Part shown: positions 1 through 64,000 of the stretch, one piece after another | How the letters are laid out: every line of letters begins with the position of its first letter | Numbering within the stretch: position 1 is the stretch's first letter | Source: Syntrophaceae bacterium | GTDB taxonomy: Bacteria > Desulfobacterota > Syntrophia > Syntrophales > UBA2185 | DNA length: 64,000 bases | Reading direction: 5' to 3' | Assembly: GCA_003153775.1 (NCBI GenBank) | Contig: PMBI01000082.1 | Coordinates: forward strand, 46,130-110,129 | Program-made: the position numbers and the translations under genes | The notes under the pieces: generated by a model | Told to the model about the DNA's origin: nothing | What the model saw: the letters and a program-made list of their open reading frames with translations, nothing else | Database searches by the model: none

Positions 1-1
1 C

Positions 2-2839
2 CGCAACATCGACGGAGCGGCCCGTGACGTCCAGGCTGCGATCAATGCGGCCCGATCCTACCTGCCGGCTGCCCTTCCTTCGAACCCGAATTATCGCAAG
101 GTGAACCCGGCGGAGGCGCCTATCCTCATTCTGGCCCTCACGTCCGATACGGTCGGAAGGGCACAGATGTACGACGCGGCGTCGACCATCCTCCAGCAAA
201 AACTCTCCCAAGTGGAAGGCGTCGGACAGGTGATAGTCGGCGGCGGATCATTGCCGGCGGTGCGTGTGGAGTTAAATCCCCTGTCACTGAGCAAGTATGG
301 GATCGGCCTTAACGACGTGCGTACTGCGCTCGCTACCACCAACGTGAACCGGCCCAAAGGTCAGCTGGCAAACGGCGAGAAGACATGGGAGATCAAAACG
401 AATGATCAGATGTACAAAGCGGAACTGTACCGTCCGATCATCGTTGCCTTCCAGTCGGGGGCGGCGGTAAGACTGTCTGATGTCGCCGATGTGCAGGATT
501 CGGTGGAGGATATACGCAACGCGGGTCTGGTAAACGGCAAACCCTCCATTATGGTAATCGTGTACCGTCAGCCGGGGATGAATATCATCGAGACTGTGGA
601 CCGCGTCGTTGAACTCCTGCCTCAGCTTGAAGCCTCCATTCCCGGAGCAATCAACCTCTCCGTCGTTCTCGACCGCACGACGTCAATTCGCGCCTCATTG
701 AGGGATGTCGAGCGCACCCTTGTCATCTCCGGTATACTCGTAATTCTGGTCGTATTTGCGTTCCTGAGGCATTTTCGGAGCGCCCTCATTCCAAGCATTG
801 CCGTGCCCGTATCGCTCATCACCACCTTTGGAGTCATGTACCTCTGCAACTACAGCCTCGATAACCTTTCCCTCATGGCGCTGACAATTGCCACGGGGTT
901 TGTCGTTGATGATGCGATTGTCGTCCTCGAAAACATCACCCGTCACTTGGAAAAGGGCGTTCCTTCCCATGAGGCCGCCTTACTGGGTGCGCGGGAGATC
1001 GGCTTCACCGTCCTTTCAATCAGCGTTTCCCTCGTGGCGGTGTTCATCCCTATCCTCCTCATGGGAGGGATGTTGGGGCGTCTCTTCCGCGAGTTCGCCG
1101 TGACGCTCTCTGCTGCCATTATGGTGTCTCTCGTGGTGTCGCTGACTGTCACGCCCATGATGTGCGCATATCTTCTGAAAACGGAAAAAGTTCGAACCCA
1201 CGGACGGCTGTTTAATATGAGCGGGCGCCTGTTTGACAGGATGCATCAGGGTTACGAAAAAAGCCTGTCCTGGGCGCTGAAACGCCAGCCACTCATGCTT
1301 GCCGTGATGCTCTCCACACTTGTGATCAGCATCATGCTCTTCATCATCGTTCCGAAAGGATTCTTTCCTCAGCAGGATACAGGCCGCCTGACAGGGACGA
1401 TACTCGCGGCCCAGGACATATCGTTCCAATCGATGAGAGACAAAATGGCGGCGATCGTGGACATAATCGGAAACGACCCGGCCGTGGAAACGGTAGCCGC
1501 ATTCACCGGCGGCGGCGGCGGGCGAGCGACAACGAATACGGGGCGGATGTTCATCGCCCTGAAACCCATAGAGGAGAGGAAGCTTAGCGCCGACCAGGTA
1601 ATCGCAAGACTTCGCAAAAAAATCAGCAGCGTTCCGGGAGCTCCTGCATATCTCCAGGCGGTACAGGACGTGCGTGCGGGGGGAAGGATGAGCGGGGGCC
1701 AATATCAGTACACGCTCCAGGGGGAAAACCTGATGGATCTCATGACATGGTGCCCCCTTATAGAACAGCGATTGCGCGAGGTCCCCGGCATTGTCGACGT
1801 GAACAGCGATCAGCAGAACAAAGGGCTTCAGGCGTCGCTTGTTATCGATCGCGCCACGGCGTCGCGCCTGGGTGTCAGCCCGCAGGTAATCGATGATACG
1901 CTTTACAGCGCGTTCGGCCAGCGGCAGGTATCGATCATGTACACGCCTCTGAATCAGTACCATGTTATAATGGAGGTCGAGCCACGCTTCTGGCAGCGCC
2001 CGGAGACACTCCGCTATATCTATGTGCCGTCATCGACTGGGGCGCTCATTCCCCTCAGCGCCTTCACCCATTACGATATGACGCAGACGTCGCTCGCAAT
2101 CAGCCATCAGGGACAATTCCCGTCAGTGACGCTGTCATTCAACCTCGCGCCGGGACTTGCCTTGGGCGATGCAGTGAAAGCGATCGACACCGCCACGCGG
2201 AAGATGGGATTGCCTTCGAGCATTCACGGCAGCTTTCAGGGGACGGCCCAAATATTTCAGGCATCCCTCGCCAATCAGCCCCTCCTGATCCTTGCTGCGC
2301 TGGTAGCGGTCTACATCGTCCTCGGCGTGTTGTACGAGAGTTACATCCATCCGCTTACCATTCTCTCGACGCTGCCTTCGGCGGGTGTCGGGGCATTCGT
2401 AGCTTTGCTGGTCTCGGGCACGGAGCTGACCATCATCGCCCTGATCGGACTCATCCTGCTCATCGGCATCGTGAAGAAAAACGGCATCATGATGGTGGAC
2501 TTTGCCCTGGCGGCTGAACGCAATGAAGGGAAACGCCCGGAAGACGCCATCTATCAGGCGTGTCTGCTGCGGTTCCGTCCGATCATGATGACGACCATGG
2601 CGGCCCTCCTGGGAGCGCTGCCCCTTGCCATTGGATTCGGCGTCGGGTCCGAACTCCGCCGTCCCCTCGGTATCGCCATCGTCGGCGGATTGATCTTCAG
2701 CCAGATGCTTACGCTCTATACGACTCCCGTGGTGTACCTCTATCTTGACCGTCTGCGGCTTCGCCTGCAAAAAAGAAAGACGGAGAGGAAGAGGTTGGCT
2801 GTCCACAATGTACCTGCCGGTGCGCCGGATGTGCAGTGA
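2..2839 (+). CDS. RND multidrug efflux permease (AcrB/MdtB/MdtC family), 5'-truncated by the window edge
   Basis: The frame is open from base 2 (RNIDGAARDVQAAINAARSYLP...), so the GTG at 101 is internal. The sequence is a long polytopic RND protein with the GFVVDDAIVVLENI motif. An outer-membrane factor gene follows. Confidence 0.9.
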   Translation, partial: RNIDGAARDVQAAINAARSYLPAALPSNPNYRKVNPAEAPILILALTSDTVGRAQMYDAASTILQQKLSQVEGVGQVIVGGGSLPAVRVELNPLSLSKYGIGLNDVRTALATTNVNRPKGQLANGEKTWEIKTNDQMYKAELYRPIIVAFQSGAAVRLSDVADVQDSVEDIRNAGLVNGKPSIMVIVYRQPGMNIIETVDRVVELLPQLEASIPGAINLSVVLDRTTSIRASLRDVERTLVISGILVILVVFAFLRHFRSALIPSIAVPVSLITTFGVMYLCNYSLDNLSLMALTIATGFVVDDAIVVLENITRHLEKGVPSHEAALLGAREIGFTVLSISVSLVAVFIPILLMGGMLGRLFREFAVTLSAAIMVSLVVSLTVTPMMCAYLLKTEKVRTHGRLFNMSGRLFDRMHQGYEKSLSWALKRQPLMLAVMLSTLVISIMLFIIVPKGFFPQQDTGRLTGTILAAQDISFQSMRDKMAAIVDIIGNDPAVETVAAFTGGGGGRATTNTGRMFIALKPIEERKLSADQVIARLRKKISSVPGAPAYLQAVQDVRAGGRMSGGQYQYTLQGENLMDLMTWCPLIEQRLREVPGIVDVNSDQQNKGLQASLVIDRATASRLGVSPQVIDDTLYSAFGQRQVSIMYTPLNQYHVIMEVEPRFWQRPETLRYIYVPSSTGALIPLSAFTHYDMTQTSLAISHQGQFPSVTLSFNLAPGLALGDAVKAIDTATRKMGLPSSIHGSFQGTAQIFQASLANQPLLILAALVAVYIVLGVLYESYIHPLTILSTLPSAGVGAFVALLVSGTELTIIALIGLILLIGIVKKNGIMMVDFALAAERNEGKRPEDAIYQACLLRFRPIMMTTMAALLGALPLAIGFGVGSELRRPLGIAIVGGLIFSQMLTLYTTPVVYLYLDRLRLRLQKRKTERKRLAVHNVPAGAPDVQ

Positions 2840-2924
2840 TCGGATGCGGAGGGCGGCATGTTCAAAAAAATCGTTGTTTGCGGGAGTCCATCTTGGTAAG
2901 ATGAACCGGCAGAAGGAATAATAT

Positions 2925-4421
2925 ATGATTCATCATAAGTCAGGGTATCGAGAATGGGCAAAGCCGCGCAGTCTTGCAATTGCCGCCGTTGCGGGGATGC
3001 TTGTCATTTTCACCGCGTGTGCGGTCGGACCTGACTATGTCAGGCCGAAAGACGAAGCGCCCGCCGCCTACAAGGAGGCAGCAGAGTGGAAGGTGGCACA
3101 GCCGCAGGAGGCCGTCGTCCGCGGAGCCTGGTGGAAGATATTTCAAGACCCTCAGCTTGACACCCTCGAAGAGCAGGTGAATATATCGAATCAGAATGTT
3201 GCCGCTGCGGAAGCGCAATTCAGGCAGGCGCGCGCCGCCGTGCAGGCTGCGCGTGCAGGCTATTTCCCTAATCTCTCAATCGGAGCCCAGGCCACTCGTT
3301 CCCTCGCATCAGGTAATGCCGGCAACGCTCTTGGTACGACGAACCAGGTTTCCGACCTGCTGTTGACAGGGACGGCCTCGTGGGAACCGGATATCTGGGG
3401 CAAGGTCCGTCGTACTGTCGAGGCAAGCCAGGCAGGCGCCCAGGCAAGCGCAGCAGACCTGGAATCGCTCCGCCTCAGCACCCAGGCTGCGCTGGCGCAA
3501 AACTATTTCCAACTCTGCGCGCTCGACGCTCAAAAAAAGCTTCTCGATGCGACGGCGGCGGCATTCCAGAAATCTATGGACATGACGGAGAGGCGCTACG
3601 CGAGCGGTGTGTCATCCAGGGCCGATGTCCTTCAGGCGGAGACACAGCTCAAAACCACGCAGGCGCAGGCGATCGATGTAGGGGTGCAGCGCTCCCAATT
3701 GGAGCATGCAATCGCACTCCTCGTGGGTAAACCGCCGTCTGGTTTATCCGTCCCCGCAACGCCCCTCGCGGCGACGCCGGTCGCCGTACCTTTCGGCATT
3801 CCTTCGGAGCTCCTTGAACGGAGGCCGGACATCGCCGCTGCGGAACGGCGCGTAGCGGCAGCGAATGCCCAGATCGGGGTTGCCAAGGCGGCCTATTTCC
3901 CGAACGTTGTCTTGAATGCAACGGGCGGATTTGAATCTTCGCATCTGTCCGACTGGCTCTCCTGGCCGAGCCGCCTCTGGTCTGTCGGCCTGGCCCTGAC
4001 GGAGACCGTATTCGATGCGGGTCTGAGGAGCGCCCTTACAGACCAGGCACGGGCAGCCTATGACGCGACGGTGGCGTCTTATCGCCAAACTGTGCTGGGG
4101 GGATTTCAGGAAGTGGAGGACAATCTCGCTGCGCTCCGGATACTGGAAGAAGAATCCCGCATCCAGGGCGAAGCGGTAAGCGCCGCGCGCCGATCATTGG
4201 AGGTCAGCATGAACCAATACAGAGCAGGAACAATAAGCTATATCGAAGTGGTGACCGTGCAGACTATCCTGCTTGCAAACGAAAGAACAGCCATCGACAT
4301 CCTCAGCCGCCGCATGGCTGCGAGCGTCCTCCTGATCAAAGCGATAGGCGGCGGTTGGAATTCCGCCTCGCTCCCGTCAAACAAGGAACTCAACAGCAGC
4401 AGGGATGACAAGCGCGATTAA
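2925..4421 (+). CDS. Efflux outer-membrane factor lipoprotein (NodT/OprM family)
   Basis: 498 aa with a signal peptide and lipobox (LVIFTAC). It has the Ala/Gln-rich two-repeat TolC-like sequence and lies 85 nt downstream of the RND gene. Confidence 0.85.
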   Translation: MIHHKSGYREWAKPRSLAIAAVAGMLVIFTACAVGPDYVRPKDEAPAAYKEAAEWKVAQPQEAVVRGAWWKIFQDPQLDTLEEQVNISNQNVAAAEAQFRQARAAVQAARAGYFPNLSIGAQATRSLASGNAGNALGTTNQVSDLLLTGTASWEPDIWGKVRRTVEASQAGAQASAADLESLRLSTQAALAQNYFQLCALDAQKKLLDATAAAFQKSMDMTERRYASGVSSRADVLQAETQLKTTQAQAIDVGVQRSQLEHAIALLVGKPPSGLSVPATPLAATPVAVPFGIPSELLERRPDIAAAERRVAAANAQIGVAKAAYFPNVVLNATGGFESSHLSDWLSWPSRLWSVGLALTETVFDAGLRSALTDQARAAYDATVASYRQTVLGGFQEVEDNLAALRILEEESRIQGEAVSAARRSLEVSMNQYRAGTISYIEVVTVQTILLANERTAIDILSRRMAASVLLIKAIGGGWNSASLPSNKELNSSRDDKRD

Positions 4422-4454
4422 CCGGCGCCTACCTGTCCGCCTCTTAAGAGTGAT

Positions 4455-4874
4455 CTACTCACCGATAATCTTGACGAGCACCCTTTTCTTTCGCCTGCCG
4501 TCAAATTCGCCGTAAAAGATTTGCTCCCACGGGCCGAAATCGAGCCTGCCCTCACTAATCGCGACGACCACTTCCCTTCCCATGATCTGACGCTTCAAAT
4601 GGGCATCACCGTTATCCTCACCCGTGCGATTGTGGCGATACTTTGAAACAGGTTCATGGGGCGCCAGCTTCTCCAGCCATTCTTCATAGTCCTGATGGAG
4701 GCCGGACTCGTCGTCGTTGATGAAAACGGAAGCCGTGATGTGCATCGCGTTTATAAGTGCGATGCCGTCGGTTATTCCGCTATCCTGGAGGCATTCTTCC
4801 ACCTGTGGCGTGACGTTCACGAAAGCACGACGGGTTGGAATGTTGAACCAAAGGTCTTTCCTGTAAGATTTCAT
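4455..4874 (-). CDS. yjbQ: YjbQ/UPF0047 family protein (secondary thiamine-phosphate synthase-like)
   Basis: 139 aa. Family-typical [18 protein letters not shown] and [17 protein letters not shown] segments. Confidence 0.8.
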
Positions 4875-4950
4875 TTTTCATTCTCCTCATGTGAAATGCA
4901 GAATTAGAATTAAATTTGTTTTTGTCAATTGGACGGGTGAACTCTTAAAA
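4815..4950. repeat. Copy A of a ~135-bp imperfect direct repeat (yjbQ codons 1-20 plus upstream region)
   Basis: By-eye alignment with 7550-7685 in the same orientation. The core acgggttggaatgttgaaccaaag is identical in both copies. Confidence 0.8.
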
Positions 4951-5351
4951 ATATTATCTCAGGTTTCTTCTTGAAAGCAACACGGAAAGTCGAAGACAGG
5001 ATATGCTAATCGTCAAATACAAAGCAGCAGGAAAGATCGGTAGATGATATCGTTGAATTCGGTGGAGAGCGCATTCCCCGCGCATACAGACTGCGCCGCC
5101 TTCCCGCAGAATTGTTTTTAAAATCTTGACCCTCCATTCTCCATTATAATCGGAAATAAACGAAGAAGCCGTAACCTGTATCGGAGATATTTCTGCACCG
5201 AGGGATATAAAATGGCAGAAATCTAATTTTGAATGTGGTACAACTTCCGGGGGCAGGTCAGAATGTACACTGCGTGGAAAAGATAAAAGATTATTTGGGA
5301 AGAGTCACTCTGAAATTGAAGTATCGACTTCAGACTATAGAAAGGTAATCC

Positions 5352-5996
5352 ATGAAGCTCAAGATACCCTACTACGCTCAGAGTTCCGAATTCAGCTGCG
5401 GACCCGCTTGTGTGCTGATGATTTTCAAGTTTTTTAACCCCAGCCTTAAGCTGAATCGTACCCTGGAGTTTGAGGTATGGCGTCAATGCAACATGATCGG
5501 AGTAAAAGGCGCAGACCCTTTCGGGATGAGTGTCCCGTTGTTAGATGCCGGCTATGAGGTCCACCTGTTAACGCAACGCAGGAGTGTGAGCGACCCTGAT
5601 TTGTGGAGCAGCAGGATGCAGGAACTTAGGTTGACCCCGGAAGACGAGGATTTAGCTGTTTTCGGTATTGCCGAGAATAAGAAGCGCGCTCTGGGCCGTG
5701 GCTTGACTGTGGTGTACAGCCAATTGACGGTCGAGCGGGTCGCTAAGTCCTTCTATGAAGGGTTCATCCCGATAGCATTGGTACACATGGGAGTGGTGCA
5801 CCAGCTGGACATACCTCATTGGGTAGTAGTGACGGACGTCGGAGATAATGATGTAGCCTTCAACGACCCCTATCCTCCCAAAGGGGGAAAGAACATTTGC
5901 GTGAGCCGGGAGGAATTCCGGCAGATGCTCGGTGCTGTTGGAACTCGGTTCGGTCTCAGCCCGTCGGTTATCTTTATCAGAAACTGCAACCAGTAA
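5352..5996 (+). CDS. Cytoplasmic peptidase C39-like (papain-fold) cysteine peptidase domain protein
   Basis: 214 aa. YYAQSSEFSCGPACVLMI supplies the Gln/Cys, IPHWVVV the His and FNDP the Asp of a C39-type arrangement. There is no signal peptide. Confidence 0.65.
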   Translation: MKLKIPYYAQSSEFSCGPACVLMIFKFFNPSLKLNRTLEFEVWRQCNMIGVKGADPFGMSVPLLDAGYEVHLLTQRRSVSDPDLWSSRMQELRLTPEDEDLAVFGIAENKKRALGRGLTVVYSQLTVERVAKSFYEGFIPIALVHMGVVHQLDIPHWVVVTDVGDNDVAFNDPYPPKGGKNICVSREEFRQMLGAVGTRFGLSPSVIFIRNCNQ

Positions 5997-6038
5997 AGGA
6001 ACCGGACTTTACGAATACAAAGAGGTAAACCCGAGCCT

Positions 6039-6950
6039 TTAAGATTTTATCGTAAGGGAGTACGACTTTAGCATCTCAACGGGATGATAGGATTTTTTCG
6101 ATTGGGCGAGGGTTGCAAGGTCCATATCACTCTCTTTGTTCATAAACACATATCCATGGAAGAGTTCCTTGGCACACTCATTGTCCAGAAACTGGTAAAG
6201 ACCTTTGATGTAGGGATAGGCCTTTTCAAAATTGAGGACGCCCATATCCTGCGTTAAATGGGACATGACGGCAAAGGCGCAGATCTCACCGTCTATCCGC
6301 ACACATAACCCGCGCCAGTCCAGCTCTCCTATGGTATGGAGCGCCTCAATGACCGCTGCCTTCTCACAGGTCATATTTTTCTCCTGCTCTTTGTCACATT
6401 CCTGCAGATCACACCATTTTTCAAGAAAGTCGAGACACTCGGGAACATCTTTTTCTGTGATCATCCCCGCGGTCGCCCGGTTATGATTAAGATATTCACG
6501 AGTAAACTGGTGAATCAGATTCCGTTTTTTTGCGTATCGATTTCCCTTGAGTTCGACGAGATCCTGGGTGAGATAGAGATAGTCCTCATACTCTTTCTGC
6601 TCAGTGATATCGAAATAAGGATGGAGCGAGTTCTCCCCCACTTCCTGCAGATAATCCCCGGGAACAAAACATATCCGCTCGCATCCCATCGCCATGACAA
6701 GTTCTTTCAGGGCAGCGGGTGCAGGCCGGCCATTTCCACCCACGGGCAGAATCAAGTATCCTTTGTCGTCATGGTCCATGATTTTCCTGGTCACGACGAT
6801 CACCTCGCCATCTGCAATCTCGTAATGAGATTCGAAGCAGTCGCCGTTCCAGGCAATGATCGAAGGCAGGGAATAGGTGCTGAGGCGGTGCGGCTGACGC
6901 TCAAAGAAGCTCTTCAACAACGGATAGTCTGCTCTGGTTAGTGGCTTCAT
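6039..6950 (-). CDS. Stand-alone DUF2156 protein (MprF C-terminal / aminoacyl-tRNA transferase fold), soluble
   Basis: 303 aa. Family-typical DYLYLTQDLVELKGNRYAKKRNLIHQF and NFEKAY...NKESDMDLATLAQSKKSYHP segments, with no TM segments. Its ATG overlaps the stop of the upstream GNAT gene (ATGA). Confidence 0.7.
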   Translation of the reverse strand: MKPLTRADYPLLKSFFERQPHRLSTYSLPSIIAWNGDCFESHYEIADGEVIVVTRKIMDHDDKGYLILPVGGNGRPAPAALKELVMAMGCERICFVPGDYLQEVGENSLHPYFDITEQKEYEDYLYLTQDLVELKGNRYAKKRNLIHQFTREYLNHNRATAGMITEKDVPECLDFLEKWCDLQECDKEQEKNMTCEKAAVIEALHTIGELDWRGLCVRIDGEICAFAVMSHLTQDMGVLNFEKAYPYIKGLYQFLDNECAKELFHGYVFMNKESDMDLATLAQSKKSYHPVEMLKSYSLTIKS

Positions 6951-7381
6951 CGCTTATAATCAATCTTCAGCAGCATCGGCAGAGAAAAAGGCATTTCCTC
7001 AAATCCTATTTTTCGATATAAGGAATGGGTGCGATTTTGAGCGATCAAACCGATCCACCGCATGTTGTCACTACGGAGACGACCCACGATTTCTTCGACA
7101 ATCCTTGTTCCGATCCCCTGATGTCGAAGTCTGGGGGAAACGGTCACATCGTGAATATAGGCGTCATTCACACGATCGCTGATTGCCCGACCCATCCCCC
7201 TAATCTCGTTTCCGTCTCTGACGGTCAAAAAGCAGTGACTCCCCGAAATGATGCGACGGATCAACTCGTGATTTCCATTATCCTGCTCATCCCACCAGCC
7301 GGCTTCCCGGTATAAGGCCGCGATCTGCTCGATTTCCCCAGGATTGGGGTCGGTTATAAACTGATATTTATACTCTATCAT
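6947..7381 (-). CDS. GNAT family N-acetyltransferase
   Basis: Acetyl-CoA motif RLRHQGIGTRIVEEIV. I chose the ATG at 7381 (MIEYKYQ...). A TTG at 7417 is an alternative start. The gene is translationally coupled to the DUF2156 gene. Confidence 0.75.
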   Translation of the reverse strand: MIEYKYQFITDPNPGEIEQIAALYREAGWWDEQDNGNHELIRRIISGSHCFLTVRDGNEIRGMGRAISDRVNDAYIHDVTVSPRLRHQGIGTRIVEEIVGRLRSDNMRWIGLIAQNRTHSLYRKIGFEEMPFSLPMLLKIDYKR

Positions 7382-7549
7382 GTTGATAATGGTCGATGTA
7401 CATCTTCCAGACGGCAAAGGGCGGAGAGCTGATTACCGGACCTGTGACGATATGTGGTTGCCATGGCCAAGCGCCATGACGAACCAAGCATTAATCCGCC
7501 TTTCTCTTATAAAAAAATATCAAACATGAATAAATAAATCAAGGTTAAC

Positions 7550-7609
7550 GTTTACGAAAGCCCGACGGGTTGGAATGTTGAACCAAAGCCCTTACCCGTA
7601 ACATTTCAT
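7550..7609 (-). pseudogene. Decayed 5' fragment of a yjbQ paralogue (20 codons, in-frame stop at codon 6)
   Basis: It translates as [19 protein letters not shown], against [20 protein letters not shown] for the intact yjbQ at 4815-4874. Similarity ends at codon 20. Confidence 0.75.
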
Positions 7610-7685
7610 TTCTTATGCTCTTATGCGAAATGCAAAATAAAAAAATAACTTCACTTTTGTTAAGCAAATGGATGAACTCTTATTA
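7550..7685. repeat. Copy B of the ~135-bp imperfect direct repeat
   Basis: Same orientation as 4815-4950. It includes the former yjbQ upstream region (...gcgaaatgcaaaat...gatgaactctta). Confidence 0.8.
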
Positions 7686-7818
7686 CGGCGGCAAACAATT
7701 ATATCAATCCTGTCATTCCCGAAAATTCGGGCATCCATCCAAAATACTCGATGGGGGATCGAGTCCGGCATGACAATAGGCGTCTTAATCGGGCGCGCTT
7801 TTGGCGTAGGAGTTTTTC

Positions 7819-9396
7819 TCATTTATTTGACGATACGCAAACTTCCAATATCCGATCCACGTTGAATACTCGTCTTTCTTTGCGCATCAAGCAATAGGCA
7901 TTCATTCCGAGAAAAGGATGACCGTTGTATTCCATCTCTCCGACAGACATCGGCCTGATTGTGCGGCGCGATTTTTCGTCCTTTGCTTTTAAATAGAGAA
8001 TATCCAGATTCTTCTTCTCTCTTATAGCGGAACGAATAATTTGCAATTTATCGTCGCGAGAGCATTTTTGTTCTGCTTTATCGTATTGTGTACGTGTAAG
8101 AAATTTTACAATATGCCAATCCATCAAAACGTGACTTTTCTTCAGCGGTTGCTTCAGGATTATTCCGTCCAGAGATGTGCAGCGCGAGAGGGCAACATAC
8201 ATCTGTCCGTGGGCGAACGTTCCGCGCCCCACGTCGATGATAACATTTTCAAAGGTTTTCCCCTGGCTTTTGTGGATAGTGACGGCAAAAGCCAGGCGGA
8301 TGGGATACTGAGTGAACGACCCGACATCTTCGGAACAAAGCTCATTATCTTTTAAGAAGAAACGGTATATTTTCCAGGTATAGGGACTAATTTCCACGGA
8401 TTCGCCGTTATCTAATTTGGCGGCAATTATCTCTTCGCCGTCGTCATCCTTTTCAAATCCCGTTATTTTGCCGATGGTGCCGTTGATCCACCTTCCATAA
8501 GTATCGTTGTTCAAAAGCATTATTTGGGCGCCTTTTTTTAGTTTCAATTCCGTTGCTGTCGGCAGATATTCTTTACCAAATTCGCCGTCAATCATACCTT
8601 GCGCTTTCCATATTTTGCCGGGAAGCTTAGCCAACTGTTCCTCGTTAATGCCGTCGGCTAAATCATTAGTGCTTGTCAAAGAGAGATAAAAAGAGCCGGA
8701 AGGGGAGGTAAACTGAGAATCATAGCGCTTATTGAACAGCGCGATATCGTCATCCGTGATGGAGTTATTGCGGATAGCGTTGAGCAGGCGAATAAATTCG
8801 TTATCTTTCTGGCGATAAACTTTTTCCAACTCGACAAATTCCATATCCAGTTGTTCCAATATTTTGGCGCTGAAGAAATAAGGACTGCTATAGTACGACT
8901 GGAAGATATCTCTTTCGCGGCTGGTGACAACAGGCGGCAACTGGTAAAGATCTCCGATAAAAATCATTTGCACGCCGCCGAATGGACGTTTGGAATTGGG
9001 GCCGTTGAGGCGCAGAAATTTATCCACACAATCCAGCAGATCAGCACGTACCATGGACACTTCATCAATGAGGATGGTTGTCAACTTCTTATAGATAGAG
9101 GATTTTTCTTTGGCGGCGCCCCTTTTCTTCTTGATAGCAGTTAGAGTTACATCAGGCTTGAAATGAAAAAAAGAATGAATTGTCTGTCCGCCGACATTAA
9201 CAGCGGCAACACCGGTAGGGGCCAGGATTACTACTTTCTTTCTTGTAGTATTGCGGAAATAATTTAAGAGAGTTGATTTACCGGTGCCCGCCCGGCCGGT
9301 TATGAAGATATTCTTGTCCGTCTCTTCCATCAACTCCAGAGCATGCTTAAACTCGGGATTAAAATCAATCTCAGCCGGTTTTGCTGTCTTATTCAT
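7819..9396 (-). CDS. PIF1/RecD-family SF1B helicase with C-terminal WYL domain
   Basis: 525 aa. Walker A is GRAGTGKST and Walker B is ILIDEVSM. The AFAVTIHKSQG and ALSRC motifs are present. The C-terminal tail (LDILYLKAKDEKSRRTIRPMSVGEMEYNGHPFLGMNAYCLMRKERRVFNVDRI) has the WYL-domain pattern. The gene is visibly AT-rich. Confidence 0.85.
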   Translation of the reverse strand: MNKTAKPAEIDFNPEFKHALELMEETDKNIFITGRAGTGKSTLLNYFRNTTRKKVVILAPTGVAAVNVGGQTIHSFFHFKPDVTLTAIKKKRGAAKEKSSIYKKLTTILIDEVSMVRADLLDCVDKFLRLNGPNSKRPFGGVQMIFIGDLYQLPPVVTSRERDIFQSYYSSPYFFSAKILEQLDMEFVELEKVYRQKDNEFIRLLNAIRNNSITDDDIALFNKRYDSQFTSPSGSFYLSLTSTNDLADGINEEQLAKLPGKIWKAQGMIDGEFGKEYLPTATELKLKKGAQIMLLNNDTYGRWINGTIGKITGFEKDDDGEEIIAAKLDNGESVEISPYTWKIYRFFLKDNELCSEDVGSFTQYPIRLAFAVTIHKSQGKTFENVIIDVGRGTFAHGQMYVALSRCTSLDGIILKQPLKKSHVLMDWHIVKFLTRTQYDKAEQKCSRDDKLQIIRSAIREKKNLDILYLKAKDEKSRRTIRPMSVGEMEYNGHPFLGMNAYCLMRKERRVFNVDRILEVCVSSNK

Positions 9397-9864
9397 TTTG
9401 ATCAGTCTTTTCTGGTTCTAACGCAGGTCTTCTCTTAGGGCGGAAAAGTGCGTCCGACGGACTTTTTGCCGCGCCGGTAATATCTTTTCCGGCGCCATTT
9501 TCTTGTCTAAAAGAGACTTTTGAAACTCTGGAAGAATATCGTTGGCACAAATTCCCGGTATTTACGAAGTTCGTTCTTAGCCCTTGTTACCATAATATCC
9601 GAAATGATGTAAATGGGCTTTAATGGTAATTATGTAATGTCTGCTTCCTGTAAGCGTCAGGTCGAGTAATTTCACTGCTGTAGTAGATTTCAAACACAAA
9701 TCGTGATAGTCAAAATATGAAATAGGCGGTTGAATGAGTTCCTTTTCTTGCCAGTCGCGCCTCCGCCCATAGATTGCCTTCGTCGCATCCGGATGGGAAG
9801 AAATTGCAGAATTCATCCATAACAAGTTGAAACATCTATCAATAACAAAGAACGAGGAAAAATC

Positions 9865-10311
9865 ATGAGCAAGCTTCTTAAGGATTATCCTGTCGTCATT
9901 GAATTTCCTGTCGCCTGGGGTGAAATGGACGCTATGAGTCACGTGAACAACATCGTATATTTCAGATATTTCGAGAGCGCCAGGATTGCCTATTTTGAAA
10001 AGGCGGACATGTTCAGTTACATGACAGAAACAGGGATTGGACCCATTCTCGCCACGATATCCTGTAAATTCAAGATACCCCTGTCATATCCCGATCATGT
10101 CCTCATCGGTGCGAAAGTAATCAGCATCGAAAAGGACCGTTTTATCATGAATCACGTTGTCGTCAGTAAAAAGCATCAGAAGGTGGCCGCTGAAGGTGAC
10201 GGGGTGATCGTGATCTTCAATTATCGGCAGGGCAAGAAAGTGACTGTCCCCGAGGTGGTGAAAGAGAGAATTCTTGATATCCAGAAATCGACTCAGGGAA
10301 AGGAAGATTAG
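9865..10311 (+). CDS. Acyl-CoA thioesterase, 4HBT (hotdog) family
   Basis: 148 aa. WGEMDAMSHVNNIVYFRYFESARIAYF is typical of YbgC/FadM-like thioesterases. Confidence 0.8.
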   Translation: MSKLLKDYPVVIEFPVAWGEMDAMSHVNNIVYFRYFESARIAYFEKADMFSYMTETGIGPILATISCKFKIPLSYPDHVLIGAKVISIEKDRFIMNHVVVSKKHQKVAAEGDGVIVIFNYRQGKKVTVPEVVKERILDIQKSTQGKED

Positions 10312-10438
10312 CTTTAAATTTATACAATGCCGAAATATCTGTTTCCTCTATAAACCCACATGCCGGCGCGTCGGCACAAGTAATAGTGAAAACAGATCGC
10401 GATTGCTGCTCCCCCGACTTCTATTTTGTTTTGCTTGT

Positions 10439-11401
10439 TTATTTATCAAACGGATACTTGTCTTGATTTCTCATTATCCCATCTGCTCTCGTGCGCCTCT
10501 GGGCATAATATCTGAGGGGCATGACAAGACCAAAAAAGGGAATGATATACATGGCAGCCACAATGGGTTCGATAGGGCCGAAAAACTCAGAGGAAAAAAC
10601 AATCACCAGGACATTATTCATGTTCGCTAACATGACTGCGCCGGCCAGTTGATTCTCCACAGAACTTTTCCAGAAGAAGAGGATCCCGACGGTGCAGCAG
10701 ATCGCCGACAACACTATGGCCACTGCGGATGCCGTGATAATGATGATGGGCTCTTTTTTGAAAAGTGGTGCATACCGGCAGAAAATTCCCAGATTTATTA
10801 CGGCAAAAAGCAGGAGAGAAATGGGAAACTGCCTTTTCATCAGATGCTTCAACAGGCCCGGGGTGACGCGTCTCAGGCCTTCAATGACTAAAATGGGGAC
10901 GAAGATCACCAGCATAAGCATGCGGACCATGGCGATCAGCGACAGCTCCGCATACTTCGCTGCAACAACATGGATGAGAGCCGGTAAAGTGATGGGCACC
11001 AGGACCGATGTGATCACGACGACCACCAGGACAAGAGGGCTATTCCCTTTTATCAGATTGGATATGAAAGGGGCCACAACCCCTGTGGAAACACCTACCA
11101 AGAGCAATGCGGACAGGGCATAAGTCGGGGCAAAAAATTTAAATATATAAAAAACGACCACAGGCAGAATCAGGCTTTTCAGAACGGTAAAAGTTAAAAT
11201 GGTCTTGTAATGGTCTTTCAGCGTCCTCCAGACAGTATCCAGTTCAATGGAAAGGTAACTGAGGGCAAAAAGGACCATCAGACAGTAAATAGGCAGGGAT
11301 TGGAAAAAAGAACCGAAGTGGGGGAAGATGATCCCTGTCGCCATGGAGGAAAGGACCACGAAGAGAAGTAAGAGATCGTTTACACGAAATGGAAGTTGCA
11401 T
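10439..11401 (-). CDS. Bile acid:sodium symporter (BASS/SBF-like) family transporter
   Basis: 320 aa, about 10 TM segments, with a GVSTGVVAPFISNLIKGNSPL segment resembling the BASS signature. Confidence 0.55.
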   Translation of the reverse strand: MQLPFRVNDLLLLFVVLSSMATGIIFPHFGSFFQSLPIYCLMVLFALSYLSIELDTVWRTLKDHYKTILTFTVLKSLILPVVVFYIFKFFAPTYALSALLLVGVSTGVVAPFISNLIKGNSPLVLVVVVITSVLVPITLPALIHVVAAKYAELSLIAMVRMLMLVIFVPILVIEGLRRVTPGLLKHLMKRQFPISLLLFAVINLGIFCRYAPLFKKEPIIIITASAVAIVLSAICCTVGILFFWKSSVENQLAGAVMLANMNNVLVIVFSSEFFGPIEPIVAAMYIIPFFGLVMPLRYYAQRRTRADGIMRNQDKYPFDK

Positions 11402-11445
11402 GTTTGATAGAACCTGTCGATTAAGGTTTTAATTTCTGCAACATA

Positions 11446-11482
11446 TGAAGCTCTCCGCAGCAAGCCAAGCTGCGGACAATTC
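11446..11482 (-). repeat. Copy of the recurring intergenic hairpin element (minus-strand orientation)
   Basis: The minus strand reads gaattgtccgcagcttggcttgctgcggagagcttca. The stem is tccgcagc/gctgcgga. The element lies about 45 nt upstream of the BASS start codon. Confidence 0.7.
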
Positions 11483-11581
11483 GCTCGCATTAGAGTTCAA
11501 GAGAGTGGAATAGCATATAGAAATCCCTCTCCAATCCCCTTTACAAAAGGGAGGAACATGTTCGGGAAGACCGGCGCGGAA

Positions 11582-12781
11582 TCAGGCATTGTCGCGAAAC
11601 AGTTTGAGCCAGATGGGGCCGCTCATGGAAACCAATCCGAGTATGGCAAATGCAAATCCCCATCCGTAGATTCCGCTCCCGGAGACATCGAGTACGAGGC
11701 CGAAGGCGAGGGGCGCAAGAAATGCCATGCCGAATCCGACAAACGCGTACAGTGCCAGCGTCCTGCCGCGTTCAGAGTCATGTGCCGCTGCGACGACACC
11801 GGCTGTCAGCGCAGCACTGTCGAGCATCATGGCAATCCCATAGAGCACGCAGAGTCCCGCGACCATGATAAAAGGCAGAGCAGCGGTAAAGCCTATGATG
11901 CAGCCGATGAGACCGGCGGCAAGCATGAAGATCGTGATGACGCGCCTCCGTTCCGATATCAGCGCCAGTTCATTGCCGAGGACACTGGCAGGCACGCCCG
12001 CGAAAAGAACGATCGTGGCCAGGTTCTGCGGAGTGATGTGGTATTCACGGATAGTTTGCAGGCTTATGCTGAAGGCGAGAAAGGTGACGAGCCATGTACG
12101 AAATCCAAAGAGCTCCCAGCAGTGAACCGCATATCCGCACATGTAGCCTATAGCCGAACGGTTCCGGAGAGCTCCGCGAAAATTAAAGGATGAGAGGAGA
12201 GGTTCTTTTCGCGGCAGATCAGGCGTCTTTGGCCGAACGGCAAGAGCGAAGATCAATGCGGCTCCGAGGCATCCCACGGCCAGCATCACAGCCGAGGAGC
12301 GCCAGTCAAGCAAAGTCACCAGCCACCCGGATAGAAATACCGATATGGCCGTGCCGATGCCATACGAAGACGTGTAAAAGGCGATGGACCTGCTCTGCGT
12401 TTTTCCAGTGATGTGATCGCTGAGCGCCTTCAGTCCCGGCATGTACGTCCCGGCCAGGCTTACACCTGCGCAGAATCTGAATAACATCGCCGTGAGCGTG
12501 CCCTCGGCAAGCCACCCGAAGCCCGCCATCGAGGCTGCGCCGAAGACGGCAGAATAGAGGTAGATGCGGCGCGGGTCGATCCTGTCGGTGAGACTCACAA
12601 GGATGGGTACAAAGGCCGCGTATCCTCCATAGAAGATGCCATTGATCCAACCGGCCTCGGTATTGCTGAGGCCCCACTCGGCCTGAAAGCCGGGAAGAAG
12701 GGCCGGGAAGTACATCGTCCCGGCCATGGAGAATATTTCGGCGGCACATACGCAAATGATGAATCTGACCTGACTGTTCAT
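11582..12781 (-). CDS. MFS transporter
   Basis: 399 aa, about 12 TM segments, with the hydrophobic two-half architecture of the family. Confidence 0.75.
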   Translation of the reverse strand: MNSQVRFIICVCAAEIFSMAGTMYFPALLPGFQAEWGLSNTEAGWINGIFYGGYAAFVPILVSLTDRIDPRRIYLYSAVFGAASMAGFGWLAEGTLTAMLFRFCAGVSLAGTYMPGLKALSDHITGKTQSRSIAFYTSSYGIGTAISVFLSGWLVTLLDWRSSAVMLAVGCLGAALIFALAVRPKTPDLPRKEPLLSSFNFRGALRNRSAIGYMCGYAVHCWELFGFRTWLVTFLAFSISLQTIREYHITPQNLATIVLFAGVPASVLGNELALISERRRVITIFMLAAGLIGCIIGFTAALPFIMVAGLCVLYGIAMMLDSAALTAGVVAAAHDSERGRTLALYAFVGFGMAFLAPLAFGLVLDVSGSGIYGWGFAFAILGLVSMSGPIWLKLFRDNA

Positions 12782-12900
12782 GCGCGAAAAAAGATGAGGA
12801 TTAATAAATTAATTGTCTTTGTCGGATTTTTCTACCATTCTTTTCGGATTATTGTAATAATCAATTGCATTGAACTCAATCGATTTCTTAAATTTATCTT

Positions 12901-13536
12901 ATGGAAAATACATTTCGAGAAACCGGCGGCATTGAAGTGGTACTGTTTGATTTCGGGGGTGTTCTCTCTGAAGAAGGCTTCCGGAACGGCCTCCGGGCAA
13001 TTGCGAGGCTAAACGGATTCGACGAAGAGACCTTTGTCAGGACTGCCAACGATGTGATCCATGCCTGTGGATACGTTACCGGCAAAGTGCCCGAAAACGC
13101 CTATTGGGAAATATTGAGAGGGACTACCGGCGTCCGGGGTGATGACCAGTTCCTGAGAAATGAAATACTGTCCCGTTTCAAAATGAGAGAATGGATGATC
13201 GGCACGGTGAAAAGGCTCAAGGTGCTTAAAGTCCGTGTGGGGATCCTCAGTGACCAGACCGGCTGGCTTGATGAACTCGATGCCCGGTATCACTTTTTCA
13301 GGCTGTTTGATTATGTTTTCAACAGCTATCATATGGGGAAGAGCAAGAAGGACCAGACGCATTTTCTGGATGTGATCCGTGCGTTAGGAACTGAGGCGCG
13401 TAGAGTACTCTTTATTGACGATGACGCGGGGAACTGCGAAAGGGCTGAACAAGCGGGTTTGAAGGTTATCCATTACCTGGACCGTGAACAATTCCTTGAA
13501 GAGATTGCCGGATATTTTCCGGCAATGACATCATAA
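12901..13536 (+). CDS. HAD-superfamily hydrolase (subfamily IA-like)
   Basis: 211 aa. Motif I is VLFDFGGVL, the distal motif is LFIDDDAGN, and the size is typical. Confidence 0.7.
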   Translation: MENTFRETGGIEVVLFDFGGVLSEEGFRNGLRAIARLNGFDEETFVRTANDVIHACGYVTGKVPENAYWEILRGTTGVRGDDQFLRNEILSRFKMREWMIGTVKRLKVLKVRVGILSDQTGWLDELDARYHFFRLFDYVFNSYHMGKSKKDQTHFLDVIRALGTEARRVLFIDDDAGNCERAEQAGLKVIHYLDREQFLEEIAGYFPAMTS

Positions 13537-13613
13537 GACATGGCGCAGACCGTGAGACCGGCCATATTGGCAGGACTGGGGTCCTGCACTACTTCTGTGT
13601 CGCGTCTTTCCAT

Positions 13614-13642
13614 TTGACACATATACACATTTTTCTTATACT
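13614..13642 (+). promoter_or_regulatory. Candidate sigma70 promoter (TTGACA-17 nt-TATACT)
   Basis: Near-consensus hexamers with 17-nt spacing lie about 60 nt upstream of the acyl-CoA synthetase start. Confidence 0.45.
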
Positions 13643-13703
13643 CTAATATCATTTCCGCTTGACACCCTTCATTTCTACTAACCAAAAAGGACGAGGAGGA
13701 CCC

Positions 13704-15731
13704 ATGCAGCTGATAAATCAACTGGATGCCATCTTTAAGCCCAAGAGTGTTGCGGTGATCGGAGCTTCACCTGCTCCGGGCAAACTTGGCTATGATGTTA
13801 TTTACAACCTGATCCATGCCGGCTTTTCCGGTCCGATATATCCGGTCAACCCGAAAGCGGATCAGATTCTGGATCGTCCCGCATACAAGCAGATCGGCGA
13901 TATTTCGCCCGCACCGGATCTTGCGGTGATAATCATACCCGCAAAGGCAGTGCCCGGCGCAATCGACCAGTGCGGCATGGCGGGGGTCAAGGCCGCCGTG
14001 GTCATTACGGGAGGGTTTGCGGAAGCGGGAGAAGCAGGCGAGAAACTTCAGGTGGAGCTGGCCGATGCCGCGCGCCGCTACGGCATCCGGGTCATCGGTC
14101 CCAATTGTCAGGGGGTGAATAATCCTCATTATAATCTCTGCGCCTCATGGCCGCTCCTTACGAGGAAGGGCCGCATGGCTTTTATCTCCCAGAGCGGTAC
14201 GGTCGGGGCGGCGCTGATGGACTGGGCGAGCGAGGAACACCTCGGTGTGAGCGCCTTCGTAAGCCTCGGCAATCGCGCCGACGTCGATGAAACAGATTGC
14301 ATCCAGTATTTTAACCATGATCCCAATACGGAGGTGATTGCCCTCTATGTGGAAGGCGTCAAGCGACCCGTTGAATTTCAAAAGGCGCTGGCCGCGGCCA
14401 CGAAACCCGTCGTTATTTTGAAATCCGGGCGCACGGCGCGGGGCCGTGTTGCGGCAGAATCGCACACCAAGTCCATGGCGGGAGTGGATGCCGTTTATGA
14501 CGCCATCTTCAGAAAATACCGGGTTCACCGCGCCGATACCATCGAAGAGCTCTACGACTACGCCAAAGCGTTAGCCTACATGTCCAAGCCTCCGGGAAAA
14601 CGCTTGCTCAATATCACCAGCTCGGGAGGCTCTGCCATCCTGGCCATAGATCAGGCGGAAAAACTCGGGTTCGAATCGCCGCGGCCGGAGGCGACCCTGA
14701 GGGAACGCCTGCGTGCAATCTTGCCGGCGCACTGTTCGGTTGATAACCCCATAGACCTTACGGGAGACGTGATCGGCGATCCGACGCTGTACAGCAAAGT
14801 TATCGCTGCGGCAAAAGGTGACTATGACACTATGGTCATCATCTTTGGCGACCCGATTGCCGGGGCATCGAAGATCGTCACTCCGGGTGCTTCCGAGGTG
14901 GTTATCTTCCTGGGCGGCGCCGATGTCGAAAGAGAGGAGCGCGTTCTGATCCACCAGCGGGGCATACCGGTCTTTCCCACTCCGGAGCGCGGCCTCAAGG
15001 CCTTGCATCAGTTCTTCCGGTTCGAAAGCCGCACCGTTATTCCCTCTGCGACTCACGCGCCGACCTCCGGCCTGCAATTGATGGGCGCGAGTGACGCAGT
15101 GACGCTGCTCGATGAGGTCGGCATTCCAGTGGCTGCCGCGAGACTCGCCAAATCGCCCGAGGACGCCGCAGCATTGGCGCGTACGTTTGCCACTCCCGTG
15201 GTCCTCAAGGTGGCCTCGCCGGACATAGCCCATAAGAGCGATATTGGCGGCATACGCCTTAATCTATCCACCGATAAGGCAATACGCACCGCCTATCACG
15301 AAATCATGGCAAGCGCCGCCGCTCACGCCCCGCGTGCCCGGGTCGAGGGGGTAACCGTATCACCCATGGCCGAGGCAGGCGGCCAGGAAGTTATTGTTGG
15401 TGTATTCACGGATCCCCAGTATGGGCCCATTTTGATGTTCGGCCTGGGGGGAATCTTCACGGAAATTTACCGGGATGTACAGTTCTGCCTGCTCCCCGCT
15501 TCCAATGAAGAACTGCGCCAGACGATCGAGTCTATTACCGGGTATCCGCTGCTCGCCGGCGTCCGGGGCCAACGCCCGAAAGACGTAAAGAAGCTGATAG
15601 AAGTCATGAAGGGTGTCTCCAGACTGGCAATTGATAATCCGGAAATTGATCAGATTGATCTGAACCCCGTGCTCGTTTATGAACGGGGTGTCCTTGTCGT
15701 GGACGCCCGGATCTTCAGGCGGACGCTATAG
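13704..15731 (+). CDS. ADP-forming acetyl/acyl-CoA synthetase (NDP-forming), fused alpha-beta domain order
   Basis: The ATG at 13704 is preceded by gaggagga. The N-terminal CoA-binding region is KSVAVIGAS...PVNPK, the phosphohistidine segment is ESHTKSMAG, and the ATP-grasp domain is C-terminal (VVLKVASPDIAHKSDIGGIRLNL). Confidence 0.85.
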   Translation: MQLINQLDAIFKPKSVAVIGASPAPGKLGYDVIYNLIHAGFSGPIYPVNPKADQILDRPAYKQIGDISPAPDLAVIIIPAKAVPGAIDQCGMAGVKAAVVITGGFAEAGEAGEKLQVELADAARRYGIRVIGPNCQGVNNPHYNLCASWPLLTRKGRMAFISQSGTVGAALMDWASEEHLGVSAFVSLGNRADVDETDCIQYFNHDPNTEVIALYVEGVKRPVEFQKALAAATKPVVILKSGRTARGRVAAESHTKSMAGVDAVYDAIFRKYRVHRADTIEELYDYAKALAYMSKPPGKRLLNITSSGGSAILAIDQAEKLGFESPRPEATLRERLRAILPAHCSVDNPIDLTGDVIGDPTLYSKVIAAAKGDYDTMVIIFGDPIAGASKIVTPGASEVVIFLGGADVEREERVLIHQRGIPVFPTPERGLKALHQFFRFESRTVIPSATHAPTSGLQLMGASDAVTLLDEVGIPVAAARLAKSPEDAAALARTFATPVVLKVASPDIAHKSDIGGIRLNLSTDKAIRTAYHEIMASAAAHAPRARVEGVTVSPMAEAGGQEVIVGVFTDPQYGPILMFGLGGIFTEIYRDVQFCLLPASNEELRQTIESITGYPLLAGVRGQRPKDVKKLIEVMKGVSRLAIDNPEIDQIDLNPVLVYERGVLVVDARIFRRTL

Positions 15732-15808
15732 GTGCTATGCGCTTATGCAGTGATGTGTGGCCCTGGCCGGCGGTGTTGCCGCGTCTGATGAACCATATAT
15801 GTCAGTCT

Positions 15809-16258
15809 TCAGTGGATTTTGTGATCCGTAAGCAGGTTGGCCATAATCAGACCGTAAAAACTTTCCCTGCCGGACTGGTAATTCCAGCCTAAGTGAGTGA
15901 AGCAATTTGCACACACTGCGATGCACCAGGTGAATCCGGGAAACCATGTGGCCTCGTATGTGGGGATGCCGTAGATGAAACTGCCCCATGCCCTGGAAAA
16001 GCAGCCGATATGGAAGGTAATGCCGAGAGGATTTTTAAATATATGTGCATGCTGACCGTTTACGGCAATGCTGTATCCGACGGTTGTGATCTCGTTTCTG
16101 CAGTTCTTACAAATGATTGACTCTTCTCTTTCTTCAGTTTTCTCTTCCTCCAATATTTTCGAGCAGACTGCAGCGATTTGCTCGTCCGCAGATTCTTTCA
16201 GTGTCCGCAGAGGGGCTACGTGATATGAATGTATTTCATGTCTCGTGCGAAAATTCAT
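15809..16258 (-). CDS. Bacterial cereblon-like CULT (beta-tent, thalidomide-binding-type) domain protein
   Basis: Two CxxC zinc pairs (CKNC, CANC) and three Trp (AWG, TWF, TWC) are spaced as in the CULT aromatic cage. The C-terminal HLGWNY...FYGLI segment is also present. I chose the ATG at 16258. The ORF extends to a GTG at 16327. Confidence 0.7.
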   Translation of the reverse strand: MNFRTRHEIHSYHVAPLRTLKESADEQIAAVCSKILEEEKTEEREESIICKNCRNEITTVGYSIAVNGQHAHIFKNPLGITFHIGCFSRAWGSFIYGIPTYEATWFPGFTWCIAVCANCFTHLGWNYQSGRESFYGLIMANLLTDHKIH

Positions 16259-16368
16259 ATTCAGGAAACTTCCTGTATCCCGGTGTGTTTGTCCATGTTT
16301 CTGAATTCGGTATCGAGCGCATTCCACGCGGCTTGCTGCGAGGTAAGCGAGCGAATGATGACATACTG

Positions 16369-16418
16369 TTCCTTAAGAATCAAAGATTCTCCGCCGCATG
16401 CTGCGGAGAGCTTCAATT
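16369..16418 (+). repeat. Copy of the recurring intergenic hairpin element
   Basis: ttccttaagaatcaaagattctccgccgcatgctgcggagagcttcaatt is almost identical to 32272-32321. It lies about 70 nt upstream of the 16488 start. Confidence 0.8.
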
Positions 16419-16487
16419 AAGCCCATCTATCCTATTTTAATTGATTTGATGCTCTAAAGCAAATTATCACAAGAGCCGATTATTGTT

Positions 16488-17270
16488 ATGAGGTGCCTGG
16501 GAGTGATGCTGGGAATTAAGGGAAGAATCGAATCTAAAGCAGCGATAATTATTCTTGTGGTTCTGTGTATATCACTGCCTGTCCGCTCTGCAGAGATGTA
16601 CAGATGGGTTGATATAGAAGGAGTAGTGCACTTCTCAGACGATCAACCGGAAGGTATCAACGGGACTAAACGGCTGAAGGTGGAAGATGCAATGCCAAGG
16701 GAGGAAATCCCTGGTGTGAGACTGGAAATGCCCGGAGGAAAGGTCACTGCTCCACAAACGAAGCCGAAAGAAGATTCGAACAGGATAACTTCCAGAACAC
16801 AACAGAAATTGGCGAATTTTCCCCTGGTCTTCCAGAAACGTAATTGGTGCGCCTTTGCCAGCATGGAAATGGTTCTTAAGTACTATGGCTTCGATGTTGA
16901 TCAGGATGCGATTTACAAAAATTTAAATGCGCGGAGGAGAAGCACCGTCAGGGAAGGAGAAGGACTCGATACGAGAACGGTGGCCCGCTTCATGAGCAGG
17001 GCGGGGCTTAATGTTGATTACCGTGAAGAGGGCGATCTCGAGGCCGTAAAAATCTATATTGATAAAGGTATTCCCGTAATGTGTGGACGCATTGCACCGG
17101 GGAAATGGGAAGGTACGCGCCACATGGCGGTGATAATAGGGTATGACGATGTATATAAGGCAGTCGTGCTTGCCGATCCCGGCTATGGTCGGGAAATATC
17201 GCTCTCGTACGATGAATTTATGGACGAATGGGGAAGGGTAAACAAACCGATGATTGCGGTATCCAAATGA
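16488..17270 (+). CDS. Secreted DUF4124 + C39-like cysteine peptidase domain protein
   Basis: 260 aa. It has an N-terminal signal/TM segment and a DUF4124-type MYRWVDIEGVVHFSD segment. The C39-like Gln/Cys is VFQKRNWCAFASMEMVLKYYG, the His is RHMAVIIGYDD and the Asp is LADPGYG. Confidence 0.7.
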   Translation: MRCLGVMLGIKGRIESKAAIIILVVLCISLPVRSAEMYRWVDIEGVVHFSDDQPEGINGTKRLKVEDAMPREEIPGVRLEMPGGKVTAPQTKPKEDSNRITSRTQQKLANFPLVFQKRNWCAFASMEMVLKYYGFDVDQDAIYKNLNARRRSTVREGEGLDTRTVARFMSRAGLNVDYREEGDLEAVKIYIDKGIPVMCGRIAPGKWEGTRHMAVIIGYDDVYKAVVLADPGYGREISLSYDEFMDEWGRVNKPMIAVSK

Positions 17271-17383
17271 GGACAGGGTAAACACCCGCAATAAAAAAGC
17301 AGCCGGGCTTTTGCATTGAGTAAAACCCGTGGGATTCATTCTCTTGACAAACTTCGCACGCGTGTGTTACGCATGCATCCAAC

Positions 17384-17536
17384 ACAGGCAACCCGCAAGG
17401 GCGTTAGGGAAGGCGGTGAAAATCCGCCACGGGCCCGCCGCTGTAACCGGGGACGAAAACCGCAGTGGCCACTTTCCTCCAAGGATGGGAAGGCGCGGCG
17501 AGTAGAAAGAGCCGGAAGTCAGAAGACCTGCCTGCA
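17384..17536 (+). promoter_or_regulatory. Cobalamin (B12) riboswitch aptamer
   Basis: Conserved ggcggtgaaaatccgcc, gcccgccgctgtaa and ggccac...gggaagg segments are present. The B12 box is agtcagaagacctgcc (17518-17533). P1 pairs caggca (17385-17390) with tgcctg (17530-17535). Confidence 0.9.
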
Positions 17537-17603
17537 GAGCAAATGTAGTTTTGGCCTGTGCGCGGTACAGGCAAAGCCGGAATCACCGTAGATGGAAAAC
17601 GGC

Positions 17604-17641
17604 ATCCACGGATCAATAAAATGGTTCGTGGATTTTTTATT
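17604..17641 (+). terminator. Intrinsic terminator forming the riboswitch expression platform
   Basis: Stem atccacg/cgtggat followed by tttttatt, ending 7 nt before the cobC ATG. Confidence 0.7.
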
Positions 17642-17647
17642 ATTCTT

Positions 17648-18253
17648 ATGGCACAAAAATTATTGCTCCTGAGACACGGAGATATCGGCAAACAGTATCA
17701 GGACCGGTATATCGGGAGCACGGATGCGTCCATGAGCCTCCTCGGGCATCAGCAGGTCAGGTCCGTCCGGGCGCTGCTCGATACAGAAGGGCCCTGCCGG
17801 TGTATCTCGAGTCCCATGGCGCGCTGCAGAGAAACGGCAGCGGCTGTCATGGAGACTGCTGATATGGATTTTACCGTCGATCCCGATCTGAGGGAAATCG
17901 ATTTCGGTCAATGGGAGGGCATGGCCTTCGGGGAAATTCAGAAGGCCTTTCCCGGGGAGATCAGTAAATGGGCGGAGTTCAACGCCGATTTTGCTTTTCC
18001 GGGTGGGGATAAAATCGGAGATTTTCAGGAAAGAATCGTGGGCGTTGCCGAGCGCCTGGTGGGAAACCCGGCCGACACCATTCTCGTATGTACGCACGGA
18101 GGCGTCATCCGCCTCCTCATCTGCCATTTCCTGGGGCTCCAGCCCCGGCACTATATACTTTTTAGAGTGAAACACGCCTCGTTGACAACTATCGAACTGT
18201 TTGGCGGGTCCGGCATCCTTGCGGGACTGAATGAAACAGGGCGGGCAGAGTAA
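17648..18253 (+). CDS. cobC: Alpha-ribazole phosphatase (histidine phosphatase family)
   Basis: The sequence begins MAQKLLLLRHGD, which carries the RHG motif. The upstream extension in the ORF track overlaps the riboswitch. This is the first gene of the nucleotide-loop operon. Confidence 0.8.
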   Translation: MAQKLLLLRHGDIGKQYQDRYIGSTDASMSLLGHQQVRSVRALLDTEGPCRCISSPMARCRETAAAVMETADMDFTVDPDLREIDFGQWEGMAFGEIQKAFPGEISKWAEFNADFAFPGGDKIGDFQERIVGVAERLVGNPADTILVCTHGGVIRLLICHFLGLQPRHYILFRVKHASLTTIELFGGSGILAGLNETGRAE

Positions 18254-18267
18254 AAAGGTCGAATCGG

Positions 18268-18819
18268 ATGGCAAAGATCATTTTCATAACAGGGGGGAGC
18301 AGGAGCGGCAAGAGCGCCTACGGCCAACGCGTAGGCGAATCGATCTCCGGCGCCCGGACGTATATTGCAACCTGTCCGGTTATCGATAAGGAAATGGAAG
18401 ACCGCATACGGAAGCACAAAGACGCGCGTGAATCGGCGTCGTGGCAGACTCTCGAAGAGTTGACGGATCTCGCCGGGGCCCTCCGCAGGTCAAGGGGAAG
18501 CCAGGTGACCCTCGTTGACTGCCTTACCTTATGGGTCAACAATCTCATGTATGAAGCGGAGCAGGAAGAGAGACATATCGATGAAGAGGCGATTGGTGCA
18601 AGGTGTGAGGATGTCGTGGGAGTTTGCAGCGATCTTCCCGGCACGGTCATTTTTGTGACCAATGAGGTGGGGATGGGCATCGTGCCCGAAAATCCCACCT
18701 CCCGGCTGTTCCGGGACCTGGCAGGGCGGTGCAATCAGATCATGGCGGATCACGCAGATGTTTTCATCTTCATGATAAGCGGCATTCCCGTCTATATCAA
18801 AGGAGAGAAAATCTTATGA
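18268..18819 (+). CDS. cobU: Adenosylcobinamide kinase / adenosylcobinamide-phosphate guanylyltransferase
   Basis: 183 aa with P-loop FITGGSRSGKSAY and the family-typical VTNEVGMGIVPEN. Confidence 0.9.
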   Translation: MAKIIFITGGSRSGKSAYGQRVGESISGARTYIATCPVIDKEMEDRIRKHKDARESASWQTLEELTDLAGALRRSRGSQVTLVDCLTLWVNNLMYEAEQEERHIDEEAIGARCEDVVGVCSDLPGTVIFVTNEVGMGIVPENPTSRLFRDLAGRCNQIMADHADVFIFMISGIPVYIKGEKIL

Positions 18820-19880
18820 ACTTATTGGAATCGACGATCAATAAAATAATCCCCCAGGACAAGGGCGCCCGTGCCCAGGCAAGACAAAGGCTTGAACAGC
18901 TCACTATGCCGCACTGGGCATTGGGCCGTTTGATGGACCTGGCCGAAGAATTAGCGGGGATGACGGGTTCCGTAAGGCCGCCTGTGGGCCGCAAGACTGT
19001 GGTTACGATGGCAGGTGATCATGGAATTGCTGCAGCAGGTGTCAGCAAATATCCGCAGGAAGTAACTGTTCAGATGGTGCACAACTTTGTGCAGGGCGGC
19101 GCAGGCATCAATGCCCTCGCAAAGCTTGTCGGCGCACAGGTTGTGGTTGTCGATATGGGTGTGGCCGGAGACCTGGGCGAACTCGTAAAAGCGGGGCGGA
19201 TCATGTCCAAACGGACGGGGGCAGGAACAAGGAATATGGCCACAGGACCGGCGATGTCCCGGAATGAGGCCATTCGCTCCCTCGAAAGTGGAATTGAGGT
19301 AGCCCTGGAATTGGGGCCATCGACCGACGTCTTCGGCACGGGAGATATGGGGATCGGTAATACCTCGCCCAGCGCCGCTGTCATTGCCGTATTCAGCGGG
19401 TTGCCGCTTGCCGAGATTGTGGGGCGTGGCACAGGCATTGATGATGCACAGCTTGTGCATAAGAATGCGATGATCGAGCAGGCCCTTGAGATGAACAGGC
19501 CCAACCCAAACGACGCCCTCGATGTCCTCGCAAAGGTCGGGGGATTTGAGATCGGTGGTATAGCCGGTTTAATCCTCGGCGCCGCCTACATGAGAAAGCC
19601 CGTGCTCGTGGATGGATTCATCTCCACTGCCGGCGCGCTCATAGCCGCGCGGTTGGCTCCTGCTGCCCGCGATTACATGATCGCCTCGCATCGCAGCATG
19701 GAAAGGGGGCATCAGATAGCCCTCGACTGCCTGGGGAAAAAACCACTTCTCGACCTCGACATGAGACTCGGCGAAGGAACAGGCGCGGCATTATCCATGA
19801 ATCTTGTGGAGGCCGCTGTCCGAATTCTTACGGAAGTGGCTACCTTTGAGGAAGCGGCCGTATCCAAGGCGGACAAATGA
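18816..19880 (+). CDS. cobT: Nicotinate-nucleotide--dimethylbenzimidazole phosphoribosyltransferase
   Basis: The ATG at 18816 overlaps the cobU stop (ATGA). Typical segments are GDHGIAAAGVS, GDMGIGNTS and GEGTGAA. Confidence 0.9.
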   Translation: MNLLESTINKIIPQDKGARAQARQRLEQLTMPHWALGRLMDLAEELAGMTGSVRPPVGRKTVVTMAGDHGIAAAGVSKYPQEVTVQMVHNFVQGGAGINALAKLVGAQVVVVDMGVAGDLGELVKAGRIMSKRTGAGTRNMATGPAMSRNEAIRSLESGIEVALELGPSTDVFGTGDMGIGNTSPSAAVIAVFSGLPLAEIVGRGTGIDDAQLVHKNAMIEQALEMNRPNPNDALDVLAKVGGFEIGGIAGLILGAAYMRKPVLVDGFISTAGALIAARLAPAARDYMIASHRSMERGHQIALDCLGKKPLLDLDMRLGEGTGAALSMNLVEAAVRILTEVATFEEAAVSKADK

Positions 19881-20626
19881 GACCCCTGTTGGCAGCCATC
19901 CAGTTCTTGACAGTCATCCCATTTCCAAAGAGTTTCACCGGCGGTGAAAAGGAACTCGAGAAATGCGTGCCGTTCTTTCCCGTCGTTGGTTTGCTCATCG
20001 GCATTATCATCGCGGCCTTTGATTACGTCATGGGCCTTATTCTCCCGCCGCTTCCGGCAAGCGTGATGACCGCGATTGCCATGACAGCGATATCGGGAGG
20101 ATTGCACATGGACGGCCTGGCGGATACGGCGGATGGTTTTTTCAGCGCCCGTCCGCGTGAGCGGGTTCTGGAAATCATGAGAGACAGCCGGATAGGCGTC
20201 ATGGGTGTTCTCGCCGTGGTTTTTGTAATTATACTGAAGGTCTCTGTCCTGATATCCATCTTTCCCCCTTTACGTCCGGGGATCATTGTCCTCATGCCTC
20301 TGGCGGGGCGGTGCTCTTTTGTTTTGATGATGACGGCTCTTCCATATGTCAGACGCGAAGGCGGCCTGGCAACTGCCTTCGGGGAAGGGAAGTCATGGCT
20401 GACCGTCCTCTGGACCTCGGCGTTTCTCCTTGCCGCAGGATGGATTGCGGGCCACTGGATGGGCGTCGCGGCAGGCTTTTCCGCGCTTCTCATGGCGGCT
20501 CTCTTTTCAGTTTACTGTTTTCGCAAGATTGGCGGATATACAGGTGATACCCTGGGAGCCGGTTGCGAGATCACGGAGATTATCCCGGCCATCGCAGCTT
20601 TGGTTTTGCTGGGCATTGCATATTGA
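19877..20626 (+). CDS. cobS: Adenosylcobinamide-GDP ribazoletransferase (cobalamin synthase)
   Basis: 249 aa polytopic protein with HMDGLADTADG and GYTGDTLGA motifs. Its start overlaps the cobT stop. Confidence 0.9.
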   Translation: MRPLLAAIQFLTVIPFPKSFTGGEKELEKCVPFFPVVGLLIGIIIAAFDYVMGLILPPLPASVMTAIAMTAISGGLHMDGLADTADGFFSARPRERVLEIMRDSRIGVMGVLAVVFVIILKVSVLISIFPPLRPGIIVLMPLAGRCSFVLMMTALPYVRREGGLATAFGEGKSWLTVLWTSAFLLAAGWIAGHWMGVAAGFSALLMAALFSVYCFRKIGGYTGDTLGAGCEITEIIPAIAALVLLGIAY

Positions 20627-20690
20627 TCCAACGGGAGGGGGACTGAGAGATATTTTTAAAAATTCAAATCTCCCGGCCTGAAAATTTTAA

Positions 20691-21632
20691 ATGAGACTGG
20701 AATATCAGATCCTTGCCGCCATACTTCTGGACTTCATCGCCGGCGATCCGCCCTGGCTTCCCCACCCCGTAAAACTGATAGGACGTTTCGCTTCTTTCCT
20801 CGAGACACCACTGAGACGTATATTCGCGAATGCGCGGATGGCAGGCGCGATCGCGGTGCTGATTGTCCTTACGGTTACGGGTTTGGCAACGTATGCGATC
20901 ATCGCTGGTGCAGGTCTGCTCCATCCTCTCGCTGCCGATATTGTTTCCGTTGCCCTTCTCTACACGACGTTTGCTGCGAGAGACCTCTCGCGGCACAGCC
21001 TGGATGTCTATCGTGAGTTGAAAGCGGGAAAAATCGAGGAGGCAAGGAAGAAGGTTGCCATGCTCGTGGGCAGGGACACGGCCCTCCTCGATGAGGCAGG
21101 CGTCATCCGGGCAACAGTGGAAAGCGTTGCCGAAAACACCGCCGATGGTGTTACGGCGCCCTTGTTTTTTGCCTTCCTTGCCGGACCCGCAGGCGCAATG
21201 CTTTATAAGGCGGTAAATACGCTTGATTCCACTTTCGGCTACAAGAACGAACGTTACAGAGAATTCGGATGGGCCTCGGCAAGGCTGGATGATGTTGCCA
21301 ACTATATACCAGCGAGACTGACGGCCCTGATAATTCCTGTTGCCGCCCTCATCCTGCAACTCCGTCCTCTGAATTCTCTCAGAATCCTGCTGAGAGATGG
21401 GAAAAAACACCCCAGCCCGAATTCAGGCCTCACGGAAGCTGCCGTGGCCGGCGCCCTCGCGGTTCAACTCGGCGGGCTGAACTATTATTTCGGGAAACCA
21501 TCCATGAGACCAACCCTTGGAGATCCCGTCAAGGAGATGAGCAGAAAGGATATAGTGAGTGCAAACGCCCTGATGTTTGTCACCATGATTCTTGCGGTGA
21601 TTATATTTTTTGCCGTAAGGTTCAGTCTCTGA
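20691..21632 (+). CDS. cbiB: Adenosylcobinamide-phosphate synthase
   Basis: 313 aa membrane protein with DLIAGDPPWLPHPV-type and HPSPNSG segments typical of CbiB/CobD. Confidence 0.9.
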   Translation: MRLEYQILAAILLDFIAGDPPWLPHPVKLIGRFASFLETPLRRIFANARMAGAIAVLIVLTVTGLATYAIIAGAGLLHPLAADIVSVALLYTTFAARDLSRHSLDVYRELKAGKIEEARKKVAMLVGRDTALLDEAGVIRATVESVAENTADGVTAPLFFAFLAGPAGAMLYKAVNTLDSTFGYKNERYREFGWASARLDDVANYIPARLTALIIPVAALILQLRPLNSLRILLRDGKKHPSPNSGLTEAAVAGALAVQLGGLNYYFGKPSMRPTLGDPVKEMSRKDIVSANALMFVTMILAVIIFFAVRFSL

Positions 21633-21759
21633 CGGGGTTTGCGCAACGATCGGGATGCTGTGCGGATGCAGGGCGCATCATATATGTTGATTATGAGAGG
21701 ATAGATTGTATATCATTACTGTATCTAAGAATATCAACTGATATGATGTATCGTGCCAG

Positions 21760-23046
21760 ATGAGATCATCCAGATCAAATAAAGAGGTCACCGCAAAATT
21801 TATTCTTAGGGCACTGCACCATAAGAATTACCGACTCTTTTTTGGCGGTCAAAGCATATCCCTCATAGGAACGTGGATGCAGCAGATCGCCATGAGCTGG
21901 CTGGTTTACCGGCTCACCAATTCGGCATTGCTCCTGGGTGTCGTAGGCTTTTCCAGTCAAATCCCCGTCTTCCTTTTTGCGTCTATTGCCGGCGTCTATG
22001 CGGACCGATGGAATCGCCATCGCATGCTGATTGCAACTCAGACGCTTTCCATGATCCAGGCTTTGACCCTTGCCTTTCTCGCCCTTGCCGGAACCATACA
22101 AGTCTGGCAGATTATTGTTCTGAGCATCGTAATCGGTGTGATCAATGCCTTCGATATGCCCACCCGCCAGTCCTTCATAGTGGAAATAGTGGATAAACCG
22201 GAGGACCTCGGAAATGCGATTGCCCTGAATTCTTTTATGTTCAACGGTGCAAGGCTCGTGGGGCCGGCTATCGCAGGCATACTTATCGGGATCTTGGGTG
22301 AAGGCATCTGCTTTCTCATCAACGGGTTGAGCTTCATCGGCATCATCATCGCGCTACTTGCGATAAAGGTTCCGAAAAGGAAAAAGGCGGCGCACACATC
22401 GCGGGTGTGGCATGATTTGAAAGAAGGTTATTCCTATGCCTTTGGATTTGCGCCGATCAGGTACATCCTTCTTCAGCTTGGATTGATGAGCTTCATGGGC
22501 ATGGCATACAGTGTGCTCATGCCCGTTTTCGCGAAAGATATTCTCCACGGCGGACCGCACACGCTGGGATTCCTCATGGCGGCCTCAGGTATAGGAGCCC
22601 TCACAGGCGCCGTCTATCTCGCGTCGCGGCAGACGATTCTCGGGTTGGGACGACTCATTGTATATGCTTCCGTTATTTTCGGCGTAGGGATCATCGCCTT
22701 CTCGTTTTCCAGTATCCTCATAGTTTCTCTGACCATGATGTTCTTTACCGGATTCGGTATGATTGTACAGATAGCATCGGGCAACACTATCCTGCAGAGC
22801 ATCGTGGAAGAGGATAAGCGCGGTCGCGTGATGAGTATTTATACGACGGCCATCATCGGCATGGCGCCGATTGGCAACCTCGTGGCAGGTGCACTCGCGT
22901 CCTTGATAGGCGCCCCCGAAACCCTCATCCTGAGCGGATTAGCATGCATAATAGGATCGCTCCTCTTTGCACTGAAGCTCCCGCACATAAGAAAAAAGGT
23001 TCGTCCCATTTACGTCAAGATGGGCATTATCTCCGAGCTTGAATGA
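21760..23046 (+). CDS. MFS transporter (MFS_3 / EntS-like subfamily)
   Basis: 428 aa, 12 TM segments, with N-terminal YRLFFGGQSISLIGTWMQQIAMSWLVY typical of this subfamily. Confidence 0.75.
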   Translation: MRSSRSNKEVTAKFILRALHHKNYRLFFGGQSISLIGTWMQQIAMSWLVYRLTNSALLLGVVGFSSQIPVFLFASIAGVYADRWNRHRMLIATQTLSMIQALTLAFLALAGTIQVWQIIVLSIVIGVINAFDMPTRQSFIVEIVDKPEDLGNAIALNSFMFNGARLVGPAIAGILIGILGEGICFLINGLSFIGIIIALLAIKVPKRKKAAHTSRVWHDLKEGYSYAFGFAPIRYILLQLGLMSFMGMAYSVLMPVFAKDILHGGPHTLGFLMAASGIGALTGAVYLASRQTILGLGRLIVYASVIFGVGIIAFSFSSILIVSLTMMFFTGFGMIVQIASGNTILQSIVEEDKRGRVMSIYTTAIIGMAPIGNLVAGALASLIGAPETLILSGLACIIGSLLFALKLPHIRKKVRPIYVKMGIISELE

Positions 23047-23144
23047 TAAAAATCAAGAGTCTTAACGTCAAAAAAATATTGGAAATTTCATATTAATTAT
23101 AATATGCTGAAGTTTAGAATCTTTTGAAATGCATTGAGGTGTTT

Positions 23145-24449
23145 ATGAGGTTTGATATTGCTAAAGACGGCAGCGGTCTCGTTTATGAAATACGACAGAT
23201 TGTCATCGTGGCCAATAAACTGAAAGAATACGGCATTGAGGTAACCTGGGAGAATATCGGCGACCCCATTCATAAAGGTGAAAAGATACCCGACTGGATG
23301 AAAGAAGTCCTTATGGAAGTCCTCAGAGATGACCTTTCTTACGGTTACTGTCCTACCAAGGGTGTCGACTCGACCCGTGAATTCCTCGCGGACCGGGTAA
23401 ATAAAATGGGCCACGTGCAGATAACGCCTGAAGATATAATTTTCTTCAACGGACTGGGTGATGCGATTGCCCGCGCATACAGCGCCATAAGGGTTGATGC
23501 GAGAATCATCATGCCTGAACCCACTTATTCCACGCATCTGCTGGCGGAAGTGCTCCATGCCTCGTTCCCGCCCAATACATACCGGATGAATCCCTATCGG
23601 GACTGGGCCCCGGACATCCGCGAACTCGAGCAGAAGGTGAGAAGCTATAAATCGATCGTCGGAATTCTTGTCATAAATCCGGACAATCCCACCGGCTTTG
23701 TCCATTCTCCCGAAGCACTGCAGCAGATCGTGAAGATTGCGAGGGAGTATGACCTCTTTCTTATTTTCGACGAAACATACATCAACATTGTGTACAACGG
23801 AAAATCAACAGTAAACCTGTCGGATATTATCGAAGATGTGCCCGCCATCAGCATGAAGGGAATCTCCAAGGAATTCCCTTGGCCCGGTTCGCGGTGCGGC
23901 TGGATGGAGGTCTACAATGTACATAAGGACGAGAAATTCGAGAGGTACTTCAACACGATTGTGAACCAGAAGATGTCCGAGGTGTGTTCGACCACACTTC
24001 CACAGATGGCGATCCCGAAAATCATGACCCATCCGGAGTATAAAAATTACCTGGACTCCCGTGTCCGACACTACGAAAGACTCTCCAACATAGCCTATAA
24101 TTGTCTCAAGGACGTTCCCTATCTTATCGTGAACCGGAGCAACGGCGCCTTCTATATGTCGGTGGTCTTTAACGAGGCCTCGCTCAATGACAGGCAGAAA
24201 CTGCATATCAAGCAGCCGGAGATCAGGGAATACGTCGAGAAACTGGTGTCTGAAAGAATAGAGTTTGACAAACGCTTTGTTTATTACCTCTTGGGTTCCA
24301 CGGGTATTTGCGTCGTTCCGCTCACTTCTTTTTTTACCTCCGTACCTGGTTTCAGGATGACCTTGCTCGATCGCGACGCGGATAAATTTGAATACGTCAT
24401 GAAGACGCTCGCGGAAAAGACCGTCGAGTATATCGAGTCCGCACACTAA
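23145..24449 (+). CDS. PLP-dependent aminotransferase, class I/II (alanine-aminotransferase-like)
   Basis: The Schiff-base lysine context is SMKGISKEFPWPGSRCGW and an INPDNPTG segment is present. I chose the ATG at 23145. Confidence 0.8.
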   Translation: MRFDIAKDGSGLVYEIRQIVIVANKLKEYGIEVTWENIGDPIHKGEKIPDWMKEVLMEVLRDDLSYGYCPTKGVDSTREFLADRVNKMGHVQITPEDIIFFNGLGDAIARAYSAIRVDARIIMPEPTYSTHLLAEVLHASFPPNTYRMNPYRDWAPDIRELEQKVRSYKSIVGILVINPDNPTGFVHSPEALQQIVKIAREYDLFLIFDETYINIVYNGKSTVNLSDIIEDVPAISMKGISKEFPWPGSRCGWMEVYNVHKDEKFERYFNTIVNQKMSEVCSTTLPQMAIPKIMTHPEYKNYLDSRVRHYERLSNIAYNCLKDVPYLIVNRSNGAFYMSVVFNEASLNDRQKLHIKQPEIREYVEKLVSERIEFDKRFVYYLLGSTGICVVPLTSFFTSVPGFRMTLLDRDADKFEYVMKTLAEKTVEYIESAH

Positions 24450-24461
24450 GCCTTACCTAAA

Positions 24462-24491
24462 GATAGAGACATGCCGTCGCATGTCTCTATC
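24462..24491. terminator. Perfect 12-bp hairpin between convergent genes
   Basis: Stem gatagagacatg / catgtctctatc with a 6-nt loop. It lies between the aminotransferase (+) and the ABC-2 permease (-). Confidence 0.55.
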
Positions 24492-24515
24492 ATCTTAAAA
24501 TCCTATTCCGAGATA

Positions 24516-25307
24516 TTATTTGATCAGGCGCTGGTGCATTTTGTGGATTGCGAGCGGAAAAAAAACTATGCAGGAGATCACAAAATAGCAGAACCCCGGC
24601 AGCAGCGACATATCGACTATGCCGAGACTTAGCGACCTGGTAAGATTTACCATGTGCGTGAGGGGCAGGAGCATGGCGATGTATTGGGCCCATCCGGGCA
24701 GGTTCTCTATGGGGAAAAATGTCCCGCTGAAGAGAAACATGGGGGTGATGAACAGAAATACGGGCAGGTTGAACAGCTCTATGTTGGCGACAATCGCCGT
24801 AAAGATCATTCCGATGGAACCGAAGGCAATGCCCCCGATAACAGAGAGCGGGATAATCAGGAGGCCTTCCGGGTAACGGATGAGGCCGAATAAACTGATA
24901 ACCGCAAGCATGATCGATGTTGCAATAACAGATTTGGTGGCCCCCCAGACTATTTCCCCGGTGATAATTTCTTCAAGGGTAAGCGGCGTCGCCATCATGG
25001 CGTCAAACGTCTTTTGATAATACATGCGCACGAAGGAGGCATAGGTGTTTTCAAAGAAGGCGTTGTTCATGATATTGATGGCAAGCAGAGCCGGTGCAAT
25101 GAAAAGCATGTATGATATTTCTGAGCCATCGTAATTAATATTTCCAACGAGGGCGCTCAAGCCGACCCCGAAGGCAACCAGATAGAAAAAAGGTTCGAGC
25201 AGCGGGGGAACGAAACTGATCTTCCAGTTCTGCCGGTAGACAAGCAGATTTCTCTCCCAGACCCGCAGGAAGCGCATGGACAGATGGAGTGGCAAGATGT
25301 TCCTCAT
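24516..25307 (-). CDS. ABC-2 type exporter permease
   Basis: The start at 25307 overlaps the ATPase stop (ATGA). The protein has 6 TM segments and the family-typical LRVWERNLLVYRQNW N-terminus. Confidence 0.8.
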   Translation of the reverse strand: MRNILPLHLSMRFLRVWERNLLVYRQNWKISFVPPLLEPFFYLVAFGVGLSALVGNINYDGSEISYMLFIAPALLAINIMNNAFFENTYASFVRMYYQKTFDAMMATPLTLEEIITGEIVWGATKSVIATSIMLAVISLFGLIRYPEGLLIIPLSVIGGIAFGSIGMIFTAIVANIELFNLPVFLFITPMFLFSGTFFPIENLPGWAQYIAMLLPLTHMVNLTRSLSLGIVDMSLLPGFCYFVISCIVFFPLAIHKMHQRLIK

Positions 25308-26254
25308 TCCCGGAGCTCCCTGCCTGTTAGTTTCAGGAAGACGTCTTCGAGGGTCGCCATGCGCATGATGCAGCCTTCCTTGCAATATTCGTTGCTGATT
25401 TCACGAAACAGGGCATTTCCATCGCCGGTACTTATGATCAACCGGTGCCCCAGATCCTCATATTCCATATTCCTGGCCCGGACGAACGCCCGCAGCGCCT
25501 GGTTCGGCTCAAGCACCTCGATAATATCGTGGCCCACATGCTGATTGATGAGCTCAAGAGGTTTTCCCTCTACCAGTATGCCTCCATGGTCCATGATGAT
25601 CAGGCGATCACAAAGCCGGGATGCTTCGTCCATGTTATGGGTGGAAATCAAAATGGAAAGCCCCTTTGCCTTGAGCTCACCTAAACGCTCCCACACCTGA
25701 TGGCGGGACTGTGGGTCGAGTCCCGTCGTCGGTTCATCCAGAATCAGGAGTTCGGGCGTGTTCAAGAGCGCTCTCGCCAGAACCAGACGGCGCATCATGC
25801 CTCCCGAAAGTTCCGTAATCCTGGCGTCTTTGCGGTGCTCAAGGGCCATAAATCTAAGAAGGCTCTCGGCCTGTACCCGCGCTGCCGCGGGTGACATGTT
25901 GAAGTACCGGGAAAAAACCTCAAGATTCTGTTTCACCGTGAGGTCCGGATCCAAATTATTGTCCTGGTGACACACGCCGAGTCTGGACTTTATGGCACGC
26001 GTGTTTTGTGCGATATCAAGACCGAAGACTGCCAGTGCGCCGCGCGTGATCGGCGAAAGGCCATAGATCATCCGGATGGTTGAAGTCTTTCCGGCGCCAT
26101 TGGGTCCCAGCATCCCAAAACACTCTCCCGGATATACATTGAAGGAAATATTATCGACAGCTGTGAGGTCGCCAAATATCTTGGTCAGATTCTTCGCTTC
26201 TATGACAGGGCTCAATGGCATTTCTTCATGGTGATTTTCCTGCGCGACTTTCAT
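25304..26254 (-). CDS. ABC transporter ATP-binding protein (DrrA/NodI-like)
   Basis: Walker A is GPNGAGKTS, the signature is LSGGMMRR and Walker B is LLILDEPT. Confidence 0.9.
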   Translation of the reverse strand: MKVAQENHHEEMPLSPVIEAKNLTKIFGDLTAVDNISFNVYPGECFGMLGPNGAGKTSTIRMIYGLSPITRGALAVFGLDIAQNTRAIKSRLGVCHQDNNLDPDLTVKQNLEVFSRYFNMSPAAARVQAESLLRFMALEHRKDARITELSGGMMRRLVLARALLNTPELLILDEPTTGLDPQSRHQVWERLGELKAKGLSILISTHNMDEASRLCDRLIIMDHGGILVEGKPLELINQHVGHDIIEVLEPNQALRAFVRARNMEYEDLGHRLIISTGDGNALFREISNEYCKEGCIMRMATLEDVFLKLTGRELRE

Positions 26255-26457
26255 ACGGCAATTCGTTTTTTTAAGAGATCAATTTGATCAATACGCGTTT
26301 CACGTTTGTCCTTTAAATGAATTGTCAGAATCTTCTGAATATGCTACTTATCCGGCCATCTTTAATATGTTATATCAAATAAGGATTCTTCTTAAAACAT
26401 AATTTAGCGAAGGGTCCATTTTATCGTATCGGTCTTAAAAGGGGGAGGAAGATTAAG

Positions 26458-27012
26458 ATGTCCGGCTTATTGGAGGAAACACTGGCGAAATATAACAGAG
26501 GACTTGTTTTCGTCTATACGGGGAACGGCAAGGGGAAGACAACTGCCGCCATGGGGCAGGCGCTGCGGGCAGTGGGGCACGGGCTCACGGTGCTGGTGAT
26601 TCAATTCATGAAGGGAAAGAAATATGGTGAGGTGATAGCCTGCGAGAAATTTCTCCCCGCCATAACCGTTTGCCCATGCGGTCTCGACAGTTTTGTGATG
26701 AGGGGAAACCCGGCCCCTGTTGATATCGATCTGGCGCAACAGGGGCTAAACCTTGCCAAGAAATCCCTGTCTTCCGGGGAATATAACATGGTCATCCTCG
26801 ATGAAATAAACGTTGCCCTTGACTTTGGACTGGTTTCCGTAAAGGACGTTGTCGAAATGATAAAAGGGAGAGCGACGAATGTGGACGTAGTCATGACAGG
26901 AAGATATGCCCCTCAGGAAATTATCGAGATTGCCGATACCGTGAGCGAGGTGAAGGAAATTAGACATCATTACACGACGGGATTGAAGGAAAGGGCCGGT
27001 ATAGAATATTAG
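26458..27012 (+). CDS. cobO: Cob(I)yrinic acid a,c-diamide adenosyltransferase
   Basis: 184 aa with VYTGNGKGKTTAAMG and MVILDEIN motifs. Confidence 0.9.
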   Translation: MSGLLEETLAKYNRGLVFVYTGNGKGKTTAAMGQALRAVGHGLTVLVIQFMKGKKYGEVIACEKFLPAITVCPCGLDSFVMRGNPAPVDIDLAQQGLNLAKKSLSSGEYNMVILDEINVALDFGLVSVKDVVEMIKGRATNVDVVMTGRYAPQEIIEIADTVSEVKEIRHHYTTGLKERAGIEY

Positions 27013-27054
27013 CTCGGGACGACGGAATTACAGGAAAATAGAAGAGGGAGGCTC

Positions 27055-28248
27055 ATGAAGAGAACCCCGAAGGAAGAGCTACACAGGCGCATCAGAGCGC
27101 TGCAGGGGCGCATGGAATCAGGGGATATAAATGGCGCCCTGATCGTTCAAAACGCGGACCTTTTCTATTTCACAGGAACTGTGCCGCAAGGGTATCTGTT
27201 TATACCCTCTTCCGGGGAGCCTCTTTTCTTTGTGCGCAGGAACGCAGACCGGATCAAGGATGAGTCCGAGCTCGATAACATCATACCTGTGGGGGGTCTC
27301 AGAGAATTGCCGGGACTGCTCGCCGAGCACGGCTATTCGCAAATAAGAAGGCTTGGGATGGAGCTTGACGTGCTGCCGGTCCACCTTTATCTTCGGTATC
27401 TGGATATTATAAAGCCGGAAGAGATTGTTGACGTCTGGCCTTCCATTCAAGCCGTCCGGGCCGTGAAATCCGAATACGAGACGGGGCTCATGAAGGAAGT
27501 GGCGCGTCTTTCAGACTTCATTATCGCCACTTGCCGGAACAATCTTAAGGAAGGGCTGACTGAGATAGAGCTTGCCGCCACGATTGAGGCGCAGGCTCGA
27601 ACGCGCGGCCATCAGGGGTATGTCCGTACAAGGGCGTTCAATCAGGAGGTTTACTGGGGTCATTTAATATCCGGACCTGACGCGGCAGATCTGACCTTCA
27701 CGGACAGCACGACCGGCGGACACGGGCTCTACAATGCCTTCCCGCAAAGTTCGGGATGGAGACCTATCAGGAGGCAGGAGCCGGTCATCTCTGATCTCGG
27801 GGCAGCTATGTACGGATACTGCGTGGACCAGACGCGCACGCTGAGCCTCGGCCCCCTCCCCGATAAACTGGACGATGCCTACAAGGTGTCTCTGGAGATC
27901 CACTACAGATTGAGGAAGATGATCCAGCCCGGTGTCGCAGTCGGCGATCTGTTTTCAGAGGCGCAGCGCATGGCCGAATCCCATCACTTGGGTGAACATT
28001 TCCTGGGTTATGGAAATCGTCGCTTGGGATTCTGCGGACACGGAGTAGGTCTGGAGTTGGACGAGTACCCGGTGATCGCGAAAGGAGGAAAAGCGCTCCT
28101 CGCCCCCGGCATGGTCATTGCCATCGAACCGAAGTTTAACTTTCCGGGGGAAGGGGTTGTCGGCGTTGAGGATACATTCGCCATCACGGACAAAGGAAGT
28201 CAGAGGCTGACCAATGCCAGCTATGTCGTCGACGTTACCCAGGGATAG
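27055..28248 (+). CDS. M24 family Xaa-Pro peptidase (creatinase-type N-domain)
   Basis: 397 aa with metal-ligand contexts DQTRT, GHGVGLELDE and AIEP...GVEDT. Confidence 0.85.
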   Translation: MKRTPKEELHRRIRALQGRMESGDINGALIVQNADLFYFTGTVPQGYLFIPSSGEPLFFVRRNADRIKDESELDNIIPVGGLRELPGLLAEHGYSQIRRLGMELDVLPVHLYLRYLDIIKPEEIVDVWPSIQAVRAVKSEYETGLMKEVARLSDFIIATCRNNLKEGLTEIELAATIEAQARTRGHQGYVRTRAFNQEVYWGHLISGPDAADLTFTDSTTGGHGLYNAFPQSSGWRPIRRQEPVISDLGAAMYGYCVDQTRTLSLGPLPDKLDDAYKVSLEIHYRLRKMIQPGVAVGDLFSEAQRMAESHHLGEHFLGYGNRRLGFCGHGVGLELDEYPVIAKGGKALLAPGMVIAIEPKFNFPGEGVVGVEDTFAITDKGSQRLTNASYVVDVTQG

Positions 28249-28824
28249 ATGCCAATGCCAAAGAATAATAAAGTTCTTGATGACATCATCTCGCTTCTCA
28301 AGGAGCGAGGCGCTTCGGCAGTGGTGCTAACAAATGTAGCCGACATCGTCGTTGACGAAAGGGTTCGCCTGAAGTGTCGTGTACCCGTGTGCGACACGTA
28401 CAACAAGAACCTCATGTGTCCCCCCTATGTACCGTCTGTTGCTGAATTTCGCGAAGCCCTTACGAACTATACGCAGGCTATCCTCATCCAGGTTTCCGCC
28501 CTTCTCCACGAAACACATGCGCATGCCCCTCGAGAGGAGGTATTCATTCCAGCGAGAGAACTTCACGAGTTGGTTAATCTGGGGGAGAGAGAGGCATTCG
28601 AAGCCGGGTTTCGTTTTGCCGCCGGGTTTATCGGAGGCTGCTGCCGGTTGTGCGACGAGTGTGTCGCGGCACAGGGCGGCACATCGTGCCGGTTTCCCTT
28701 CAAGGCGAGGCCTTCGATGGAGGCCATGGGAATCGATGTCATAGCTACTGCGGAAAAGGCAGGTCTGCCCGTAACCTTCCCTGTTAAGAACAGGGTGACA
28801 TGGACGGGACTTATTCTATTGTAG
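28249..28824 (+). CDS. DUF2284 predicted metal-binding protein (paralogue 1)
   Basis: Cys-rich segments are LKCRVPVCDTYNKNLMCPP and GGCCRLCDEC...CRFPFKARPSMEAMGIDV. The gene abuts the M24 peptidase stop. Confidence 0.7.
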   Translation: MPMPKNNKVLDDIISLLKERGASAVVLTNVADIVVDERVRLKCRVPVCDTYNKNLMCPPYVPSVAEFREALTNYTQAILIQVSALLHETHAHAPREEVFIPARELHELVNLGEREAFEAGFRFAAGFIGGCCRLCDECVAAQGGTSCRFPFKARPSMEAMGIDVIATAEKAGLPVTFPVKNRVTWTGLILL

Positions 28825-28881
28825 AAAGCGAAAACCGCATCAGCCGTTGGAAATTGCGGGAAATTTTTGAGGATCATGTTT

Positions 28882-30489
28882 ATGAAAATAAAATTCATGG
28901 GGGCGGCAAGGACAGTAACCGGTTCCTGCTACATTATCGAAACTAAGGACCATCGATTTGCTATTGACTGCGGGATGCATCAGGGGAATGCGGAAATAGA
29001 GAAAAGGAACTGGGATGTCGATATCTATCAACCTGCCGACATAGAATTTTTTCTCATCACCCATGCCCACATAGACCATTGTGGTCTTCTGCCGCGGATT
29101 GTTGAGAAGGGATTTAACGGAAAGATTTATACAACGCCGCCAACGATGGATCTACTGAAGATATTGCTTCTCGACAGCGCCCATATTCAGGAGATGGAAG
29201 CGCAGTGGAAAAGCAAGAAGCATCTCCGCCGGGGAGAAGAAAAGATCAAGCCTTTATATACACAGAAGGATGCAGAAGCGGTATTTCCTATGTTTAAGGT
29301 GGTTTCGTACGGCGAAGTTTTCGAACCTTTCACCGGCCTCAAAGTGACTTTCAAGGACGCAGGCCACATCTTGGGCGCATCGCTCATCGAACTTTCCATT
29401 GAAGAAAACGGCGCGACCGTCAAGCTCGTTTTTTCCGGCGATATAGGCCGACCCGCCCAACTGCTCATGGAAGATCCGACTGTTGTCGATGCTGCGGATT
29501 TCCTCTTCCTGGAGTCAACATACGGCGACCGCAATCATAAGGACGAAAATGACAGCCTGAACGAACTGGCGGAGGCCATAGCCTATAGTTACGGCAACAG
29601 GGAGAAGGTGATAATCCCCGCCTTCGCCGTGGAGAGAACCCAGGAGATGATGTATTGTCTGTATCTTCTCTCCAAGGATGGAAGGCTTCCCCAGGACATG
29701 CCCGTCTATCTGGACAGCCCTTTGGCCATCCAGGCTACGGAGATATTCCGTCGCCACACGGCTTACCTGGATGATGAGACCAGGGCGCTTATAAAGAAAG
29801 GGGAGGATCCCTTGAATCTGCCGCAATTACATTTCACTCCCACGACGGCGGAATCTATGGCAATCAACAATATCTCAGGACCGGCGATTGTCATTTCCGC
29901 CAGCGGCATGGCCGATGCGGGGAGGATAAAACACCATCTGCGGCACAACATATGGCGGGAAGGCGCCAGTATTGTGTTTGTAGGCTTTCAGGCCCAGGGA
30001 ACGACGGGTCGTAAGATCGTGGACGGCGCAAAGAAGATTCGTCTCTTCAATGAGGATATTGCCATAAAGGCCAGGGTCTTTACGATAAATGGATTTTCGG
30101 CCCATGCCGGTCAAACCCAGCTTCTGGACTGGCTGAGACATTTTCGGAGCCGGGATATGCAGGTCTTCCTCGTACACGGCGAATATGGAGCCCAGCAGGT
30201 GCTTGCGGGCCTCATTAAGGAGCGATTCGGCTTCAAGGTGATGATCCCTCAATATCTTGAAGAAACTACCCTCGAGCCGGGCCGCGTACTTAAGCGGGTG
30301 GAGTATCCGGAGAAAGCGGTTCCCTCGATTGACTGGAATTACATAATTGAAAATATCGGCGCCAGGGTTGCACAGCTCAGGGAAAGAAGGGCAGGGCTGG
30401 AATCAAAGCCGTGGGTGGAACAGACAGAGATCAGAGATCAGCTCCTCGATCTCGACCGCGTCCTCACGGAAATAAATTCTGAAGTGTGA
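28882..30489 (+). CDS. MBL-fold beta-CASP RNA-metabolising hydrolase
   Basis: The HAHIDHCG motif, beta-CASP segments and a C-terminal RNA-specificity-type region are present. I chose the ATG at 28882 (MKIKFMGAARTVTGS). Confidence 0.85.
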   Translation: MKIKFMGAARTVTGSCYIIETKDHRFAIDCGMHQGNAEIEKRNWDVDIYQPADIEFFLITHAHIDHCGLLPRIVEKGFNGKIYTTPPTMDLLKILLLDSAHIQEMEAQWKSKKHLRRGEEKIKPLYTQKDAEAVFPMFKVVSYGEVFEPFTGLKVTFKDAGHILGASLIELSIEENGATVKLVFSGDIGRPAQLLMEDPTVVDAADFLFLESTYGDRNHKDENDSLNELAEAIAYSYGNREKVIIPAFAVERTQEMMYCLYLLSKDGRLPQDMPVYLDSPLAIQATEIFRRHTAYLDDETRALIKKGEDPLNLPQLHFTPTTAESMAINNISGPAIVISASGMADAGRIKHHLRHNIWREGASIVFVGFQAQGTTGRKIVDGAKKIRLFNEDIAIKARVFTINGFSAHAGQTQLLDWLRHFRSRDMQVFLVHGEYGAQQVLAGLIKERFGFKVMIPQYLEETTLEPGRVLKRVEYPEKAVPSIDWNYIIENIGARVAQLRERRAGLESKPWVEQTEIRDQLLDLDRVLTEINSEV

Positions 30490-30517
30490 CATCACCGTCG
30501 GTGACACAGACATCGTT

Positions 30518-31072
30518 CTATTCGACTATCTTGTACTGGAATCTTGCCACAACGTTCAATTGCGAAATATTGAACTCACGCGGCAGGGGGTCATAGGGGG
30601 CGGCAGACCTGACGACATCAAGAGCTCCCTCGTCGAGGTAATTGTGTCCTGATGATTCGAGGATACTGCTCGATGTAATGTCCCCGCCTTCGCCTATGGA
30701 AAATTTAACGACGGCGACCCCTTCTTCCTCCCGGTCAAAGGCAGCCTTGGGATATATCCATATGTCTTCAATTTTTTTCTTTATCCTTTTAAGGTAAGAC
30801 GAATATTTGATGTCAATGCTGCCGAGGTCTACGGTCTCTTCTCTTTTCACGCGGCGGCTGTTGACTTGTTCTTCGACCTGATGGACTGGCTTCTCGGCCT
30901 CTTCTTGCGTGATTTTGTCTTTAGCTGCAGCGGGTTCTTTCAAGGTGACGATTAAGATATCTTCCTTGCGGGCTTTACCGCGAAAGTCTATAAAGCCTGT
31001 GGCACACAGCATGGCCACGTGGCTGGCAAGGGATATCAGTACGGATATGATCAATATTTTTTTTGACGTCAT
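30518..31072 (-). CDS. TonB C-terminal domain protein
   Basis: 184 aa with an N-terminal TM anchor, a charged linker and a C-terminal GVAVVKFSI...VVRSAAPYDPLP TonB-type fold. Confidence 0.7.
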   Translation of the reverse strand: MTSKKILIISVLISLASHVAMLCATGFIDFRGKARKEDILIVTLKEPAAAKDKITQEEAEKPVHQVEEQVNSRRVKREETVDLGSIDIKYSSYLKRIKKKIEDIWIYPKAAFDREEEGVAVVKFSIGEGGDITSSSILESSGHNYLDEGALDVVRSAAPYDPLPREFNISQLNVVARFQYKIVE

Positions 31073-31180
31073 CGCGGCGGCCTTTTCTTGCCCGGATAAT
31101 ACGTCAATGAGCGTATAAAAATCAACAATTTGTTAAGGTACAGGAGATGTCTTGCCTGACCCTGTCACAATAGGTGATTC

Positions 31181-31660
31181 GTGGATTCTGTTGATGAAAA
31201 ATTTATGACCATCGCCCTTGAACAAGCCTCCCTGGCTTTTCGGGAAGGGGAGGTTCCTGTAGGCGCGGTGATTACCCTAAGGGGTGAGATATTATCAGCG
31301 GCGCGCAACAGATGTATTTCACTTTCTGATCCTTCTGCACATGCAGAGATCCTCGCTATCCGCGCGGCGGCGAGAAAGCTCGACAATTACCGCCTCATTG
31401 ATACCGCACTCTACGTGACACTCGAACCCTGCATCATGTGCGCGGGAGCAATCATACAGGCGCGGGTGCAGAGAGTCGTATTTGGTGCAGATGATCCCAA
31501 GAGCGGCGGCGCTGTCTCCCTTTACAGGCTCTTTCACGATAAGAGACTGAACCATACTGTGGAAATAGCAGGCGGCGTGAAGAAGGAAGCATGCGCGGAA
31601 ATTTTGAGTAGATTTTTTCATGAGAAGAGGATAACATCAAACACCGATTCGCGATCATAA
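31181..31660 (+). CDS. tadA: tRNA-specific adenosine deaminase
   Basis: HAEILAIR and PCIMCAGA zinc motifs, with GEVPVGAV near the N-terminus. Confidence 0.9.
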   Translation: MDSVDEKFMTIALEQASLAFREGEVPVGAVITLRGEILSAARNRCISLSDPSAHAEILAIRAAARKLDNYRLIDTALYVTLEPCIMCAGAIIQARVQRVVFGADDPKSGGAVSLYRLFHDKRLNHTVEIAGGVKKEACAEILSRFFHEKRITSNTDSRS

Positions 31661-31670
31661 TGAATCCTGC

Positions 31671-31764
31671 GGAGAGATACCGAAGTGGTCGTAACGGGAT
31701 CGACTCGAAATCGATTTGAGGGCCAAAAGCTCTCACGGGGGTTCGAATCCCCCTCTCTCCGCCA
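31671..31764 (+). tRNA. tRNA-Ser (anticodon CGA), CCA encoded
   Basis: The acceptor stem is GGAGAGA/TCTCTCC. The anticodon stem atcga/tcgat carries the loop CU-CGA-AA. It has a long variable arm and a T-arm GGGGGTTCGAATCCCCC. Confidence 0.9.
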
Positions 31765-31845
31765 GCATTAAGGAATAGAGATCAGGGAATAGGGATGAAG
31801 CAAATTTTTTCTGAACCCTTTTTACTTACACCTGATCCCCAAGAT

Positions 31846-31939
<94 letters not shown>

Positions 31940-32051
31940 GCATTGGGGGAGGCATCAGGGAATAGAGGGCAGGAAACAGCTAGGCGACAGTGATCAAGGA
32001 CATGTTAAGTCATCTCTTATTTCTATCACCTGTCCTCTGATCCTTCAATAT

Positions 32052-32153
32052 GATAGCCGGGTCCCGTGGAACGAAGGGTTGTAAACCCCGCCAGGTCCGG
32101 AAGGAAGCAACGGTAGCAATTTCCGACGTGTGCTGCGGGTAAGCCTGGCTATC
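32052..32153 (+). ncRNA. ffs: Signal recognition particle RNA (small 4.5S type)
   Basis: The conserved domain IV core is ccgccaggtccggaaggaagcaacggtagc. The terminal helix pairs gatagccgg with cctggctatc. The position just upstream of dnaX is classical. Confidence 0.85.
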
Positions 32154-32165
32154 TCCATAAGACTT

Positions 32166-32198
32166 GGCCTTTTCCGAGGTACGTCCGCGGAAAAGGCC
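32166..32198 (+). terminator. 11-bp perfect hairpin downstream of ffs
   Basis: Stem ggccttttccg / cggaaaaggcc. Only a short T tract follows. Confidence 0.35.
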
Positions 32199-32222
32199 TT
32201 AGTCGAATCCGGTAGCGAGCGC

Positions 32223-32321
32223 AATCCCAGCAGCTTGCTGCGGGATAAGCGGCGAATGGGGAATATTATAATTCCTTAAGGATCGAAGATTCTCCGCAGT
32301 TTGCTGCGGAGAGCTTCAAAT
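32223..32321 (+). repeat. Tandem degenerate + full copy of the recurring intergenic hairpin element
   Basis: 32272-32321 reads ttccttaaggatcgaagattctccgcagtttgctgcggagagcttcaaat. 32223-32250 (aatcccagcagcttgctgcgggataagc) is a degenerate copy. Confidence 0.8.
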
Positions 32322-32391
32322 GACCCCGGTAGCAAGAGCCGAGCCGGAGGGTCTCAGATTTAATCATAATCCCGCATGTGAGGAGCAGCGA

Positions 32392-34107
32392 GTGGAATAT
32401 CTTGTTCTGGCCAGAAAGTGCAGACCTCAAAACTTTGAAGAGGTAGTGGGGCAAGACCATGCGGTGAAGACCCTGAGGAATGCCATACATCAGGGCCGCA
32501 TCGCCCATGCCTTCATCTTCAGCGGGCCCCGCGGCGTAGGGAAGACCACCGTAGCGAGGATATTGGCCAAAGCCCTCAATTGTGAAAAAGGACCGGCAGA
32601 TGAGCCGTGTAATGAATGCAGCAATTGCCGGGAGATCACGGAAGGCATAGCCATGGATGTCCGTGAGATTGACGGCGCATCCAACAGGGGCATAGATGAG
32701 ATCAGGGAACTCAGGGAGAATGTCAAATTCTCTCCGCTGTCATCACGCTACAAGCTGTATATAATTGACGAAGTGCACATGTTGACGAGAGAGGCATTCA
32801 ACGCCCTTCTAAAGACCCTCGAAGAGCCGCCGGCGCATGTCATCTTTATTTTTGCCACGACAGAGATCCAAAAAATTCCGGCGACCATACTATCCCGATG
32901 CCAGTGCTTTGAATTCAGACGGATATCGCTGAAACAAATCAAAGACAGCCTGCGGCGAATCTCCGAAAAGGAAGGCGTTCAGATAAGCGAGAAGGGCCTG
33001 GCATGGGTCTCCGAAGCGGGCGATGGAAGTCTCAGAGACGCGCAGAGCATCCTGGACCAGATAATATCATATGCAGGCTTCGCAATCCGGGATCAGGATG
33101 TGGAGGACATACTCGGACTGACGGACAGACGTTTTCTTTTTCGGCTTTCCAAAGCAGTGTCTGAAAGAAATGCCGGCCTTTGCTTAAAGATCATTGAAGA
33201 AGGTTATTATGCGGGCCTTGACATGAAATACTTTTATCAGATGCTAATCGGTCATTTCAGAAATTTACTCATCACCAAAATCGTTGGGAAAGATCACGAC
33301 CTCTTTGATCTCGGAGATGAAGAAATGGCCAACCTCAGCATGCAGACGGAAGGTGTTTCGCAAGAGACCATACAGCGCCTGTTGGATATATTGATGGCGG
33401 AAGAGGAAAATGTGAAAAGAAGTCAGAATCCGCGCATAAACCTTGAGATGGTACTCGTCAGAATGGCCTATCTTGAGCCCATGATAGCAATCGATAAATG
33501 GCTTTCACGCATGGAAGGCCTGGAAAAGAGATTGGCTTCAGGTGGGACTGTCCATGTTAAACCGTCTTCATATGAGGTGCGGGAAGCAAGCGCTCTTCCT
33601 TCCCGCGGGCGGGAGGCCGCCAAGGCCGCTGAGTCGGGAATGGTCGGTGAAGCGCACCATGGACATGATGCGGCCGAAGGTAAAATCATGGAGGATATCT
33701 GGGAAGACTTAAAGGCCTTTGTCAAGAAACAGAGTTACCCGCTGTTTTCCAAAATTGAGCCGGGCGTATTTCTCGGATACGAAAACAAGCGGCTCAAGAT
33801 CGGGTTCCATAAGAATTATATTTTTTTGGATGACATAACTGGAAAGGCTCAGAAGGAACGACTTACGGAGATAGCGAAAGCGTACTTCCGCGATGATGTT
33901 ACCGTCATAATCGAATCTTTGGATACGGAACAGTACGGCCAGCGCAATAAGAATCATAATAGTGCTGCAAATAACAACAAGAATAATAATGCAAGACGCG
34001 ACGCCCTCAACCATCCGCTCCTGCAAAAGGTTCTGGATGTTTTTGATGGCGCTGTTGTGCGTGAGGTTACAACAACAGGGAGTAATGACGATTCCGTAAA
34101 ATCATAA
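32392..34107 (+). CDS. dnaX: DNA polymerase III subunit gamma/tau
   Basis: The GTG at 32392 is preceded by gaggag at 6-nt spacing and gives VEYLVLARKCRPQNFEEVVGQ, the canonical DnaX N-terminus. Walker A is GPRGVGKTT and the zinc module is CNECSNC. The ATG at 32320 in the track lies inside the repeat element. Confidence 0.9.
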   Translation: MEYLVLARKCRPQNFEEVVGQDHAVKTLRNAIHQGRIAHAFIFSGPRGVGKTTVARILAKALNCEKGPADEPCNECSNCREITEGIAMDVREIDGASNRGIDEIRELRENVKFSPLSSRYKLYIIDEVHMLTREAFNALLKTLEEPPAHVIFIFATTEIQKIPATILSRCQCFEFRRISLKQIKDSLRRISEKEGVQISEKGLAWVSEAGDGSLRDAQSILDQIISYAGFAIRDQDVEDILGLTDRRFLFRLSKAVSERNAGLCLKIIEEGYYAGLDMKYFYQMLIGHFRNLLITKIVGKDHDLFDLGDEEMANLSMQTEGVSQETIQRLLDILMAEEENVKRSQNPRINLEMVLVRMAYLEPMIAIDKWLSRMEGLEKRLASGGTVHVKPSSYEVREASALPSRGREAAKAAESGMVGEAHHGHDAAEGKIMEDIWEDLKAFVKKQSYPLFSKIEPGVFLGYENKRLKIGFHKNYIFLDDITGKAQKERLTEIAKAYFRDDVTVIIESLDTEQYGQRNKNHNSAANNNKNNNARRDALNHPLLQKVLDVFDGAVVREVTTTGSNDDSVKS

Positions 34108-34187
34108 AAAGAACATTAAGAGGGTCTCGTAAAGACGTCCATAGCAAAAGGGGCGTTCTTGGAGCGCCCACATTAGGAGGTATTTAA

Positions 34188-34502
34188 TTGACACAAAATT
34201 TTGGAAACATCATGAAACAGGCAAAGAAGATGCAGGAAAAAATCGCCAGCATACAGGCAGAGCTGGAAGGGAAGACAGTGGAGGCTACGGCCGGAGGAGG
34301 CATGGTAACCGTCGTGGTAAACGGGAAATTTGAGCTCCTGTCTCTTAAGATCGATAAAGAGGTCGTCAATCCGGCGGACGTCGATATGCTGGAGGACCTT
34401 ATCATAGCGGCAGTTAATGAAGGCATTCGCAAGGCCCAGGAAATGGCAACTGCGGAGATGTCCAAGATTACCGGCGGCTTCAATATCCCCGGGCTGATGT
34501 AG
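34188..34502 (+). CDS. ybaB: Nucleoid-associated protein YbaB/EbfC
   Basis: 104 aa. The TTG start follows aggagg. The [13 protein letters not shown]...[11 protein letters not shown] pattern is present, and the gene sits between dnaX and recR. Confidence 0.85.
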
Positions 34503-34513
34503 GGCGTTTCGAG

Positions 34514-35113
34514 ATGACAGGTTACGCCCTTCCTATAAAACGTTTGATCGGGGAGCTCGGGAAATTACCGGGCATAGGAGAAAAAACAGCCACGCGGTTG
34601 GCCACATTTATCCTGCGTGCATCCGAGGAAGATGCAAGAAGGCTCGCGCAGAGCATCTTGGAGGTAAAGCAGAAGATACGCTTCTGCTCCGTATGTTTCA
34701 ATCTTGCCGAAGGGGGTCTCTGCGAAATATGCATGGATCCTTTACGGGACAAGAACCTCATATGTGTTGTCGAAGAGCCTGACTCGCTCATTGCGATAGA
34801 AGAAAGCGGGAGCTTCAGAGGAACCTATCATGTGCTCCACGGGGCCTTGTCTCCTCTCGACGGTATCGGACCGGATCACCTGAGATTACGAGAGCTCGTA
34901 AAAAGGATCGCGGAGAACGGAGCGGAAGAGATAATAGTGGCAACAAATCCAAGCGTCCAGGGTGAAGCAACGGCCCTTCTCATTAACAAATCCGTCAAGC
35001 CTCTCGGCATCAGGGTAACCAGGATCGCCCTTGGTGTGCCCGTTGGCGGTGATCTGAAGTACATGGACAGGATGACGCTGTCTAAGTCCATGGAATACCG
35101 CAGAGGTCTCTGA
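34514..35113 (+). CDS. recR: Recombination protein RecR
   Basis: 199 aa with the HhH segment [13 protein letters not shown], a C4 zinc finger (CSVC...CEIC) and a Toprim segment. Confidence 0.92.
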
Positions 35114-35267
35114 AAACTTTTTTTGGAGATTCAGCCAGTAAATAGTTGACAAAAAAATACTTGACAGGGACAGAATTTTGTAATAGGTAGCCCAACATCA
35201 TTTCTGTTCAGCGTTAGTTCATCGTTTTTAACAATTTCTGCATCAATCCAATCTGGGAGATTTTCCA

Positions 35268-35813
35268 ATGATAGAAGTAAGATGGCATGGAAGAGGTGGT
35301 CAGGGAGCGGTAACGTCGGTTGAATTACTCGCATTGACCGCCATCGGCGAGGGGAAGTATGCTCAAGGTTTTCCAAGTTTCGGACCTGAGAGAAGAGGAG
35401 CGCCGGTTGCAGCATTCAACCGGATTGATGATCACCACATAAAGGTCAGATCTCAGATTTACAATCCGGATGTAGTGGTTGTCCTGGATGAGAGTCTCAT
35501 CGGCATGGTTAATGTTGCCGACGGACTGAAACCAGAAGGCGTACTCATTGTTAACACAGCAAAAACAGCAAAAGAAATTGCGGAAATCACGAAGTTCAAG
35601 GGAAAGATCGCTACAGTCGATGGGTCATCCATTGCGTGGAAGGAGCTTGGCGTTCCGATTACGAATACGACCATGCTTGGGGCGGTGATCAAGTGTACGA
35701 ATGCTGTTAAAATTGAATCAGTGAAGGATCCGGTGGATCATAGGTTCGGCAGGATCGCCAACAAGAACATGGCGGCCATGAAACGGGCATACGACGAAGT
35801 CAAATTTAACTAA
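35268..35813 (+). CDS. porG: 2-oxoacid (pyruvate/ketoisovalerate-type):ferredoxin oxidoreductase, gamma subunit
   Basis: 181 aa. RWHGRGGQGAVTS is typical of gamma subunits. Confidence 0.85.
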   Translation: MIEVRWHGRGGQGAVTSVELLALTAIGEGKYAQGFPSFGPERRGAPVAAFNRIDDHHIKVRSQIYNPDVVVVLDESLIGMVNVADGLKPEGVLIVNTAKTAKEIAEITKFKGKIATVDGSSIAWKELGVPITNTTMLGAVIKCTNAVKIESVKDPVDHRFGRIANKNMAAMKRAYDEVKFN

Positions 35814-35840
35814 TAAGTGAATGAGTGTTGAGGTATCACA

Positions 35841-36128
35841 ATGACAGAGAAAAAGTGGCCAGAAACCTGGCAAGATACAAATCCGGGGCTCATGATATTC
35901 AAACCTGGAAGCTCACGGTCATATTTGACCGGGGGCTGGAGGGCACAGAAGCCTATCTGGGATAATACGAAATGCATCAAGTGCGGCGTCTGCTATCTGT
36001 TCTGTCCTGAAGCGTGCATAACGGAAGACGCGGAAGGGTTCTTTATGGCAGATCTGAATTACTGCAAGGGCTGCGGCATTTGCTACCACGAATGCTGGCC
36101 GCGCGCCATAAAGATGGTAGAGGACTGA
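35841..36128 (+). CDS. porD: 2-oxoacid:ferredoxin oxidoreductase, delta subunit (2x[4Fe-4S])
   Basis: 95 aa with CIKCGVCYLFCP and CKGCGICYHEC motifs. Confidence 0.85.
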   Translation: MTEKKWPETWQDTNPGLMIFKPGSSRSYLTGGWRAQKPIWDNTKCIKCGVCYLFCPEACITEDAEGFFMADLNYCKGCGICYHECWPRAIKMVED

Positions 36129-36141
36129 GGAGGGATACTTT

Positions 36142-37308
36142 ATGTCGAAACGAATTGGAATGGAAATTGCTATGGCCGCGGCAGAAGCGGTCGCTTTATG
36201 CAGACCCGATGTGATCGCGGCTTATCCCATCACGCCTAACACACATATACCCGAACACCTGGCAGACATTGTTGCCGATGGAGATCTTGACTGCGAATAT
36301 ATAGCTGTGGAATCCGAGCATTCGGCGCTGAGCGCCTGTACGGGAGCGTCGGCAGCGGGCGCACGCGTCTTTACGGCGACAAGTTCACAGGGACTGCTGT
36401 ATATGTATGAAATCGTTCCGGTCGTGCCGTCCATGAGGCTTCCTGTTATCATGTGCCTTGGCAACAGGGCGATATCGGGTCCTATCAACATCTGGAACGA
36501 TCACAGCGATTACATGTGCGTGAGGGATCTGGGTTGGATTTCAATGTTCGCGTCAAACGGCCAGGAAACCATCGATATGTGCATCCAGGCCTTCAAGATC
36601 GGTGAGCATGCGGATGTTATGCTGCCGGTGCTTGTAAATCTGGACGGTTTCCAGCTTACCCATGTGGTTGAGGCGATGATGATGCCGGATCAGGAGGAAG
36701 TAGACAAGTTCCTCCCGCCGCGAAAACCCTTCGCAGCCCTGCATCCGGATAATGTAGTGTCCATGGGAACCCTGGGACTCCCGGATATCTATAACGAGGC
36801 AAAAAAGGCCAATGATGAAGCGCTCATCAATTCGAAGAAGGTCATCCTTGAAATATGGAAAGAGTGGGAGACCATGTTCGGCCGGAAGTATGAACCCATC
36901 ATGTCCTATAAGGCAAATGATGCCGATGTACTCATGCTTACCATGGGATCCATGGGTGAAACAGCGCAGGTTGCCATTGATGAGTTGCGCAAAGAAGGGT
37001 TCAAGGCCGGACTGTTAGACCTGAAGCTTTACAGACCATTTCCTGCGGATGAATTGAAAAAGGCAGTGAAAGGATGCAAGAATCTGATTGTTATAGATCG
37101 GGCTGTTATGTCTGGCGGTGCTGCTGCTCCTGTCTGTGCCGAGGTGAAATCTGTCCTTTATGATGAGCCGGATCGTCCCGTGATAACTAACGATATCATC
37201 GGCCTCGGTGGTCGCGACGTACGGGTCGAAGACTTTATAAAAATCTTCAAGAAGGCAGCCAAGGCTAAACCCGAAAGAGCATATGAAATTTACGGAGTGA
37301 GGGGATAA
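36142..37308 (+). CDS. porA: 2-oxoacid:ferredoxin oxidoreductase, alpha subunit
   Basis: 388 aa with YPITPNT and ESEHSA segments. Confidence 0.88.
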
Positions 37309-37310
37309 TC

Positions 37311-38276
37311 ATGAAGAGTATTGTAGAAAATTTTGATTTGTTTGCCCCAAAGCTGGTTGATAAAGAGGAATATTACTGTTCAGGACATCGCGCCTGCCAG
37401 GGTTGCGGTGAAGCATTAGCAATCCGCCTGATGGCAAAGGCTTTGGGTAAAGATACGGTAGTGACCAATGCTACGGGATGTATGGAAGTTACTGCTACCC
37501 CTTATCCGACGACGGCGTGGAAGCTTCCGTGGGTGCATGTGGCGTTTCCGAATTCCGCTGCCGTGGGAGCGGGTGTTGAGGCCGCCTTGAAAAGCCTTCG
37601 CAGGAAGGGGAAAATCGCTGACAGGGATGTAAAGGTGGTTTCCATCGGAGGCGATGGAGGGTCCTTTGACATTGGTTTCCAGGCCATTTCTGGAGCCATG
37701 GAGCGCGGTCATAACATGATCTATATCGTCTACGACAATGAAGCCTACATGAACACGGGCATTCAGCGTTCCGGCGCAACGCCCTACGGGGCATCGACAA
37801 CGACGAGACCCGCGGGCAAGCAAAGCGTCGGAAACACTACGTGGAAGAAGAACATGGCCGAGATCATGGTGGCCCACAAGGTGCCCTATGTGGCCACGGC
37901 TTGCCACAGCTACCCGTTTGATTTTATGGATAAAGTCAAAAAAGCAAAAAAAGTGAACGGTCCTGCCTTCATCCACTGTCTGGCTGTCTGCCCGACAGGA
38001 TGGCGGTGTCCGTCGGATGCATGTATCAAGATGGGCCGTCTCGCTGTGGAAACAGGTGTGTTCCCGCTGTACGAGGTGGAAAACGGGAAATACAAAATGA
38101 CCATTGAGATGCCCAAGAAGCTTCGGCCCATAGAAGATTATCTGAAGCCTCAGGGACGCTTCAGGCATCTCACGCCGGATCAGATTCAGATTTTCAAGGG
38201 AATGGCAATGCTTGAATACAATAAAGTGTTGGAGAGGATTAAGCATTCAAAATCCTGGTCGGATATGACAAGTTAA
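37311..38276 (+). CDS. porB: 2-oxoacid:ferredoxin oxidoreductase, beta subunit (TPP-binding)
   Basis: 321 aa with the Cys motif CQGCG, the TPP motif [10 protein letters not shown]...[10 protein letters not shown], and CPTGW. Confidence 0.88.
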
Positions 38277-38308
38277 GTTGCTATTATACGGGATAAGGTG
38301 ATTGAAGT

Positions 38309-38776
38309 ATGAAGACAGCGAAGAACAAGCAGAAATCGGTTAAAAGCATCATAAAGAAATATGATGGCGACAAGACAGCAATGATAGCCATCCTTCAGGA
38401 TGTGCAGGAAGAATTCAGATATCTACCAAAGGAAGCGCTTTCCTCTATTAGTAAGCAGATGGAGGTGCCCCTCACCAGGATCTATGAGATTGCAACATTT
38501 TACAACGCCTTCAGCCTCAAGCCTCGGGGCAGGAACTTGGTAGAGGTGTGCGCCGGGACGGCGTGTCACGTTCAAGGGGCTGCCAATCTCATGGACAGGA
38601 TAGAGAGAGATCTCAAGATTTGTTGCGGCGAAACGACGAAGGATAAAAAGTTCACCCTCGAAGAGGTCAGATGTCTCGGATGTTGCAGTCTGGCGCCTGT
38701 CGCGCGGATAAGCGGTAACATTCATCCTAACTTAACGCAGGACCAAATTCCGAAGGTTTTGGCAAATTATAAATAA
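38309..38776 (+). CDS. NuoE/HydC-like [2Fe-2S] thioredoxin-fold subunit
   Basis: 155 aa with the CAGTACH...CLGCCSLAP cysteine pattern. It starts 32 nt after porB. Confidence 0.85.
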   Translation: MKTAKNKQKSVKSIIKKYDGDKTAMIAILQDVQEEFRYLPKEALSSISKQMEVPLTRIYEIATFYNAFSLKPRGRNLVEVCAGTACHVQGAANLMDRIERDLKICCGETTKDKKFTLEEVRCLGCCSLAPVARISGNIHPNLTQDQIPKVLANYK

Positions 38777-38789
38777 TAGGGGTGGAAAA

Positions 38790-40703
38790 GTGAGTAAGAT
38801 CAATACACTTGAAGATTTGAACAAGGCAGCAAAAAGAGGGCTGGAATCTATCATCCCATCAAAGACGAAAATCATGGTCGGAATGGCGACGAGTGGGATC
38901 GCCTCGGGAGCCCAGGAGGTCTACAATGCCTTGGAAGCGGAGATAAAGAAACGGAAGCTGGACTTTGTCCTCAGCAAAACGGGGGCTATGGGGATGGATT
39001 GCATAGAGCCCCTTGTGGATGTCCTGCAGCCGAACAAGCCGCGTCTGGCTTTCAGCAAGATGACCGCCAAGAAGGTGCCGGAGGTTATCGACCAGATTGT
39101 GAAAGGTGCGACTAACGGTAACAAACCCACGTATAGAATGGATGAGGAAGACTTCATCTGTTTGAATGAAAAGAAGCCTTATTTCAAAGGCGCCGTTCCG
39201 AAAGATTTGGCGGATGTTCCCAAGATAGGGGATGTCAAATTCTACAAGAAGCAATTGAAGCTGGCCACCAGAAACTGCGGGATGATCAATTATGAGAGCA
39301 TAGATGAATACATCGCCAAGGGTGGTTACTTCAGCCTTCTTAAGGCCCTCACGAAAATGAAGCCGGATGAGATCATTGAAGAGATCATCGCTTCAGGTTT
39401 GAGGGGTCGTGGAGGCGGAGGGTTCCCCGCCGGCATCAAGTGGCAGACCTGCAGACGCGCCCATGGAGACATTAAGTACGTGATCTGCAATGGCGATGAA
39501 GGAGACCCCGGCGCTTACATGGACAGAAGTGTTATGGAAGGCGATCCCCATAGTGTCATCGAGGGCATGATTATTGGCGCATACGCCATCGGTTCCGGTC
39601 AGGGATTTCTTTATGTTAGAAATGAGTATCCTCTGGCTGTTGCCAATCTGCAGCGGGCAATTGACCAGGCGAGGGAATGCGGTTTCCTGGGGAAGAATAT
39701 TCTCAATACAGGGTTTGATTTTGATCTGAAAATCGGCAAGGGCGCAGGCGCATTTGTTTGCGGTGAATCGACGGCCTTGATGACTTCTCTGGAAGGCAAA
39801 GCCGGCGAGCCGAGAGCAAAATACATACACACAGTTGAGCATGGACTTTGGGACAGGCCGTCCAATCTGAATAATGTGGAGACATGGGCCAATGTTCCCG
39901 CCATTATCAGCAGAGGAGCGAAGTGGTTCTCCAGCATCGGCTGTAAGAACAATTCCGGAACGAAGGTATTTTCCGTTGTCGGCAAGATAAATAATATCGG
40001 GTTGGTTGAGGTTCCCATGGGGATACCTTTGAGAGATATTATCTATGAAATCGGCGGCGGGATTCCCGGAGGGAAGAAGTACAAGGCAGTGCAAACCGGT
40101 GGTCCATCCGGTGGATGCCTGCCCAATAGTCTGATAGATATTTCTGTTGATTTTGATTCTCTGTGGGAAGCCGGCTCCATGATGGGTTCCGGTGGTATGA
40201 TTGTCATGGACGAAAGCACCTGCATGGTAGACATTGCGAGGTATTTCATCGATTTCCTCGAATTTGAATCCTGCGGTAAGTGTGTTCCCTGCCGGGAAGG
40301 GGTTCATAGGATGAATGAAATCCTGCATGACATTTGCGAAGGCAAAGGAAAGAAGGGTGACGTTGAGCTTCTCGAGTCCATGTCCCAGGGTATCGTCGAT
40401 GGCGCCTTGTGCGCCCTGGGCAGCACAGCTGCAAACCCGATTTTGAGTACCCTCAAATATTTCCGTAATGAGTATGTCGCTCATGTTCGGGACAAGAAAT
40501 GTCCTGCCGGTGTCTGTAAGGCTCTGATCAGTTTCAAGATCAATGCAAAAAAATGCACGGGATGCGGCGTTTGCGCCAAGAAGTGTCCCACTGTCTGCAT
40601 AACCGGTCAAAAGAAAAAGCCACATGTGATTGATCAGAAAATATGTATCAGGTGCGGTGTCTGTAAGGAAAGCTGTAAATTTGAAGCAATAAGCATAGAA
40701 TGA
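38790..40703 (+). CDS. NuoF/HydB-like NAD(P)H-binding flavoprotein subunit with C-terminal 2x[4Fe-4S] domain
   Basis: 637 aa, GTG start. FMN/NADH segments are GLRGRGGGGFPAGIKW and CNGDEGDPGA. The 4Fe-4S segment is ESCGKCVPCREG. The C-terminal motifs are CTGCGVCAKKCP and CIRCGVCKESC. Confidence 0.88.
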   Translation: MSKINTLEDLNKAAKRGLESIIPSKTKIMVGMATSGIASGAQEVYNALEAEIKKRKLDFVLSKTGAMGMDCIEPLVDVLQPNKPRLAFSKMTAKKVPEVIDQIVKGATNGNKPTYRMDEEDFICLNEKKPYFKGAVPKDLADVPKIGDVKFYKKQLKLATRNCGMINYESIDEYIAKGGYFSLLKALTKMKPDEIIEEIIASGLRGRGGGGFPAGIKWQTCRRAHGDIKYVICNGDEGDPGAYMDRSVMEGDPHSVIEGMIIGAYAIGSGQGFLYVRNEYPLAVANLQRAIDQARECGFLGKNILNTGFDFDLKIGKGAGAFVCGESTALMTSLEGKAGEPRAKYIHTVEHGLWDRPSNLNNVETWANVPAIISRGAKWFSSIGCKNNSGTKVFSVVGKINNIGLVEVPMGIPLRDIIYEIGGGIPGGKKYKAVQTGGPSGGCLPNSLIDISVDFDSLWEAGSMMGSGGMIVMDESTCMVDIARYFIDFLEFESCGKCVPCREGVHRMNEILHDICEGKGKKGDVELLESMSQGIVDGALCALGSTAANPILSTLKYFRNEYVAHVRDKKCPAGVCKALISFKINAKKCTGCGVCAKKCPTVCITGQKKKPHVIDQKICIRCGVCKESCKFEAISIE

Positions 40704-41428
40704 AGGTAGGGGAAATGGTAAACTTTATCATAGATGGTAAGAAGGTTGAGGCTAAGGAAGGTGCAACGGTACTTCAGGTGGCCCGTAACAATGGCATAGT
40801 GATTCCAACCCTGTGCTGTCATGAGTCAGTCGCTCCATCGGGAGCATGCCGCCTCTGCGTGGTGGAGGTCAAGAAAGGCAAGAGGACGAGGATCGTGACG
40901 TCATGCCTGTATCCTGTTGATGAAGGTCTCGTTGTTGAAACGAAAACAGAAAGGGTTATGAATGTCCGGCGTCTCGTTATGCAGCTTCTCATGGCAAGGT
41001 GTCCTGAGTCCGACGTGCTTAAGGCAATGGCTAAAGAGATGGGCATTGAACCGCAACCCGCCTTTCATCCTGAAACAGACAAAGGGAAGTGCGTGCTATG
41101 CAGGCTTTGCGTTAAGGCCTGTGAAGATGTTGTGGGCGTTAGTGCCATTGGTCTATCGGGTAGAGGCAAAGATAAAAAAGTCGGCCCCCCATTCGTCGAG
41201 GATTCCAAAGCCTGTATCGGATGCGGTGCTTGTGCATATATCTGTCCGACGGAACATATCGTCATGGAGGCAACGGACGGCAAACGGAAGATATGGGGAC
41301 GTAGCTTCAAGATGCAGGCTTGCGAGAAATGCGGTAGGTATTTTGCCCCCGTTGACCAGCTGAAATACATAAGCCAGAAGACCGGCACGTCGCTGAAGGA
41401 GCTCGCGGTCTGCGTAAGCTGTAAATAA
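40700..41428 (+). CDS. NuoG/HydA N-terminal-like FeS protein ([2Fe-2S] + 2x[4Fe-4S]); no catalytic domain
   Basis: 242 aa with LCCHESVAPSGACRLC, CVLCRLCVKAC and CIGCGACAYICP motifs. The start overlaps the upstream stop (ATGA). The protein ends well before any H-cluster or molybdopterin domain. Confidence 0.8.
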   Translation: MKVGEMVNFIIDGKKVEAKEGATVLQVARNNGIVIPTLCCHESVAPSGACRLCVVEVKKGKRTRIVTSCLYPVDEGLVVETKTERVMNVRRLVMQLLMARCPESDVLKAMAKEMGIEPQPAFHPETDKGKCVLCRLCVKACEDVVGVSAIGLSGRGKDKKVGPPFVEDSKACIGCGACAYICPTEHIVMEATDGKRKIWGRSFKMQACEKCGRYFAPVDQLKYISQKTGTSLKELAVCVSCK

Positions 41429-41497
41429 GAAATCCATTCAGGAACGTCGTTATCAGCATAAAGGCCATTTGACGCGCTGTCAGGGCATGAAATAATG

Positions 41498-41535
41498 AAA
41501 GCCCCGGTGATATTTTTCACCGGGGCTTTTTATTC
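41498..41535 (+). terminator. Intrinsic terminator closing the por/NuoEFG-like operon
   Basis: 12-bp stem aaagccccggtg / caccggggcttt followed by ttatt. Confidence 0.75.
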
Positions 41536-41678
41536 ATGTGTCCCCGGCATTTGTCACTGCTCCTTTCATCCCGCAGTCGAATGATGTTGACATACATGAT
41601 AAGCCCATCTATATTTTATTCATGAAAGGCGAGAATCTAATCTGATAATGTTTAAGAGGCTTCAAAAGAGGATATGAG

Positions 41679-42326
41679 ATGGAGGCAAAAATAGAAAGGA
41701 TCACAGTTGATATGAATGCGGCCAGGCTGCCCGTGGACCTGGAAAGGTACAAGGAAAAGGCCATGGAACTGGGTGCTACCAGGACCGCGATTATAAGTGT
41801 AAAAGAGATTCCCGTGGATGAAAGAATTGTACTGAAGTGTCAGATACCGAGGTGTTTTGGTTACGGGACCAGCGTGCACTGTCCGCCACATACATTGAAA
41901 CCTGCAGAGCTGCGTGACTTATTAAAAGGGTTCGAGTGGGCGGTCTTTTTTAGCCTCGATGTTCCGCCAGAGGTTATAGTCAGAGACAGGGCTACGATAA
42001 AAGAAAGAGAAGCAGCATATCGGAAAATATTTGAGATCGTGAGTGAGATCGAGTCTATGGCTTTTTACGACGGCCACTATCTGGCCTTCGGCTTTGCCGC
42101 CGGCTCCTGCCGGCATACGTTCTGCAGCCAGCAGGAGAGCTGCCAGGCCATGGAGGGGAAGAGGTGCAGGATATCTCTGCGCTCTCGGCCTTCGATGGAA
42201 GCCGTAGGCATCGATGTTTATAAAATGGCAGCTGCAATCGGGTGGGACGTCTACCCCATAGGCAGCAACGCCAGACCGGAAGAGATATCCAAAGGCACTC
42301 TCGCGGGGATCATAATCATACAATGA
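41679..42326 (+). CDS. DUF2284 predicted metal-binding protein (paralogue 2)
   Basis: LKCQIPRCFGYGTSVHCPP and CRISLRSRPSMEAVGIDV parallel the 28249-28824 protein. A TTGACA-17 nt-TATATT promoter candidate lies at 41587-41615. Confidence 0.7.
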   Translation: MEAKIERITVDMNAARLPVDLERYKEKAMELGATRTAIISVKEIPVDERIVLKCQIPRCFGYGTSVHCPPHTLKPAELRDLLKGFEWAVFFSLDVPPEVIVRDRATIKEREAAYRKIFEIVSEIESMAFYDGHYLAFGFAAGSCRHTFCSQQESCQAMEGKRCRISLRSRPSMEAVGIDVYKMAAAIGWDVYPIGSNARPEEISKGTLAGIIIIQ

Positions 42327-42391
42327 AGAGCTTCCCGCTTTTGATGCTAACCATGCTGCTCGGTTGAATAAAAAGAACAACGGGTCTGTAG

Positions 42392-42880
42392 ATGTTTGAG
42401 AAAAGAATGTCTGATTCCAAGTTGACTGTTATCAAAACGTCTAAGAATAATTCCGGTCAAATATATGACCTCGAAGGGCGCATATTCAAGGTGAATGAAT
42501 GCTTTTCTCAATCGCAACTCCGATATCTTAAATCTTCACCAAGCGCATCTTTTTTTCTTCTTTGTGATAATGGATCTTCTGTCGGATTCGGCGTAGCCCT
42601 AAGGGACAAGTTTGGAAACGGCAAATACAAGGGAAGAATCTATTCGATTGGAGTGCTTCCGGCGTACAGAAGCACAGGTGCGGGCAAGCTCTTGCTGGAC
42701 GCGATGGAGGAATACCTGATTAAATCCCATGTGTCATTTATCGTTTTAGAGACGCTGAAAGGGAAAGGCGGCGCAGAATCTTTTTTCGCCAAGAACGGTT
42801 ACCTGGAATCTAAATTTCTTCCCGATTATTATCCTTACGGGGACGCCGTGCGCATGAGAAAAGCTGTTGCAACGGGGTAA
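42392..42880 (+). CDS. GNAT family N-acetyltransferase
   Basis: 162 aa with the acetyl-CoA motif VLPAYRSTGAGKLLL. Confidence 0.75.
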   Translation: MFEKRMSDSKLTVIKTSKNNSGQIYDLEGRIFKVNECFSQSQLRYLKSSPSASFFLLCDNGSSVGFGVALRDKFGNGKYKGRIYSIGVLPAYRSTGAGKLLLDAMEEYLIKSHVSFIVLETLKGKGGAESFFAKNGYLESKFLPDYYPYGDAVRMRKAVATG

Positions 42881-42991
42881 TAGCTATACAGCGCAAATAA
42901 AAGGTCCGAGATGTCGCCTGGCGAATCGGCTCTCGCCAGCCGATAAATCTTTCGGGAGATTCATTGGGCTTCCTCCCGGATATAAGAACTC

Positions 42992-44113
42992 TCAGCGCCT
43001 CGCCGCTTTTTCATTTTCTTTCTTCTCCGTTGCGCAGTAGATGCCGCCTTCTTCGAGTCCGCCTGTGAAGCAGTTATTGCACGAAATACACCTGGCGGGT
43101 CTCCGGTCGCCTTGCAGCCAGCGATTGGCGAGTCCCGGCTCCCAGATGAGGGGTCTGGCCAGGGAGATATAATCTATACCATCATCCAGGATGGCTTTCT
43201 CGACGACTTCGTATGATCTGAATCCGCCCACTACGATTACCGGGCAGTCAACTGCTCTTTTGATTCGGCGGGCCATTTCCAGATTATAAGCCTCCCTCTC
43301 CGGTTTCGTTATTTTGATGCGCACCGGGCTTTTTGCACCGGACGACGGGGTTCCGGCAGAGACTTCTATGGCATCGATGCCGGTATCCGCAAGCCGCTTG
43401 GCTGCGTAGATTGCGTCCTCAATTTCCAGTCCTCCTTCAATGAAATCCGCGGCGTTCAGTTTGATGAATATGGGATAATCCGCGCCGACCGTCTCCCGGA
43501 CCTCCCGGTAGACCTCAAGAAGAAACCGCACGCGATCTTCCCTGCTGCCGCCATATTCATCAGTACGGCGGTTGGTGAGAGGGGAAAGGAACTGGTTGAT
43601 GAGGAAGCCATGGGCGCCATGCAGTTGCACGGCATCGAATCCCCACGCCTTTACGCGACGGGCGGCGTTGCCGAATGCCGCCACGATATGTTTGATTTCA
43701 TCCTTCGTGAGTTCCTCAGGCGTCTCGGGAAACTGCTCAACCTTGACTGCTGAAGGGGCAAAGGGCCTGCGGCCGGCGGTCTTTGTATCCGTCTGCCCGC
43801 CGCAGTGGACTATCTGGACGGCTATCTTTCCACCTGCATCGTGCACAGCCCTTGCCATGCGTTGGAAGGGATCCGCAAAGGCATCTGTATATATACCCAT
43901 CTGGCCGGGTAAACTCCTGCCGTCCGGCCTTATGTATGCATAGCTCGTAACTATGAGGCCGATACCTCCCAGCGCCAGTTTGCGGTATAAGGAGATGAGC
44001 TTTTCGCCCGGCCTCCCGTCCTGCTCGCACATCCCCTCCCATGTAGCGGATCTTATCAACCTGTTGCGCATGGTCATACCGTTGATTGTAGTTTCTTCGA
44101 ATATCGCCGCCAT
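42992..44113 (-). CDS. NADH:flavin oxidoreductase (Old Yellow Enzyme / 2,4-dienoyl-CoA reductase N-domain type) with C-terminal Cys cluster
   Basis: The ATG at 44113 is preceded by aggagg. Typical segments are RLIRSATWEGM, HGAHGFLINQFLSP and VGGFR. The C-terminal cysteine segment is CISCNNC...YC. Confidence 0.8.
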   Translation of the reverse strand: MAAIFEETTINGMTMRNRLIRSATWEGMCEQDGRPGEKLISLYRKLALGGIGLIVTSYAYIRPDGRSLPGQMGIYTDAFADPFQRMARAVHDAGGKIAVQIVHCGGQTDTKTAGRRPFAPSAVKVEQFPETPEELTKDEIKHIVAAFGNAARRVKAWGFDAVQLHGAHGFLINQFLSPLTNRRTDEYGGSREDRVRFLLEVYREVRETVGADYPIFIKLNAADFIEGGLEIEDAIYAAKRLADTGIDAIEVSAGTPSSGAKSPVRIKITKPEREAYNLEMARRIKRAVDCPVIVVGGFRSYEVVEKAILDDGIDYISLARPLIWEPGLANRWLQGDRRPARCISCNNCFTGGLEEGGIYCATEKKENEKAARR

Positions 44114-44344
44114 TCTCTCCTCCTTAGCCGGCCAAAGCCAATTTCCAGAATCGGTTATTATAAGAGAGCCATCCATCCATCTGGACTAACTAATAATAGA
44201 AACATACAGGATTCAGACAATTTTAGAAAGAAATTCTATATGCGGAGGAAATCGTGCGCTTGCTCTTTTCATCTTCAGAAAAAGATTGACAAGATATCTT
44301 TGCTGTTATAGTTGCATATACAACTAAGCTCTCGACACACCCTT

Positions 44345-44803
44345 ATGAAGAAATCCGTTGACAGGTTATCTCTGATAAAAAGTATGTCGCAGCAGTGCAT
44401 AGCCGTGCGGATAAGGTTGCTCAACCGTATGATAACAAACATCTACGATTCCGCGTTGAGCCCGTTCGGTGTCAAGCTCAACCAGATAAGCATACTGGTT
44501 TTTATCTACCTGGCCGGGGAGGTTGGATATGATGCCCTTTGCAGACGACTGAAGATGGAAAAATCGACAGCCAGCAGAAATATAGAGCGCATGAAAAAAA
44601 AGGGATGGCTCAAGATCGCCACCGTTAAGGCGGAAAGAAAAAAAGCTTTAAAAATAACCCCCGCCGGCGAGGAGCTTTTGGGAAAGGTGCAGGAGGTGTG
44701 GGAAGACGCACAAGAGAAGGCGCTAAGTCTGCTTGGGGAGGAAGGGACAGATGTACTCTGCAAAATCGCGAACGGAATATGGAAGAAAGATAAGGCACGA
44801 TAA
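44345..44803 (+). CDS. MarR family transcriptional regulator
   Basis: Size and winged-helix segment (LNQISILVFIYLAGEVGYDALCRRLKMEKSTASRNIERMKKKGWL) fit the family. I chose the ATG at 44345. Confidence 0.8.
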   Translation: MKKSVDRLSLIKSMSQQCIAVRIRLLNRMITNIYDSALSPFGVKLNQISILVFIYLAGEVGYDALCRRLKMEKSTASRNIERMKKKGWLKIATVKAERKKALKITPAGEELLGKVQEVWEDAQEKALSLLGEEGTDVLCKIANGIWKKDKAR

Positions 44804-44847
44804 AATATTTTAAGGAAGAAGGTATATATAATGCGAGGAGGAATAAC

Positions 44848-45636
44848 ATGAAAAAAAGAATCAAGGAATTTGCATTAAGCCTTGGGGTTGACGATGTGGG
44901 AACTGCGGCGGCTGCCGATTATCAAAGTCCCCGCTCGCCGAAACTCGACACCATTTTCCCCGGTGTAAAATCCATCGTGGTCATGGCCTACAAAGAGCCG
45001 TCAAGCTGCGAGAGTGCGAATATGCAGGTGGCCATGGGCGGCAGAATGGATGTGATGGAATTTTCGCGGTCATGCAATTATAGGATGGGCCGTTTTCTGG
45101 AGAGAGAATGCGGCGCGACGGCGATGGCCGCTCCCGCGTCCTATCCCCTGGAGATGAGCATGGAAACTATGGGCGCCATCGGGGATGTCTCGCTCCGGCA
45201 TGCGGCGATTGCGGCCGGCTTGGGGGTCTTCGGCAGACACAATCTTGTTATCCATCCCAAACTCGGTACGCGCGTGATCTTCACGGCCATACTGACCGAT
45301 TTGGATATTTCTTCCGATACTCCGTGCACAGAGGAGCTGTGTGTTCACTGCGATATCTGTGTCGAAGAGTGTCCCGCCGGGGCCCTTAATGAAGAGAACA
45401 GGACGGACGTAGGAAAATGCCTGCGCACCTCGCAGCCCTACGGTATCGGCAACAGTATCCGCTTCTGGTCAAAGTTCGCTGATGCAACACCTGAAGAAAA
45501 GAAGAAGATGGTCAAAGACGTGGAGTTCTGGCGTATGTATCAGGCCGGGTTCATAGGTTTCCAATATTTCTGCTGGAACTGTATGAAATCCTGTCCGGTG
45601 GGGCAGAAACAAGAGAAGGTATCAAAGGGAAAATAG
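44848..45636 (+). CDS. QueG/reductive-dehalogenase-related 4Fe-4S dicluster protein
   Basis: The RHAAIAAGLGVFGRHNLVIHPKLGTRVIFTAILTDLDI signature is present, with CVHCDICVEECP and a second distal Cys group. Confidence 0.6.
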   Translation: MKKRIKEFALSLGVDDVGTAAAADYQSPRSPKLDTIFPGVKSIVVMAYKEPSSCESANMQVAMGGRMDVMEFSRSCNYRMGRFLERECGATAMAAPASYPLEMSMETMGAIGDVSLRHAAIAAGLGVFGRHNLVIHPKLGTRVIFTAILTDLDISSDTPCTEELCVHCDICVEECPAGALNEENRTDVGKCLRTSQPYGIGNSIRFWSKFADATPEEKKKMVKDVEFWRMYQAGFIGFQYFCWNCMKSCPVGQKQEKVSKGK

Positions 45637-45741
45637 CGCTTGCGATAGCAGGTCATCACACCGCGGGTCAGGGACAGACCTGCTACAATATCACTTTCGC
45701 AGATGAACGGATATGGGCCCCTCACGGATGGTTGTCTACTA

Positions 45742-46920
45742 TCAGCCCGCTGATATTTTTTCTGTAGCCGCGCGGGCTTCCTCGTACACTGTCCTCAGGG
45801 GAATCCCCTGTCTTGCGGCGATCTCCCGGCAGTCTTCATATTCCGGCGATATAATCCTTTTCTCCATGCCCCTATTGCTGACCTTTACCCTTACCGCTCC
45901 GAACGAAGTCTCTACAGTGATCAGCTCTCTCGGGAGTTTTCTTCTTTCCAGGCGCTGGAATCTGACCCCGAGGGAAGTTGTTTCCGTGAATACTACGGAG
46001 AGGGCCTCATCTAATTTATCAGGTGTAATCAAAATGCTGAGCAGTGTCCCCGGCCTGTTCTTCTTCATGAATATGGGCGTCATGAAAACGTCAAGGGCGC
46101 CTCTTTCAAAGAGTCTTTCCAAGGCGTAGCCGAGGATCTCCGGGTTCATGTTGTCGATATTGGTTTCGATGAGGATGACCTCGTCGTCTTCGTATCCCTC
46201 TCTTACTTCCGTCTCACCTATCCAGACCCGCAGCAGGTTCGGTATTTTCAAATCCCTGCTCCCGGCGCCATAGCCTATGCTTTCAATGGTCATTCCCGGG
46301 ATCACACCGAAACTTCTTGCCACGTGTTTGAGAATGGCAATCCCGGTGGGTGTGACAAGTTCTTTCTCGATGCCGCTCGCATATACGGGAATGCCCTTAA
46401 GAAGTTCGAGGGTGGCGGGTGCGGGAAGCGGCAGGACGCCGTGGTCACATTCAACGAATCCTGTCCCCACGGGTATTCTCGAGGCGTACACGGCTTCAAT
46501 GCCGAGCATCTCTATGGCTATGAGAGAACCGGCAACGTCAACAATGGAATCCAGTCCGCCGATCTCATGAAAATGAACATGTCCGGGATCGGCGTTGTGG
46601 ATCTTCGCCTCAACCTCTGCGAGGTCGCGAAAGATTACCTTTGCCTTCGCCTTGATTTCATCGCCAAGATCACTCTTATCCATGATCTTCTCGATGTCTG
46701 TAAGATGTCTCTCGGCGTGGCTCTCGTCTGCATTGACAGAGAATTTTGTTCCTGAGATCCCCTTCCTCGTTGTTTTTTCGGCCTTCAGGGTGAATCCGGA
46801 TATCTTCAGTTTGCTCAGTTCCAATTCAAGCTTCTTGAGATCAGCCCCGGCATCTATCAGCGCTCCCAGTATCATGTCTCCGCTGACGCCTGAGAAACAG
46901 TCGAAATAGGCTATCCTCAT
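45742..46920 (-). CDS. larC: Nickel-pincer cofactor biosynthesis protein LarC (nickel insertion, DUF111)
   Basis: 392 aa. The N-terminus is MRIAYFDCFSGVSGDM. HFHEIGGLDSIVDV and a C-terminal RKNRPG segment are present. Confidence 0.88.
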   Translation of the reverse strand: MRIAYFDCFSGVSGDMILGALIDAGADLKKLELELSKLKISGFTLKAEKTTRKGISGTKFSVNADESHAERHLTDIEKIMDKSDLGDEIKAKAKVIFRDLAEVEAKIHNADPGHVHFHEIGGLDSIVDVAGSLIAIEMLGIEAVYASRIPVGTGFVECDHGVLPLPAPATLELLKGIPVYASGIEKELVTPTGIAILKHVARSFGVIPGMTIESIGYGAGSRDLKIPNLLRVWIGETEVREGYEDDEVILIETNIDNMNPEILGYALERLFERGALDVFMTPIFMKKNRPGTLLSILITPDKLDEALSVVFTETTSLGVRFQRLERRKLPRELITVETSFGAVRVKVSNRGMEKRIISPEYEDCREIAARQGIPLRTVYEEARAATEKISAG

Positions 46921-47675
46921 TTTTCCTCACCCATATGGTTTATAAGACTTGCAAAGTATCCAGCCCCAAATCCGTTATCAATATTCACAGTCACAGAGCC
47001 CGGTGAACAACAGTTCAGCATGGACAGCAACGCCGCCAGGCCTTCGAAACTGGCGCCGTAGCCCACGCTGGTCGGTACGGAAATCACGGGACTATCGACA
47101 AGTCCGCCGATTATGCTTGCGAGGGCCCCTTCCATGCCGGCTACAACTATTATGACGTTTGCTTTGAACAGCTTTTCCTTGCTGTCGAAGAGTCTGTGCA
47201 CCCCGGCAACACCGATGTCGTAGATCCGTTCGACGGCATTCCCCATGATCTCCGCCGTAACCGCCGCCTCCTCAGCGATCGGCACATCGGATGTCCCTGC
47301 AGTGACCACAAGGATCGACTTGGCCGATTTCTTCTTCCTTTTTTTCCCCGCGAGGACGATTTTGGCCGCTTCGTAGTAGACGGCATCCTTCCTTATTTTC
47401 CTGACGGCCTTAAAGACCGTCTTGTCGGCCTTTGTTGCCATGATGAATTTCGTCTCCGGTGAGAGGCTCTCTACAATTCTCGTGATTTGTTCGATAGACT
47501 TTCCCCGGCATAATATCACTTCCGGAAAACCTCGCCGCAAATCCCTGTGGGTATCGATCTTGGCGTCGCCCAAATCCTCGTAGGGAAAAGACCGCAAGGC
47601 CCTCAGTGCATCATCGATCCCCGTTTTCCCGGCCCTAACGTTTTCCAAAAGCTTCCTGATCTTTTCTCTGTCCAT
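46917..47675 (-). CDS. larB: Nickel-pincer cofactor biosynthesis protein LarB (PurE-like carboxylase/hydrolase)
   Basis: 252 aa with an AIR-carboxylase-like core (VVTAGTSDVPIAEEA...VVAGMEGALAS). Its stop overlaps the larC start. Confidence 0.85.
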   Translation of the reverse strand: MDREKIRKLLENVRAGKTGIDDALRALRSFPYEDLGDAKIDTHRDLRRGFPEVILCRGKSIEQITRIVESLSPETKFIMATKADKTVFKAVRKIRKDAVYYEAAKIVLAGKKRKKKSAKSILVVTAGTSDVPIAEEAAVTAEIMGNAVERIYDIGVAGVHRLFDSKEKLFKANVIIVVAGMEGALASIIGGLVDSPVISVPTSVGYGASFEGLAALLSMLNCCSPGSVTVNIDNGFGAGYFASLINHMGEEK

Positions 47676-47677
47676 CT

Positions 47678-48496
47678 CTATTCCTCGTCCTTCAATGGTT
47701 CATTCATGCTGCCCATCCTGTAACCCTGAATATCCAGAGCGACATACGCGTATCCCAAGAGTTTGAATTTTTCCATAATCAGTTTTGATATCTCCTCGTC
47801 GAGAAATATGGGCATGTCTGCGCGGAGCACCTCTATCCTGGCAATATTGCCGTGGTCCCGGACCCTCAATTGCCGAATCCCGAAACCTGCCAGGAATTCT
47901 TCCGCACGACCGACGCGCAGCAGCTTCTCTTTGGTAATTTGCGTGCCGTATGGGAACCGCGTTGACAGGCATGGCAACGGCGGCTTGTCCCACGTAGGGA
48001 GATTCATCTCCTTCGATAAGGCTCTGATATCTTTTTTTGTGAAACCCGCATCCTTAAGCGGACTCCGGACGCCGAACTCTTGAACCGCCCTCATTCCCGG
48101 ACGAAAATCTCTTTCGTCGTCAGGTGTCGAACCGTCTGCGATGTATTTCAAACCGTGCCTCTTTGCCAGTTCGGTAAGCTTGGTGAAAAGCTCTTTCTTG
48201 CAATGGTAGCATCTATCCGGTGGATTGGACGAGAAATTCGGGTCGTCCAGTTCATCTGTGTACATTACAATATGCTGTGCGCCGATTGCTTCTGCATTCT
48301 TCTTGGCATCACGGAGTTCTTGTGCTGTGTATGTTTCCGAACTCGCAGTGACGGCTATGGCTTTGTTGCCCAAAACGTTTGCCGCAACCTTGAGCAGGAA
48401 GGTGCTGTCCATACCTCCGGAATAGGCAATGAGGACACTTTGCATATCAGTCAGTATGTTTTCCAGTGATTCCAATTTTGAGGAAAGCTCTGTCAT
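47678..48496 (-). CDS. larE: ATP-dependent sacrificial sulfur transferase LarE (PP-loop)
   Basis: 272 aa with the PP-loop AYSGGMDS and the catalytic-Cys context PLPCLSTRFPYG. Confidence 0.85.
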   Translation of the reverse strand: MTELSSKLESLENILTDMQSVLIAYSGGMDSTFLLKVAANVLGNKAIAVTASSETYTAQELRDAKKNAEAIGAQHIVMYTDELDDPNFSSNPPDRCYHCKKELFTKLTELAKRHGLKYIADGSTPDDERDFRPGMRAVQEFGVRSPLKDAGFTKKDIRALSKEMNLPTWDKPPLPCLSTRFPYGTQITKEKLLRVGRAEEFLAGFGIRQLRVRDHGNIARIEVLRADMPIFLDEEISKLIMEKFKLLGYAYVALDIQGYRMGSMNEPLKDEE

Positions 48497-48673
48497 AACC
48501 TGCCGCCGTAGTAATGGTCAGTTCAGCATAGAATATACTACTATCATCTTCGGCGACAGGTTGTCAACATGTCGACATTCCAATGAGAAATTTTTCTTTG
48601 ACAGATGTGCATGGGTGAAGTACCTTTATATCAATAGACTGAGATTGGTAGCCGACGGGAAAAAGGAGGAGAT

Positions 48674-49258
48674 ATGATGAAAAAGATCATCGTGTGCTGG
48701 CTTGCAGTTGTGCTGACTATTCTTGGGGTTGCAGGTTCCGCGAGAACGGCAAATTCTCCGCCGGCGGTGGGCGGAACGCTGCCGGATATAAAGCTTCCCA
48801 TACCAAATGATTCTGCGGAAAAAAACTATCTTGATCTTGGCTTCTTCGGATTCGGCACTTTCAAGATTCCAGAGATCAAGGCCAAATTGGTTATTATCGA
48901 GATTTTCAGCATGTACTGCCCCTATTGCCAGGGGGAAGCGCCAAACGTGAATCAGTTGTATGCAAAAATTGACGATAATCCGTCTCTCAAGGGCAAGATC
49001 AAGATCATTGGTATCGGTGCGGGAAATACGTCCTATGAAGTTGGAACCTTCAAAAAGAAATACAACGTGCCATTTCCCCTCTTTGCAGACGGAGATTATG
49101 TCATTCATAAAATTGTCGGGGAGGTGAGGACGCCATACTTTATCGGCGTGAAAATAAACACTGACGGCACTAATCGGGTTATTTACTCCAAAGTCGGTAC
49201 CCTTGGCGGAGTTGATGATTTTCTCTCCACATTGATTAAATTGTCCGAACTACAATAG
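48674..49258 (+). CDS. Secreted thioredoxin-fold (TlpA/redoxin-like) protein
   Basis: 194 aa with a signal peptide and the CPYC active-site motif. Confidence 0.7.
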   Translation: MMKKIIVCWLAVVLTILGVAGSARTANSPPAVGGTLPDIKLPIPNDSAEKNYLDLGFFGFGTFKIPEIKAKLVIIEIFSMYCPYCQGEAPNVNQLYAKIDDNPSLKGKIKIIGIGAGNTSYEVGTFKKKYNVPFPLFADGDYVIHKIVGEVRTPYFIGVKINTDGTNRVIYSKVGTLGGVDDFLSTLIKLSELQ

Positions 49259-49268
49259 GAGGGCTGAT

Positions 49269-49889
49269 ATGAAAGAACATGGCCGGCATTTTCTCTTTGT
49301 CTTACTGACAGGAATGGGTCTTCTGATTTTCATTTATGCTCCGGCGTCTCAGGCAGCATTCGGTCTTTCTGATGTGTTTAAAAATAATATCTACAACCCG
49401 GGACTCCTGAAGCCCACGGACAGCGTCTCGAAGCTGAAGGCAGGAGACAGGGCCCCTAATTTTACGCTCAAAGCCGTTTCGGGGGAGACGATCTCCTTAA
49501 GACAGTACCGGGGCAAGAAGAATGTTGTCATCTCGTTTGTACCAGCAGCATGGACTCCCGTCTGCTCAGACCAATGGCCGGGCTATAATATCGTGAAAGA
49601 TATATTTGATAAACATGATGCCATACTGCTCGGCATCTCTGTGGATAATATCCCCACTTTGTTTTCCTGGACGAAGCAGATGGGCAATTTGTGGTTCCCG
49701 GTGCTCTCCGATTTCTGGCCGCATGGAAAGGTTGCATCAATGTATGGGGTTTTACGCGCCGACGGGGTAGCGGAGAGGGCGTTGATCATCATAGATAAGA
49801 AAGGAATCATACGTTACATGGACGTTCACGATATTAACAAGAGACCCCCATTGGAAGATCTCGTAAAGGAGTTGGAAAAACTGAAATAA
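49269..49889 (+). CDS. Secreted peroxiredoxin (AhpC/TSA family)
   Basis: 206 aa with a signal peptide and the peroxidatic-Cys motif PAAWTPVCSDQ. Confidence 0.8.
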   Translation: MKEHGRHFLFVLLTGMGLLIFIYAPASQAAFGLSDVFKNNIYNPGLLKPTDSVSKLKAGDRAPNFTLKAVSGETISLRQYRGKKNVVISFVPAAWTPVCSDQWPGYNIVKDIFDKHDAILLGISVDNIPTLFSWTKQMGNLWFPVLSDFWPHGKVASMYGVLRADGVAERALIIIDKKGIIRYMDVHDINKRPPLEDLVKELEKLK

Positions 49890-50194
49890 ATACCGGCAGA
49901 CGTCTGCAAAATTATCATGCATTGTTCCCCGCGGCCTGTCCCTATATGTTCTTCTATGGGAGGGTATGGCAAGAATCGAGCCTTCTTAAAGCATTCGCTT
50001 TTGTAGAATTCTTACATTGACAAACGTATCGATCTGTGCTACAAAAAATAAAAAAATAACACGATGACAGAGAAACATATGCCGATCCGGCGGAAGCATT
50101 GCGGGAGACAGGGGTAAGGCAGTCCGTATTATTTTTTTTGTATACGCGTGGCACGAAATATATGTTCATGGCACAGCAGGCTTCGGTGGTTGGT

Positions 50195-50890
50195 ATGCAT
50201 ATTCCCGACGGTTATCTGAGTCCCCAGACATATATTCCCCTTTACGGGGCGTCAATAGCAGTCTGGGGAATAGCCCTGAAAAAGATTAAGAATGAACTCT
50301 CCGCCAAGTACGTTCCTTACCTGGCCATGGCAGCAGCATTCTCCTTTCTCATCCAGATGTTCAATATCCCCGTTCCCGGGGGGACTTCGGGGCATGCCGT
50401 CGGTGCGGGTATCATCGCCCTGCTCCTGGGTCCCTGGACAGCGGTCATTGCCGTCTCCGTGGTCTTGATTATACAGGCGTTTGTCTTCGGTGACGGCGGC
50501 ATCACGGCCATAGGCGCCAACTGTTTCAATATGGCCATTGTCATGCCTTTCGTTGCCTACTGGACATTCAATTTGATCAAAGGATTCTCGCAGAACAGGG
50601 TAAGGATCCTCGCGGCGGCTTTCCTTTCAGGGTATGTCGGACTTTCTGCAGCCGCCTTCTCGGCCGCTTTCATGTTTGGCATCCAGCCTGTAATTGCCAT
50701 CGGTCCTGACGGCATGCCGCTCTATGCACCGTATCCCCTCTCCATTGCCATTCCCGCTATGGCTATTGAACACCTGTTTCTTTTCAGTATTGTTGAAGGG
50801 GTCATGACGCTTGTGCTTCTGAAATATTTTCTCAAGAATGAATCAACGCTCGTTTATGCCATGAGGGGGGATTCGCGTGAAGAGGCTTGA
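50195..50890 (+). CDS. ECF-type Ni/Co transporter substrate-capture subunit (NikM/CbiM)
   Basis: I chose the ATG at 50195 so that the protein begins MHIPDGYLSP, because the N-terminal Met-His is part of the metal site in this family. The track ORF extends 32 codons upstream. The protein is polytopic and contains GGTSGHAVGAG. Confidence 0.8.
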   Translation: MHIPDGYLSPQTYIPLYGASIAVWGIALKKIKNELSAKYVPYLAMAAAFSFLIQMFNIPVPGGTSGHAVGAGIIALLLGPWTAVIAVSVVLIIQAFVFGDGGITAIGANCFNMAIVMPFVAYWTFNLIKGFSQNRVRILAAAFLSGYVGLSAAAFSAAFMFGIQPVIAIGPDGMPLYAPYPLSIAIPAMAIEHLFLFSIVEGVMTLVLLKYFLKNESTLVYAMRGDSREEA

Positions 50891-51212
50891 GAAAAAACTG
50901 TGGCTGTGGCTCTTCGTGATGGCTCTCTTGTCTCCTCTCGGAATTATCCTACCGGGAAAATTCGGTGCTGAAGGAGCTTGGGGAGAGTGGGGCGCAGACG
51001 CCCTCGAAAAGCTTCTGGGCTATATTCCCGGGGGCTTGAAGAGGACGGCGGACATCTGGGCCGCCCCCATACGGAACTATACATTCGGTGGAGAAGGCGC
51101 GCTGATTTCCACAAGAATTGTTTCCTATATTGTGTCCGCTTTTATAGGAATCGTTCTTGTATGGGTCATAGTGTTAATAATATCGAGGCTGCTCTTCAAA
51201 CATGAGAAATAA
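50877..51212 (+). CDS. PDGLE-domain small membrane protein (NikN/CbiN-equivalent)
   Basis: 111 aa with a GTG start that overlaps the end of the M-subunit gene. It has two TM segments flanking a WGEWG-containing loop. Confidence 0.6.
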   Translation: MKRLEKKLWLWLFVMALLSPLGIILPGKFGAEGAWGEWGADALEKLLGYIPGGLKRTADIWAAPIRNYTFGGEGALISTRIVSYIVSAFIGIVLVWVIVLIISRLLFKHEK

Positions 51213-52128
51213 GATTCCGGACTTTCTTCTGTGTACACCCAAGCGGGCACAAGATGCCGGCGAGCGGGGCACATTAAGGCCTTCTTACATCGAAAAGGGA
51301 ATAGGGCATCTGTCGGAGATGATTACGACAGGGTATTTGAACGTAGGCCAGGATTCAGGGAAAGGTTTTTTTCAGAAGCTCGATCCAAGGGTGAAGGTGA
51401 TTTTTCTTATCTTCTTTGTCATCATTGTCAGCCTGAAAACGGATATATTACCAGAGGCCGCAATCACCCTCTTTACATTTCTCCTCGTCGTCTCGTCACG
51501 TATTAACATCGCGCAATTCTACAGAAGAATAGCCGGGCTGACGTTTATTTTTGGATTTCTGGTTGTCTTCCCGTCCGCCTGTAATGTGGTAACACCGGGA
51601 GAAATGATTCTGCCTATCATCCATTTGTCGCATCCCTACGAATTCCTGATCTACCATATCCCCGAAGAGATAGGCCTCACACGGCAGGGGCTTGATTGCG
51701 TGATAATGCTCTCACTGAGAATGATGAACTCTCTTGCCATTTCTCTCTTGGTAATCTATACGACGCCGTTTCACAGGATTATCAAAGCGCTGCAGGTTTT
51801 CCGTGTTCCTCAAGCGCTACTCCTTGTTATTACCCTTTCTTACAAGTACATCTTTATTTTTGTAAAAACAGTGGAGAGCATGTACCTTGCGAGAAAAAGC
51901 AGGCTTGTGGGTATGGCCAGAGATGACGAAGCGAGGATATGGGTGGCGGGGAGAATTGCTCACATGTTTAGAAAGTCCATGTCCCGGTATGAGGAAGTAT
52001 TCAGAGCAATGGTGGCAAGAGGCTATGCCGAAGAGGTAAAGCTATCCGATATCGGCGAGCTGACTGCGACGGACCGGCGTTCCGGCGGCTTCTTCGTGCT
52101 TGCCGGGATTTTCCTTTTATGGTTGTGA
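51202..52128 (+). CDS. cbiQ: ECF transporter transmembrane (T) component CbiQ/NikQ
   Basis: 308 aa polytopic protein with an ARKSR-type coupling-helix segment. It overlaps the previous gene. Confidence 0.8.
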   Translation: MRNKIPDFLLCTPKRAQDAGERGTLRPSYIEKGIGHLSEMITTGYLNVGQDSGKGFFQKLDPRVKVIFLIFFVIIVSLKTDILPEAAITLFTFLLVVSSRINIAQFYRRIAGLTFIFGFLVVFPSACNVVTPGEMILPIIHLSHPYEFLIYHIPEEIGLTRQGLDCVIMLSLRMMNSLAISLLVIYTTPFHRIIKALQVFRVPQALLLVITLSYKYIFIFVKTVESMYLARKSRLVGMARDDEARIWVAGRIAHMFRKSMSRYEEVFRAMVARGYAEEVKLSDIGELTATDRRSGGFFVLAGIFLLWL

Positions 52129-52135
52129 GGATAAG

Positions 52136-52972
52136 ATGGCAGATATTATCCAAATCGATGATGTAAGCTATGCCTATCATCATAATATCCCCGCTTTATC
52201 GCGGGTGAGCATGAGCATTTCTGAAGGTGAAATATTTGCGGTTATCGGTTCTAACGGGTGCGGTAAATCCACTCTCCTGCACATCATGAATGGACTGATT
52301 TATCCCAGCTCAGGAAGAGTGTATTTCCAGGGAAAAGAGGTTTCCGAAGGTTCGCTCCGGGACAGGACATTTGTCAAATATTTCAGGAGCAGCGTGGGTT
52401 ATGTCTTTCAGGATTCCGATGTTCATCTTTTCTGCCCGACCGTTTTCGATGAACTGATGTTTGGTCCGCTCCAGCTGGGTCTTTCTCAGGACGAGGCTTC
52501 CGGGCGGGTTAGCGAGATTATGGCTATGTTAGAGATATCTCATCTTAAGGATCGACCCTCCTACAGGTTATCGGGAGGTGAAAAGAAAAGAGTGGCAATA
52601 GGTTCCATCCTCACTATGAACCCCGGCCTTCTCCTCCTCGATGAGCCGATGAACGGTCTCGATCCGAGAACAAAAAGCTTCCTGATAGAATTGATGATAC
52701 TTCTCAATGACGCAGGAAAAACCCTCGTCATTGCCACCCACGACTTGTCTCTTATCAGTGAGCTCAGGTGCCGTGTTGCCGTCCTTTCTGAAGATCACCG
52801 CGTTGAAAAAATCGGGACTGCCGATGAGATATTACAGGATGAGGAGCTGCTGTTGAGAGTAAATCTCATCCACGAGCATGTTCATTACCACGGGAATCAT
52901 GCCCACATCCATATCCATTCTCATTATCTGTTTCACCGCCATGACCGGAAGCCCGATGGTGCTGATAATTGA
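52136..52972 (+). CDS. cbiO: ECF transporter ATPase CbiO/NikO with His-rich C-terminal tail
   Basis: Walker A is GSNGCGKST, the signature is LSGGEKKR and Walker B is LLLLDEP. The tail is IHEHVHYHGNHAHIHIHSHYLFHRH. The ATG at 52136 follows gaggataag. Confidence 0.88.
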   Translation: MADIIQIDDVSYAYHHNIPALSRVSMSISEGEIFAVIGSNGCGKSTLLHIMNGLIYPSSGRVYFQGKEVSEGSLRDRTFVKYFRSSVGYVFQDSDVHLFCPTVFDELMFGPLQLGLSQDEASGRVSEIMAMLEISHLKDRPSYRLSGGEKKRVAIGSILTMNPGLLLLDEPMNGLDPRTKSFLIELMILLNDAGKTLVIATHDLSLISELRCRVAVLSEDHRVEKIGTADEILQDEELLLRVNLIHEHVHYHGNHAHIHIHSHYLFHRHDRKPDGADN

Positions 52973-52974
52973 TT

Positions 52975-53769
52975 ATGAAATTCTTAAGAACGATATTTTA
53001 TATTATGATTCTGAGCCATGCATTATTGACGCAGAGCTTTGCCGCACACCCTTTGATTACCGACGATGCAGGGACACAGGGGAAAGGGAAATATCTTTTC
53101 GAGCTGAACGGTCAAATGGGTAATGAGACAGAGAGGCCAGGCGAAGGGATCGGCGCCAATGTAACGGCAAAGGAGAGGGAAACCGAATTAAGAGCGGCCC
53201 TTACCTACGGCGTTATTGACAATGTTGATGTTATCTTAACTATTCCCTACCAGTGGCAGAAGACGCAAGTAAACGATGCGACTGTGTCTGACGTGAGTGG
53301 TATTGCGGACATATCCATGGAGGTGAAGTGGCGTTTTTTCGAAAAAGACGGCTTGAGCCTTGCCGTCAAACCGGGGATAGCGCTCCCCGCGGGCGACAAG
53401 GATAAGGATCTCGGCACGGGAAAGGCAACGGGTACGCTGTATTTTATCACCACAAAGGAAATAGACCCGTGGGCGTTTCATTTGAACCTCGGTTATAAGA
53501 GAAATGAAAATGCGATAGATGAGAGAGAAGATATCTGGCATGCTTCTCTGGCCGGCGAATATAAAGTTATGAAAAATTTGAAGCTGGTTGCCAACATCGG
53601 TGCGGAGCGAAATACCGACAAGTCGTCTGATACTAATCCGGCATTTATATTAGGCGGGTTTATCTATTCCATGAGAGAGAATATGGACATCGATTTCGGC
53701 GTCAAGGGAGGCTTGAACAAGGCCGAGGGAGACATTACTTATCTCGCAGGGATAGCAATGAGGTTTTGA
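52975..53769 (+). CDS. Outer-membrane beta-barrel protein (MetA-pathway/transporter-like family)
   Basis: It has a signal peptide (MKFLRTIFYIMILSHALLTQSFA), alternating beta-strand periodicity and a C-terminal aromatic residue (AMRF). It starts 2 nt after the cbiO stop. Confidence 0.6.
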   Translation: MKFLRTIFYIMILSHALLTQSFAAHPLITDDAGTQGKGKYLFELNGQMGNETERPGEGIGANVTAKERETELRAALTYGVIDNVDVILTIPYQWQKTQVNDATVSDVSGIADISMEVKWRFFEKDGLSLAVKPGIALPAGDKDKDLGTGKATGTLYFITTKEIDPWAFHLNLGYKRNENAIDEREDIWHASLAGEYKVMKNLKLVANIGAERNTDKSSDTNPAFILGGFIYSMRENMDIDFGVKGGLNKAEGDITYLAGIAMRF

Positions 53770-53784
53770 TCCAGATGCGGGTAT

Positions 53785-54246
53785 CTACAGCGCAGTCGAA
53801 CACGCATCAACAAAGGTCATGACATTATAGTCCTCTGCAAGTGCAAGAAGAGCCAGCAGGCATATTTTCAGGACCTTGATGTCTTTGAAGTTCTTGTTTT
53901 CTGCGGCGTTTCTTATTTTCGTTTTGCTTACGGAAAAGATGCCGGCATAATCATTAAGGAACGAACCTACATCATGTTCCAATCTATCAAATTTCTCCAG
54001 AAGCTCTTTTGCCTCCGGTGTCAAGTGCAGTCCTTTGCCATGTCCGTCAGAATAGGTCAATTTTACGCCGAGTCTTGCTTCTGAGGCCTTCAGCCTTCCC
54101 CACGCAGCCCGGTACGACATTTTCAGTTTTCTGGCGGCGGCATAAAGGCTCTGCAGTTCATCGATAGATCGTAATAGATCCTCCCGGCCCTTGCCAAATA
54201 TGGTCTTTTCGTTTCTTTCCAACCATAATTTATATCTGATTTTCAT
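53785..54246 (-). CDS. ModE N-terminal-like winged-helix regulator (no Mop/TOBE domain recognised)
   Basis: The HTH segment is GREDLLRSIDELQSLYAAARKLKMSYRAAWGRLKASEARLG. I chose the ATG at 54246 (RBS ggaagg). The gene is divergent from the FDH operon. Confidence 0.65.
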   Translation of the reverse strand: MKIRYKLWLERNEKTIFGKGREDLLRSIDELQSLYAAARKLKMSYRAAWGRLKASEARLGVKLTYSDGHGKGLHLTPEAKELLEKFDRLEHDVGSFLNDYAGIFSVSKTKIRNAAENKNFKDIKVLKICLLALLALAEDYNVMTFVDACSTAL

Positions 54247-54387
54247 TTCTCTGCCTTCCCCGGACATAATTTTGACAACGTTTCTATCACAAATACGTTG
54301 ATTTTACCAGCGTAAACTCGGTGTAGAAATAGTATGCCATAAATGACATATACTATTGGGATAATTCCGGATTATCGCCAATAATAC

Positions 54388-54416
54388 TTGACATAGAGAG
54401 GAATAAAGTATATAGA
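54388..54416 (+). promoter_or_regulatory. Candidate sigma70 promoter for the FDH operon
   Basis: TTGACA (54388-54393) is followed by TATATA/TATAGA at 15-17 nt. This would give a leader of about 255 nt. Confidence 0.35.
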
Positions 54417-54527
54417 AAACCGGTGTTTTAGGCCGTGGCAGACACATCTGAGCGGTCTTTTAATCCTCATTACATAATCTATGGATGTACGCACAAGAAA
54501 TTCTGACCTGCCTGTTGTGGGCGAAAG

Positions 54528-54622
54528 CTTCTCCGATCTGCTCCTTCTAAAGATTATTCCATGAAGGGCTGACAATGGGTATGACTGGAAACGGTCCTGC
54601 CTCCCGTGTTTGGAAAGGGGAA
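54528..54622 (+). promoter_or_regulatory. Candidate Moco/Tuco-type riboswitch-like element (unverified)
   Basis: Motif-like segments CUCCGAU, GACUG-GAAA-CGGUC (GNRA hairpin), GCCUCCC and GGAAAGGGGAA are present. A possible closing helix pairs UUCUCC with GGGGAA. The resemblance was judged from memory of the consensus only. Confidence 0.3.
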
Positions 54623-54678
54623 TAGGAAAATATACCGGAAAAATATTTTCTCATGTAATTCTCAGAAAGGAGCTTTTT

Positions 54679-57600
54679 ATGGATGTCAGCAGAAGAGGTT
54701 TCTTGAAGATCTCCGGCGCTGTTCTGGCGACGAGCGGAATCGGCATAAGCTTGAAGCCCGTATCCGCCCATGCCCAGCCGCTGAAGATCAAGTACACTAA
54801 AGAGACCACAACGGTCTGTCCTTACTGCTCCGTCGGATGCAGCATTATTGTTGCTACACGGGAGGGCAAGGTCATCAACACGGAAGGCGATCCGGACAGC
54901 CCCATTAACAAAGGTTCTCTGTGCAGCAAGGGCGGGTCCATCTACCAGATGTCCGTCAACGAGAACCGTTTGGGAAAGCCTCTCTACAGGGCGCCCTATG
55001 CCACGGAATGGACGGAAATGGAATGGGAAGAGGCGCTCGAGAAGATTGCAGCAAATATCAAGAAAAGCCGTGATGCGAGCTTCAAGTCCAAGAATGATAA
55101 GGGCGAGACCGTAAACCGGACGGAAGGCATCGCCTCAGTCGGAAGCGCCGCCATGGATCTCGAAGAGTGTTACACCTATCAGAAATTTCTAAGGGGGTTA
55201 GGTCTGGTCTATATCGAACACCAGGCCCGTATCTGACACAGCCCGACTGTACCGGCTCTGGCAGAGTCGTTCGGACGCGGCGCAATGACAAACCACTGGG
55301 TTGATTTTAAGAACAGTGACGTGATTCTCATCATGGGAAGCAACCCCGCTTCCAACCACCCTGTTTCCTTCAAGTGGATACAGGAGGCCATGGACAAGAG
55401 GGGGGCAAGGGTGCTCAGCGTGGACCCGAGGTTTACCCAGTCCTCGGCAAAGGCACATGTGTATGCACCTCTGCGGTCGGGGACTGATATCGCCTTTCTT
55501 GGCGGTATGATAAAGTACATCATCGATAACAATCTTCACTTCGCAGAATATGTGAAGAATTATACCAATGCCTCCTTCCTGGTTAATCCGGCCTTCAAAC
55601 TTCCGGGAGACAATAACGGCGTGTATTCAGGATTGGAAGGCAGCAAGTACAACAAGGATACCTGGTCCTATCAGACCGGGCCAGGCGGAGTGATAAAGAA
55701 GGATACGAGCCTGCAGGATCCCCACTGTGTGTTCCAGCTTCTGAAAAAGCATTATTCCCGATATACCCCGGAACTCGTTTCCAGGATCTGCGGGACGCCC
55801 CAAGAGAAGCTTTTAGAAATTTATAAGGAGTATGCATCAACGGGGAAGCCTGACAAGGCGGGTGTCGAGCTTTACGCCATGGGCTGGACGCAGCATACCG
55901 TCGGGACGCAGATGATCCGCACCATGTGCATGGTTCAACTTCTTCTGGGCAATATGGGTATCGCCGGCGGCGGTGTCGCAGCCATGAGGGGCGAGTCCAA
56001 TGTCCAGGGCTCGACGGATCATGGCCTGCTGTTCCACATCTGGCCGGGATATATCGGGGCTCCTACGGCGTCCTTAAAGACACTGAAGGAGTTCAACGAA
56101 AAAAGAACACCCACCACCAAGGAGAAGACCAGCCTGAACTGGTGGAAAAATTTTCCGAAGTACTCGGCAAGTTTCCTGCGTTCCATGTACGGGACAAATG
56201 CCACCCTCGAAGAGGCCTATGGCTTGATGCCCAAACTCGATGACGGCGTTAATTACTCCTGGCTCATGATCTTCGACCAGATGTACAAGGGTAAGTTTAC
56301 GGGCTTCTTCGCCTGGGGCATGAACCCTGCCTGCAGCGGCGCCCACGCGAATAAAGTCAGACAGGCCATGGGAAAACTGGACTGGATGGTGAATGTCAAT
56401 CTCTTTGACAATGAGACCGGTTCTTTCTGGAGAGGTCCGGGAATGGACCCGACCAAGATTAAAACTGAGGTCTTCCTGCTGCCATGCGCCTCTTCCATCG
56501 AGAAGGAAGGGAGTCTTGCCAACAGCAGCCGGTTGATGCAGTGGCGCTATAAGGCTGTGGAACCCCCCGGAGTGGCCAAGCCGGATGGCGACATCATGAG
56601 CGAGCTATTCTTCAAGGTCAAAGCACTTTACGAAAAACAGGGCGGCCCTTATAAAGAACCCCTGACGCAACTCACATGGCCCTATGGTAAGAAGACGCTG
56701 GATGGCCATTACCACTACGACCCCCACATGGTGGCTAAGGAGATCAACGGGTTCTTCCTCGCCGACAAGAAGGTCGAGAATCCCACCAAGAAGGGCGACT
56801 TTAAGGAGTTCAAGAAGGGCGATCCTGTCCCCACCTTCGCCTGGCTTCAGGATGATGGTTCGACATCATCGGGAAGCTGGGTCTACTGCGGCTCCTATGC
56901 CGATAAGGGAAATATGGCGGCGCGCCGCGGCACAAAAGACGCATCCGGTATCGGTCTCTTTTCCGAATGGGCCTGGTCCTGGCCCGTCAACCGCAGGATA
57001 ATTTATAACGGCGCCTCCGTAGATCTGAACGGCAAGCCATGGGATCCCAAACGCCCGGTCATCGCATGGAATGGCGAGAAGTGGGTAGGCGATGTGCCGG
57101 ACGGTGTCGGCGATCCCGGTTCGGGAAGACCGCCTTTCATCATGAAGCCTGACGGCGTGGCCAGTCTCTTTGGACCGGGTCTGGTGGACGGTCCTTTCCC
57201 GGAGCATTACGAACCTCTCGAGTGTCCCGTCGAGAAGAACATCCTTTCTCCCCAGAAGCACAACCCCGCCATCCGCCGCTTTGATAAGCCCGGCGTCGGC
57301 TCCGAGATGGATGTTTACTCCGGTGTTACGGGTTGTGACCCGCGGTACCCCTTCATTTGCAGCACATACAGGGTCAGTGAACATTGGCAGACGGGTGTGC
57401 TCACCAGATGGTGCCCGTGGCTCGCGGAAATGCAGCCGGGCATGTTCGTGGAGATGAGCGTGGAGCTGGCCAGGGACAAGGGTATCAAGAACGGCGAGAA
57501 GGTAATCGTGAAATCTGCACGAGGTGAGGTTGAGGCTACGGCCATAGTCACACCGAGGTTCAAGCCTTTCAATATCGACGGTAACATCATTCACGAAGTG

Positions 57601-57789
57601 GGCATTCCCTGGCATTTTGGCTGGATCACCCAGGCGCGACCAAAAAAGAAGTACGGGAAGCTGGACAAGAAGCCTCAGGTGTTTACTTACGGGGATGCGG
57701 CCAATCTGCTGACGCCGACGATTGGCGATGCCAATACCATGATACCCGAGAGCAAGGCGTTCATGGTCAATGTCGTGAAGAGGGGGTGA
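54679..57789 (+). CDS. fdnG: Formate dehydrogenase catalytic subunit (FdnG-type, periplasmic, selenocysteine-containing)
   Basis: The Tat signal is SRRGFLK and the 4Fe-4S motif is CPYCSVGCS. An in-frame TGA at 55234-55236 lies within EHQARI-U-HSPTVPALAESFGRGAMTNHW. Track ORFs 54610..55236 and 55285..57789 share a frame with no other stop between them. Confidence 0.9.
55237..55280 (+). promoter_or_regulatory. Putative SECIS hairpin
   Basis: An imperfect stem-loop (cgactg tacc ggctct ggca gagtcg) begins about 8 nt after the UGA. Confidence 0.5.
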
Positions 57790-57794
57790 GATAA

Positions 57795-58589
57795 ATGACA
57801 GAGAAAATTAAACTCTTTGATACATCGAAATGCACCGGCTGCCGCAGTTGTCAACTGGCATGCAAGCAGTGGAATCAACTGGCGGCTAAGCAGACAAGGA
57901 ATACGGGAACCTATCAGAATCCCCCTGACCTCCAGCCGAATACCTACCTTGTCATGAGATTTCAGGAGATGGATGATCCCAAGGCAGGAGTCAAGTGGTT
58001 CTTCCGGCATCATGCCTGCATGCACTGTACTGATGCGGCATGCGTGAAGGTGTGCCCGTCAGGGGCTCTTTACTACACGGACATGAAAACCGTCGGCCTG
58101 AATCGGGCAATATGCATCGCCTGCAAGGAATGCGTCACGGCCTGTCCCTTTGACATCCCCAGATACGATGACAAAACCGACAAGGTATATAAGTGCGATA
58201 TGTGCGAAAGCAGGATCGGCAATAATATGGAACCTGCCTGCGCCAAGGCCTGTCCAACAGGAGCGCTCACCTGGGGAGATAAGGACAAGCTGATGAAAGC
58301 GGCCTATAAGAGGGCGAAGGACTTAGGCGGCGATGCCAAGGTATACGGAGACAAGTTTGTAGACGGCACACATCTGGTATACGTGCTCCAGGAAAAGACT
58401 GCCCTATACTCTGCACTTCCGACTAATCCCTCCGTGCCGCTCTCCATCGTGCTGTGGAAGGATGTACTGAAACCACTCGCCCTGCTTGCCGCGGGCGGCG
58501 TCCTGGCGGGATCATTCCTGCACTATATCATCCACGGGCCCAAGACCCCGGATGAAGATGGCGCGAACAAAATGGAAGGGGGTGAATAA
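57795..58589 (+). CDS. fdnH: Formate dehydrogenase iron-sulfur subunit (FdnH-type, 4x[4Fe-4S], C-terminal TM anchor)
   Basis: 264 aa with CTGCRSCQLAC, CMHCTDAAC, CIACKECVTACP and CDMC...CAKACP motifs, plus a hydrophobic C-terminal helix. Confidence 0.88.
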   Translation: MTEKIKLFDTSKCTGCRSCQLACKQWNQLAAKQTRNTGTYQNPPDLQPNTYLVMRFQEMDDPKAGVKWFFRHHACMHCTDAACVKVCPSGALYYTDMKTVGLNRAICIACKECVTACPFDIPRYDDKTDKVYKCDMCESRIGNNMEPACAKACPTGALTWGDKDKLMKAAYKRAKDLGGDAKVYGDKFVDGTHLVYVLQEKTALYSALPTNPSVPLSIVLWKDVLKPLALLAAGGVLAGSFLHYIIHGPKTPDEDGANKMEGGE

Positions 58590-58591
58590 TC

Positions 58592-59248
58592 ATGAAGAAA
58601 GGATTAATTCAGGCTACGGATTGGTATGAGAGATTAGTCCACTGGATGCTGGCGCTTTCCTGCCTGTTCCTGTGTCTCACGGGATTGGCCATGATGTTTC
58701 ATTCACTCAACTCTATCGCGAATCTCATGGGCGGGCTCACGGTCACGAAGTATCTGCACAACTTTACGGGTCTCCTTTTCGCGTTGGCCCTTCTTTTGGC
58801 CATCAAGATGTGGTGGCAGGAAGCTGGCGTTTTTTCCATGCCGGAAGACCTGGAATGGATGATGGTGGCCGGAGGCTATCTATGGCACGTGGATAAGGTT
58901 CCTGAGGTGGGGAAATACAATCCCGGGCAGAAGATGTTCTTTCTGGCTGTGGCCATCTTCGGTTTGGTCATGGTCATTACGGGGCTCATCATGTGGTTCC
59001 CCTTGATATTCCCGGCAATGCTGGTGCGATGGTTGTTTGTCCTCCATGCCCTCGGGTTCGTGGTGATCTTTGCGTTCTTCTTTGTTCATCTTTACCTGGG
59101 GACCATCGGCTCTCCCGGCTCCGCACCCGCAATGTTCTCCGGCTGGGTTACGAGGGCCTGGCTCAAGAAGCAGCATCCCAAGTGGTTGAAGGAGATGGAA
59201 GAGGAAGGCACGCTCGTGGTTTCCGGTGAGGAAAATAAGGCACATTGA
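58592..59248 (+). CDS. fdnI: Formate dehydrogenase cytochrome b subunit (FdnI-type)
   Basis: 218 aa, 4 TM segments, with conserved His in the RLVHW, YLHNF and VLHALG...HLY contexts. Confidence 0.85.
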   Translation: MKKGLIQATDWYERLVHWMLALSCLFLCLTGLAMMFHSLNSIANLMGGLTVTKYLHNFTGLLFALALLLAIKMWWQEAGVFSMPEDLEWMMVAGGYLWHVDKVPEVGKYNPGQKMFFLAVAIFGLVMVITGLIMWFPLIFPAMLVRWLFVLHALGFVVIFAFFFVHLYLGTIGSPGSAPAMFSGWVTRAWLKKQHPKWLKEMEEEGTLVVSGEENKAH

Positions 59249-59273
59249 CATTTGAAATATTTGGCATATAGCA

Positions 59274-59312
59274 AAAGAGCGCTGTCCGTTTCTGAGCAGC
59301 GCTCTTTTTTTG
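59274..59312. terminator. Bidirectional intrinsic terminator
   Basis: 11-bp stem aaagagcgctg / cagcgctcttt flanked by A- and T-runs. It lies between convergent fdnI and the acyl-CoA synthetase gene. Confidence 0.75.
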
Positions 59313-59326
59313 TCTTCGTTGCATCG

Positions 59327-61495
59327 CTACAAACGGGGCTTGATCATGCCCGCCATCCTCGCCCATCGGTAAAGAGCGCCGAGCACCACTACGGCTTTTT
59401 CGGACGAATATGCAAAAGCAGGAACGCCGTGTGTTTCCAGAAGGGAGGCGGCACTCTCAACCTCGACATCACCCGACAGGGACGCAACAATCGGCTTCGG
59501 CGCTTTCAGTGACTCGGCCGCTTTCTTCGCCCTTATCACGGTTTCGGCAAAGACCATGGGCGGTGTAATCAGGGTATGCCAGTAGCCGAGGATCAGGGCG
59601 TCGATGCGGTCGTCTTCAAGGGCGAGCCGGATCGTGGCTTCATAAGTTTCCGGCGGCTCGCCGCCTGTGATATCAACGGGGTTTCCCGTGGCGCCGAAAG
59701 GCGGAATGAACTTCTTGAAGGCCTCATCCAGGTCTTTTTCCAAATGCATGAGCTGAAGCTGATGCTTGCTGCATGCATCAGCGAGGAGGACGCCCAAGCC
59801 TCCGGCGCCCGTAACGATTAGCACGTTCTCGCCTTTGGGGGCCGGCATTTTTCCCAGGCTCCGGGCGCAGTCCAGAAGGTCTTCGAGATTGGCGACCCTG
59901 ACTATCCCTGCTTTGGCGAAGGCAGCGCTGTAGATCCTGTCGTCTCCCGCCAGAGCCCCCGTGTGGGAAAAGGCGGCCCTTTCTCCTAACGAAGTGGCCC
60001 CGGCCTTGAGTGCGATGATGGGCTTCTGCCGGCTTATCTTTGCGGCGGCTCTTACAAAGGCGATACCGTCCTTTATGTCTTCCACGTGCATGGCGATCAC
60101 CTTCGTATTTTCGTCCTGGCCGAAGAACTCGATCAGGTCATCTTCATCTACGTCGCACTTATTTCCCACACCGACGATGGCCGAGACACCCATCCTGTTG
60201 GAGCGGCTGTAGCCGATGATGGCCATGCCCACACCGCCGCTCTGGCATGACAGGGCCGTCGGCCCCTTCTCCGTATAGGGCGTACAGAAAGTCGCGCAGA
60301 GGTCCGCCGGTGTGTAATATATACCGAAAATATTTGGTCCGAGGATGCGAACCCCGCTCTTCATGGCTGTTTCGACGAGTTCCCTCTGGAGGTCGTTATT
60401 GCCGATCTCGGCAAAGCCCGAGGAGATCACGATGGCGCCGGCCACCCCCTTTTCTCCGAGAGCTATGACCGCATCGGCAACATTCTTCGCCGGTATCACA
60501 ATCACAGCGACATCAACCTTGCCGGGAATCTCCCGGACGCTCCTGTAGCATTTCAGTCCCAATATCTCATCCGCTTTGGGATTTATGGGATAGATTTTTC
60601 CCTTGTAGCCGCCGTCGATGATATTCTTCACTGTGGAGTATCCGAGTTTTGCAGGATCGCCGGAGGCTCCGATGATCGCTATCCCCGCCGGTGAAAATAT
60701 CCTCTTCATGCCTGTTATGATTTCTTCGGAAGAGTATGTCGTATCGGCAATTTTTTTCGGTTCGCCAAGGGCCATGCGGGCATCAACGACGATGGCGCCT
60801 GCTGCAGATGCGATGACGGGGTTCAGGTCAACCTCAAGGATCTCCGGGTGGTCGGCCACAAGCGCCGAGAGCTTTTCTATGATGTCGGCTACGGCATTAA
60901 TATTTACCGCCGGTTTCCCGCGGAAATTGCCGAGGATTTTTCTGCCTCTGATCTCATGAGTCATGTCGAGTGAATCCTTCCGCGTGAGGGGAACAAGTTT
61001 GAAGCTTACATCTGCCGCGGCTTCAACAAGAATTCCTCCCAGGCCGAACATCACAGCATGACCAAACTGGCGGCTGAAGGTGGCTCCTATAACCAGTTCT
61101 ACTCCTTCGGGCACCATCTGATAGATCAACACTCCCCGGATGTCAGCCTTAGGTTTTTCCAGTCTCGCTTTCTTCAAGATATCGGTGAACGCGGAACGAA
61201 CGGCCTCAGCTGAACCAAGATTTACTCTCACTCCCCCAACGTCAGACTTGTGCGGGATATCAGGAGATACTATCTTCATCACGACAGGGTATCCTAACTT
61301 GCCGGCTATCTCGGCCGCTGATTCCGGATCGGTCGCCACCTGACCCGTTCTGACCGGGATGCTGCAAGCCGCGAGCACTTCCTTGCTCTCCACCTCCGTA
61401 AGCACAGCACGCCCCTGCCGCTTTGCCTCCGATAGAATTCTTGTCACTTCGCTTACCATGGGGCCCTCCTTTCGTAAGTCTTCATATATGGCCAC
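59327..61495 (-). CDS. ADP-forming acetyl/acyl-CoA synthetase, fused beta-alpha (permuted) domain order
   Basis: 722 aa. The ATP-grasp domain comes first (PVVMKIVSPDIPHKSDVGGVRVNL). The CoA-binding region follows (GIAIIGASGDPAKLGY...PINPK), with the phosphohistidine segment FSHTGALAG. Confidence 0.85.
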   Translation of the reverse strand: MAIYEDLRKEGPMVSEVTRILSEAKRQGRAVLTEVESKEVLAACSIPVRTGQVATDPESAAEIAGKLGYPVVMKIVSPDIPHKSDVGGVRVNLGSAEAVRSAFTDILKKARLEKPKADIRGVLIYQMVPEGVELVIGATFSRQFGHAVMFGLGGILVEAAADVSFKLVPLTRKDSLDMTHEIRGRKILGNFRGKPAVNINAVADIIEKLSALVADHPEILEVDLNPVIASAAGAIVVDARMALGEPKKIADTTYSSEEIITGMKRIFSPAGIAIIGASGDPAKLGYSTVKNIIDGGYKGKIYPINPKADEILGLKCYRSVREIPGKVDVAVIVIPAKNVADAVIALGEKGVAGAIVISSGFAEIGNNDLQRELVETAMKSGVRILGPNIFGIYYTPADLCATFCTPYTEKGPTALSCQSGGVGMAIIGYSRSNRMGVSAIVGVGNKCDVDEDDLIEFFGQDENTKVIAMHVEDIKDGIAFVRAAAKISRQKPIIALKAGATSLGERAAFSHTGALAGDDRIYSAAFAKAGIVRVANLEDLLDCARSLGKMPAPKGENVLIVTGAGGLGVLLADACSKHQLQLMHLEKDLDEAFKKFIPPFGATGNPVDITGGEPPETYEATIRLALEDDRIDALILGYWHTLITPPMVFAETVIRAKKAAESLKAPKPIVASLSGDVEVESAASLLETHGVPAFAYSSEKAVVVLGALYRWARMAGMIKPRL

Positions 61496-61684
61496 CGGTA
61501 TGTTATCAGTACTGCAAAAAGAGAATTACTTGCCTCCTATTTTATGGGCTGCATGATGGAAAAGTCAACTATATTAGAAATAAGAAAGGTGTCCATTACC
61601 ACTTTGGACTTGACAGGCGCGGGGATTTCAGCTAAAAACTGTGCCACGTAGTTAAGATTAACAACAATCAAGGGAGGAGACCTT

Positions 61685-61951
61685 TTGGCCACACATAAAT
61701 CCGCGGAAAAGAGGAGCAGGCAGAACGAGAAGAGACGCGTGAGAAACACGTCGGTAAAATCCAACATAAAGACGCACATGAAATCTGTACTATCAGCCGC
61801 TGAAACGAAAGATAAGAAGGGTTCGGAAACTGCCCTCGCCGCTGCGATACCTGCAATCTCCAAGGCTGCTGCCAAGGGCGTATTTCATAAAAAGACGGCT
61901 TCGCGAAAGATTTCGAGGTTAACCAAGAAGGTAAACGCCCTTAAGGGGTAA
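61685..61951 (+). CDS. rpsT: 30S ribosomal protein S20
   Basis: 88 aa beginning ATHKSAEKRSRQNEKRR. A TTG start follows gggaggag. Confidence 0.9.
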   Translation: MATHKSAEKRSRQNEKRRVRNTSVKSNIKTHMKSVLSAAETKDKKGSETALAAAIPAISKAAAKGVFHKKTASRKISRLTKKVNALKG

Positions 61952-61983
61952 TTGCCTTACATCCTTCTCTCAGAAAAATCCTA

Positions 61984-62490
61984 TCAAAAGCCAGACATCA
62001 TTAACCGGTATGCCTTCTCGGCTGCATCATTTGACAGCTTGGTGAGGGCGTTCGTCCGGTTTGTATCTCTGGTATTCAGGTCGGTGAAGGTGTAGTCCTG
62101 AATCGCCGTAAAATTCTTGTCATTCCAGATAAGCTTGTGAGAGTCCTGTTCTTCAAAGACGAGTTCCATTCCTACTGACAGGCGTTCTCCTGACGCCAGG
62201 CCTGTCCTCTGGTAAGAGAGAGGGGACGTTACGATGCTGTTCACGCTGCCCTTGAAGACCGCATCCGCAGTTTCACGCCGGTCGGACAGTGTGAACCTGC
62301 CTCCTATGATAAACTGATCAATGAAGGAATTTCTGATGGTATTTTCGACATTGGCCTCACTTGTCTTGTTGGTAAAGTTGTCGATGAATACCGTCTTGAT
62401 TTTTTTGTCGATATATTCGCCGCCGGGACTGAAGCGGTAGCCGCAGCCTGCAACGAAAAAGACTGACAGAAGAACTGCGATAACCGTCAT
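61984..62490 (-). CDS. lptE: LPS-assembly lipoprotein LptE
   Basis: I chose the ATG at 62490 (MTVIAVLLSVFFVAGCGYRF), which gives a lipobox. The position immediately downstream of leuS is the conserved gene order. Confidence 0.6.
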   Translation of the reverse strand: MTVIAVLLSVFFVAGCGYRFSPGGEYIDKKIKTVFIDNFTNKTSEANVENTIRNSFIDQFIIGGRFTLSDRRETADAVFKGSVNSIVTSPLSYQRTGLASGERLSVGMELVFEEQDSHKLIWNDKNFTAIQDYTFTDLNTRDTNRTNALTKLSNDAAEKAYRLMMSGF

Positions 62491-62545
62491 TCCGCGGAGA
62501 CGAAGCGACGGACGGCCTCCGTGAAAAATAACTTCTAATCGTTTG

Positions 62546-64000
62546 TTACTGAACGACGATATTAACGAGCTTCCTGGGAACATATATTTCTCTCACTACC
62601 TTCTTGCCAGAGATTAAACTGACAATCTTCTCATCATTGAGAGCAAGGGCTTTGATCTTCTCGCCGTCCTCATCCACAGGGACGACCATCCTGCTCCTCA
62701 CCTTGCCGTTTACCTGAATGACTATGGTTATTTCCTCTTCTGCGGCAACCTCGTGATCATATGCCGGCCAGGGAACGTCCGCCAGACTGCCTTCATAGCC
62801 CAATGCTTTCCAGAGCTCTGCTGTTACGTGAGGAACAATAGGCGCCAGCAATATTATTACCGTTTCAATAGTCTCTCTGATGACAGAGAGCGCGACCTTA
62901 TCTCCCTTTGCCGGCCTCTCGATCAGGTACAGGGCATTGACAAGTTCCATGACTGCGCTTATGGCCGTATTAAAATGAAAGCGGTCCTCGATATCACGTG
63001 TCACTTTCCTGATTGTCTGGTGGGTCTTTCGCCTCAGGTTCTTCAGTTCGCCTTCGAGTGTCTCGCCTCCGCCTGAGGATTTAACACCCTCGATGTCATC
63101 GCGGTAGTCCATGACAATCCGCCATGCCCTGTTGAGAAAACGGAACGACCCCTCGACCCCCTGGTCACTCCACTCGAGGTCCTTTTCCGGGGGCGCGGCA
63201 AAAAGGCAGAACATCCTTGCCGTGTCGGCGCCGTATTGCTTGATCAGGTAATCAGGGTCGACGACGTTCTTTAAAGATTTGGACATCTTTTCCGATTTGC
63301 CGATTGTGACCGCAGCCTCGCAGTGTTTGCACTTATCGTCCTTCACCTCTTCGGGGAATAGATAGCCGTGCTCCTGGCAGTGCGCCGTTTCCTTGCAGAC
63401 CATGCCCTGGGTCAGGAGATTGATGAAGGGCTCGTCGAAGTCAAGGACGCCGAAGTCTCTCAGCATCTTTGTATAGAACCGCGAATAGAGAAGATGGAGG
63501 ATGGCGTGCTCAATCCCGCCGATATACTGATCGACCGGCATCCAGTAGCCGACCTTTTTGCGGTCAAGACCGGGTTTCTCCGCGCACTGGGGCGAGCAGA
63601 AACGGTCAAAATACCAGGATGATTCTACGAACGTGTCCATGGTATCAGTTTCCCGTTTCGCCGCACTGCCGCACTTGGGACATTGCGTTTCCGCGAAGGC
63701 CTTGTATTTCCCGAGCGGCGACCCGCCTTCTCCCGTTAATTCCACGTCTCTCGGCAGGACTACGGGAAGATCGGTTTCCGGCACCGGCACTGTGCCACAC
63801 TTATCGCAGTAGATGATGGGAATCGGCGCCCCCCAGTAGCGTTGACGGGAAATACCCCAGTCCCGCAAACGATACTGTATGGTCTTCTTGCCCCGTCCCA
63901 TGGATTCGAGATATTCGGCGATCGCATCTAAGGCCTTCATATTTTCCATGCCGTTGAATTGTCCCGAATTGATGAGCATGCCTTCTTCCACGTAGGCCTC
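62546..64000 (-). CDS. leuS: Leucyl-tRNA synthetase, C-terminal part (5' end off-window)
   Basis: The KMSKS motif ([11 protein letters not shown]) and the class I anticodon-binding and C-terminal domains are present. The frame stays open to the window edge. Confidence 0.92.

Follow-up and report, generated by a model that had tools for sequence, protein, structure and literature searches.

The window analysed here is a 64,000-nt stretch of a Syntrophaceae bacterium genome (GenBank assembly GCA_003153775.1, contig PMBI01000082.1, positions 46,130 to 110,129 of the forward strand). It carries an intact yjbQ gene, a three-gene cassette, a second copy of the yjbQ start and further cargo that reaches to an MFS transporter gene. 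Pfam backs the gene calls of the first-pass annotation (UPF0047/YjbQ, C39-like DUF3335, LPG_synthase_C (DUF2156), GNAT and PIF1+WYL helicase). The features of the locus, in window coordinates, are:

4455..4874, minus strand: yjbQ (UPF0047), intact, 139 aa (Pfam PF01894, E=2.4e-37)
4813..4947, minus strand: repeat copy A, yjbQ codons 1-21 and the 73 AT-rich nt before them, RBS AGGAG included; the type I module, in use
4964..5027: conserved hairpin-forming element of ~60 nt, at the end of the extended type I upstream region
5052..5110: degenerate copy of a dispersed REP/MITE-like repeat (TTGAATTCGG...), holding the right junction at ~5100-5105
5084..5177: ~90-nt segment between imperfect 20-nt inverted repeats
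~5100..7552: relocated cassette of ~2.45 kb, also found at other loci in related MAGs
5352-5996, plus strand: C39-like DUF3335 gene (Pfam)
6039-6950, minus strand: DUF2156/LPG_synthase_C gene (Pfam)
6947-7417, minus strand: GNAT gene (Pfam)
7546..7552, minus strand: left junction, 7-nt microhomology AACGTTA (TAACGTT on the plus strand), from a three-way comparison
7548..7682, minus strand: repeat copy B, the type I promoter with 21 codons, displaced and now dead
7680..7786: MITE-like element of 107 nt with a terminator-like hairpin
7808..9640, minus strand: unit with a PIF1-type helicase carrying a C-terminal WYL domain (gene 7819-9396; Pfam)
9865-10311, plus strand: 4HBT thioesterase gene, remaining cargo
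10439-11401, minus strand: SBF-like transporter gene, remaining cargo
11446..11500: REP-like repeat copy at the far border of the variable region
11582..12781, minus strand: MFS transporter gene (Pfam, synteny), directly upstream of yjbQ in empty-site genomes

A repeat search within the window recovers 4813-4947 and 7548-7682 as a direct repeat with a constant offset of 2735 nt, made up of two blocks (4813-4885 vs. 7548-7620, 86% identity; 4908-4947 vs. 7643-7682, 70% identity). Over the full 135 nt the copies are 72% identical ungapped and 79% identical with two 1-nt indels. The recurrence of the yjbQ 5' end and its upstream region in the same orientation, first seen by eye, is borne out: the local alignment score of 123 is far better than that of 500 dinucleotide shuffles (17.5 ± 2.6; z=40), and a BLAST search of the complete 3.1-Mb genome returns the repeat at E=1.6e-24. 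The near-identity claimed for the first ~40 nt amounts to 37 of the 39 positions at 4815-4853, and translation confirms an in-frame stop at codon 6 of copy B, which has also lost its RBS (GGAG). The homology had been placed as ending at codon 20; it actually extends to the end of codon 21 and one base beyond (AAC GTT A), and the last 7 nt of this yjbQ-like sequence are also native to the cassette flank. The working gene matches PF01894 over its full length, scoring 128.1 bits where the gathering cut-off is 27 and covering profile positions 1-117 of 117. Among 80 yjbQ loci from many phyla, there were no orphan yjbQ starts within 10 kb of the gene. An Rfam search at a permissive threshold gave no relevant riboswitch or other RNA in 4000-12000, and in the dispersed-repeat loci nothing relevant except a tRNA-Sec.

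In three members of the same genus (G010, G008 and G006) and in three other genera (G015, G021 and G012), the site between the two core genes is empty, with MFS 60-200 nt from yjbQ. These six relatives identify ~4950-11500 as a variable, low-GC mosaic between two core genes; they support the first-pass reading of an insertion or replacement, and each cassette-free relative carries one copy only of the yjbQ start. GC is 40-50% in the variable stretch vs. 55-62% in the flanks, so the AT-rich character noted earlier stands, but the stretch runs to ~11.5 kb rather than ~10.4 kb; homology to all relatives restarts at ~11496-11500. The same two genes flank different cargo in other relatives, including AbiTii, PIF1-WYL helicase, WD40-caspase, TPR, PDZ, GH94 and ABC-transporter genes. 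Some of this cargo is of defence type (AbiTii in G004, WD40-caspase in L137), and much of it is non-defence (GH94, PDZ, ABC transporter, thioesterase). The helicase constitutes a discrete 1.83-kb unit that also occurs at other loci in G002 and G008, and its PADLOC matches, to the candidate system PDC-S68 and to RecD-like and WYL models, are weak and partial. The variable region is a mosaic of several independently relocating units.

Small repeats contribute to this mosaic. The hairpin-forming element at 4964..5027 is nearly invariant in an alignment of six relatives and has dispersed copies at other loci of the genus. The segment at 5084..5177 lies in flipped orientation in G009, G004 and contig L145 relative to the studied genome and G005. 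The 107-nt MITE-like element lies upstream of both repeat copies in L145, with a copy at another intergenic site (equivalent to window ~13566) in G004 and L143. The ~300 nt of conserved type I upstream sequence was considered as a dedicated "island end" and rejected, being a mosaic of small dispersed repeats that are also found separately.

The cassette is single-copy in the studied genome and occurs elsewhere, with flanks unlike those of the target, at L147, L148, L149, L150, L151 (on a second contig of G002) and L154. At all of these loci it retains ~130 nt of its own upstream sequence without a yjbQ promoter. Most of the relatives are MAGs, in which some contig contexts could be mis-binned; G004 is a closed chromosome. 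These copies provide the source sequence for both junctions. At the left junction, AACGTTA is common to yjbQ codons 20-21 and to the flank of the cassette elsewhere, with ..GGTGACCTT-AACGTTA-ACCTTG in the source, ..GCTTTCGTA-AACGTTA-CACCGC in the target and ..GCTTTCGTA-AACGTTA-ACCTTG in the product. At the right junction (~5100-5105), source and target homologies overlap in AGGAAG, a tract that occurs both at the cassette end elsewhere and, in genomes without the cassette, in the type I upstream region, and that is located ~225 nt before the ATG in copy A of the studied genome. On the plus strand this junction is CTTCCC, the complement of the AGGAAG tract, which the studied genome reads as GGGAAG; it is obscured by a ~90-nt inversion that came later and by a REP-like repeat. 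The target duplication on either side of the insert measures 135 nt here; in L137 it is 228 nt long and in L145 349 nt.

The two ends of the working yjbQ differ in ancestry. Codons 1-21 are of a foreign type, designated type I, and codons 22-139 are native to the genus; per-segment identity matrices give ~60% identity between type I and native alleles over codons 1-21 and 85-94% over codons 22-139. The type I promoter and codons 1-21 are joined in frame to native codons 22-139, so that the 5' end of the gene has been restored by element-borne sequence. This arrangement is found in the working yjbQ of every insertion-bearing genome; all five genomes with type I carry an insertion, and all empty sites are native. 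The 5' fragment had been described as either duplicated or carried in, and both descriptions apply, copy A being the foreign type I module. Exact-pattern scans for a type I donor lineage returned only this genus and its metagenome relatives. Every copy B that we found (studied genome, G004, G009, L136, L137, L143 and L145) abuts the same cassette, which points to a single junction event. Copy B is type I in the studied genome and native in G004 and G009, and crossover points vary: they fall within codons 16-21 in copy B of G004 and G009, at the RBS tract in copy A of G003 and copy B of L143, and at position -38 in G002. A search for a decayed copy B in G002 and G003 recovered only native upstream sequence down to -38, in G002. 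A third, native-type yjbQ fragment was sought at ~11.4-11.6 kb and throughout 7690-11450, where alignment scores were no better than those of shuffles.

We consider it likely (probability of about 70%) that the repeat was left as a scar when a segment inserted into the variable interval between MFS and yjbQ independently of any recombinase and duplicated its target, and that homologous (Campbell-type) spread followed, with the yjbQ 5' repeat as an arm. Comparison of source, target and product indicates that a cassette from other loci entered a type I yjbQ locus by way of the two microhomologies, AACGTTA and AGGAAG, which placed the promoter and 21 codons (228-349 nt in the younger versions) on both sides of the insert. 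The first event was probably a template switch during replication, or an illegitimate join of equivalent effect; switching out at AACGTTA, copying the cassette and switching back upstream at AGGAAG would yield exactly the observed structure. For the cassette, dS is 0.14-0.27 vs. 0.34-0.53 for the flanking genes RND, OEP and MFS, a ~3-fold lower value which shows that the unit afterwards passed from species to species within the genus, and did so recently. The low-dS tract reaches through yjbQ in G005 only, indicating that the right end-points of the transferred tract vary. We infer that this spread involved homologous recombination (Campbell-type or double-crossover) in which the yjbQ 5' repeat supplied one of the homology arms. 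Such spread would account for a working gene whose promoter and codons 1-21 are foreign (type I) and whose sequence is native from codon 22, for the native copy B of G004 and G009 alongside the type I copy here, and for a yjbQ that is intact under its own promoter though severed from the MFS gene once directly upstream. The far side of copy B would later have been overwritten by the helicase unit. Against this reading stand the outcome of the exact-pattern scans, which revealed no type I donor, the 43-nt tract of copy B described below, and the small extent of sequence identity (~18 nt) at which the proposed crossover would have entered native yjbQ, a short length for an exchange that depends on RecA.

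If the insert were instead a site-specific integrative island like those at dusA, its att core would lie at yjbQ codons 16-21, and it would carry a replacement promoter and 5' end and depend on an integrase acting in trans or since lost. Such an island would explain the restoration of the target 5' end by element-borne sequence. In G004 and G009, moreover, copies A and B share an identical 18-nt tract (GGGCTTTCGTAAACGTTA) with differing arms (native vs. type I), as attL and attR would, and an element encoding a large serine recombinase interrupts yjbQ in a sister genus. We nevertheless consider such an island improbable. The first-pass remark that no integrase or transposase is visible holds across all locus variants examined (at least 13); in the variable loci of G000, G002, G003, G004, G009, G016, L135, L136, L137, L143 and L145, Pfam searches of ORFs of at least 60-80 aa gave no tyrosine or serine recombinase. 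At its other loci the cassette has only 7 nt (AACGTTA) of the supposed core, preceded by GGTGACCTT and not GCTTTCGTA, and a site-specific att core was rejected on these flanks. Only a single cargo was ever joined at the junction, crossover points differ among genomes as do the right end-points of the tract, and the serine-recombinase element of G013 lies at another codon (~41-50) and left the gene unrestored. A transposon, IS or MITE was also rejected, since the cassette ends show no terminal inverted repeats, the duplication is 135-349 nt and the cassette contains no transposase; an IS5-like DDE transposase lies beside the cassette at L149 only. No tRNA occurs near the region, and tRNA-linked integration was therefore rejected.

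The repeat could instead be purely local in origin, either through tandem duplication of the cassette together with the yjbQ promoter and 21 codons followed by loss of one cassette, or through deletion of most of one of two ancient yjbQ paralogs. Tandem duplication is the commonest kind of illegitimate event, and it makes exactly one novel junction, here between codon 21 and the cassette left end; a second full yjbQ paralogue is moreover present in the studied genome on contig C93. The first step would be mechanistically almost the same as in the microhomology insertion that we favour. Without horizontal spread, however, a local origin is quite unlikely: the ~3-fold lower dS of the cassette and the differing types of copy B both call for transfer or recombination across lineages, the C93 paralogue is neither type I nor copy B-like over its codons 1-21, and a second, exact deletion is also needed.

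Retention of copy B for a function, as a promoter of the GNAT-DUF2156 operon or as a decoy site for a yjbQ regulator, seems to us scarcely probable, for the cassette retains its ~130 nt of upstream sequence at all other loci, where the yjbQ promoter is absent, a promoter scan gave 4 sites vs. 4.5 ± 1.8 in shuffled sequence (no excess), and the upstream sequence in G004 and G009 is unrelated (native), even though copy B points into the GNAT-DUF2156 pair just downstream in the same orientation, contains a predicted sigma-70-like match (TTAACA-18-TATTTT, 7663-7634, minus strand) and was here struck by changes in the RBS and early codons rather than in codons 8-21. These codons (43 nt) match the type I consensus perfectly, and the remainder of copy B has decayed; such a tract fits uniform neutral decay poorly and could hint at conversion or constraint. 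On the insertion reading that we favour, copy B is a roleless, decaying relic in the studied genome. Intact versions occur on contigs L145 and L136; L145, from a metagenome, is a younger form in which the 349-nt repeat is 93.4% identical, and copy B of L137 measures 228 nt. Copies A and B of the studied genome, being recombinant alleles, probably differed from the outset, so that the 21-28% difference between them would not all be decay in place.

With source, target and product all readable, and with older and younger versions of the insertion surviving in related genomes, the insertion at yjbQ is a cleanly resolved natural case of gene movement without mobility genes at the site. It illustrates how a partial gene duplicate can arise as an insertion by-product and then act as a homology arm for spread, and how a core gene severed from its upstream neighbour is kept working by an imported promoter. 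For annotation, short orphan gene starts beside low-GC cargo are to be read as recombination scars and are not necessarily integrase sites. A more speculative possibility, which we consider less likely than not, is that the promoter and 21-codon module serves as a portable, recombinase-free "knock-in arm". Any DNA of the form [yjbQ codons 1-21]-cargo-[promoter + yjbQ] could then enter the yjbQ of other species by host recombination alone, leaving yjbQ working under its own promoter, and cargo would self-target and spread without a mobility gene.

Known systems offer several parallels. A foreign segment between direct target duplications, with one truncated and one intact gene copy, resembles Campbell-type insertion-duplication, where one crossover integrates a circle bearing a promoter-proximal fragment of a gene, with the same product. 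The 6-7-nt junction microhomologies and the lack of a dedicated recombinase resemble microhomology template switching (MMBIR/FoSTeS-like) or homology-facilitated illegitimate recombination (HFIR); amplification in E. coli and the MMBIR mechanism are discussed in PMC3161906, and HFIR in transformation in PMC6382021. Unlike those cases, the product at yjbQ is a heritable inter-species unit whose duplicated 5' fragment was apparently reused as a homology arm. Like the dusA-specific integrase islands (Farrugia et al. 2015, PMC4482086), the yjbQ insertion occupies the start of a conserved gene of housekeeping type, has an element-borne 5' end that keeps the gene intact and leaves a displaced 5' fragment at the far side. 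It differs from them in its lack of an integrase, in a shared att core of at most 7 nt, in its one cargo and in crossover points that vary; the resemblance is one of outcome and not of membership. The scar is the result of ordinary genome shuffling at a variable spot and represents no new kind of mobile element or system. Its setting, with conserved flanks (MFS, yjbQ), empty sites, varied cargo, lower GC and small dispersed repeats, is that of chromosomal variable or defence-island hotspots, but unlike the usual hotspots, one border falls within a gene's coding region, where a portable promoter and 21-codon module mends the break.

GC content falls from 55-62% to 40-50% across ~4.5-11.5 kb of the window. 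Pfam assigned AcrB-type RND pump and OEP genes, together with the following:

4455-4874, minus strand, yjbQ (UPF0047)
5352-5996, plus strand, C39-like DUF3335 gene
6039-6950, minus strand, LPG_synthase_C/DUF2156 gene
6947-7417, minus strand, GNAT gene
7819-9396, minus strand, PIF1 helicase gene with a WYL domain
between the helicase and MFS genes, a thioesterase and an SBF-like transporter
11582-12781, minus strand, MFS transporter

YjbQ (4455-4874) shows 76-87% identity across Thermodesulfobacteriota, Chloroflexota, Acidobacteriota, Nitrospirota, Planctomycetota and others (extracted loci L029-L108), which is unusually high conservation for a 139-aa protein of uncertain role. This genome (G000, 98 contigs) has a second full-length yjbQ paralogue (G000:C93:3746-4162, L116; 85% aa identity), with a DUF6125 gene upstream of it and an acyl-CoA dehydrogenase gene convergent to it.

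The first-pass annotation described a direct repeat of the yjbQ 5' end bracketing the C39-like, DUF2156 and GNAT genes (the cassette, ~5100-7552), and a repeat search confirmed it as two blocks at a single 2735-nt offset (4813-4885 vs. 7548-7620, 86%; 4908-4947 vs. 7643-7682, 70%). Read position by position, similarity between copy A (on the working yjbQ) and the displaced copy B begins abruptly at 4813/7548 and stops at 4947/7682, with 37 of 39 positions matching in the core (4815-4853). The local alignment score of 123, against 17.5±2.6 in 500 dinucleotide-preserving shuffles (z = 40), passes the shuffle test proposed for the pair, and copy B is the sole strong second match in the whole 3.1-Mb assembly (E = 1.6e-24). 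Its yjbQ-like translation gives way to unrelated sequence. In the window, copy B has lost its RBS (AAGGAG to AAGAGC), and the in-frame stop reported at codon 6 is present. At every locus the cassette still has ~130 nt of upstream sequence of its own, and its expression therefore does not require copy B.

Window positions 1-16000 were compared by BLASTN with the yjbQ loci of the genus and of other genera (Syntrophaceae/Syntrophales genomes from fen, peat and sediment, most of them MAGs), and three states were found. At empty sites, MFS and then yjbQ follow in the same orientation with a gap of only 60-200 nt (genomes G010, G008 and G006 of the same genus; G015, G021 and G012 of three other genera); the synteny comparison suggested earlier thus yields cassette-free sites where yjbQ adjoins the MFS gene. 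G002 and G003 have 3.7 kb of unrelated genes at the site (PDZ protein; radical-SAM SPL-like protein). G009, G005 and G004 have the same three-gene cassette as the window; in G004 the site also has an AbiTii gene and an extra 14.8 kb that includes a GH94 glucan-synthase-like gene. Homology to every relative restarts at ~11496-11500. From these three states, ~4950-11500 is therefore a variable region between two core genes; the earlier reading of the three-gene interval as an insertion or replacement is supported and extended.

Alignment of the start regions distinguishes two kinds of yjbQ 5' end. The native start (ATGAAGTCCTATCGTGAGGAATTATGGTTTAA...; MKSYREELWFNTPGRRAFVNI) is present at every empty site, while type I, a foreign promoter plus codons 1-21, has an AT-rich upstream region (..TTTTGCATTTCGCATAAGGAGAAT..). 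In per-segment identity matrices the two are only ~60% identical over codons 1-21, a split wider than that between the native alleles of one genus and another; from codon 22 onward, identity across genus members is 85-94%, without the split. Type I is found on the working yjbQ of G000, G005, G004, G009 and G002, exactly the insertion-bearing genomes, and G003 combines the type I upstream region with a native coding sequence. G004 and G009 have a native-type copy B, the window a type I one, and all copies B stop at one point and enter identical cassette sequence (..CGTAAACGTTA|ACCTTGATTTATTTATTCA). Because yjbQ lies directly downstream of MFS at empty sites, its expression once the two are separated is probably maintained by the imported type I promoter. 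A promoter scan showed no excess of sites over shuffled sequence (4 vs. 4.5±1.8).

Among species representatives, an exact-pattern search with the type I core recovered only the four relatives already known; it also recovered eleven metagenome contigs. In contig L145 both copies are present, 2845 nt apart, as a 349-nt repeat of 93.4% identity (1086-1430 vs. 3927-4275), and copy B is still intact, RBS and 21 codons included. This repeat has three parts: the promoter with 21 codons, a conserved 60-nt element (window 4964-5024) and a 107-nt element (7680-7786) whose only place in the window is beside copy B. Copy B of L137 spans 228 nt and lacks the 107-nt element, that of L136 is type I and intact, and L143 has type I codons after a third kind of upstream sequence; each copy B adjoins the same cassette. 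The longer variant repeats therefore indicate an original duplication longer than the window's 135 nt, and its far part has been overwritten in the window. Codons 8-21 of the dead copy B (7548-7590, 43 nt) match the type I consensus at every position, and the ~95 nt beside them have many changes (15-25% divergence). Taking 10-15% divergence, the chance of such identity is ~0.001-0.01; gene conversion, constraint or chance are possible explanations.

A DUF2156 protein search located the cassette elsewhere, in L147, L148, L149, L150, L151 (second contig of G002) and L154, at 84-95% protein identity (76% for L154). The genes nearby at these loci are mreB/rlmL, an IS5-like gene or others, never yjbQ; in this genome the cassette occurs at yjbQ only. 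The overlapping GNAT-DUF2156 pair (6039-7417) is kept without the C39-like gene in L154 (76%, MBL-fold gene neighbour) and in a Desulfobacteraceae MAG (L155; 47% identity, rhomboid gene neighbour). To judge from these arrangements, the functional unit looks like the pair, not the trio.

The other-locus copies allow the junctions to be read. The left flank of the cassette there is ..CGGTGACCTT-AACGTTA-ACCTTGATTT..., type I yjbQ reads ..GCTTTCGTA-AACGTTA-CACCGCAGG..., and copy B reads ..GCTTTCGTA-AACGTTA-ACCTTGATTT.., which places the left junction within a 7-nt microhomology (7546-7552). At other loci the true left flank runs 20-27 nt past AACGTTA. On the right side, homology of G000 and G005 to the other-locus cassette stops in AGGAAG at ~5100-5105 (GGGAAG in this genome), and that tract is also where their homology to cassette-free G002 and G003, in the type I upstream region, starts. 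Given these shared tracts, both junctions are source/target microhomology joints, and the target sequence lying between the two is present twice.

A discrete unit consisting of the helicase gene and minimal flanks (7808-9640) recurs at unrelated loci in G002 and G008 (91-92% nucleotide, 92-93% protein identity), and the helicase has partial PADLOC matches only. The variable region is thus made up, mosaic-like, of small units with dispersed repeats between them. In G005, one contig ends in a 146-nt piece of the helicase unit (98%). A dispersed REP/MITE-like repeat, TTGAATTCGGTAGCGAGCGCATTCCCCG..GCTTGCTGCGGAGAGCTTCAA, occurs at 5052-5110 and 11446-11490 and in at least 27 copies across the contigs of this genome; its two forms, a short one of ~51 nt and a long one of ~125 nt, have TTGAA/TTCAA inverted ends. 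Upstream of type I yjbQ, the ~60-nt element (4964-5027), which has two hairpins (GTTTTCTTCTTGAAAAC.., GAAGACAGG..), hardly varies. The same element lies inside a 200-350-nt composite repeat at other loci of the genus (L119-L127), followed by a TTGACA..TAGAAT promoter-like motif and varied cargo (AIPR beside tRNA-Sec, Mrr-like nuclease, ADP-ribosylglycohydrolase); neither element nor composite repeat had a match in Rfam. Imperfect 20-nt inverted repeats flank a ~90-nt segment (5084-5177) that has one orientation in this genome, G005 and the other-locus cassette and the opposite one in G009, G004 and L145; it could be an orientation-dependent promoter because it holds TTGACC..TATAAT-like hexamers. 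The MITE-like 107-nt element has a terminator-like hairpin (7764-7746, minus strand); G004 and L143 have a copy of it at another intergenic site, equivalent to window ~13566, and G000:C7 has part of one. In a sister genus, a 6.4-kb element splits yjbQ of G013:C248 (L128, 4158-11016) at ~codon 41-50 and leaves the gene unrestored; its ten ORFs all lie on one strand, and it ends in a large serine recombinase (Resolvase plus Zn_ribbon_recom, in two ORFs). G017 has two contigs (L129, L130) whose ends coincide with codon 41, suggesting either that this insertion is shared or that the population is mixed.

In Nei-Gojobori comparisons of this genome with G004, G009 and G005, the three cassette genes have dS values of 0.14-0.27, and RND, OEP and MFS have values of 0.34-0.53; from this contrast, the cassette therefore moved between species after their divergence. 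For yjbQ codons 22-139, dS is 0.11 vs. G005 (within the low-dS tract) and 0.70 and 0.75 vs. G004 and G009 (outside). The right end of the transferred tract thus differs among genome pairs, an outcome of homologous recombination, not of a fixed att site. Pfam scans found no integrase, resolvase or transposase in the variable-locus ORFs of G000, G002, G003, G004, G009 and G016 or in the variable locus of the metagenome contigs L135, L136, L137, L143 and L145, in agreement with the first-pass annotation, where none was visible. The only transposase seen adjoins an other-locus cassette copy, in L149.

We infer the first event from the junctions. A replication template switch out at AACGTTA and back at AGGAAG, behind the departure point, would give target (to codon 21)-cassette-target (AGGAAG onward); an equivalent illegitimate join or a tandem-duplication junction would give an equal product. 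Recombination between the two repeats could then loop out a circle of cassette plus one repeat, or linear DNA carrying both repeats could be the vehicle, and either form could enter another yjbQ via homologous recombination. In a native-type recipient the sole sizeable identity tract would be at codons 16-21, leaving copy B native to ~codon 16 and the working gene type I to codon 21 and then native (G004, G009); a type I recipient would have both copies type I (window, L145, L136). Other joints lie in the shared RBS AAGGAGAAT (copy A of G003, copy B of L143) and at position -38 in G002. Because there are several crossover points, variable tract ends, a single codon-21 cargo and no recombinase, the sequences favour host recombination over a site-specific system.

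The mechanism is ordinary, yet documented unusually well. dusA-type islands reach the same outcome, insertion in the 5' end of a gene with restoration (PMC4482086), but this locus has neither the integrase nor the shared att core that define them. It fits insertion-duplication by illegitimate and homologous recombination, at a hotspot for variable cargo.

What the first reader, a model, noticed from the sequence alone, without database searches (positions are those of the whole stretch)
35268..41428. Seven-gene operon joining a four-subunit 2-oxoacid:ferredoxin oxidoreductase to a HydBC/NuoEF-type flavin module with no hydrogenase or FDH partner
porG, porD, porA and porB are followed after 32 nt by three more genes. 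These encode a NuoE/HydC-like [2Fe-2S] protein, a NuoF/HydB-like FMN/NAD(H) subunit with the extra C-terminal 2x[4Fe-4S] domain, and a 242-aa NuoG/HydA-N-terminal-like FeS protein whose start overlaps the previous stop. One strong terminator (41498-41535) closes the unit. In characterised electron-bifurcating HydABC, FDH-HylABC and NfnABC-type enzymes, the third subunit carries or recruits the catalytic site. Here it stops after the FeS domains, and the only catalytic partner encoded in the operon is the 2-oxoacid oxidoreductase. This predicts a complex that couples 2-oxoacid/acyl-CoA chemistry to NAD(P)(H) and ferredoxin, possibly by flavin-based bifurcation or confurcation. To my knowledge such a POR-linked complex has not been characterised biochemically. 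It would matter for the energetics of a syntrophic anaerobe.
Basis: partly seen in the sequence, partly recalled or inferred. Interest (0 to 1): 0.7.

Follow-up and report, generated by a model that had tools for sequence, protein, structure and literature searches.

The report
POR fused to bifurcating flavin module
This is a real seven-gene operon joining a pyruvate:ferredoxin oxidoreductase to a HydBC-type NADH/ferredoxin flavin module; the arrangement was already named "Por-Bfu" from genome comparisons in 2022, but nobody has yet tested it biochemically.

Summary
Seven co-directional genes (porC/G, porD, porA, porB, bfuC, bfuB, bfuA) sit at the stated coordinates. Gaps between them are at most 32 nt, and a strong terminator closes the unit. 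The window comes from a Syntrophales MAG.

Schut et al. [quoted passage not shown] I found no later biochemical study.

- **Conserved linkage:** the order porCDAB-bfuCBA holds in every locus with enough upstream DNA and a full-length BfuA of at least 45% identity. These include Syntrophus aciditrophicus, other Syntrophales, Syntrophorhabdaceae and SAR324. One further such locus (L018) keeps porCDAB and BfuA but carries a different flavoprotein in place of bfuCB.
- **BfuB:** it carries the sequence marks of bifurcating enzymes, namely the B1, B2 (with His), B3 and B4 ligands, GGPSG, and Ala/Met at the NADH site.
- **BfuA:** it is WorA-type, with a zinc finger and no C-terminal helix.
- **New detail:** in this Syntrophus-type subclade the N-terminal thioredoxin-like domain of BfuB has lost all ligands of the "B5" metal site.

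Most likely it is one enzyme coupling pyruvate/acetyl-CoA+CO2 to NAD(H) and ferredoxin, probably working as a confurcating pyruvate synthase. Complex formation and bifurcation remain inferred.

The parts
35114..35267 (+). 5' intergenic region between recR and porC; the likely promoter region (unverified)
   Evidence: A 154-nt gap follows recR (34514-35113). Two TTGACA hexamers lie at 35146-35151 and 35161-35166. The consensus scan called no site here and Rfam found no RNA family.
35268..35813 (+). porC/porG, POR gamma subunit (181 aa)
   Evidence: PF01558 scores 1.7e-38. TIGR02175 PorC_KorC scores 224.9 bits against a cutoff of 81.1. NF006321 scores 224.1 against 225.
35841..36128 (+). porD, delta subunit with 2x[4Fe-4S] (95 aa)
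   Evidence: TIGR02179 PorD_KorD scores 97.2 bits against a cutoff of 60. The cluster motifs are C45/48/51/55 and C75/78/81/85.
36142..37308 (+). porA, alpha subunit (388 aa)
   Evidence: POR_N scores 2.1e-65 and PFOR_II 6.3e-27. The best solved relative is 9bt4_B, the PFOR alpha subunit, at 1.2e-88.
37311..38276 (+). porB, TPP-binding beta subunit (321 aa)
   Evidence: NF008819 PorB equivalog scores 434 bits against a cutoff of 405. 9bt4_C matches at 1.3e-91, with the Cys residues C29, C32, C57, C227 and the GDG...N TPP motif conserved.
38309..38776 (+). bfuC (HydC/NuoE-like), carrying the [2Fe-2S] cluster C1 (155 aa)
   Evidence: PF01257 scores 1.1e-51. The ligands are C81-x4-C86...C122-x3-C126. 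The eight best PDB hits are all C subunits of Bfu-family enzymes and rank ahead of complex I.
38790..40703 (+). bfuB (HydB/NuoF-like), with FMN, the NAD(H) site, B1 [4Fe-4S], the B2 Cys/His site, C-terminal B3/B4 [4Fe-4S], and an N-terminal thioredoxin-like domain that has no metal ligands (637 aa, GTG start)
   Evidence: Pfam domains are. The nine best PDB hits, 618-738 bits, are Bfu-family B subunits (NfnB, StnB, HydB, WorB), whereas non-bifurcating FDH beta and NuoF/Nqo1 score 388 bits or less.
40700..41428 (+). bfuA (WorA-type short HydA/NuoG N-terminal homolog), with A1 [2Fe-2S], two [4Fe-4S] clusters (A2, A4) and a C-terminal Cys4 zinc finger; 242 aa, or 237 aa if it starts at 40715
   Evidence: 9mqx_A (WorA) matches at 4.5e-52 over residues 6-231. 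The invariant Cys residues are listed. There is no HxxxCxxCx5C motif. The start codon question is shown.
41497..41530 (+). intrinsic terminator closing the operon (reads as a hairpin on both strands)
   Evidence: a 14-bp stem, dG -26.7 kcal/mol, z = -6.4, and none of 200 shuffles fold as well.

Best explanation
The seven genes encode one 'Por-Bfu' enzyme: a four-subunit, TPP-dependent pyruvate:ferredoxin oxidoreductase (PorABCD) wired to a BfuABC electron-bifurcating module.

**Shown from sequence**
- All subunits and cofactor ligands are present.
- The operon layout is intact.
- The linkage is conserved in distant lineages.

**Inferred**
- Electrons from the TPP site pass through the PorB and PorD [4Fe-4S] clusters to clusters A4-A2-A1 of BfuA. 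From there they reach the B1-FMN-C1 'flavobicluster' of BfuBC.
- That site exchanges a hydride with NAD(H) at the FMN.
- It exchanges single low-potential electrons with ferredoxin through C1 and the C-terminal B3/B4 clusters.
- The overall reaction would be 2 pyruvate + 2 CoA + NAD+ + 2 Fd(ox) <-> 2 acetyl-CoA + 2 CO2 + NADH + 2 Fd(red).

**Likely direction in vivo**
In an acetyl-CoA-rich syntroph the reductive direction is the likely one. NADH and reduced ferredoxin would be confurcated to make pyruvate for biosynthesis. This halves the demand for reduced ferredoxin, which the cell must otherwise generate at the cost of ion-motive force.
For: 1. **Architecture.** The domains and gaps match the published Por-Bfu description.
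2. **Conserved linkage.** The order porCDAB-bfuCBA holds in S. aciditrophicus SB (72-74% identity). It also holds in every genome contigs locus that has a full-length BfuA of at least 45% identity and enough upstream DNA, apart from L018, where a different flavoprotein replaces bfuCB (item 6). These are Syntrophales L007 and L010-L014, Syntrophorhabdaceae L015, bacterium STA_72 L016 and SAR324 L017. The projected porB-bfuC gap is 49 nt or less in all 11 loci checked, and the genes overlap in L016 and L017. POR and Bfu subunit identities fall together across these loci, as expected for a unit inherited as a whole.
3. **BfuB is of the bifurcating type.**
   - The nine best PDB hits are Bfu-family B subunits at 618-738 bits, against 388 bits or less for non-bifurcating homologs.
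   - B1 ligands: C495/498/501/541.
   - B2 ligands: C478, C516, H565, C571, C576, equivalent to C438, C476, H525, C531, C536 of NiFe-Bfu.
   - B3/B4 ligands: C589-599 and C619-629.
   - The FMN loop GLRGRGGGGFP is present.
   - The Losey criteria are met: A242/M244, GGPSG at 437-441, and Phe rather than Tyr.
4. **BfuA is WorA-type.** It has A1, A2 and A4, no A3, a zinc finger and no C-terminal helix. This is exactly what PMC12318220 reports for Por-Bfu. In the solved WorABCSL structure this subunit type relays electrons from a separate catalytic module.
5. **A characterised precedent.** Wor-Bfu uses a third substrate of similarly low potential and needs both NAD and Fd.
6. **An independent module swap.** L018 has porCDAB, then a NuoF-4Fe4S/GltD-like FAD protein, then a BfuA-like gene. 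This argues that the POR-BfuA pair is meant to connect to a pyridine-nucleotide flavoprotein.
7. **Thermodynamics.** With pyruvate at 0.1 mM or less, the couple sits near -360 to -420 mV, between NADH and reduced Fd. Confurcating pyruvate synthesis is therefore feasible (E0' is taken and the concentrations are assumed).
8. **Expression of the ortholog.** The S. aciditrophicus protein is probably SYN_RS00435, which is detected in the crotonate proteome (the match is made by genome position).
Against: - No experiment shows that the seven proteins associate or that the enzyme bifurcates, here or in the literature I could search.
- The N-terminal thioredoxin-like domain of BfuB lacks every ligand of the B5 site. 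The 2022 family definition treated B5 as universally conserved. This is softened by the bifurcating C. saccharolyticus NfnABC, which has only Zn there; its authors reduced the minimal site to B1-FMN-C1.
- S. aciditrophicus soluble extract reduces ferredoxin with pyruvate + CoA at 12 nmol/min/mg with no NAD+ added. If Por-Bfu is that organism's only POR, coupling is not strict. I could not count other OFOR paralogs.
- Por-type BfuA lacks the C-terminal helix that docks the catalytic module in WorABCSL, so the docking mode to POR is unknown.
- Substrate specificity is not proven. Only PorB passes its equivalog cutoff.
Confidence: 0.6

Rival explanations
1. A non-bifurcating, NAD(H)-linked pyruvate oxidoreductase. 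POR and BfuABC form a complex, but BfuABC acts only as a diaphorase, as HoxEFU does in NAD-reducing hydrogenases or PadH in phenylglyoxylate dehydrogenase. The enzyme would then be a plain pyruvate:NAD+ oxidoreductase or NADH-dependent pyruvate synthase with no obligatory ferredoxin.
For: The linkage evidence is the same as for the main explanation. The B5 site is lost. L018 replaces BfuBC with a simple GltD-like NAD(P)H flavoprotein. OFORs coupled to NAD through a flavoprotein do exist as a family: the NCBIfam Pad models appear among the hits, although far below their cutoffs. Syntrophs are known to favour non-bifurcating NADH enzymes.
Against: BfuB keeps the C-terminal B3/B4 clusters, the B2 His site, GGPSG and Ala/Met at the NADH site. 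All of these are absent from characterised non-bifurcating homologs. NADH alone (about -280 to -320 mV) cannot drive pyruvate synthesis at -360 to -420 mV, so a pure NADH-dependent synthase would be thermodynamically poor. It would work only in the oxidative direction.
Confidence: 0.2
2. Two separate enzymes that are merely co-transcribed. One is an ordinary ferredoxin-dependent POR. The other is a free BfuABC that exchanges electrons between ferredoxin and NAD(H). They would be coupled only through the soluble ferredoxin pool.
For: POR's delta subunit can reduce free ferredoxin on its own. S. aciditrophicus extract shows NAD-independent pyruvate:Fd activity. BfuA has no recognisable docking helix. 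The AlphaFold model of BfuA was too poor to say anything about interfaces.
Against: A BfuABC whose A subunit ends in clusters leading nowhere has no third substrate. Every characterised Bfu enzyme uses BfuA to connect to a catalytic partner. The gene order and tight or overlapping junctions are conserved across several distant lineages. In my sample, full-length zinc-finger BfuA of at least 45% identity was never found without POR genes wherever upstream DNA was available.
Confidence: 0.13
3. The three Bfu genes are BamGHI, the NAD/ferredoxin module of class II (tungsten) benzoyl-CoA reductase, encoded away from bamBCDEF. Their position next to por would be incidental. The probable S. aciditrophicus ortholog was labelled this way in Agne et al. 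2022.
For: Agne et al. list SYN_RS00435 as 'BamH'. Schut et al. place Por- and Bam-linked BfuB in the same clade, 45. The nearest non-Por BfuA relatives in my sample, at 49-52% identity, sit beside Hdr/MvhD-like genes of the Bam type.
Against: No bamB (AOR-family) or Hdr-like bamCDEF genes lie within about 10 kb of the S. aciditrophicus locus or in the annotated stretch of the window from 30.7 to 51.4 kb. The Hdr/Bam-linked BfuA proteins (L021, L022) lack the C-terminal zinc finger that is invariant in the Por-linked set. The por linkage also occurs in lineages such as SAR324 and, according to the paper, Dehalococcoides.
Confidence: 0.05

Closest known systems
Por-Bfu (BfuABC + PorDEFG), predicted by Schut et al. 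2022, Front Microbiol 13:946711; the example there is Dehalococcoides mccartyi 195
   Same: The seven-subunit gene set is the same: four POR subunits, BfuC, BfuB and a short BfuA lacking A3/A5 (Type 2). [quoted passage not shown] BfuA has the zinc finger and no C-terminal helix, as stated in PMC12318220.
   Different: This copy and its Syntrophus-type relatives have a BfuB whose N-terminal domain lacks all B5 ligands and carries an insertion of about 19 aa. At the B2 site it has Cys (C516) where the D. mccartyi sequence printed in the paper's supplement has Thr.
WorABCSL of Acetomicrobium mobile (PDB 9MQX), an electron-bifurcating tungsten aldehyde oxidoreductase
   Same: WorA is the best solved match to BfuA (4.5e-52): A1, A2, A4, no A3, and a zinc finger. 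A separate low-potential catalytic module feeds a BfuABC core. [quoted passage not shown]
   Different: The catalytic module is WorSL (tungstopterin plus a polyferredoxin nanowire), docked by a C-terminal helix of WorA. That helix is absent here, and there is no WorS homolog in the operon.
NfnABC of Caldicellulosiruptor saccharolyticus (PDB 9BOV) and HydABC [FeFe]-hydrogenases (7Q4V, 8A6T, 7P5H)
   Same: These are the best solved matches to BfuB (738, 715, 677 and 618 bits) and strong matches to BfuC. They share the FMN, B1, B2, B3, B4 and C1 ligands. NfnB shows that the B5 site need not hold an Fe-S cluster.
   Different: Their A subunits carry the catalytic site themselves (NADPH/FAD or the H-cluster). 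Here BfuA is a bare relay and catalysis sits in POR.
Four-subunit pyruvate:ferredoxin oxidoreductase (PDB 9BT4; NCBIfam PorA/B/C/D families)
   Same: The alpha, beta, gamma and delta subunits are all present, with TPP and [4Fe-4S] motifs. The matches are 1e-88 and 1e-91 to 9bt4 alpha and beta, and PorB passes its equivalog cutoff.
   Different: Stand-alone PORs use free ferredoxin only and have no NAD(H) module encoded alongside.
NADH-dependent phenylglyoxylate dehydrogenase PadEFGHI
   Same: It is a 2-oxoacid oxidoreductase of the same superfamily that is linked to NAD. The Pad models do hit the POR subunits.
   Different: All scores are far below the Pad cutoffs, for example PadG 312 against 700 and PadI 240 against 700. 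From my own knowledge of the system, its NAD link is a different flavoprotein, PadH, and not a NuoEF/HydBC module.

Membership tests
Bfu (BfuABC/HydABC-type) electron-bifurcating family, Schut 2022 | BfuB with the Nuo51 FMN/NADH domain, SLBB, the NuoF [4Fe-4S] domain and a ferredoxin-type 4Fe-4S domain (IPR011538, IPR019554, IPR019575, IPR017896) | tested here: met
   PF01512, PF10531, PF10589 and PF00037 are all found in the 637-aa protein. The definition is quoted.
Bfu (BfuABC/HydABC-type) electron-bifurcating family, Schut 2022 | BfuC of the NuoE type (IPR002023) with the C1 [2Fe-2S] ligands | tested here: met
   PF01257 scores 1.1e-51. The ligands are C81, C86, C122 and C126. The top PDB hits are Bfu C subunits.
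Bfu (BfuABC/HydABC-type) electron-bifurcating family, Schut 2022 | BfuA with at least a [2Fe-2S] domain and a ferredoxin-type 4Fe-4S domain | tested here: met
   Fer2_4 plus Fer4 families. The Cys residues are invariant across 19 homologs.
Bfu (BfuABC/HydABC-type) electron-bifurcating family, Schut 2022 | B1 [4Fe-4S], the B2 Cys/His site (His absent from non-bifurcating homologs) and the C-terminal B3/B4 [4Fe-4S] clusters | tested here: met
   B1 is C495/498/501/541. B2 is C478, C516, H565, C571 and C576, mapped residue by residue onto 7t2r_B. B3/B4 are C589-599 and C619-629.
Bfu (BfuABC/HydABC-type) electron-bifurcating family, Schut 2022 | B5 metal site in the N-terminal thioredoxin-like domain of BfuB (stated to be conserved in all members) | tested here: not met
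   Only one Cys (C71) lies in residues 1-120. The ligand positions are Gly, Ser, Ala and Asp. The later C. saccharolyticus NfnABC structure has Zn here and still bifurcates, so its authors reduced the minimal site to B1-FMN-C1.
Bfu (BfuABC/HydABC-type) electron-bifurcating family, Schut 2022 | Signature residues separating bifurcating from non-bifurcating beta subunits (Losey 2020): Ala/Glu and Met at the NADH site, Phe not Tyr near FMN, and GGPSG in the SLBB domain | tested here: met
   A242 and M244 (DPGAYMDR) and GGPSG at 437-441 are present. I could not map the Phe/Tyr position onto T. maritima numbering with certainty, but both candidate positions (F322, F380) are Phe.
Bfu (BfuABC/HydABC-type) electron-bifurcating family, Schut 2022 | Catalyses coupled reduction or oxidation of NAD(H) and ferredoxin with a third substrate | not testable with these tools
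   This needs anaerobic enzymology. No published assay of any Por-Bfu was found.
Por-Bfu subtype | Four POR subunit genes contiguous with bfuC, bfuB and bfuA in one cluster | tested here: met
   The arrangement is conserved in 11 loci.
Por-Bfu subtype | Type 2 BfuA (A1, A2, A4; no A3/A5) with a zinc finger and no C-terminal alpha-helix | tested here: met
   There is no HxxxCxxCx5C motif. The zinc-finger Cys residues C208, C211, C238 and C241 are invariant. The protein ends one residue after the last Cys.
Por-Bfu subtype | The seven proteins form one complex and are co-expressed | not testable with these tools
   The only support is indirect: operon structure and the D. mccartyi co-expression cited.
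Four-subunit pyruvate:ferredoxin oxidoreductase (pyruvate synthase) | Alpha, beta, gamma and delta subunits with the TPP motif and three [4Fe-4S] clusters | tested here: met
   
Four-subunit pyruvate:ferredoxin oxidoreductase (pyruvate synthase) | Pyruvate specificity, judged by scores above the NCBIfam equivalog cutoffs | tested here: inconclusive
   PorB scores 434 against 405 and passes. PorC scores 224.1 against 225, PorA 473.5 against 550 and PorD 106.7 against 120, all below cutoff. The Vor, oxalate and Pad models score lower.
[quoted passage not shown] | Encoded with, or belonging to, bamBCDEF (AOR-type BamB and Hdr/MvhD-like subunits) | tested here: not met
   No such genes flank the cluster in the window or in S. 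aciditrophicus. Hdr-linked relatives have a BfuA without the zinc finger.
NADH-dependent phenylglyoxylate dehydrogenase (PadEFGHI) | Scores above the Pad equivalog cutoffs, and a PadH-type flavoprotein | tested here: not met
   PadE scores 166.8 against 300, PadF 78.5 against 150, PadG 312 against 700 and PadI 240 against 700.

The most novel reading that the evidence does not exclude
The Syntrophus-type Por-Bfu may be a confurcating pyruvate synthase that draws half its electrons from NADH and half from reduced ferredoxin, and it may do so with a BfuB whose B5 domain binds no metal at all.

If so, two things follow. Acetyl-CoA assimilation in syntrophs would need only half the Rnf-generated reduced ferredoxin now assumed in the S. 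aciditrophicus energy model. It would also be natural proof that B1-FMN-C1 plus B3/B4 is enough for Bfu-type bifurcation.
Probability: 0.35. Interest if true: 0.65.

Novelty: new member of a known kind. Interest (0 to 1): 0.35.

Why it matters
Syntrophs live close to the thermodynamic limit and must spend ion-motive force, through Rnf, to make the reduced ferredoxin that pyruvate synthesis needs. An enzyme that takes half its electrons from NADH would lower that cost, and current energy budgets would need revising.

Por-Bfu is also one of several Bfu classes that exist only as predictions. The family is very common in Syntrophales metagenomes: more than 1,400 BfuA relatives were found, and the best 120 are 66-95% identical. 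A cultured host, S. aciditrophicus, carries it and probably expresses it, so the question is directly testable.

The metal-free B5 domain adds a natural test of the minimal bifurcation site proposed in 2025.

Tried and rejected
- **AlphaFold2 of BfuA.** With a 19-sequence alignment it gave mean pLDDT 60.7, and below 50 across the whole ferredoxin domain. I did not use the model for fold searches or any structural claim.
- **Complex prediction.** No multimer prediction is available here, and fused constructs are not accepted, so the POR-BfuA interface could not be modelled.
- **Leader RNA.** Rfam found no RNA element in the operon leader or at the junctions.
- **Literature, nothing useful.** A Dehalococcoides complexome search returned nothing relevant. 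A deep-sea Chloroflexi paper had no POR-NuoEF discussion.
- **Literature, not held.** McInerney 2007 and James 2019 (S. aciditrophicus genome and proteome) are not in the library. Supplementary Table 1 of Schut 2022, which lists the members, is also not held. I therefore could not confirm that S. aciditrophicus is among their 12 Por sequences, nor count its other OFOR paralogs.
- **Phe/Tyr criterion.** I could not map Losey's Phe-367 (T. maritima numbering) unambiguously, because the T. maritima alignment was not printed. I report both candidate positions instead.
- **Pad-type reading.** I considered and rejected a Pad-type NADH-dependent 2-oxoacid dehydrogenase, because the scores are far below the cutoffs.
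- **FDH partner.** I considered and rejected the selenocysteine formate dehydrogenase 13 kb downstream as a partner. It has a Tat signal, so it is periplasmic, and it has its own Moco riboswitch.

Full report
**Observation.** The gaps between them are 27, 13, 2, 32, 13 and -4 nt. Pfam and NCBIfam confirm every domain call:
- POR gamma.
- A delta subunit with 2x[4Fe-4S].
- An alpha subunit (POR_N + PFOR_II).
- A TPP-binding beta subunit, whose PorB equivalog scores 434 bits against a cutoff of 405.
- A NuoE/HydC-like [2Fe-2S] protein.
- A NuoF/HydB-like protein with an added C-terminal 2x[4Fe-4S] domain.
- A 242-aa protein with a [2Fe-2S] domain and a 2x[4Fe-4S] domain.

The terminator is a 14-bp hairpin with dG -26.7 kcal/mol and z = -6.4. 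The porB-bfuC junction has no terminator-like site and no significant structure. The only correction concerns the last gene. It may start at 40715, which has a good Shine-Dalgarno sequence and is where most homologs begin, rather than at 40700.

**Source and surroundings.** The exact BfuA sequence occurs on NCBI contig PMCZ01000096.1 of assembly GCA_003154275.1 and on an ENA metagenome scaffold labelled WOOD18-1. A 97% identical locus is titled 'Syntrophales bacterium'. Upstream lie two tRNAs, SRP RNA and dnaX-ybaB-recR. Downstream lie DUF2284, an acetyltransferase, an old-yellow-enzyme homolog, MarR, larCBE, peroxiredoxins and cbiMNQO. None of these is related in function, so the seven genes stand as a self-contained unit. 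A selenocysteine formate dehydrogenase lies 13 kb downstream. It has a Tat signal and its own Moco riboswitch, so it is not a partner.

**What is already known.** Schut et al. 2022 renamed the extended HydABC family 'Bfu'. Among its predicted classes they described 'Por-Bfu (A-G)', which has four pyruvate oxidoreductase subunits.
- They counted 12 sequences, placed in BfuB clades 35, 44 and 45.
- They cited co-expression in D. mccartyi 195.
- They proposed that it makes pyruvate for gluconeogenesis from NADH and Fd.
- They called it uncharacterised.

A 2025 structure paper on WorABCSL notes that the WorA homolog of Por-Bfu has the zinc finger but lacks the C-terminal helix. Searches for 'Por-Bfu' and for 'BfuABC' plus 'pyruvate' returned only these papers and two other structural or genomic studies. 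I therefore found no biochemical characterisation up to mid-2026, within the limits of the held library.

**Is the linkage conserved?** Yes.
- In S. aciditrophicus SB the same seven genes, at 67-74% identity, lie at about 84.5-90.7 kb of CP000252.1, again downstream of dnaX-ybaB-recR.
- A genome-contig scan with a BfuA alignment returned 80 loci. I checked them by tblastn with the seven window proteins.
- Every locus with a full-length BfuA (zinc finger included) of at least 45% identity, and with enough upstream DNA, has porCDAB directly upstream. L018 keeps porCDAB and BfuA but replaces bfuCB, as described under the variants below. The others are Syntrophales L007 and L010-L014, Syntrophorhabdaceae L015, 'bacterium STA_72' L016 and SAR324 L017.
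- The projected porB-bfuC gap is 49 nt or less in all 11 loci checked, and the genes overlap in the two most divergent loci.
- Identities of POR and Bfu subunits fall in parallel, as expected for a unit inherited together.

**Is the flavin module of the bifurcating kind?** The nine best PDB matches to BfuB score 618-738 bits. They are B subunits of Bfu-family enzymes: 9bov, 7q4v/7q4w, 7t2r, 8oh5, 9mqx, 9n5u, 8a6t and 7p5h. Non-bifurcating FDH beta and NuoF/Nqo1 reach 388 bits at most. Residue-level mapping gives the following:
- B1 at C495, C498, C501 and C541.
- The B2 site at C478, C516, H565, C571 and C576, including the His that is missing from non-bifurcating homologs.
- B3/B4 at C589-599 and C619-629.
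- The FMN loop GLRGRGGGGFP.

The criteria of Losey et al. 2020 are met: A242/M244, GGPSG at 437-441, and Phe at both candidate positions. BfuC has the C1 ligands, and its top PDB hits are all Bfu C subunits.

One feature departs from the 2022 definition. The N-terminal thioredoxin-like domain has a single Cys. The four B5 ligand positions are Gly, Ser, Ala and Asp, and there is an insertion of about 19 residues. This state is shared by S. aciditrophicus, L010 and L012. Six other Por-linked BfuBs keep Cx4C...Cx3C. The bifurcating C. saccharolyticus NfnABC has only Zn at B5, and its authors define B1-FMN-C1 as the minimal site, with B3/B4 also required. The loss therefore does not disqualify the enzyme. 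It is, however, a more extreme state than any solved example.

**BfuA and the link to POR.** The best solved relative of BfuA is WorA (9mqx_A, 4.5e-52, residues 6-231). Like WorA, it has:
- A1.
- The two ferredoxin-type clusters A2 and A4.
- No His-ligated A3; the lone Cys in that stretch is not even conserved.
- A Cys4 zinc finger (C208, C211, C238, C241) that is invariant in 19 homologs.

In WorABCSL, electrons enter through A4 and travel A4-A2-A1-B1. Por-linked BfuAs end right after the zinc finger, so the WorA docking helix is absent. How POR docks is unknown. By analogy only, I infer that the distal PorD cluster feeds A4.

**Informative variants found along the way.**
- L018 has porCDAB followed by a 634-aa protein and then a BfuA-like gene. 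The 634-aa protein combines the NuoF [4Fe-4S] domain with a GltD-like FAD/NAD(P)H domain. A different pyridine-nucleotide flavoprotein thus occupies the same place, which supports functional coupling of POR to NAD(P)(H).
- L025, L026, L029, L030 and L052 have a distantly related OFOR directly upstream of bfuCBA (PorA or PorC hits at 25-29% identity). In L025 it is VorB-type (519 bits against a cutoff of 399). In L025 and L052 BfuA carries an extra C-terminal tail of about 20 aa, and the next gene is a WorS-like four-cluster polyferredoxin. This looks like the WorABCSL design applied to a second OFOR family.
- L021 and L022 are Hdr/MvhD-linked (Bam-like), and their BfuA lacks the zinc finger.

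**Evidence from S. aciditrophicus.** Agne et al. 2022 screened the genome for NuoF-like proteins and listed three as 'BamH'. Only one, SYN_RS00435, was detected in the crotonate proteome.
- The Por-linked BfuB must appear in such a screen, because it is a strong NuoF homolog.
- It lies at 88.07-89.99 kb. SYN_RS00435 is the 87th feature of a genome with about one feature per kb. I therefore infer that the two are the same gene, but I have not verified this.
- No bamBCDEF genes lie within 10 kb.

The same paper reports pyruvate + CoA-dependent Fd reduction by soluble extract (12 nmol/min/mg) without added NAD+. It also reports pyruvate-dependent NAD+ reduction when membranes were added, which the authors ascribed to Rnf. 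The first result argues against strictly obligatory coupling if Por-Bfu is the only POR. The second could be partly confounded by Por-Bfu. Neither result is decisive.

**Energetics (my calculation).** I took E0' = -500 mV for the pyruvate couple (Table 1 of Schut 2022). With acetyl-CoA/CoA of 1-10, CO2 of 0.05-0.2 and pyruvate of 10-100 uM, the couple sits at about -343 to -420 mV. The mean potential of NADH plus reduced Fd is -365 to -410 mV. Confurcating pyruvate synthesis is therefore feasible near equilibrium. NADH alone would not suffice. Ferredoxin alone would be wasteful.

**Verdict.** It is a further member of a class already described from genomes, so its novelty is modest. Three results are new here:
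- The breadth of the linkage.
- The metal-free B5 domain in the Syntrophus-type subclade.
- The related OFOR-Bfu and GltD-swap variants.

Complex formation, coupling and direction all await experiment.

Noticed in passing
window 38790-39290 (BfuB residues 1-165); also L004:8076-8570, L010, L012: The N-terminal thioredoxin-like domain of BfuB has lost all four ligands of the B5 metal site (Cys changed to Gly, Ser, Ala/Ser and Asp) and gained an insertion of about 19 aa. This holds only in a Syntrophus-type subclade with 637-638-aa BfuB. Six other Por-linked BfuBs keep Cx4C...Cx3C. It contradicts the 'absolute conservation' of BfuBC cofactors claimed in 2022.
   Followed up: partly
L025:4678-11206; L052:7137-11226; also L026, L029, L030: This looks like a second kind of OFOR-Bfu cluster. 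In L025 a VorB-type 2-oxoacid oxidoreductase (VorB model 519 bits against a cutoff of 399, plus beta and gamma subunits) lies directly upstream of bfuCBA; L052, L026, L029 and L030 show only distant OFOR hits upstream (PorA or PorC at 25-29% identity). In L025 and L052 the 258-aa BfuA has a C-terminal tail of about 20 aa beyond the zinc finger, and the next gene is a 133-145-aa four-cluster polyferredoxin resembling WorS/HydN. I did not see this type described in the text of Schut 2022 that I read.
   Followed up: partly
L018:4944-10711: porCDAB is followed by a 634-aa protein and then a 235-aa BfuA-like protein. The 634-aa protein has a NuoF-type [4Fe-4S] domain, Fer4_20 and a GltD-like FAD/NAD(P)H domain. 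A different pyridine-nucleotide flavoprotein thus replaces BfuBC at the same position.
   Followed up: partly
L015:2761-7626: In a Syntrophorhabdaceae MAG, porD-porA-porB is duplicated in tandem upstream of bfuCBA, and no porC hit was found.
   Followed up: no
L004 (S. aciditrophicus CP000252.1, 88,072-89,985): By genome position, the Por-linked BfuB is very probably SYN_RS00435. Agne et al. [quoted passage not shown] No bamBCDEF genes lie within 10 kb, so that label looks mistaken.
   Followed up: partly
window 40700-40717: The bfuA start is ambiguous. The ATG at 40700 overlaps the bfuB stop but has no ribosome-binding site. The ATG at 40715 follows AAGGTAGGGG. The 'MKVGE' N-terminus that looks conserved in close relatives may simply be the translated Shine-Dalgarno sequence.
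   Followed up: yes
window 54519-57789 (+): A Moco/Tuco riboswitch (54519-54636, 67 bits) precedes a molybdopterin oxidoreductase. That gene has a twin-arginine signal and an in-frame TGA at 55234-55236 in the motif HQARI*HSPT, so it is a periplasmic selenocysteine formate-dehydrogenase-type alpha subunit. ORF finders split it into two ORFs.
   Followed up: partly
window 45742-48496 (-): These are larC (Ni_insertion), larB (AIRC) and a larE-like gene, the set that makes the nickel-pincer cofactor. No lactate racemase gene was seen in the stretch examined.
   Followed up: no
window 13659-15731 (+) and 59327-61495 (-): Two large ADP-forming acyl-CoA synthetase-type proteins are encoded here, with CoA_binding, Succ_CoA_lig and ATP-grasp_5 domains. 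They may bear on ATP formation from acetyl-CoA in this syntroph.
   Followed up: no
window 17369-17549 and 31671-32153: A cobalamin riboswitch (101 bits) lies upstream of a cluster that includes cobT (DBI_PRT, 18729-19880). Two 91-nt tRNAs and the small SRP RNA lie just upstream of dnaX.
   Followed up: no
window 6000-10000: G+C content dips to 0.43-0.47, against about 0.50-0.57 elsewhere. The dip contains a PIF1-like helicase with a C-terminal WYL domain (7819-9396, - strand). This may be a mobile or defence island.
   Followed up: no
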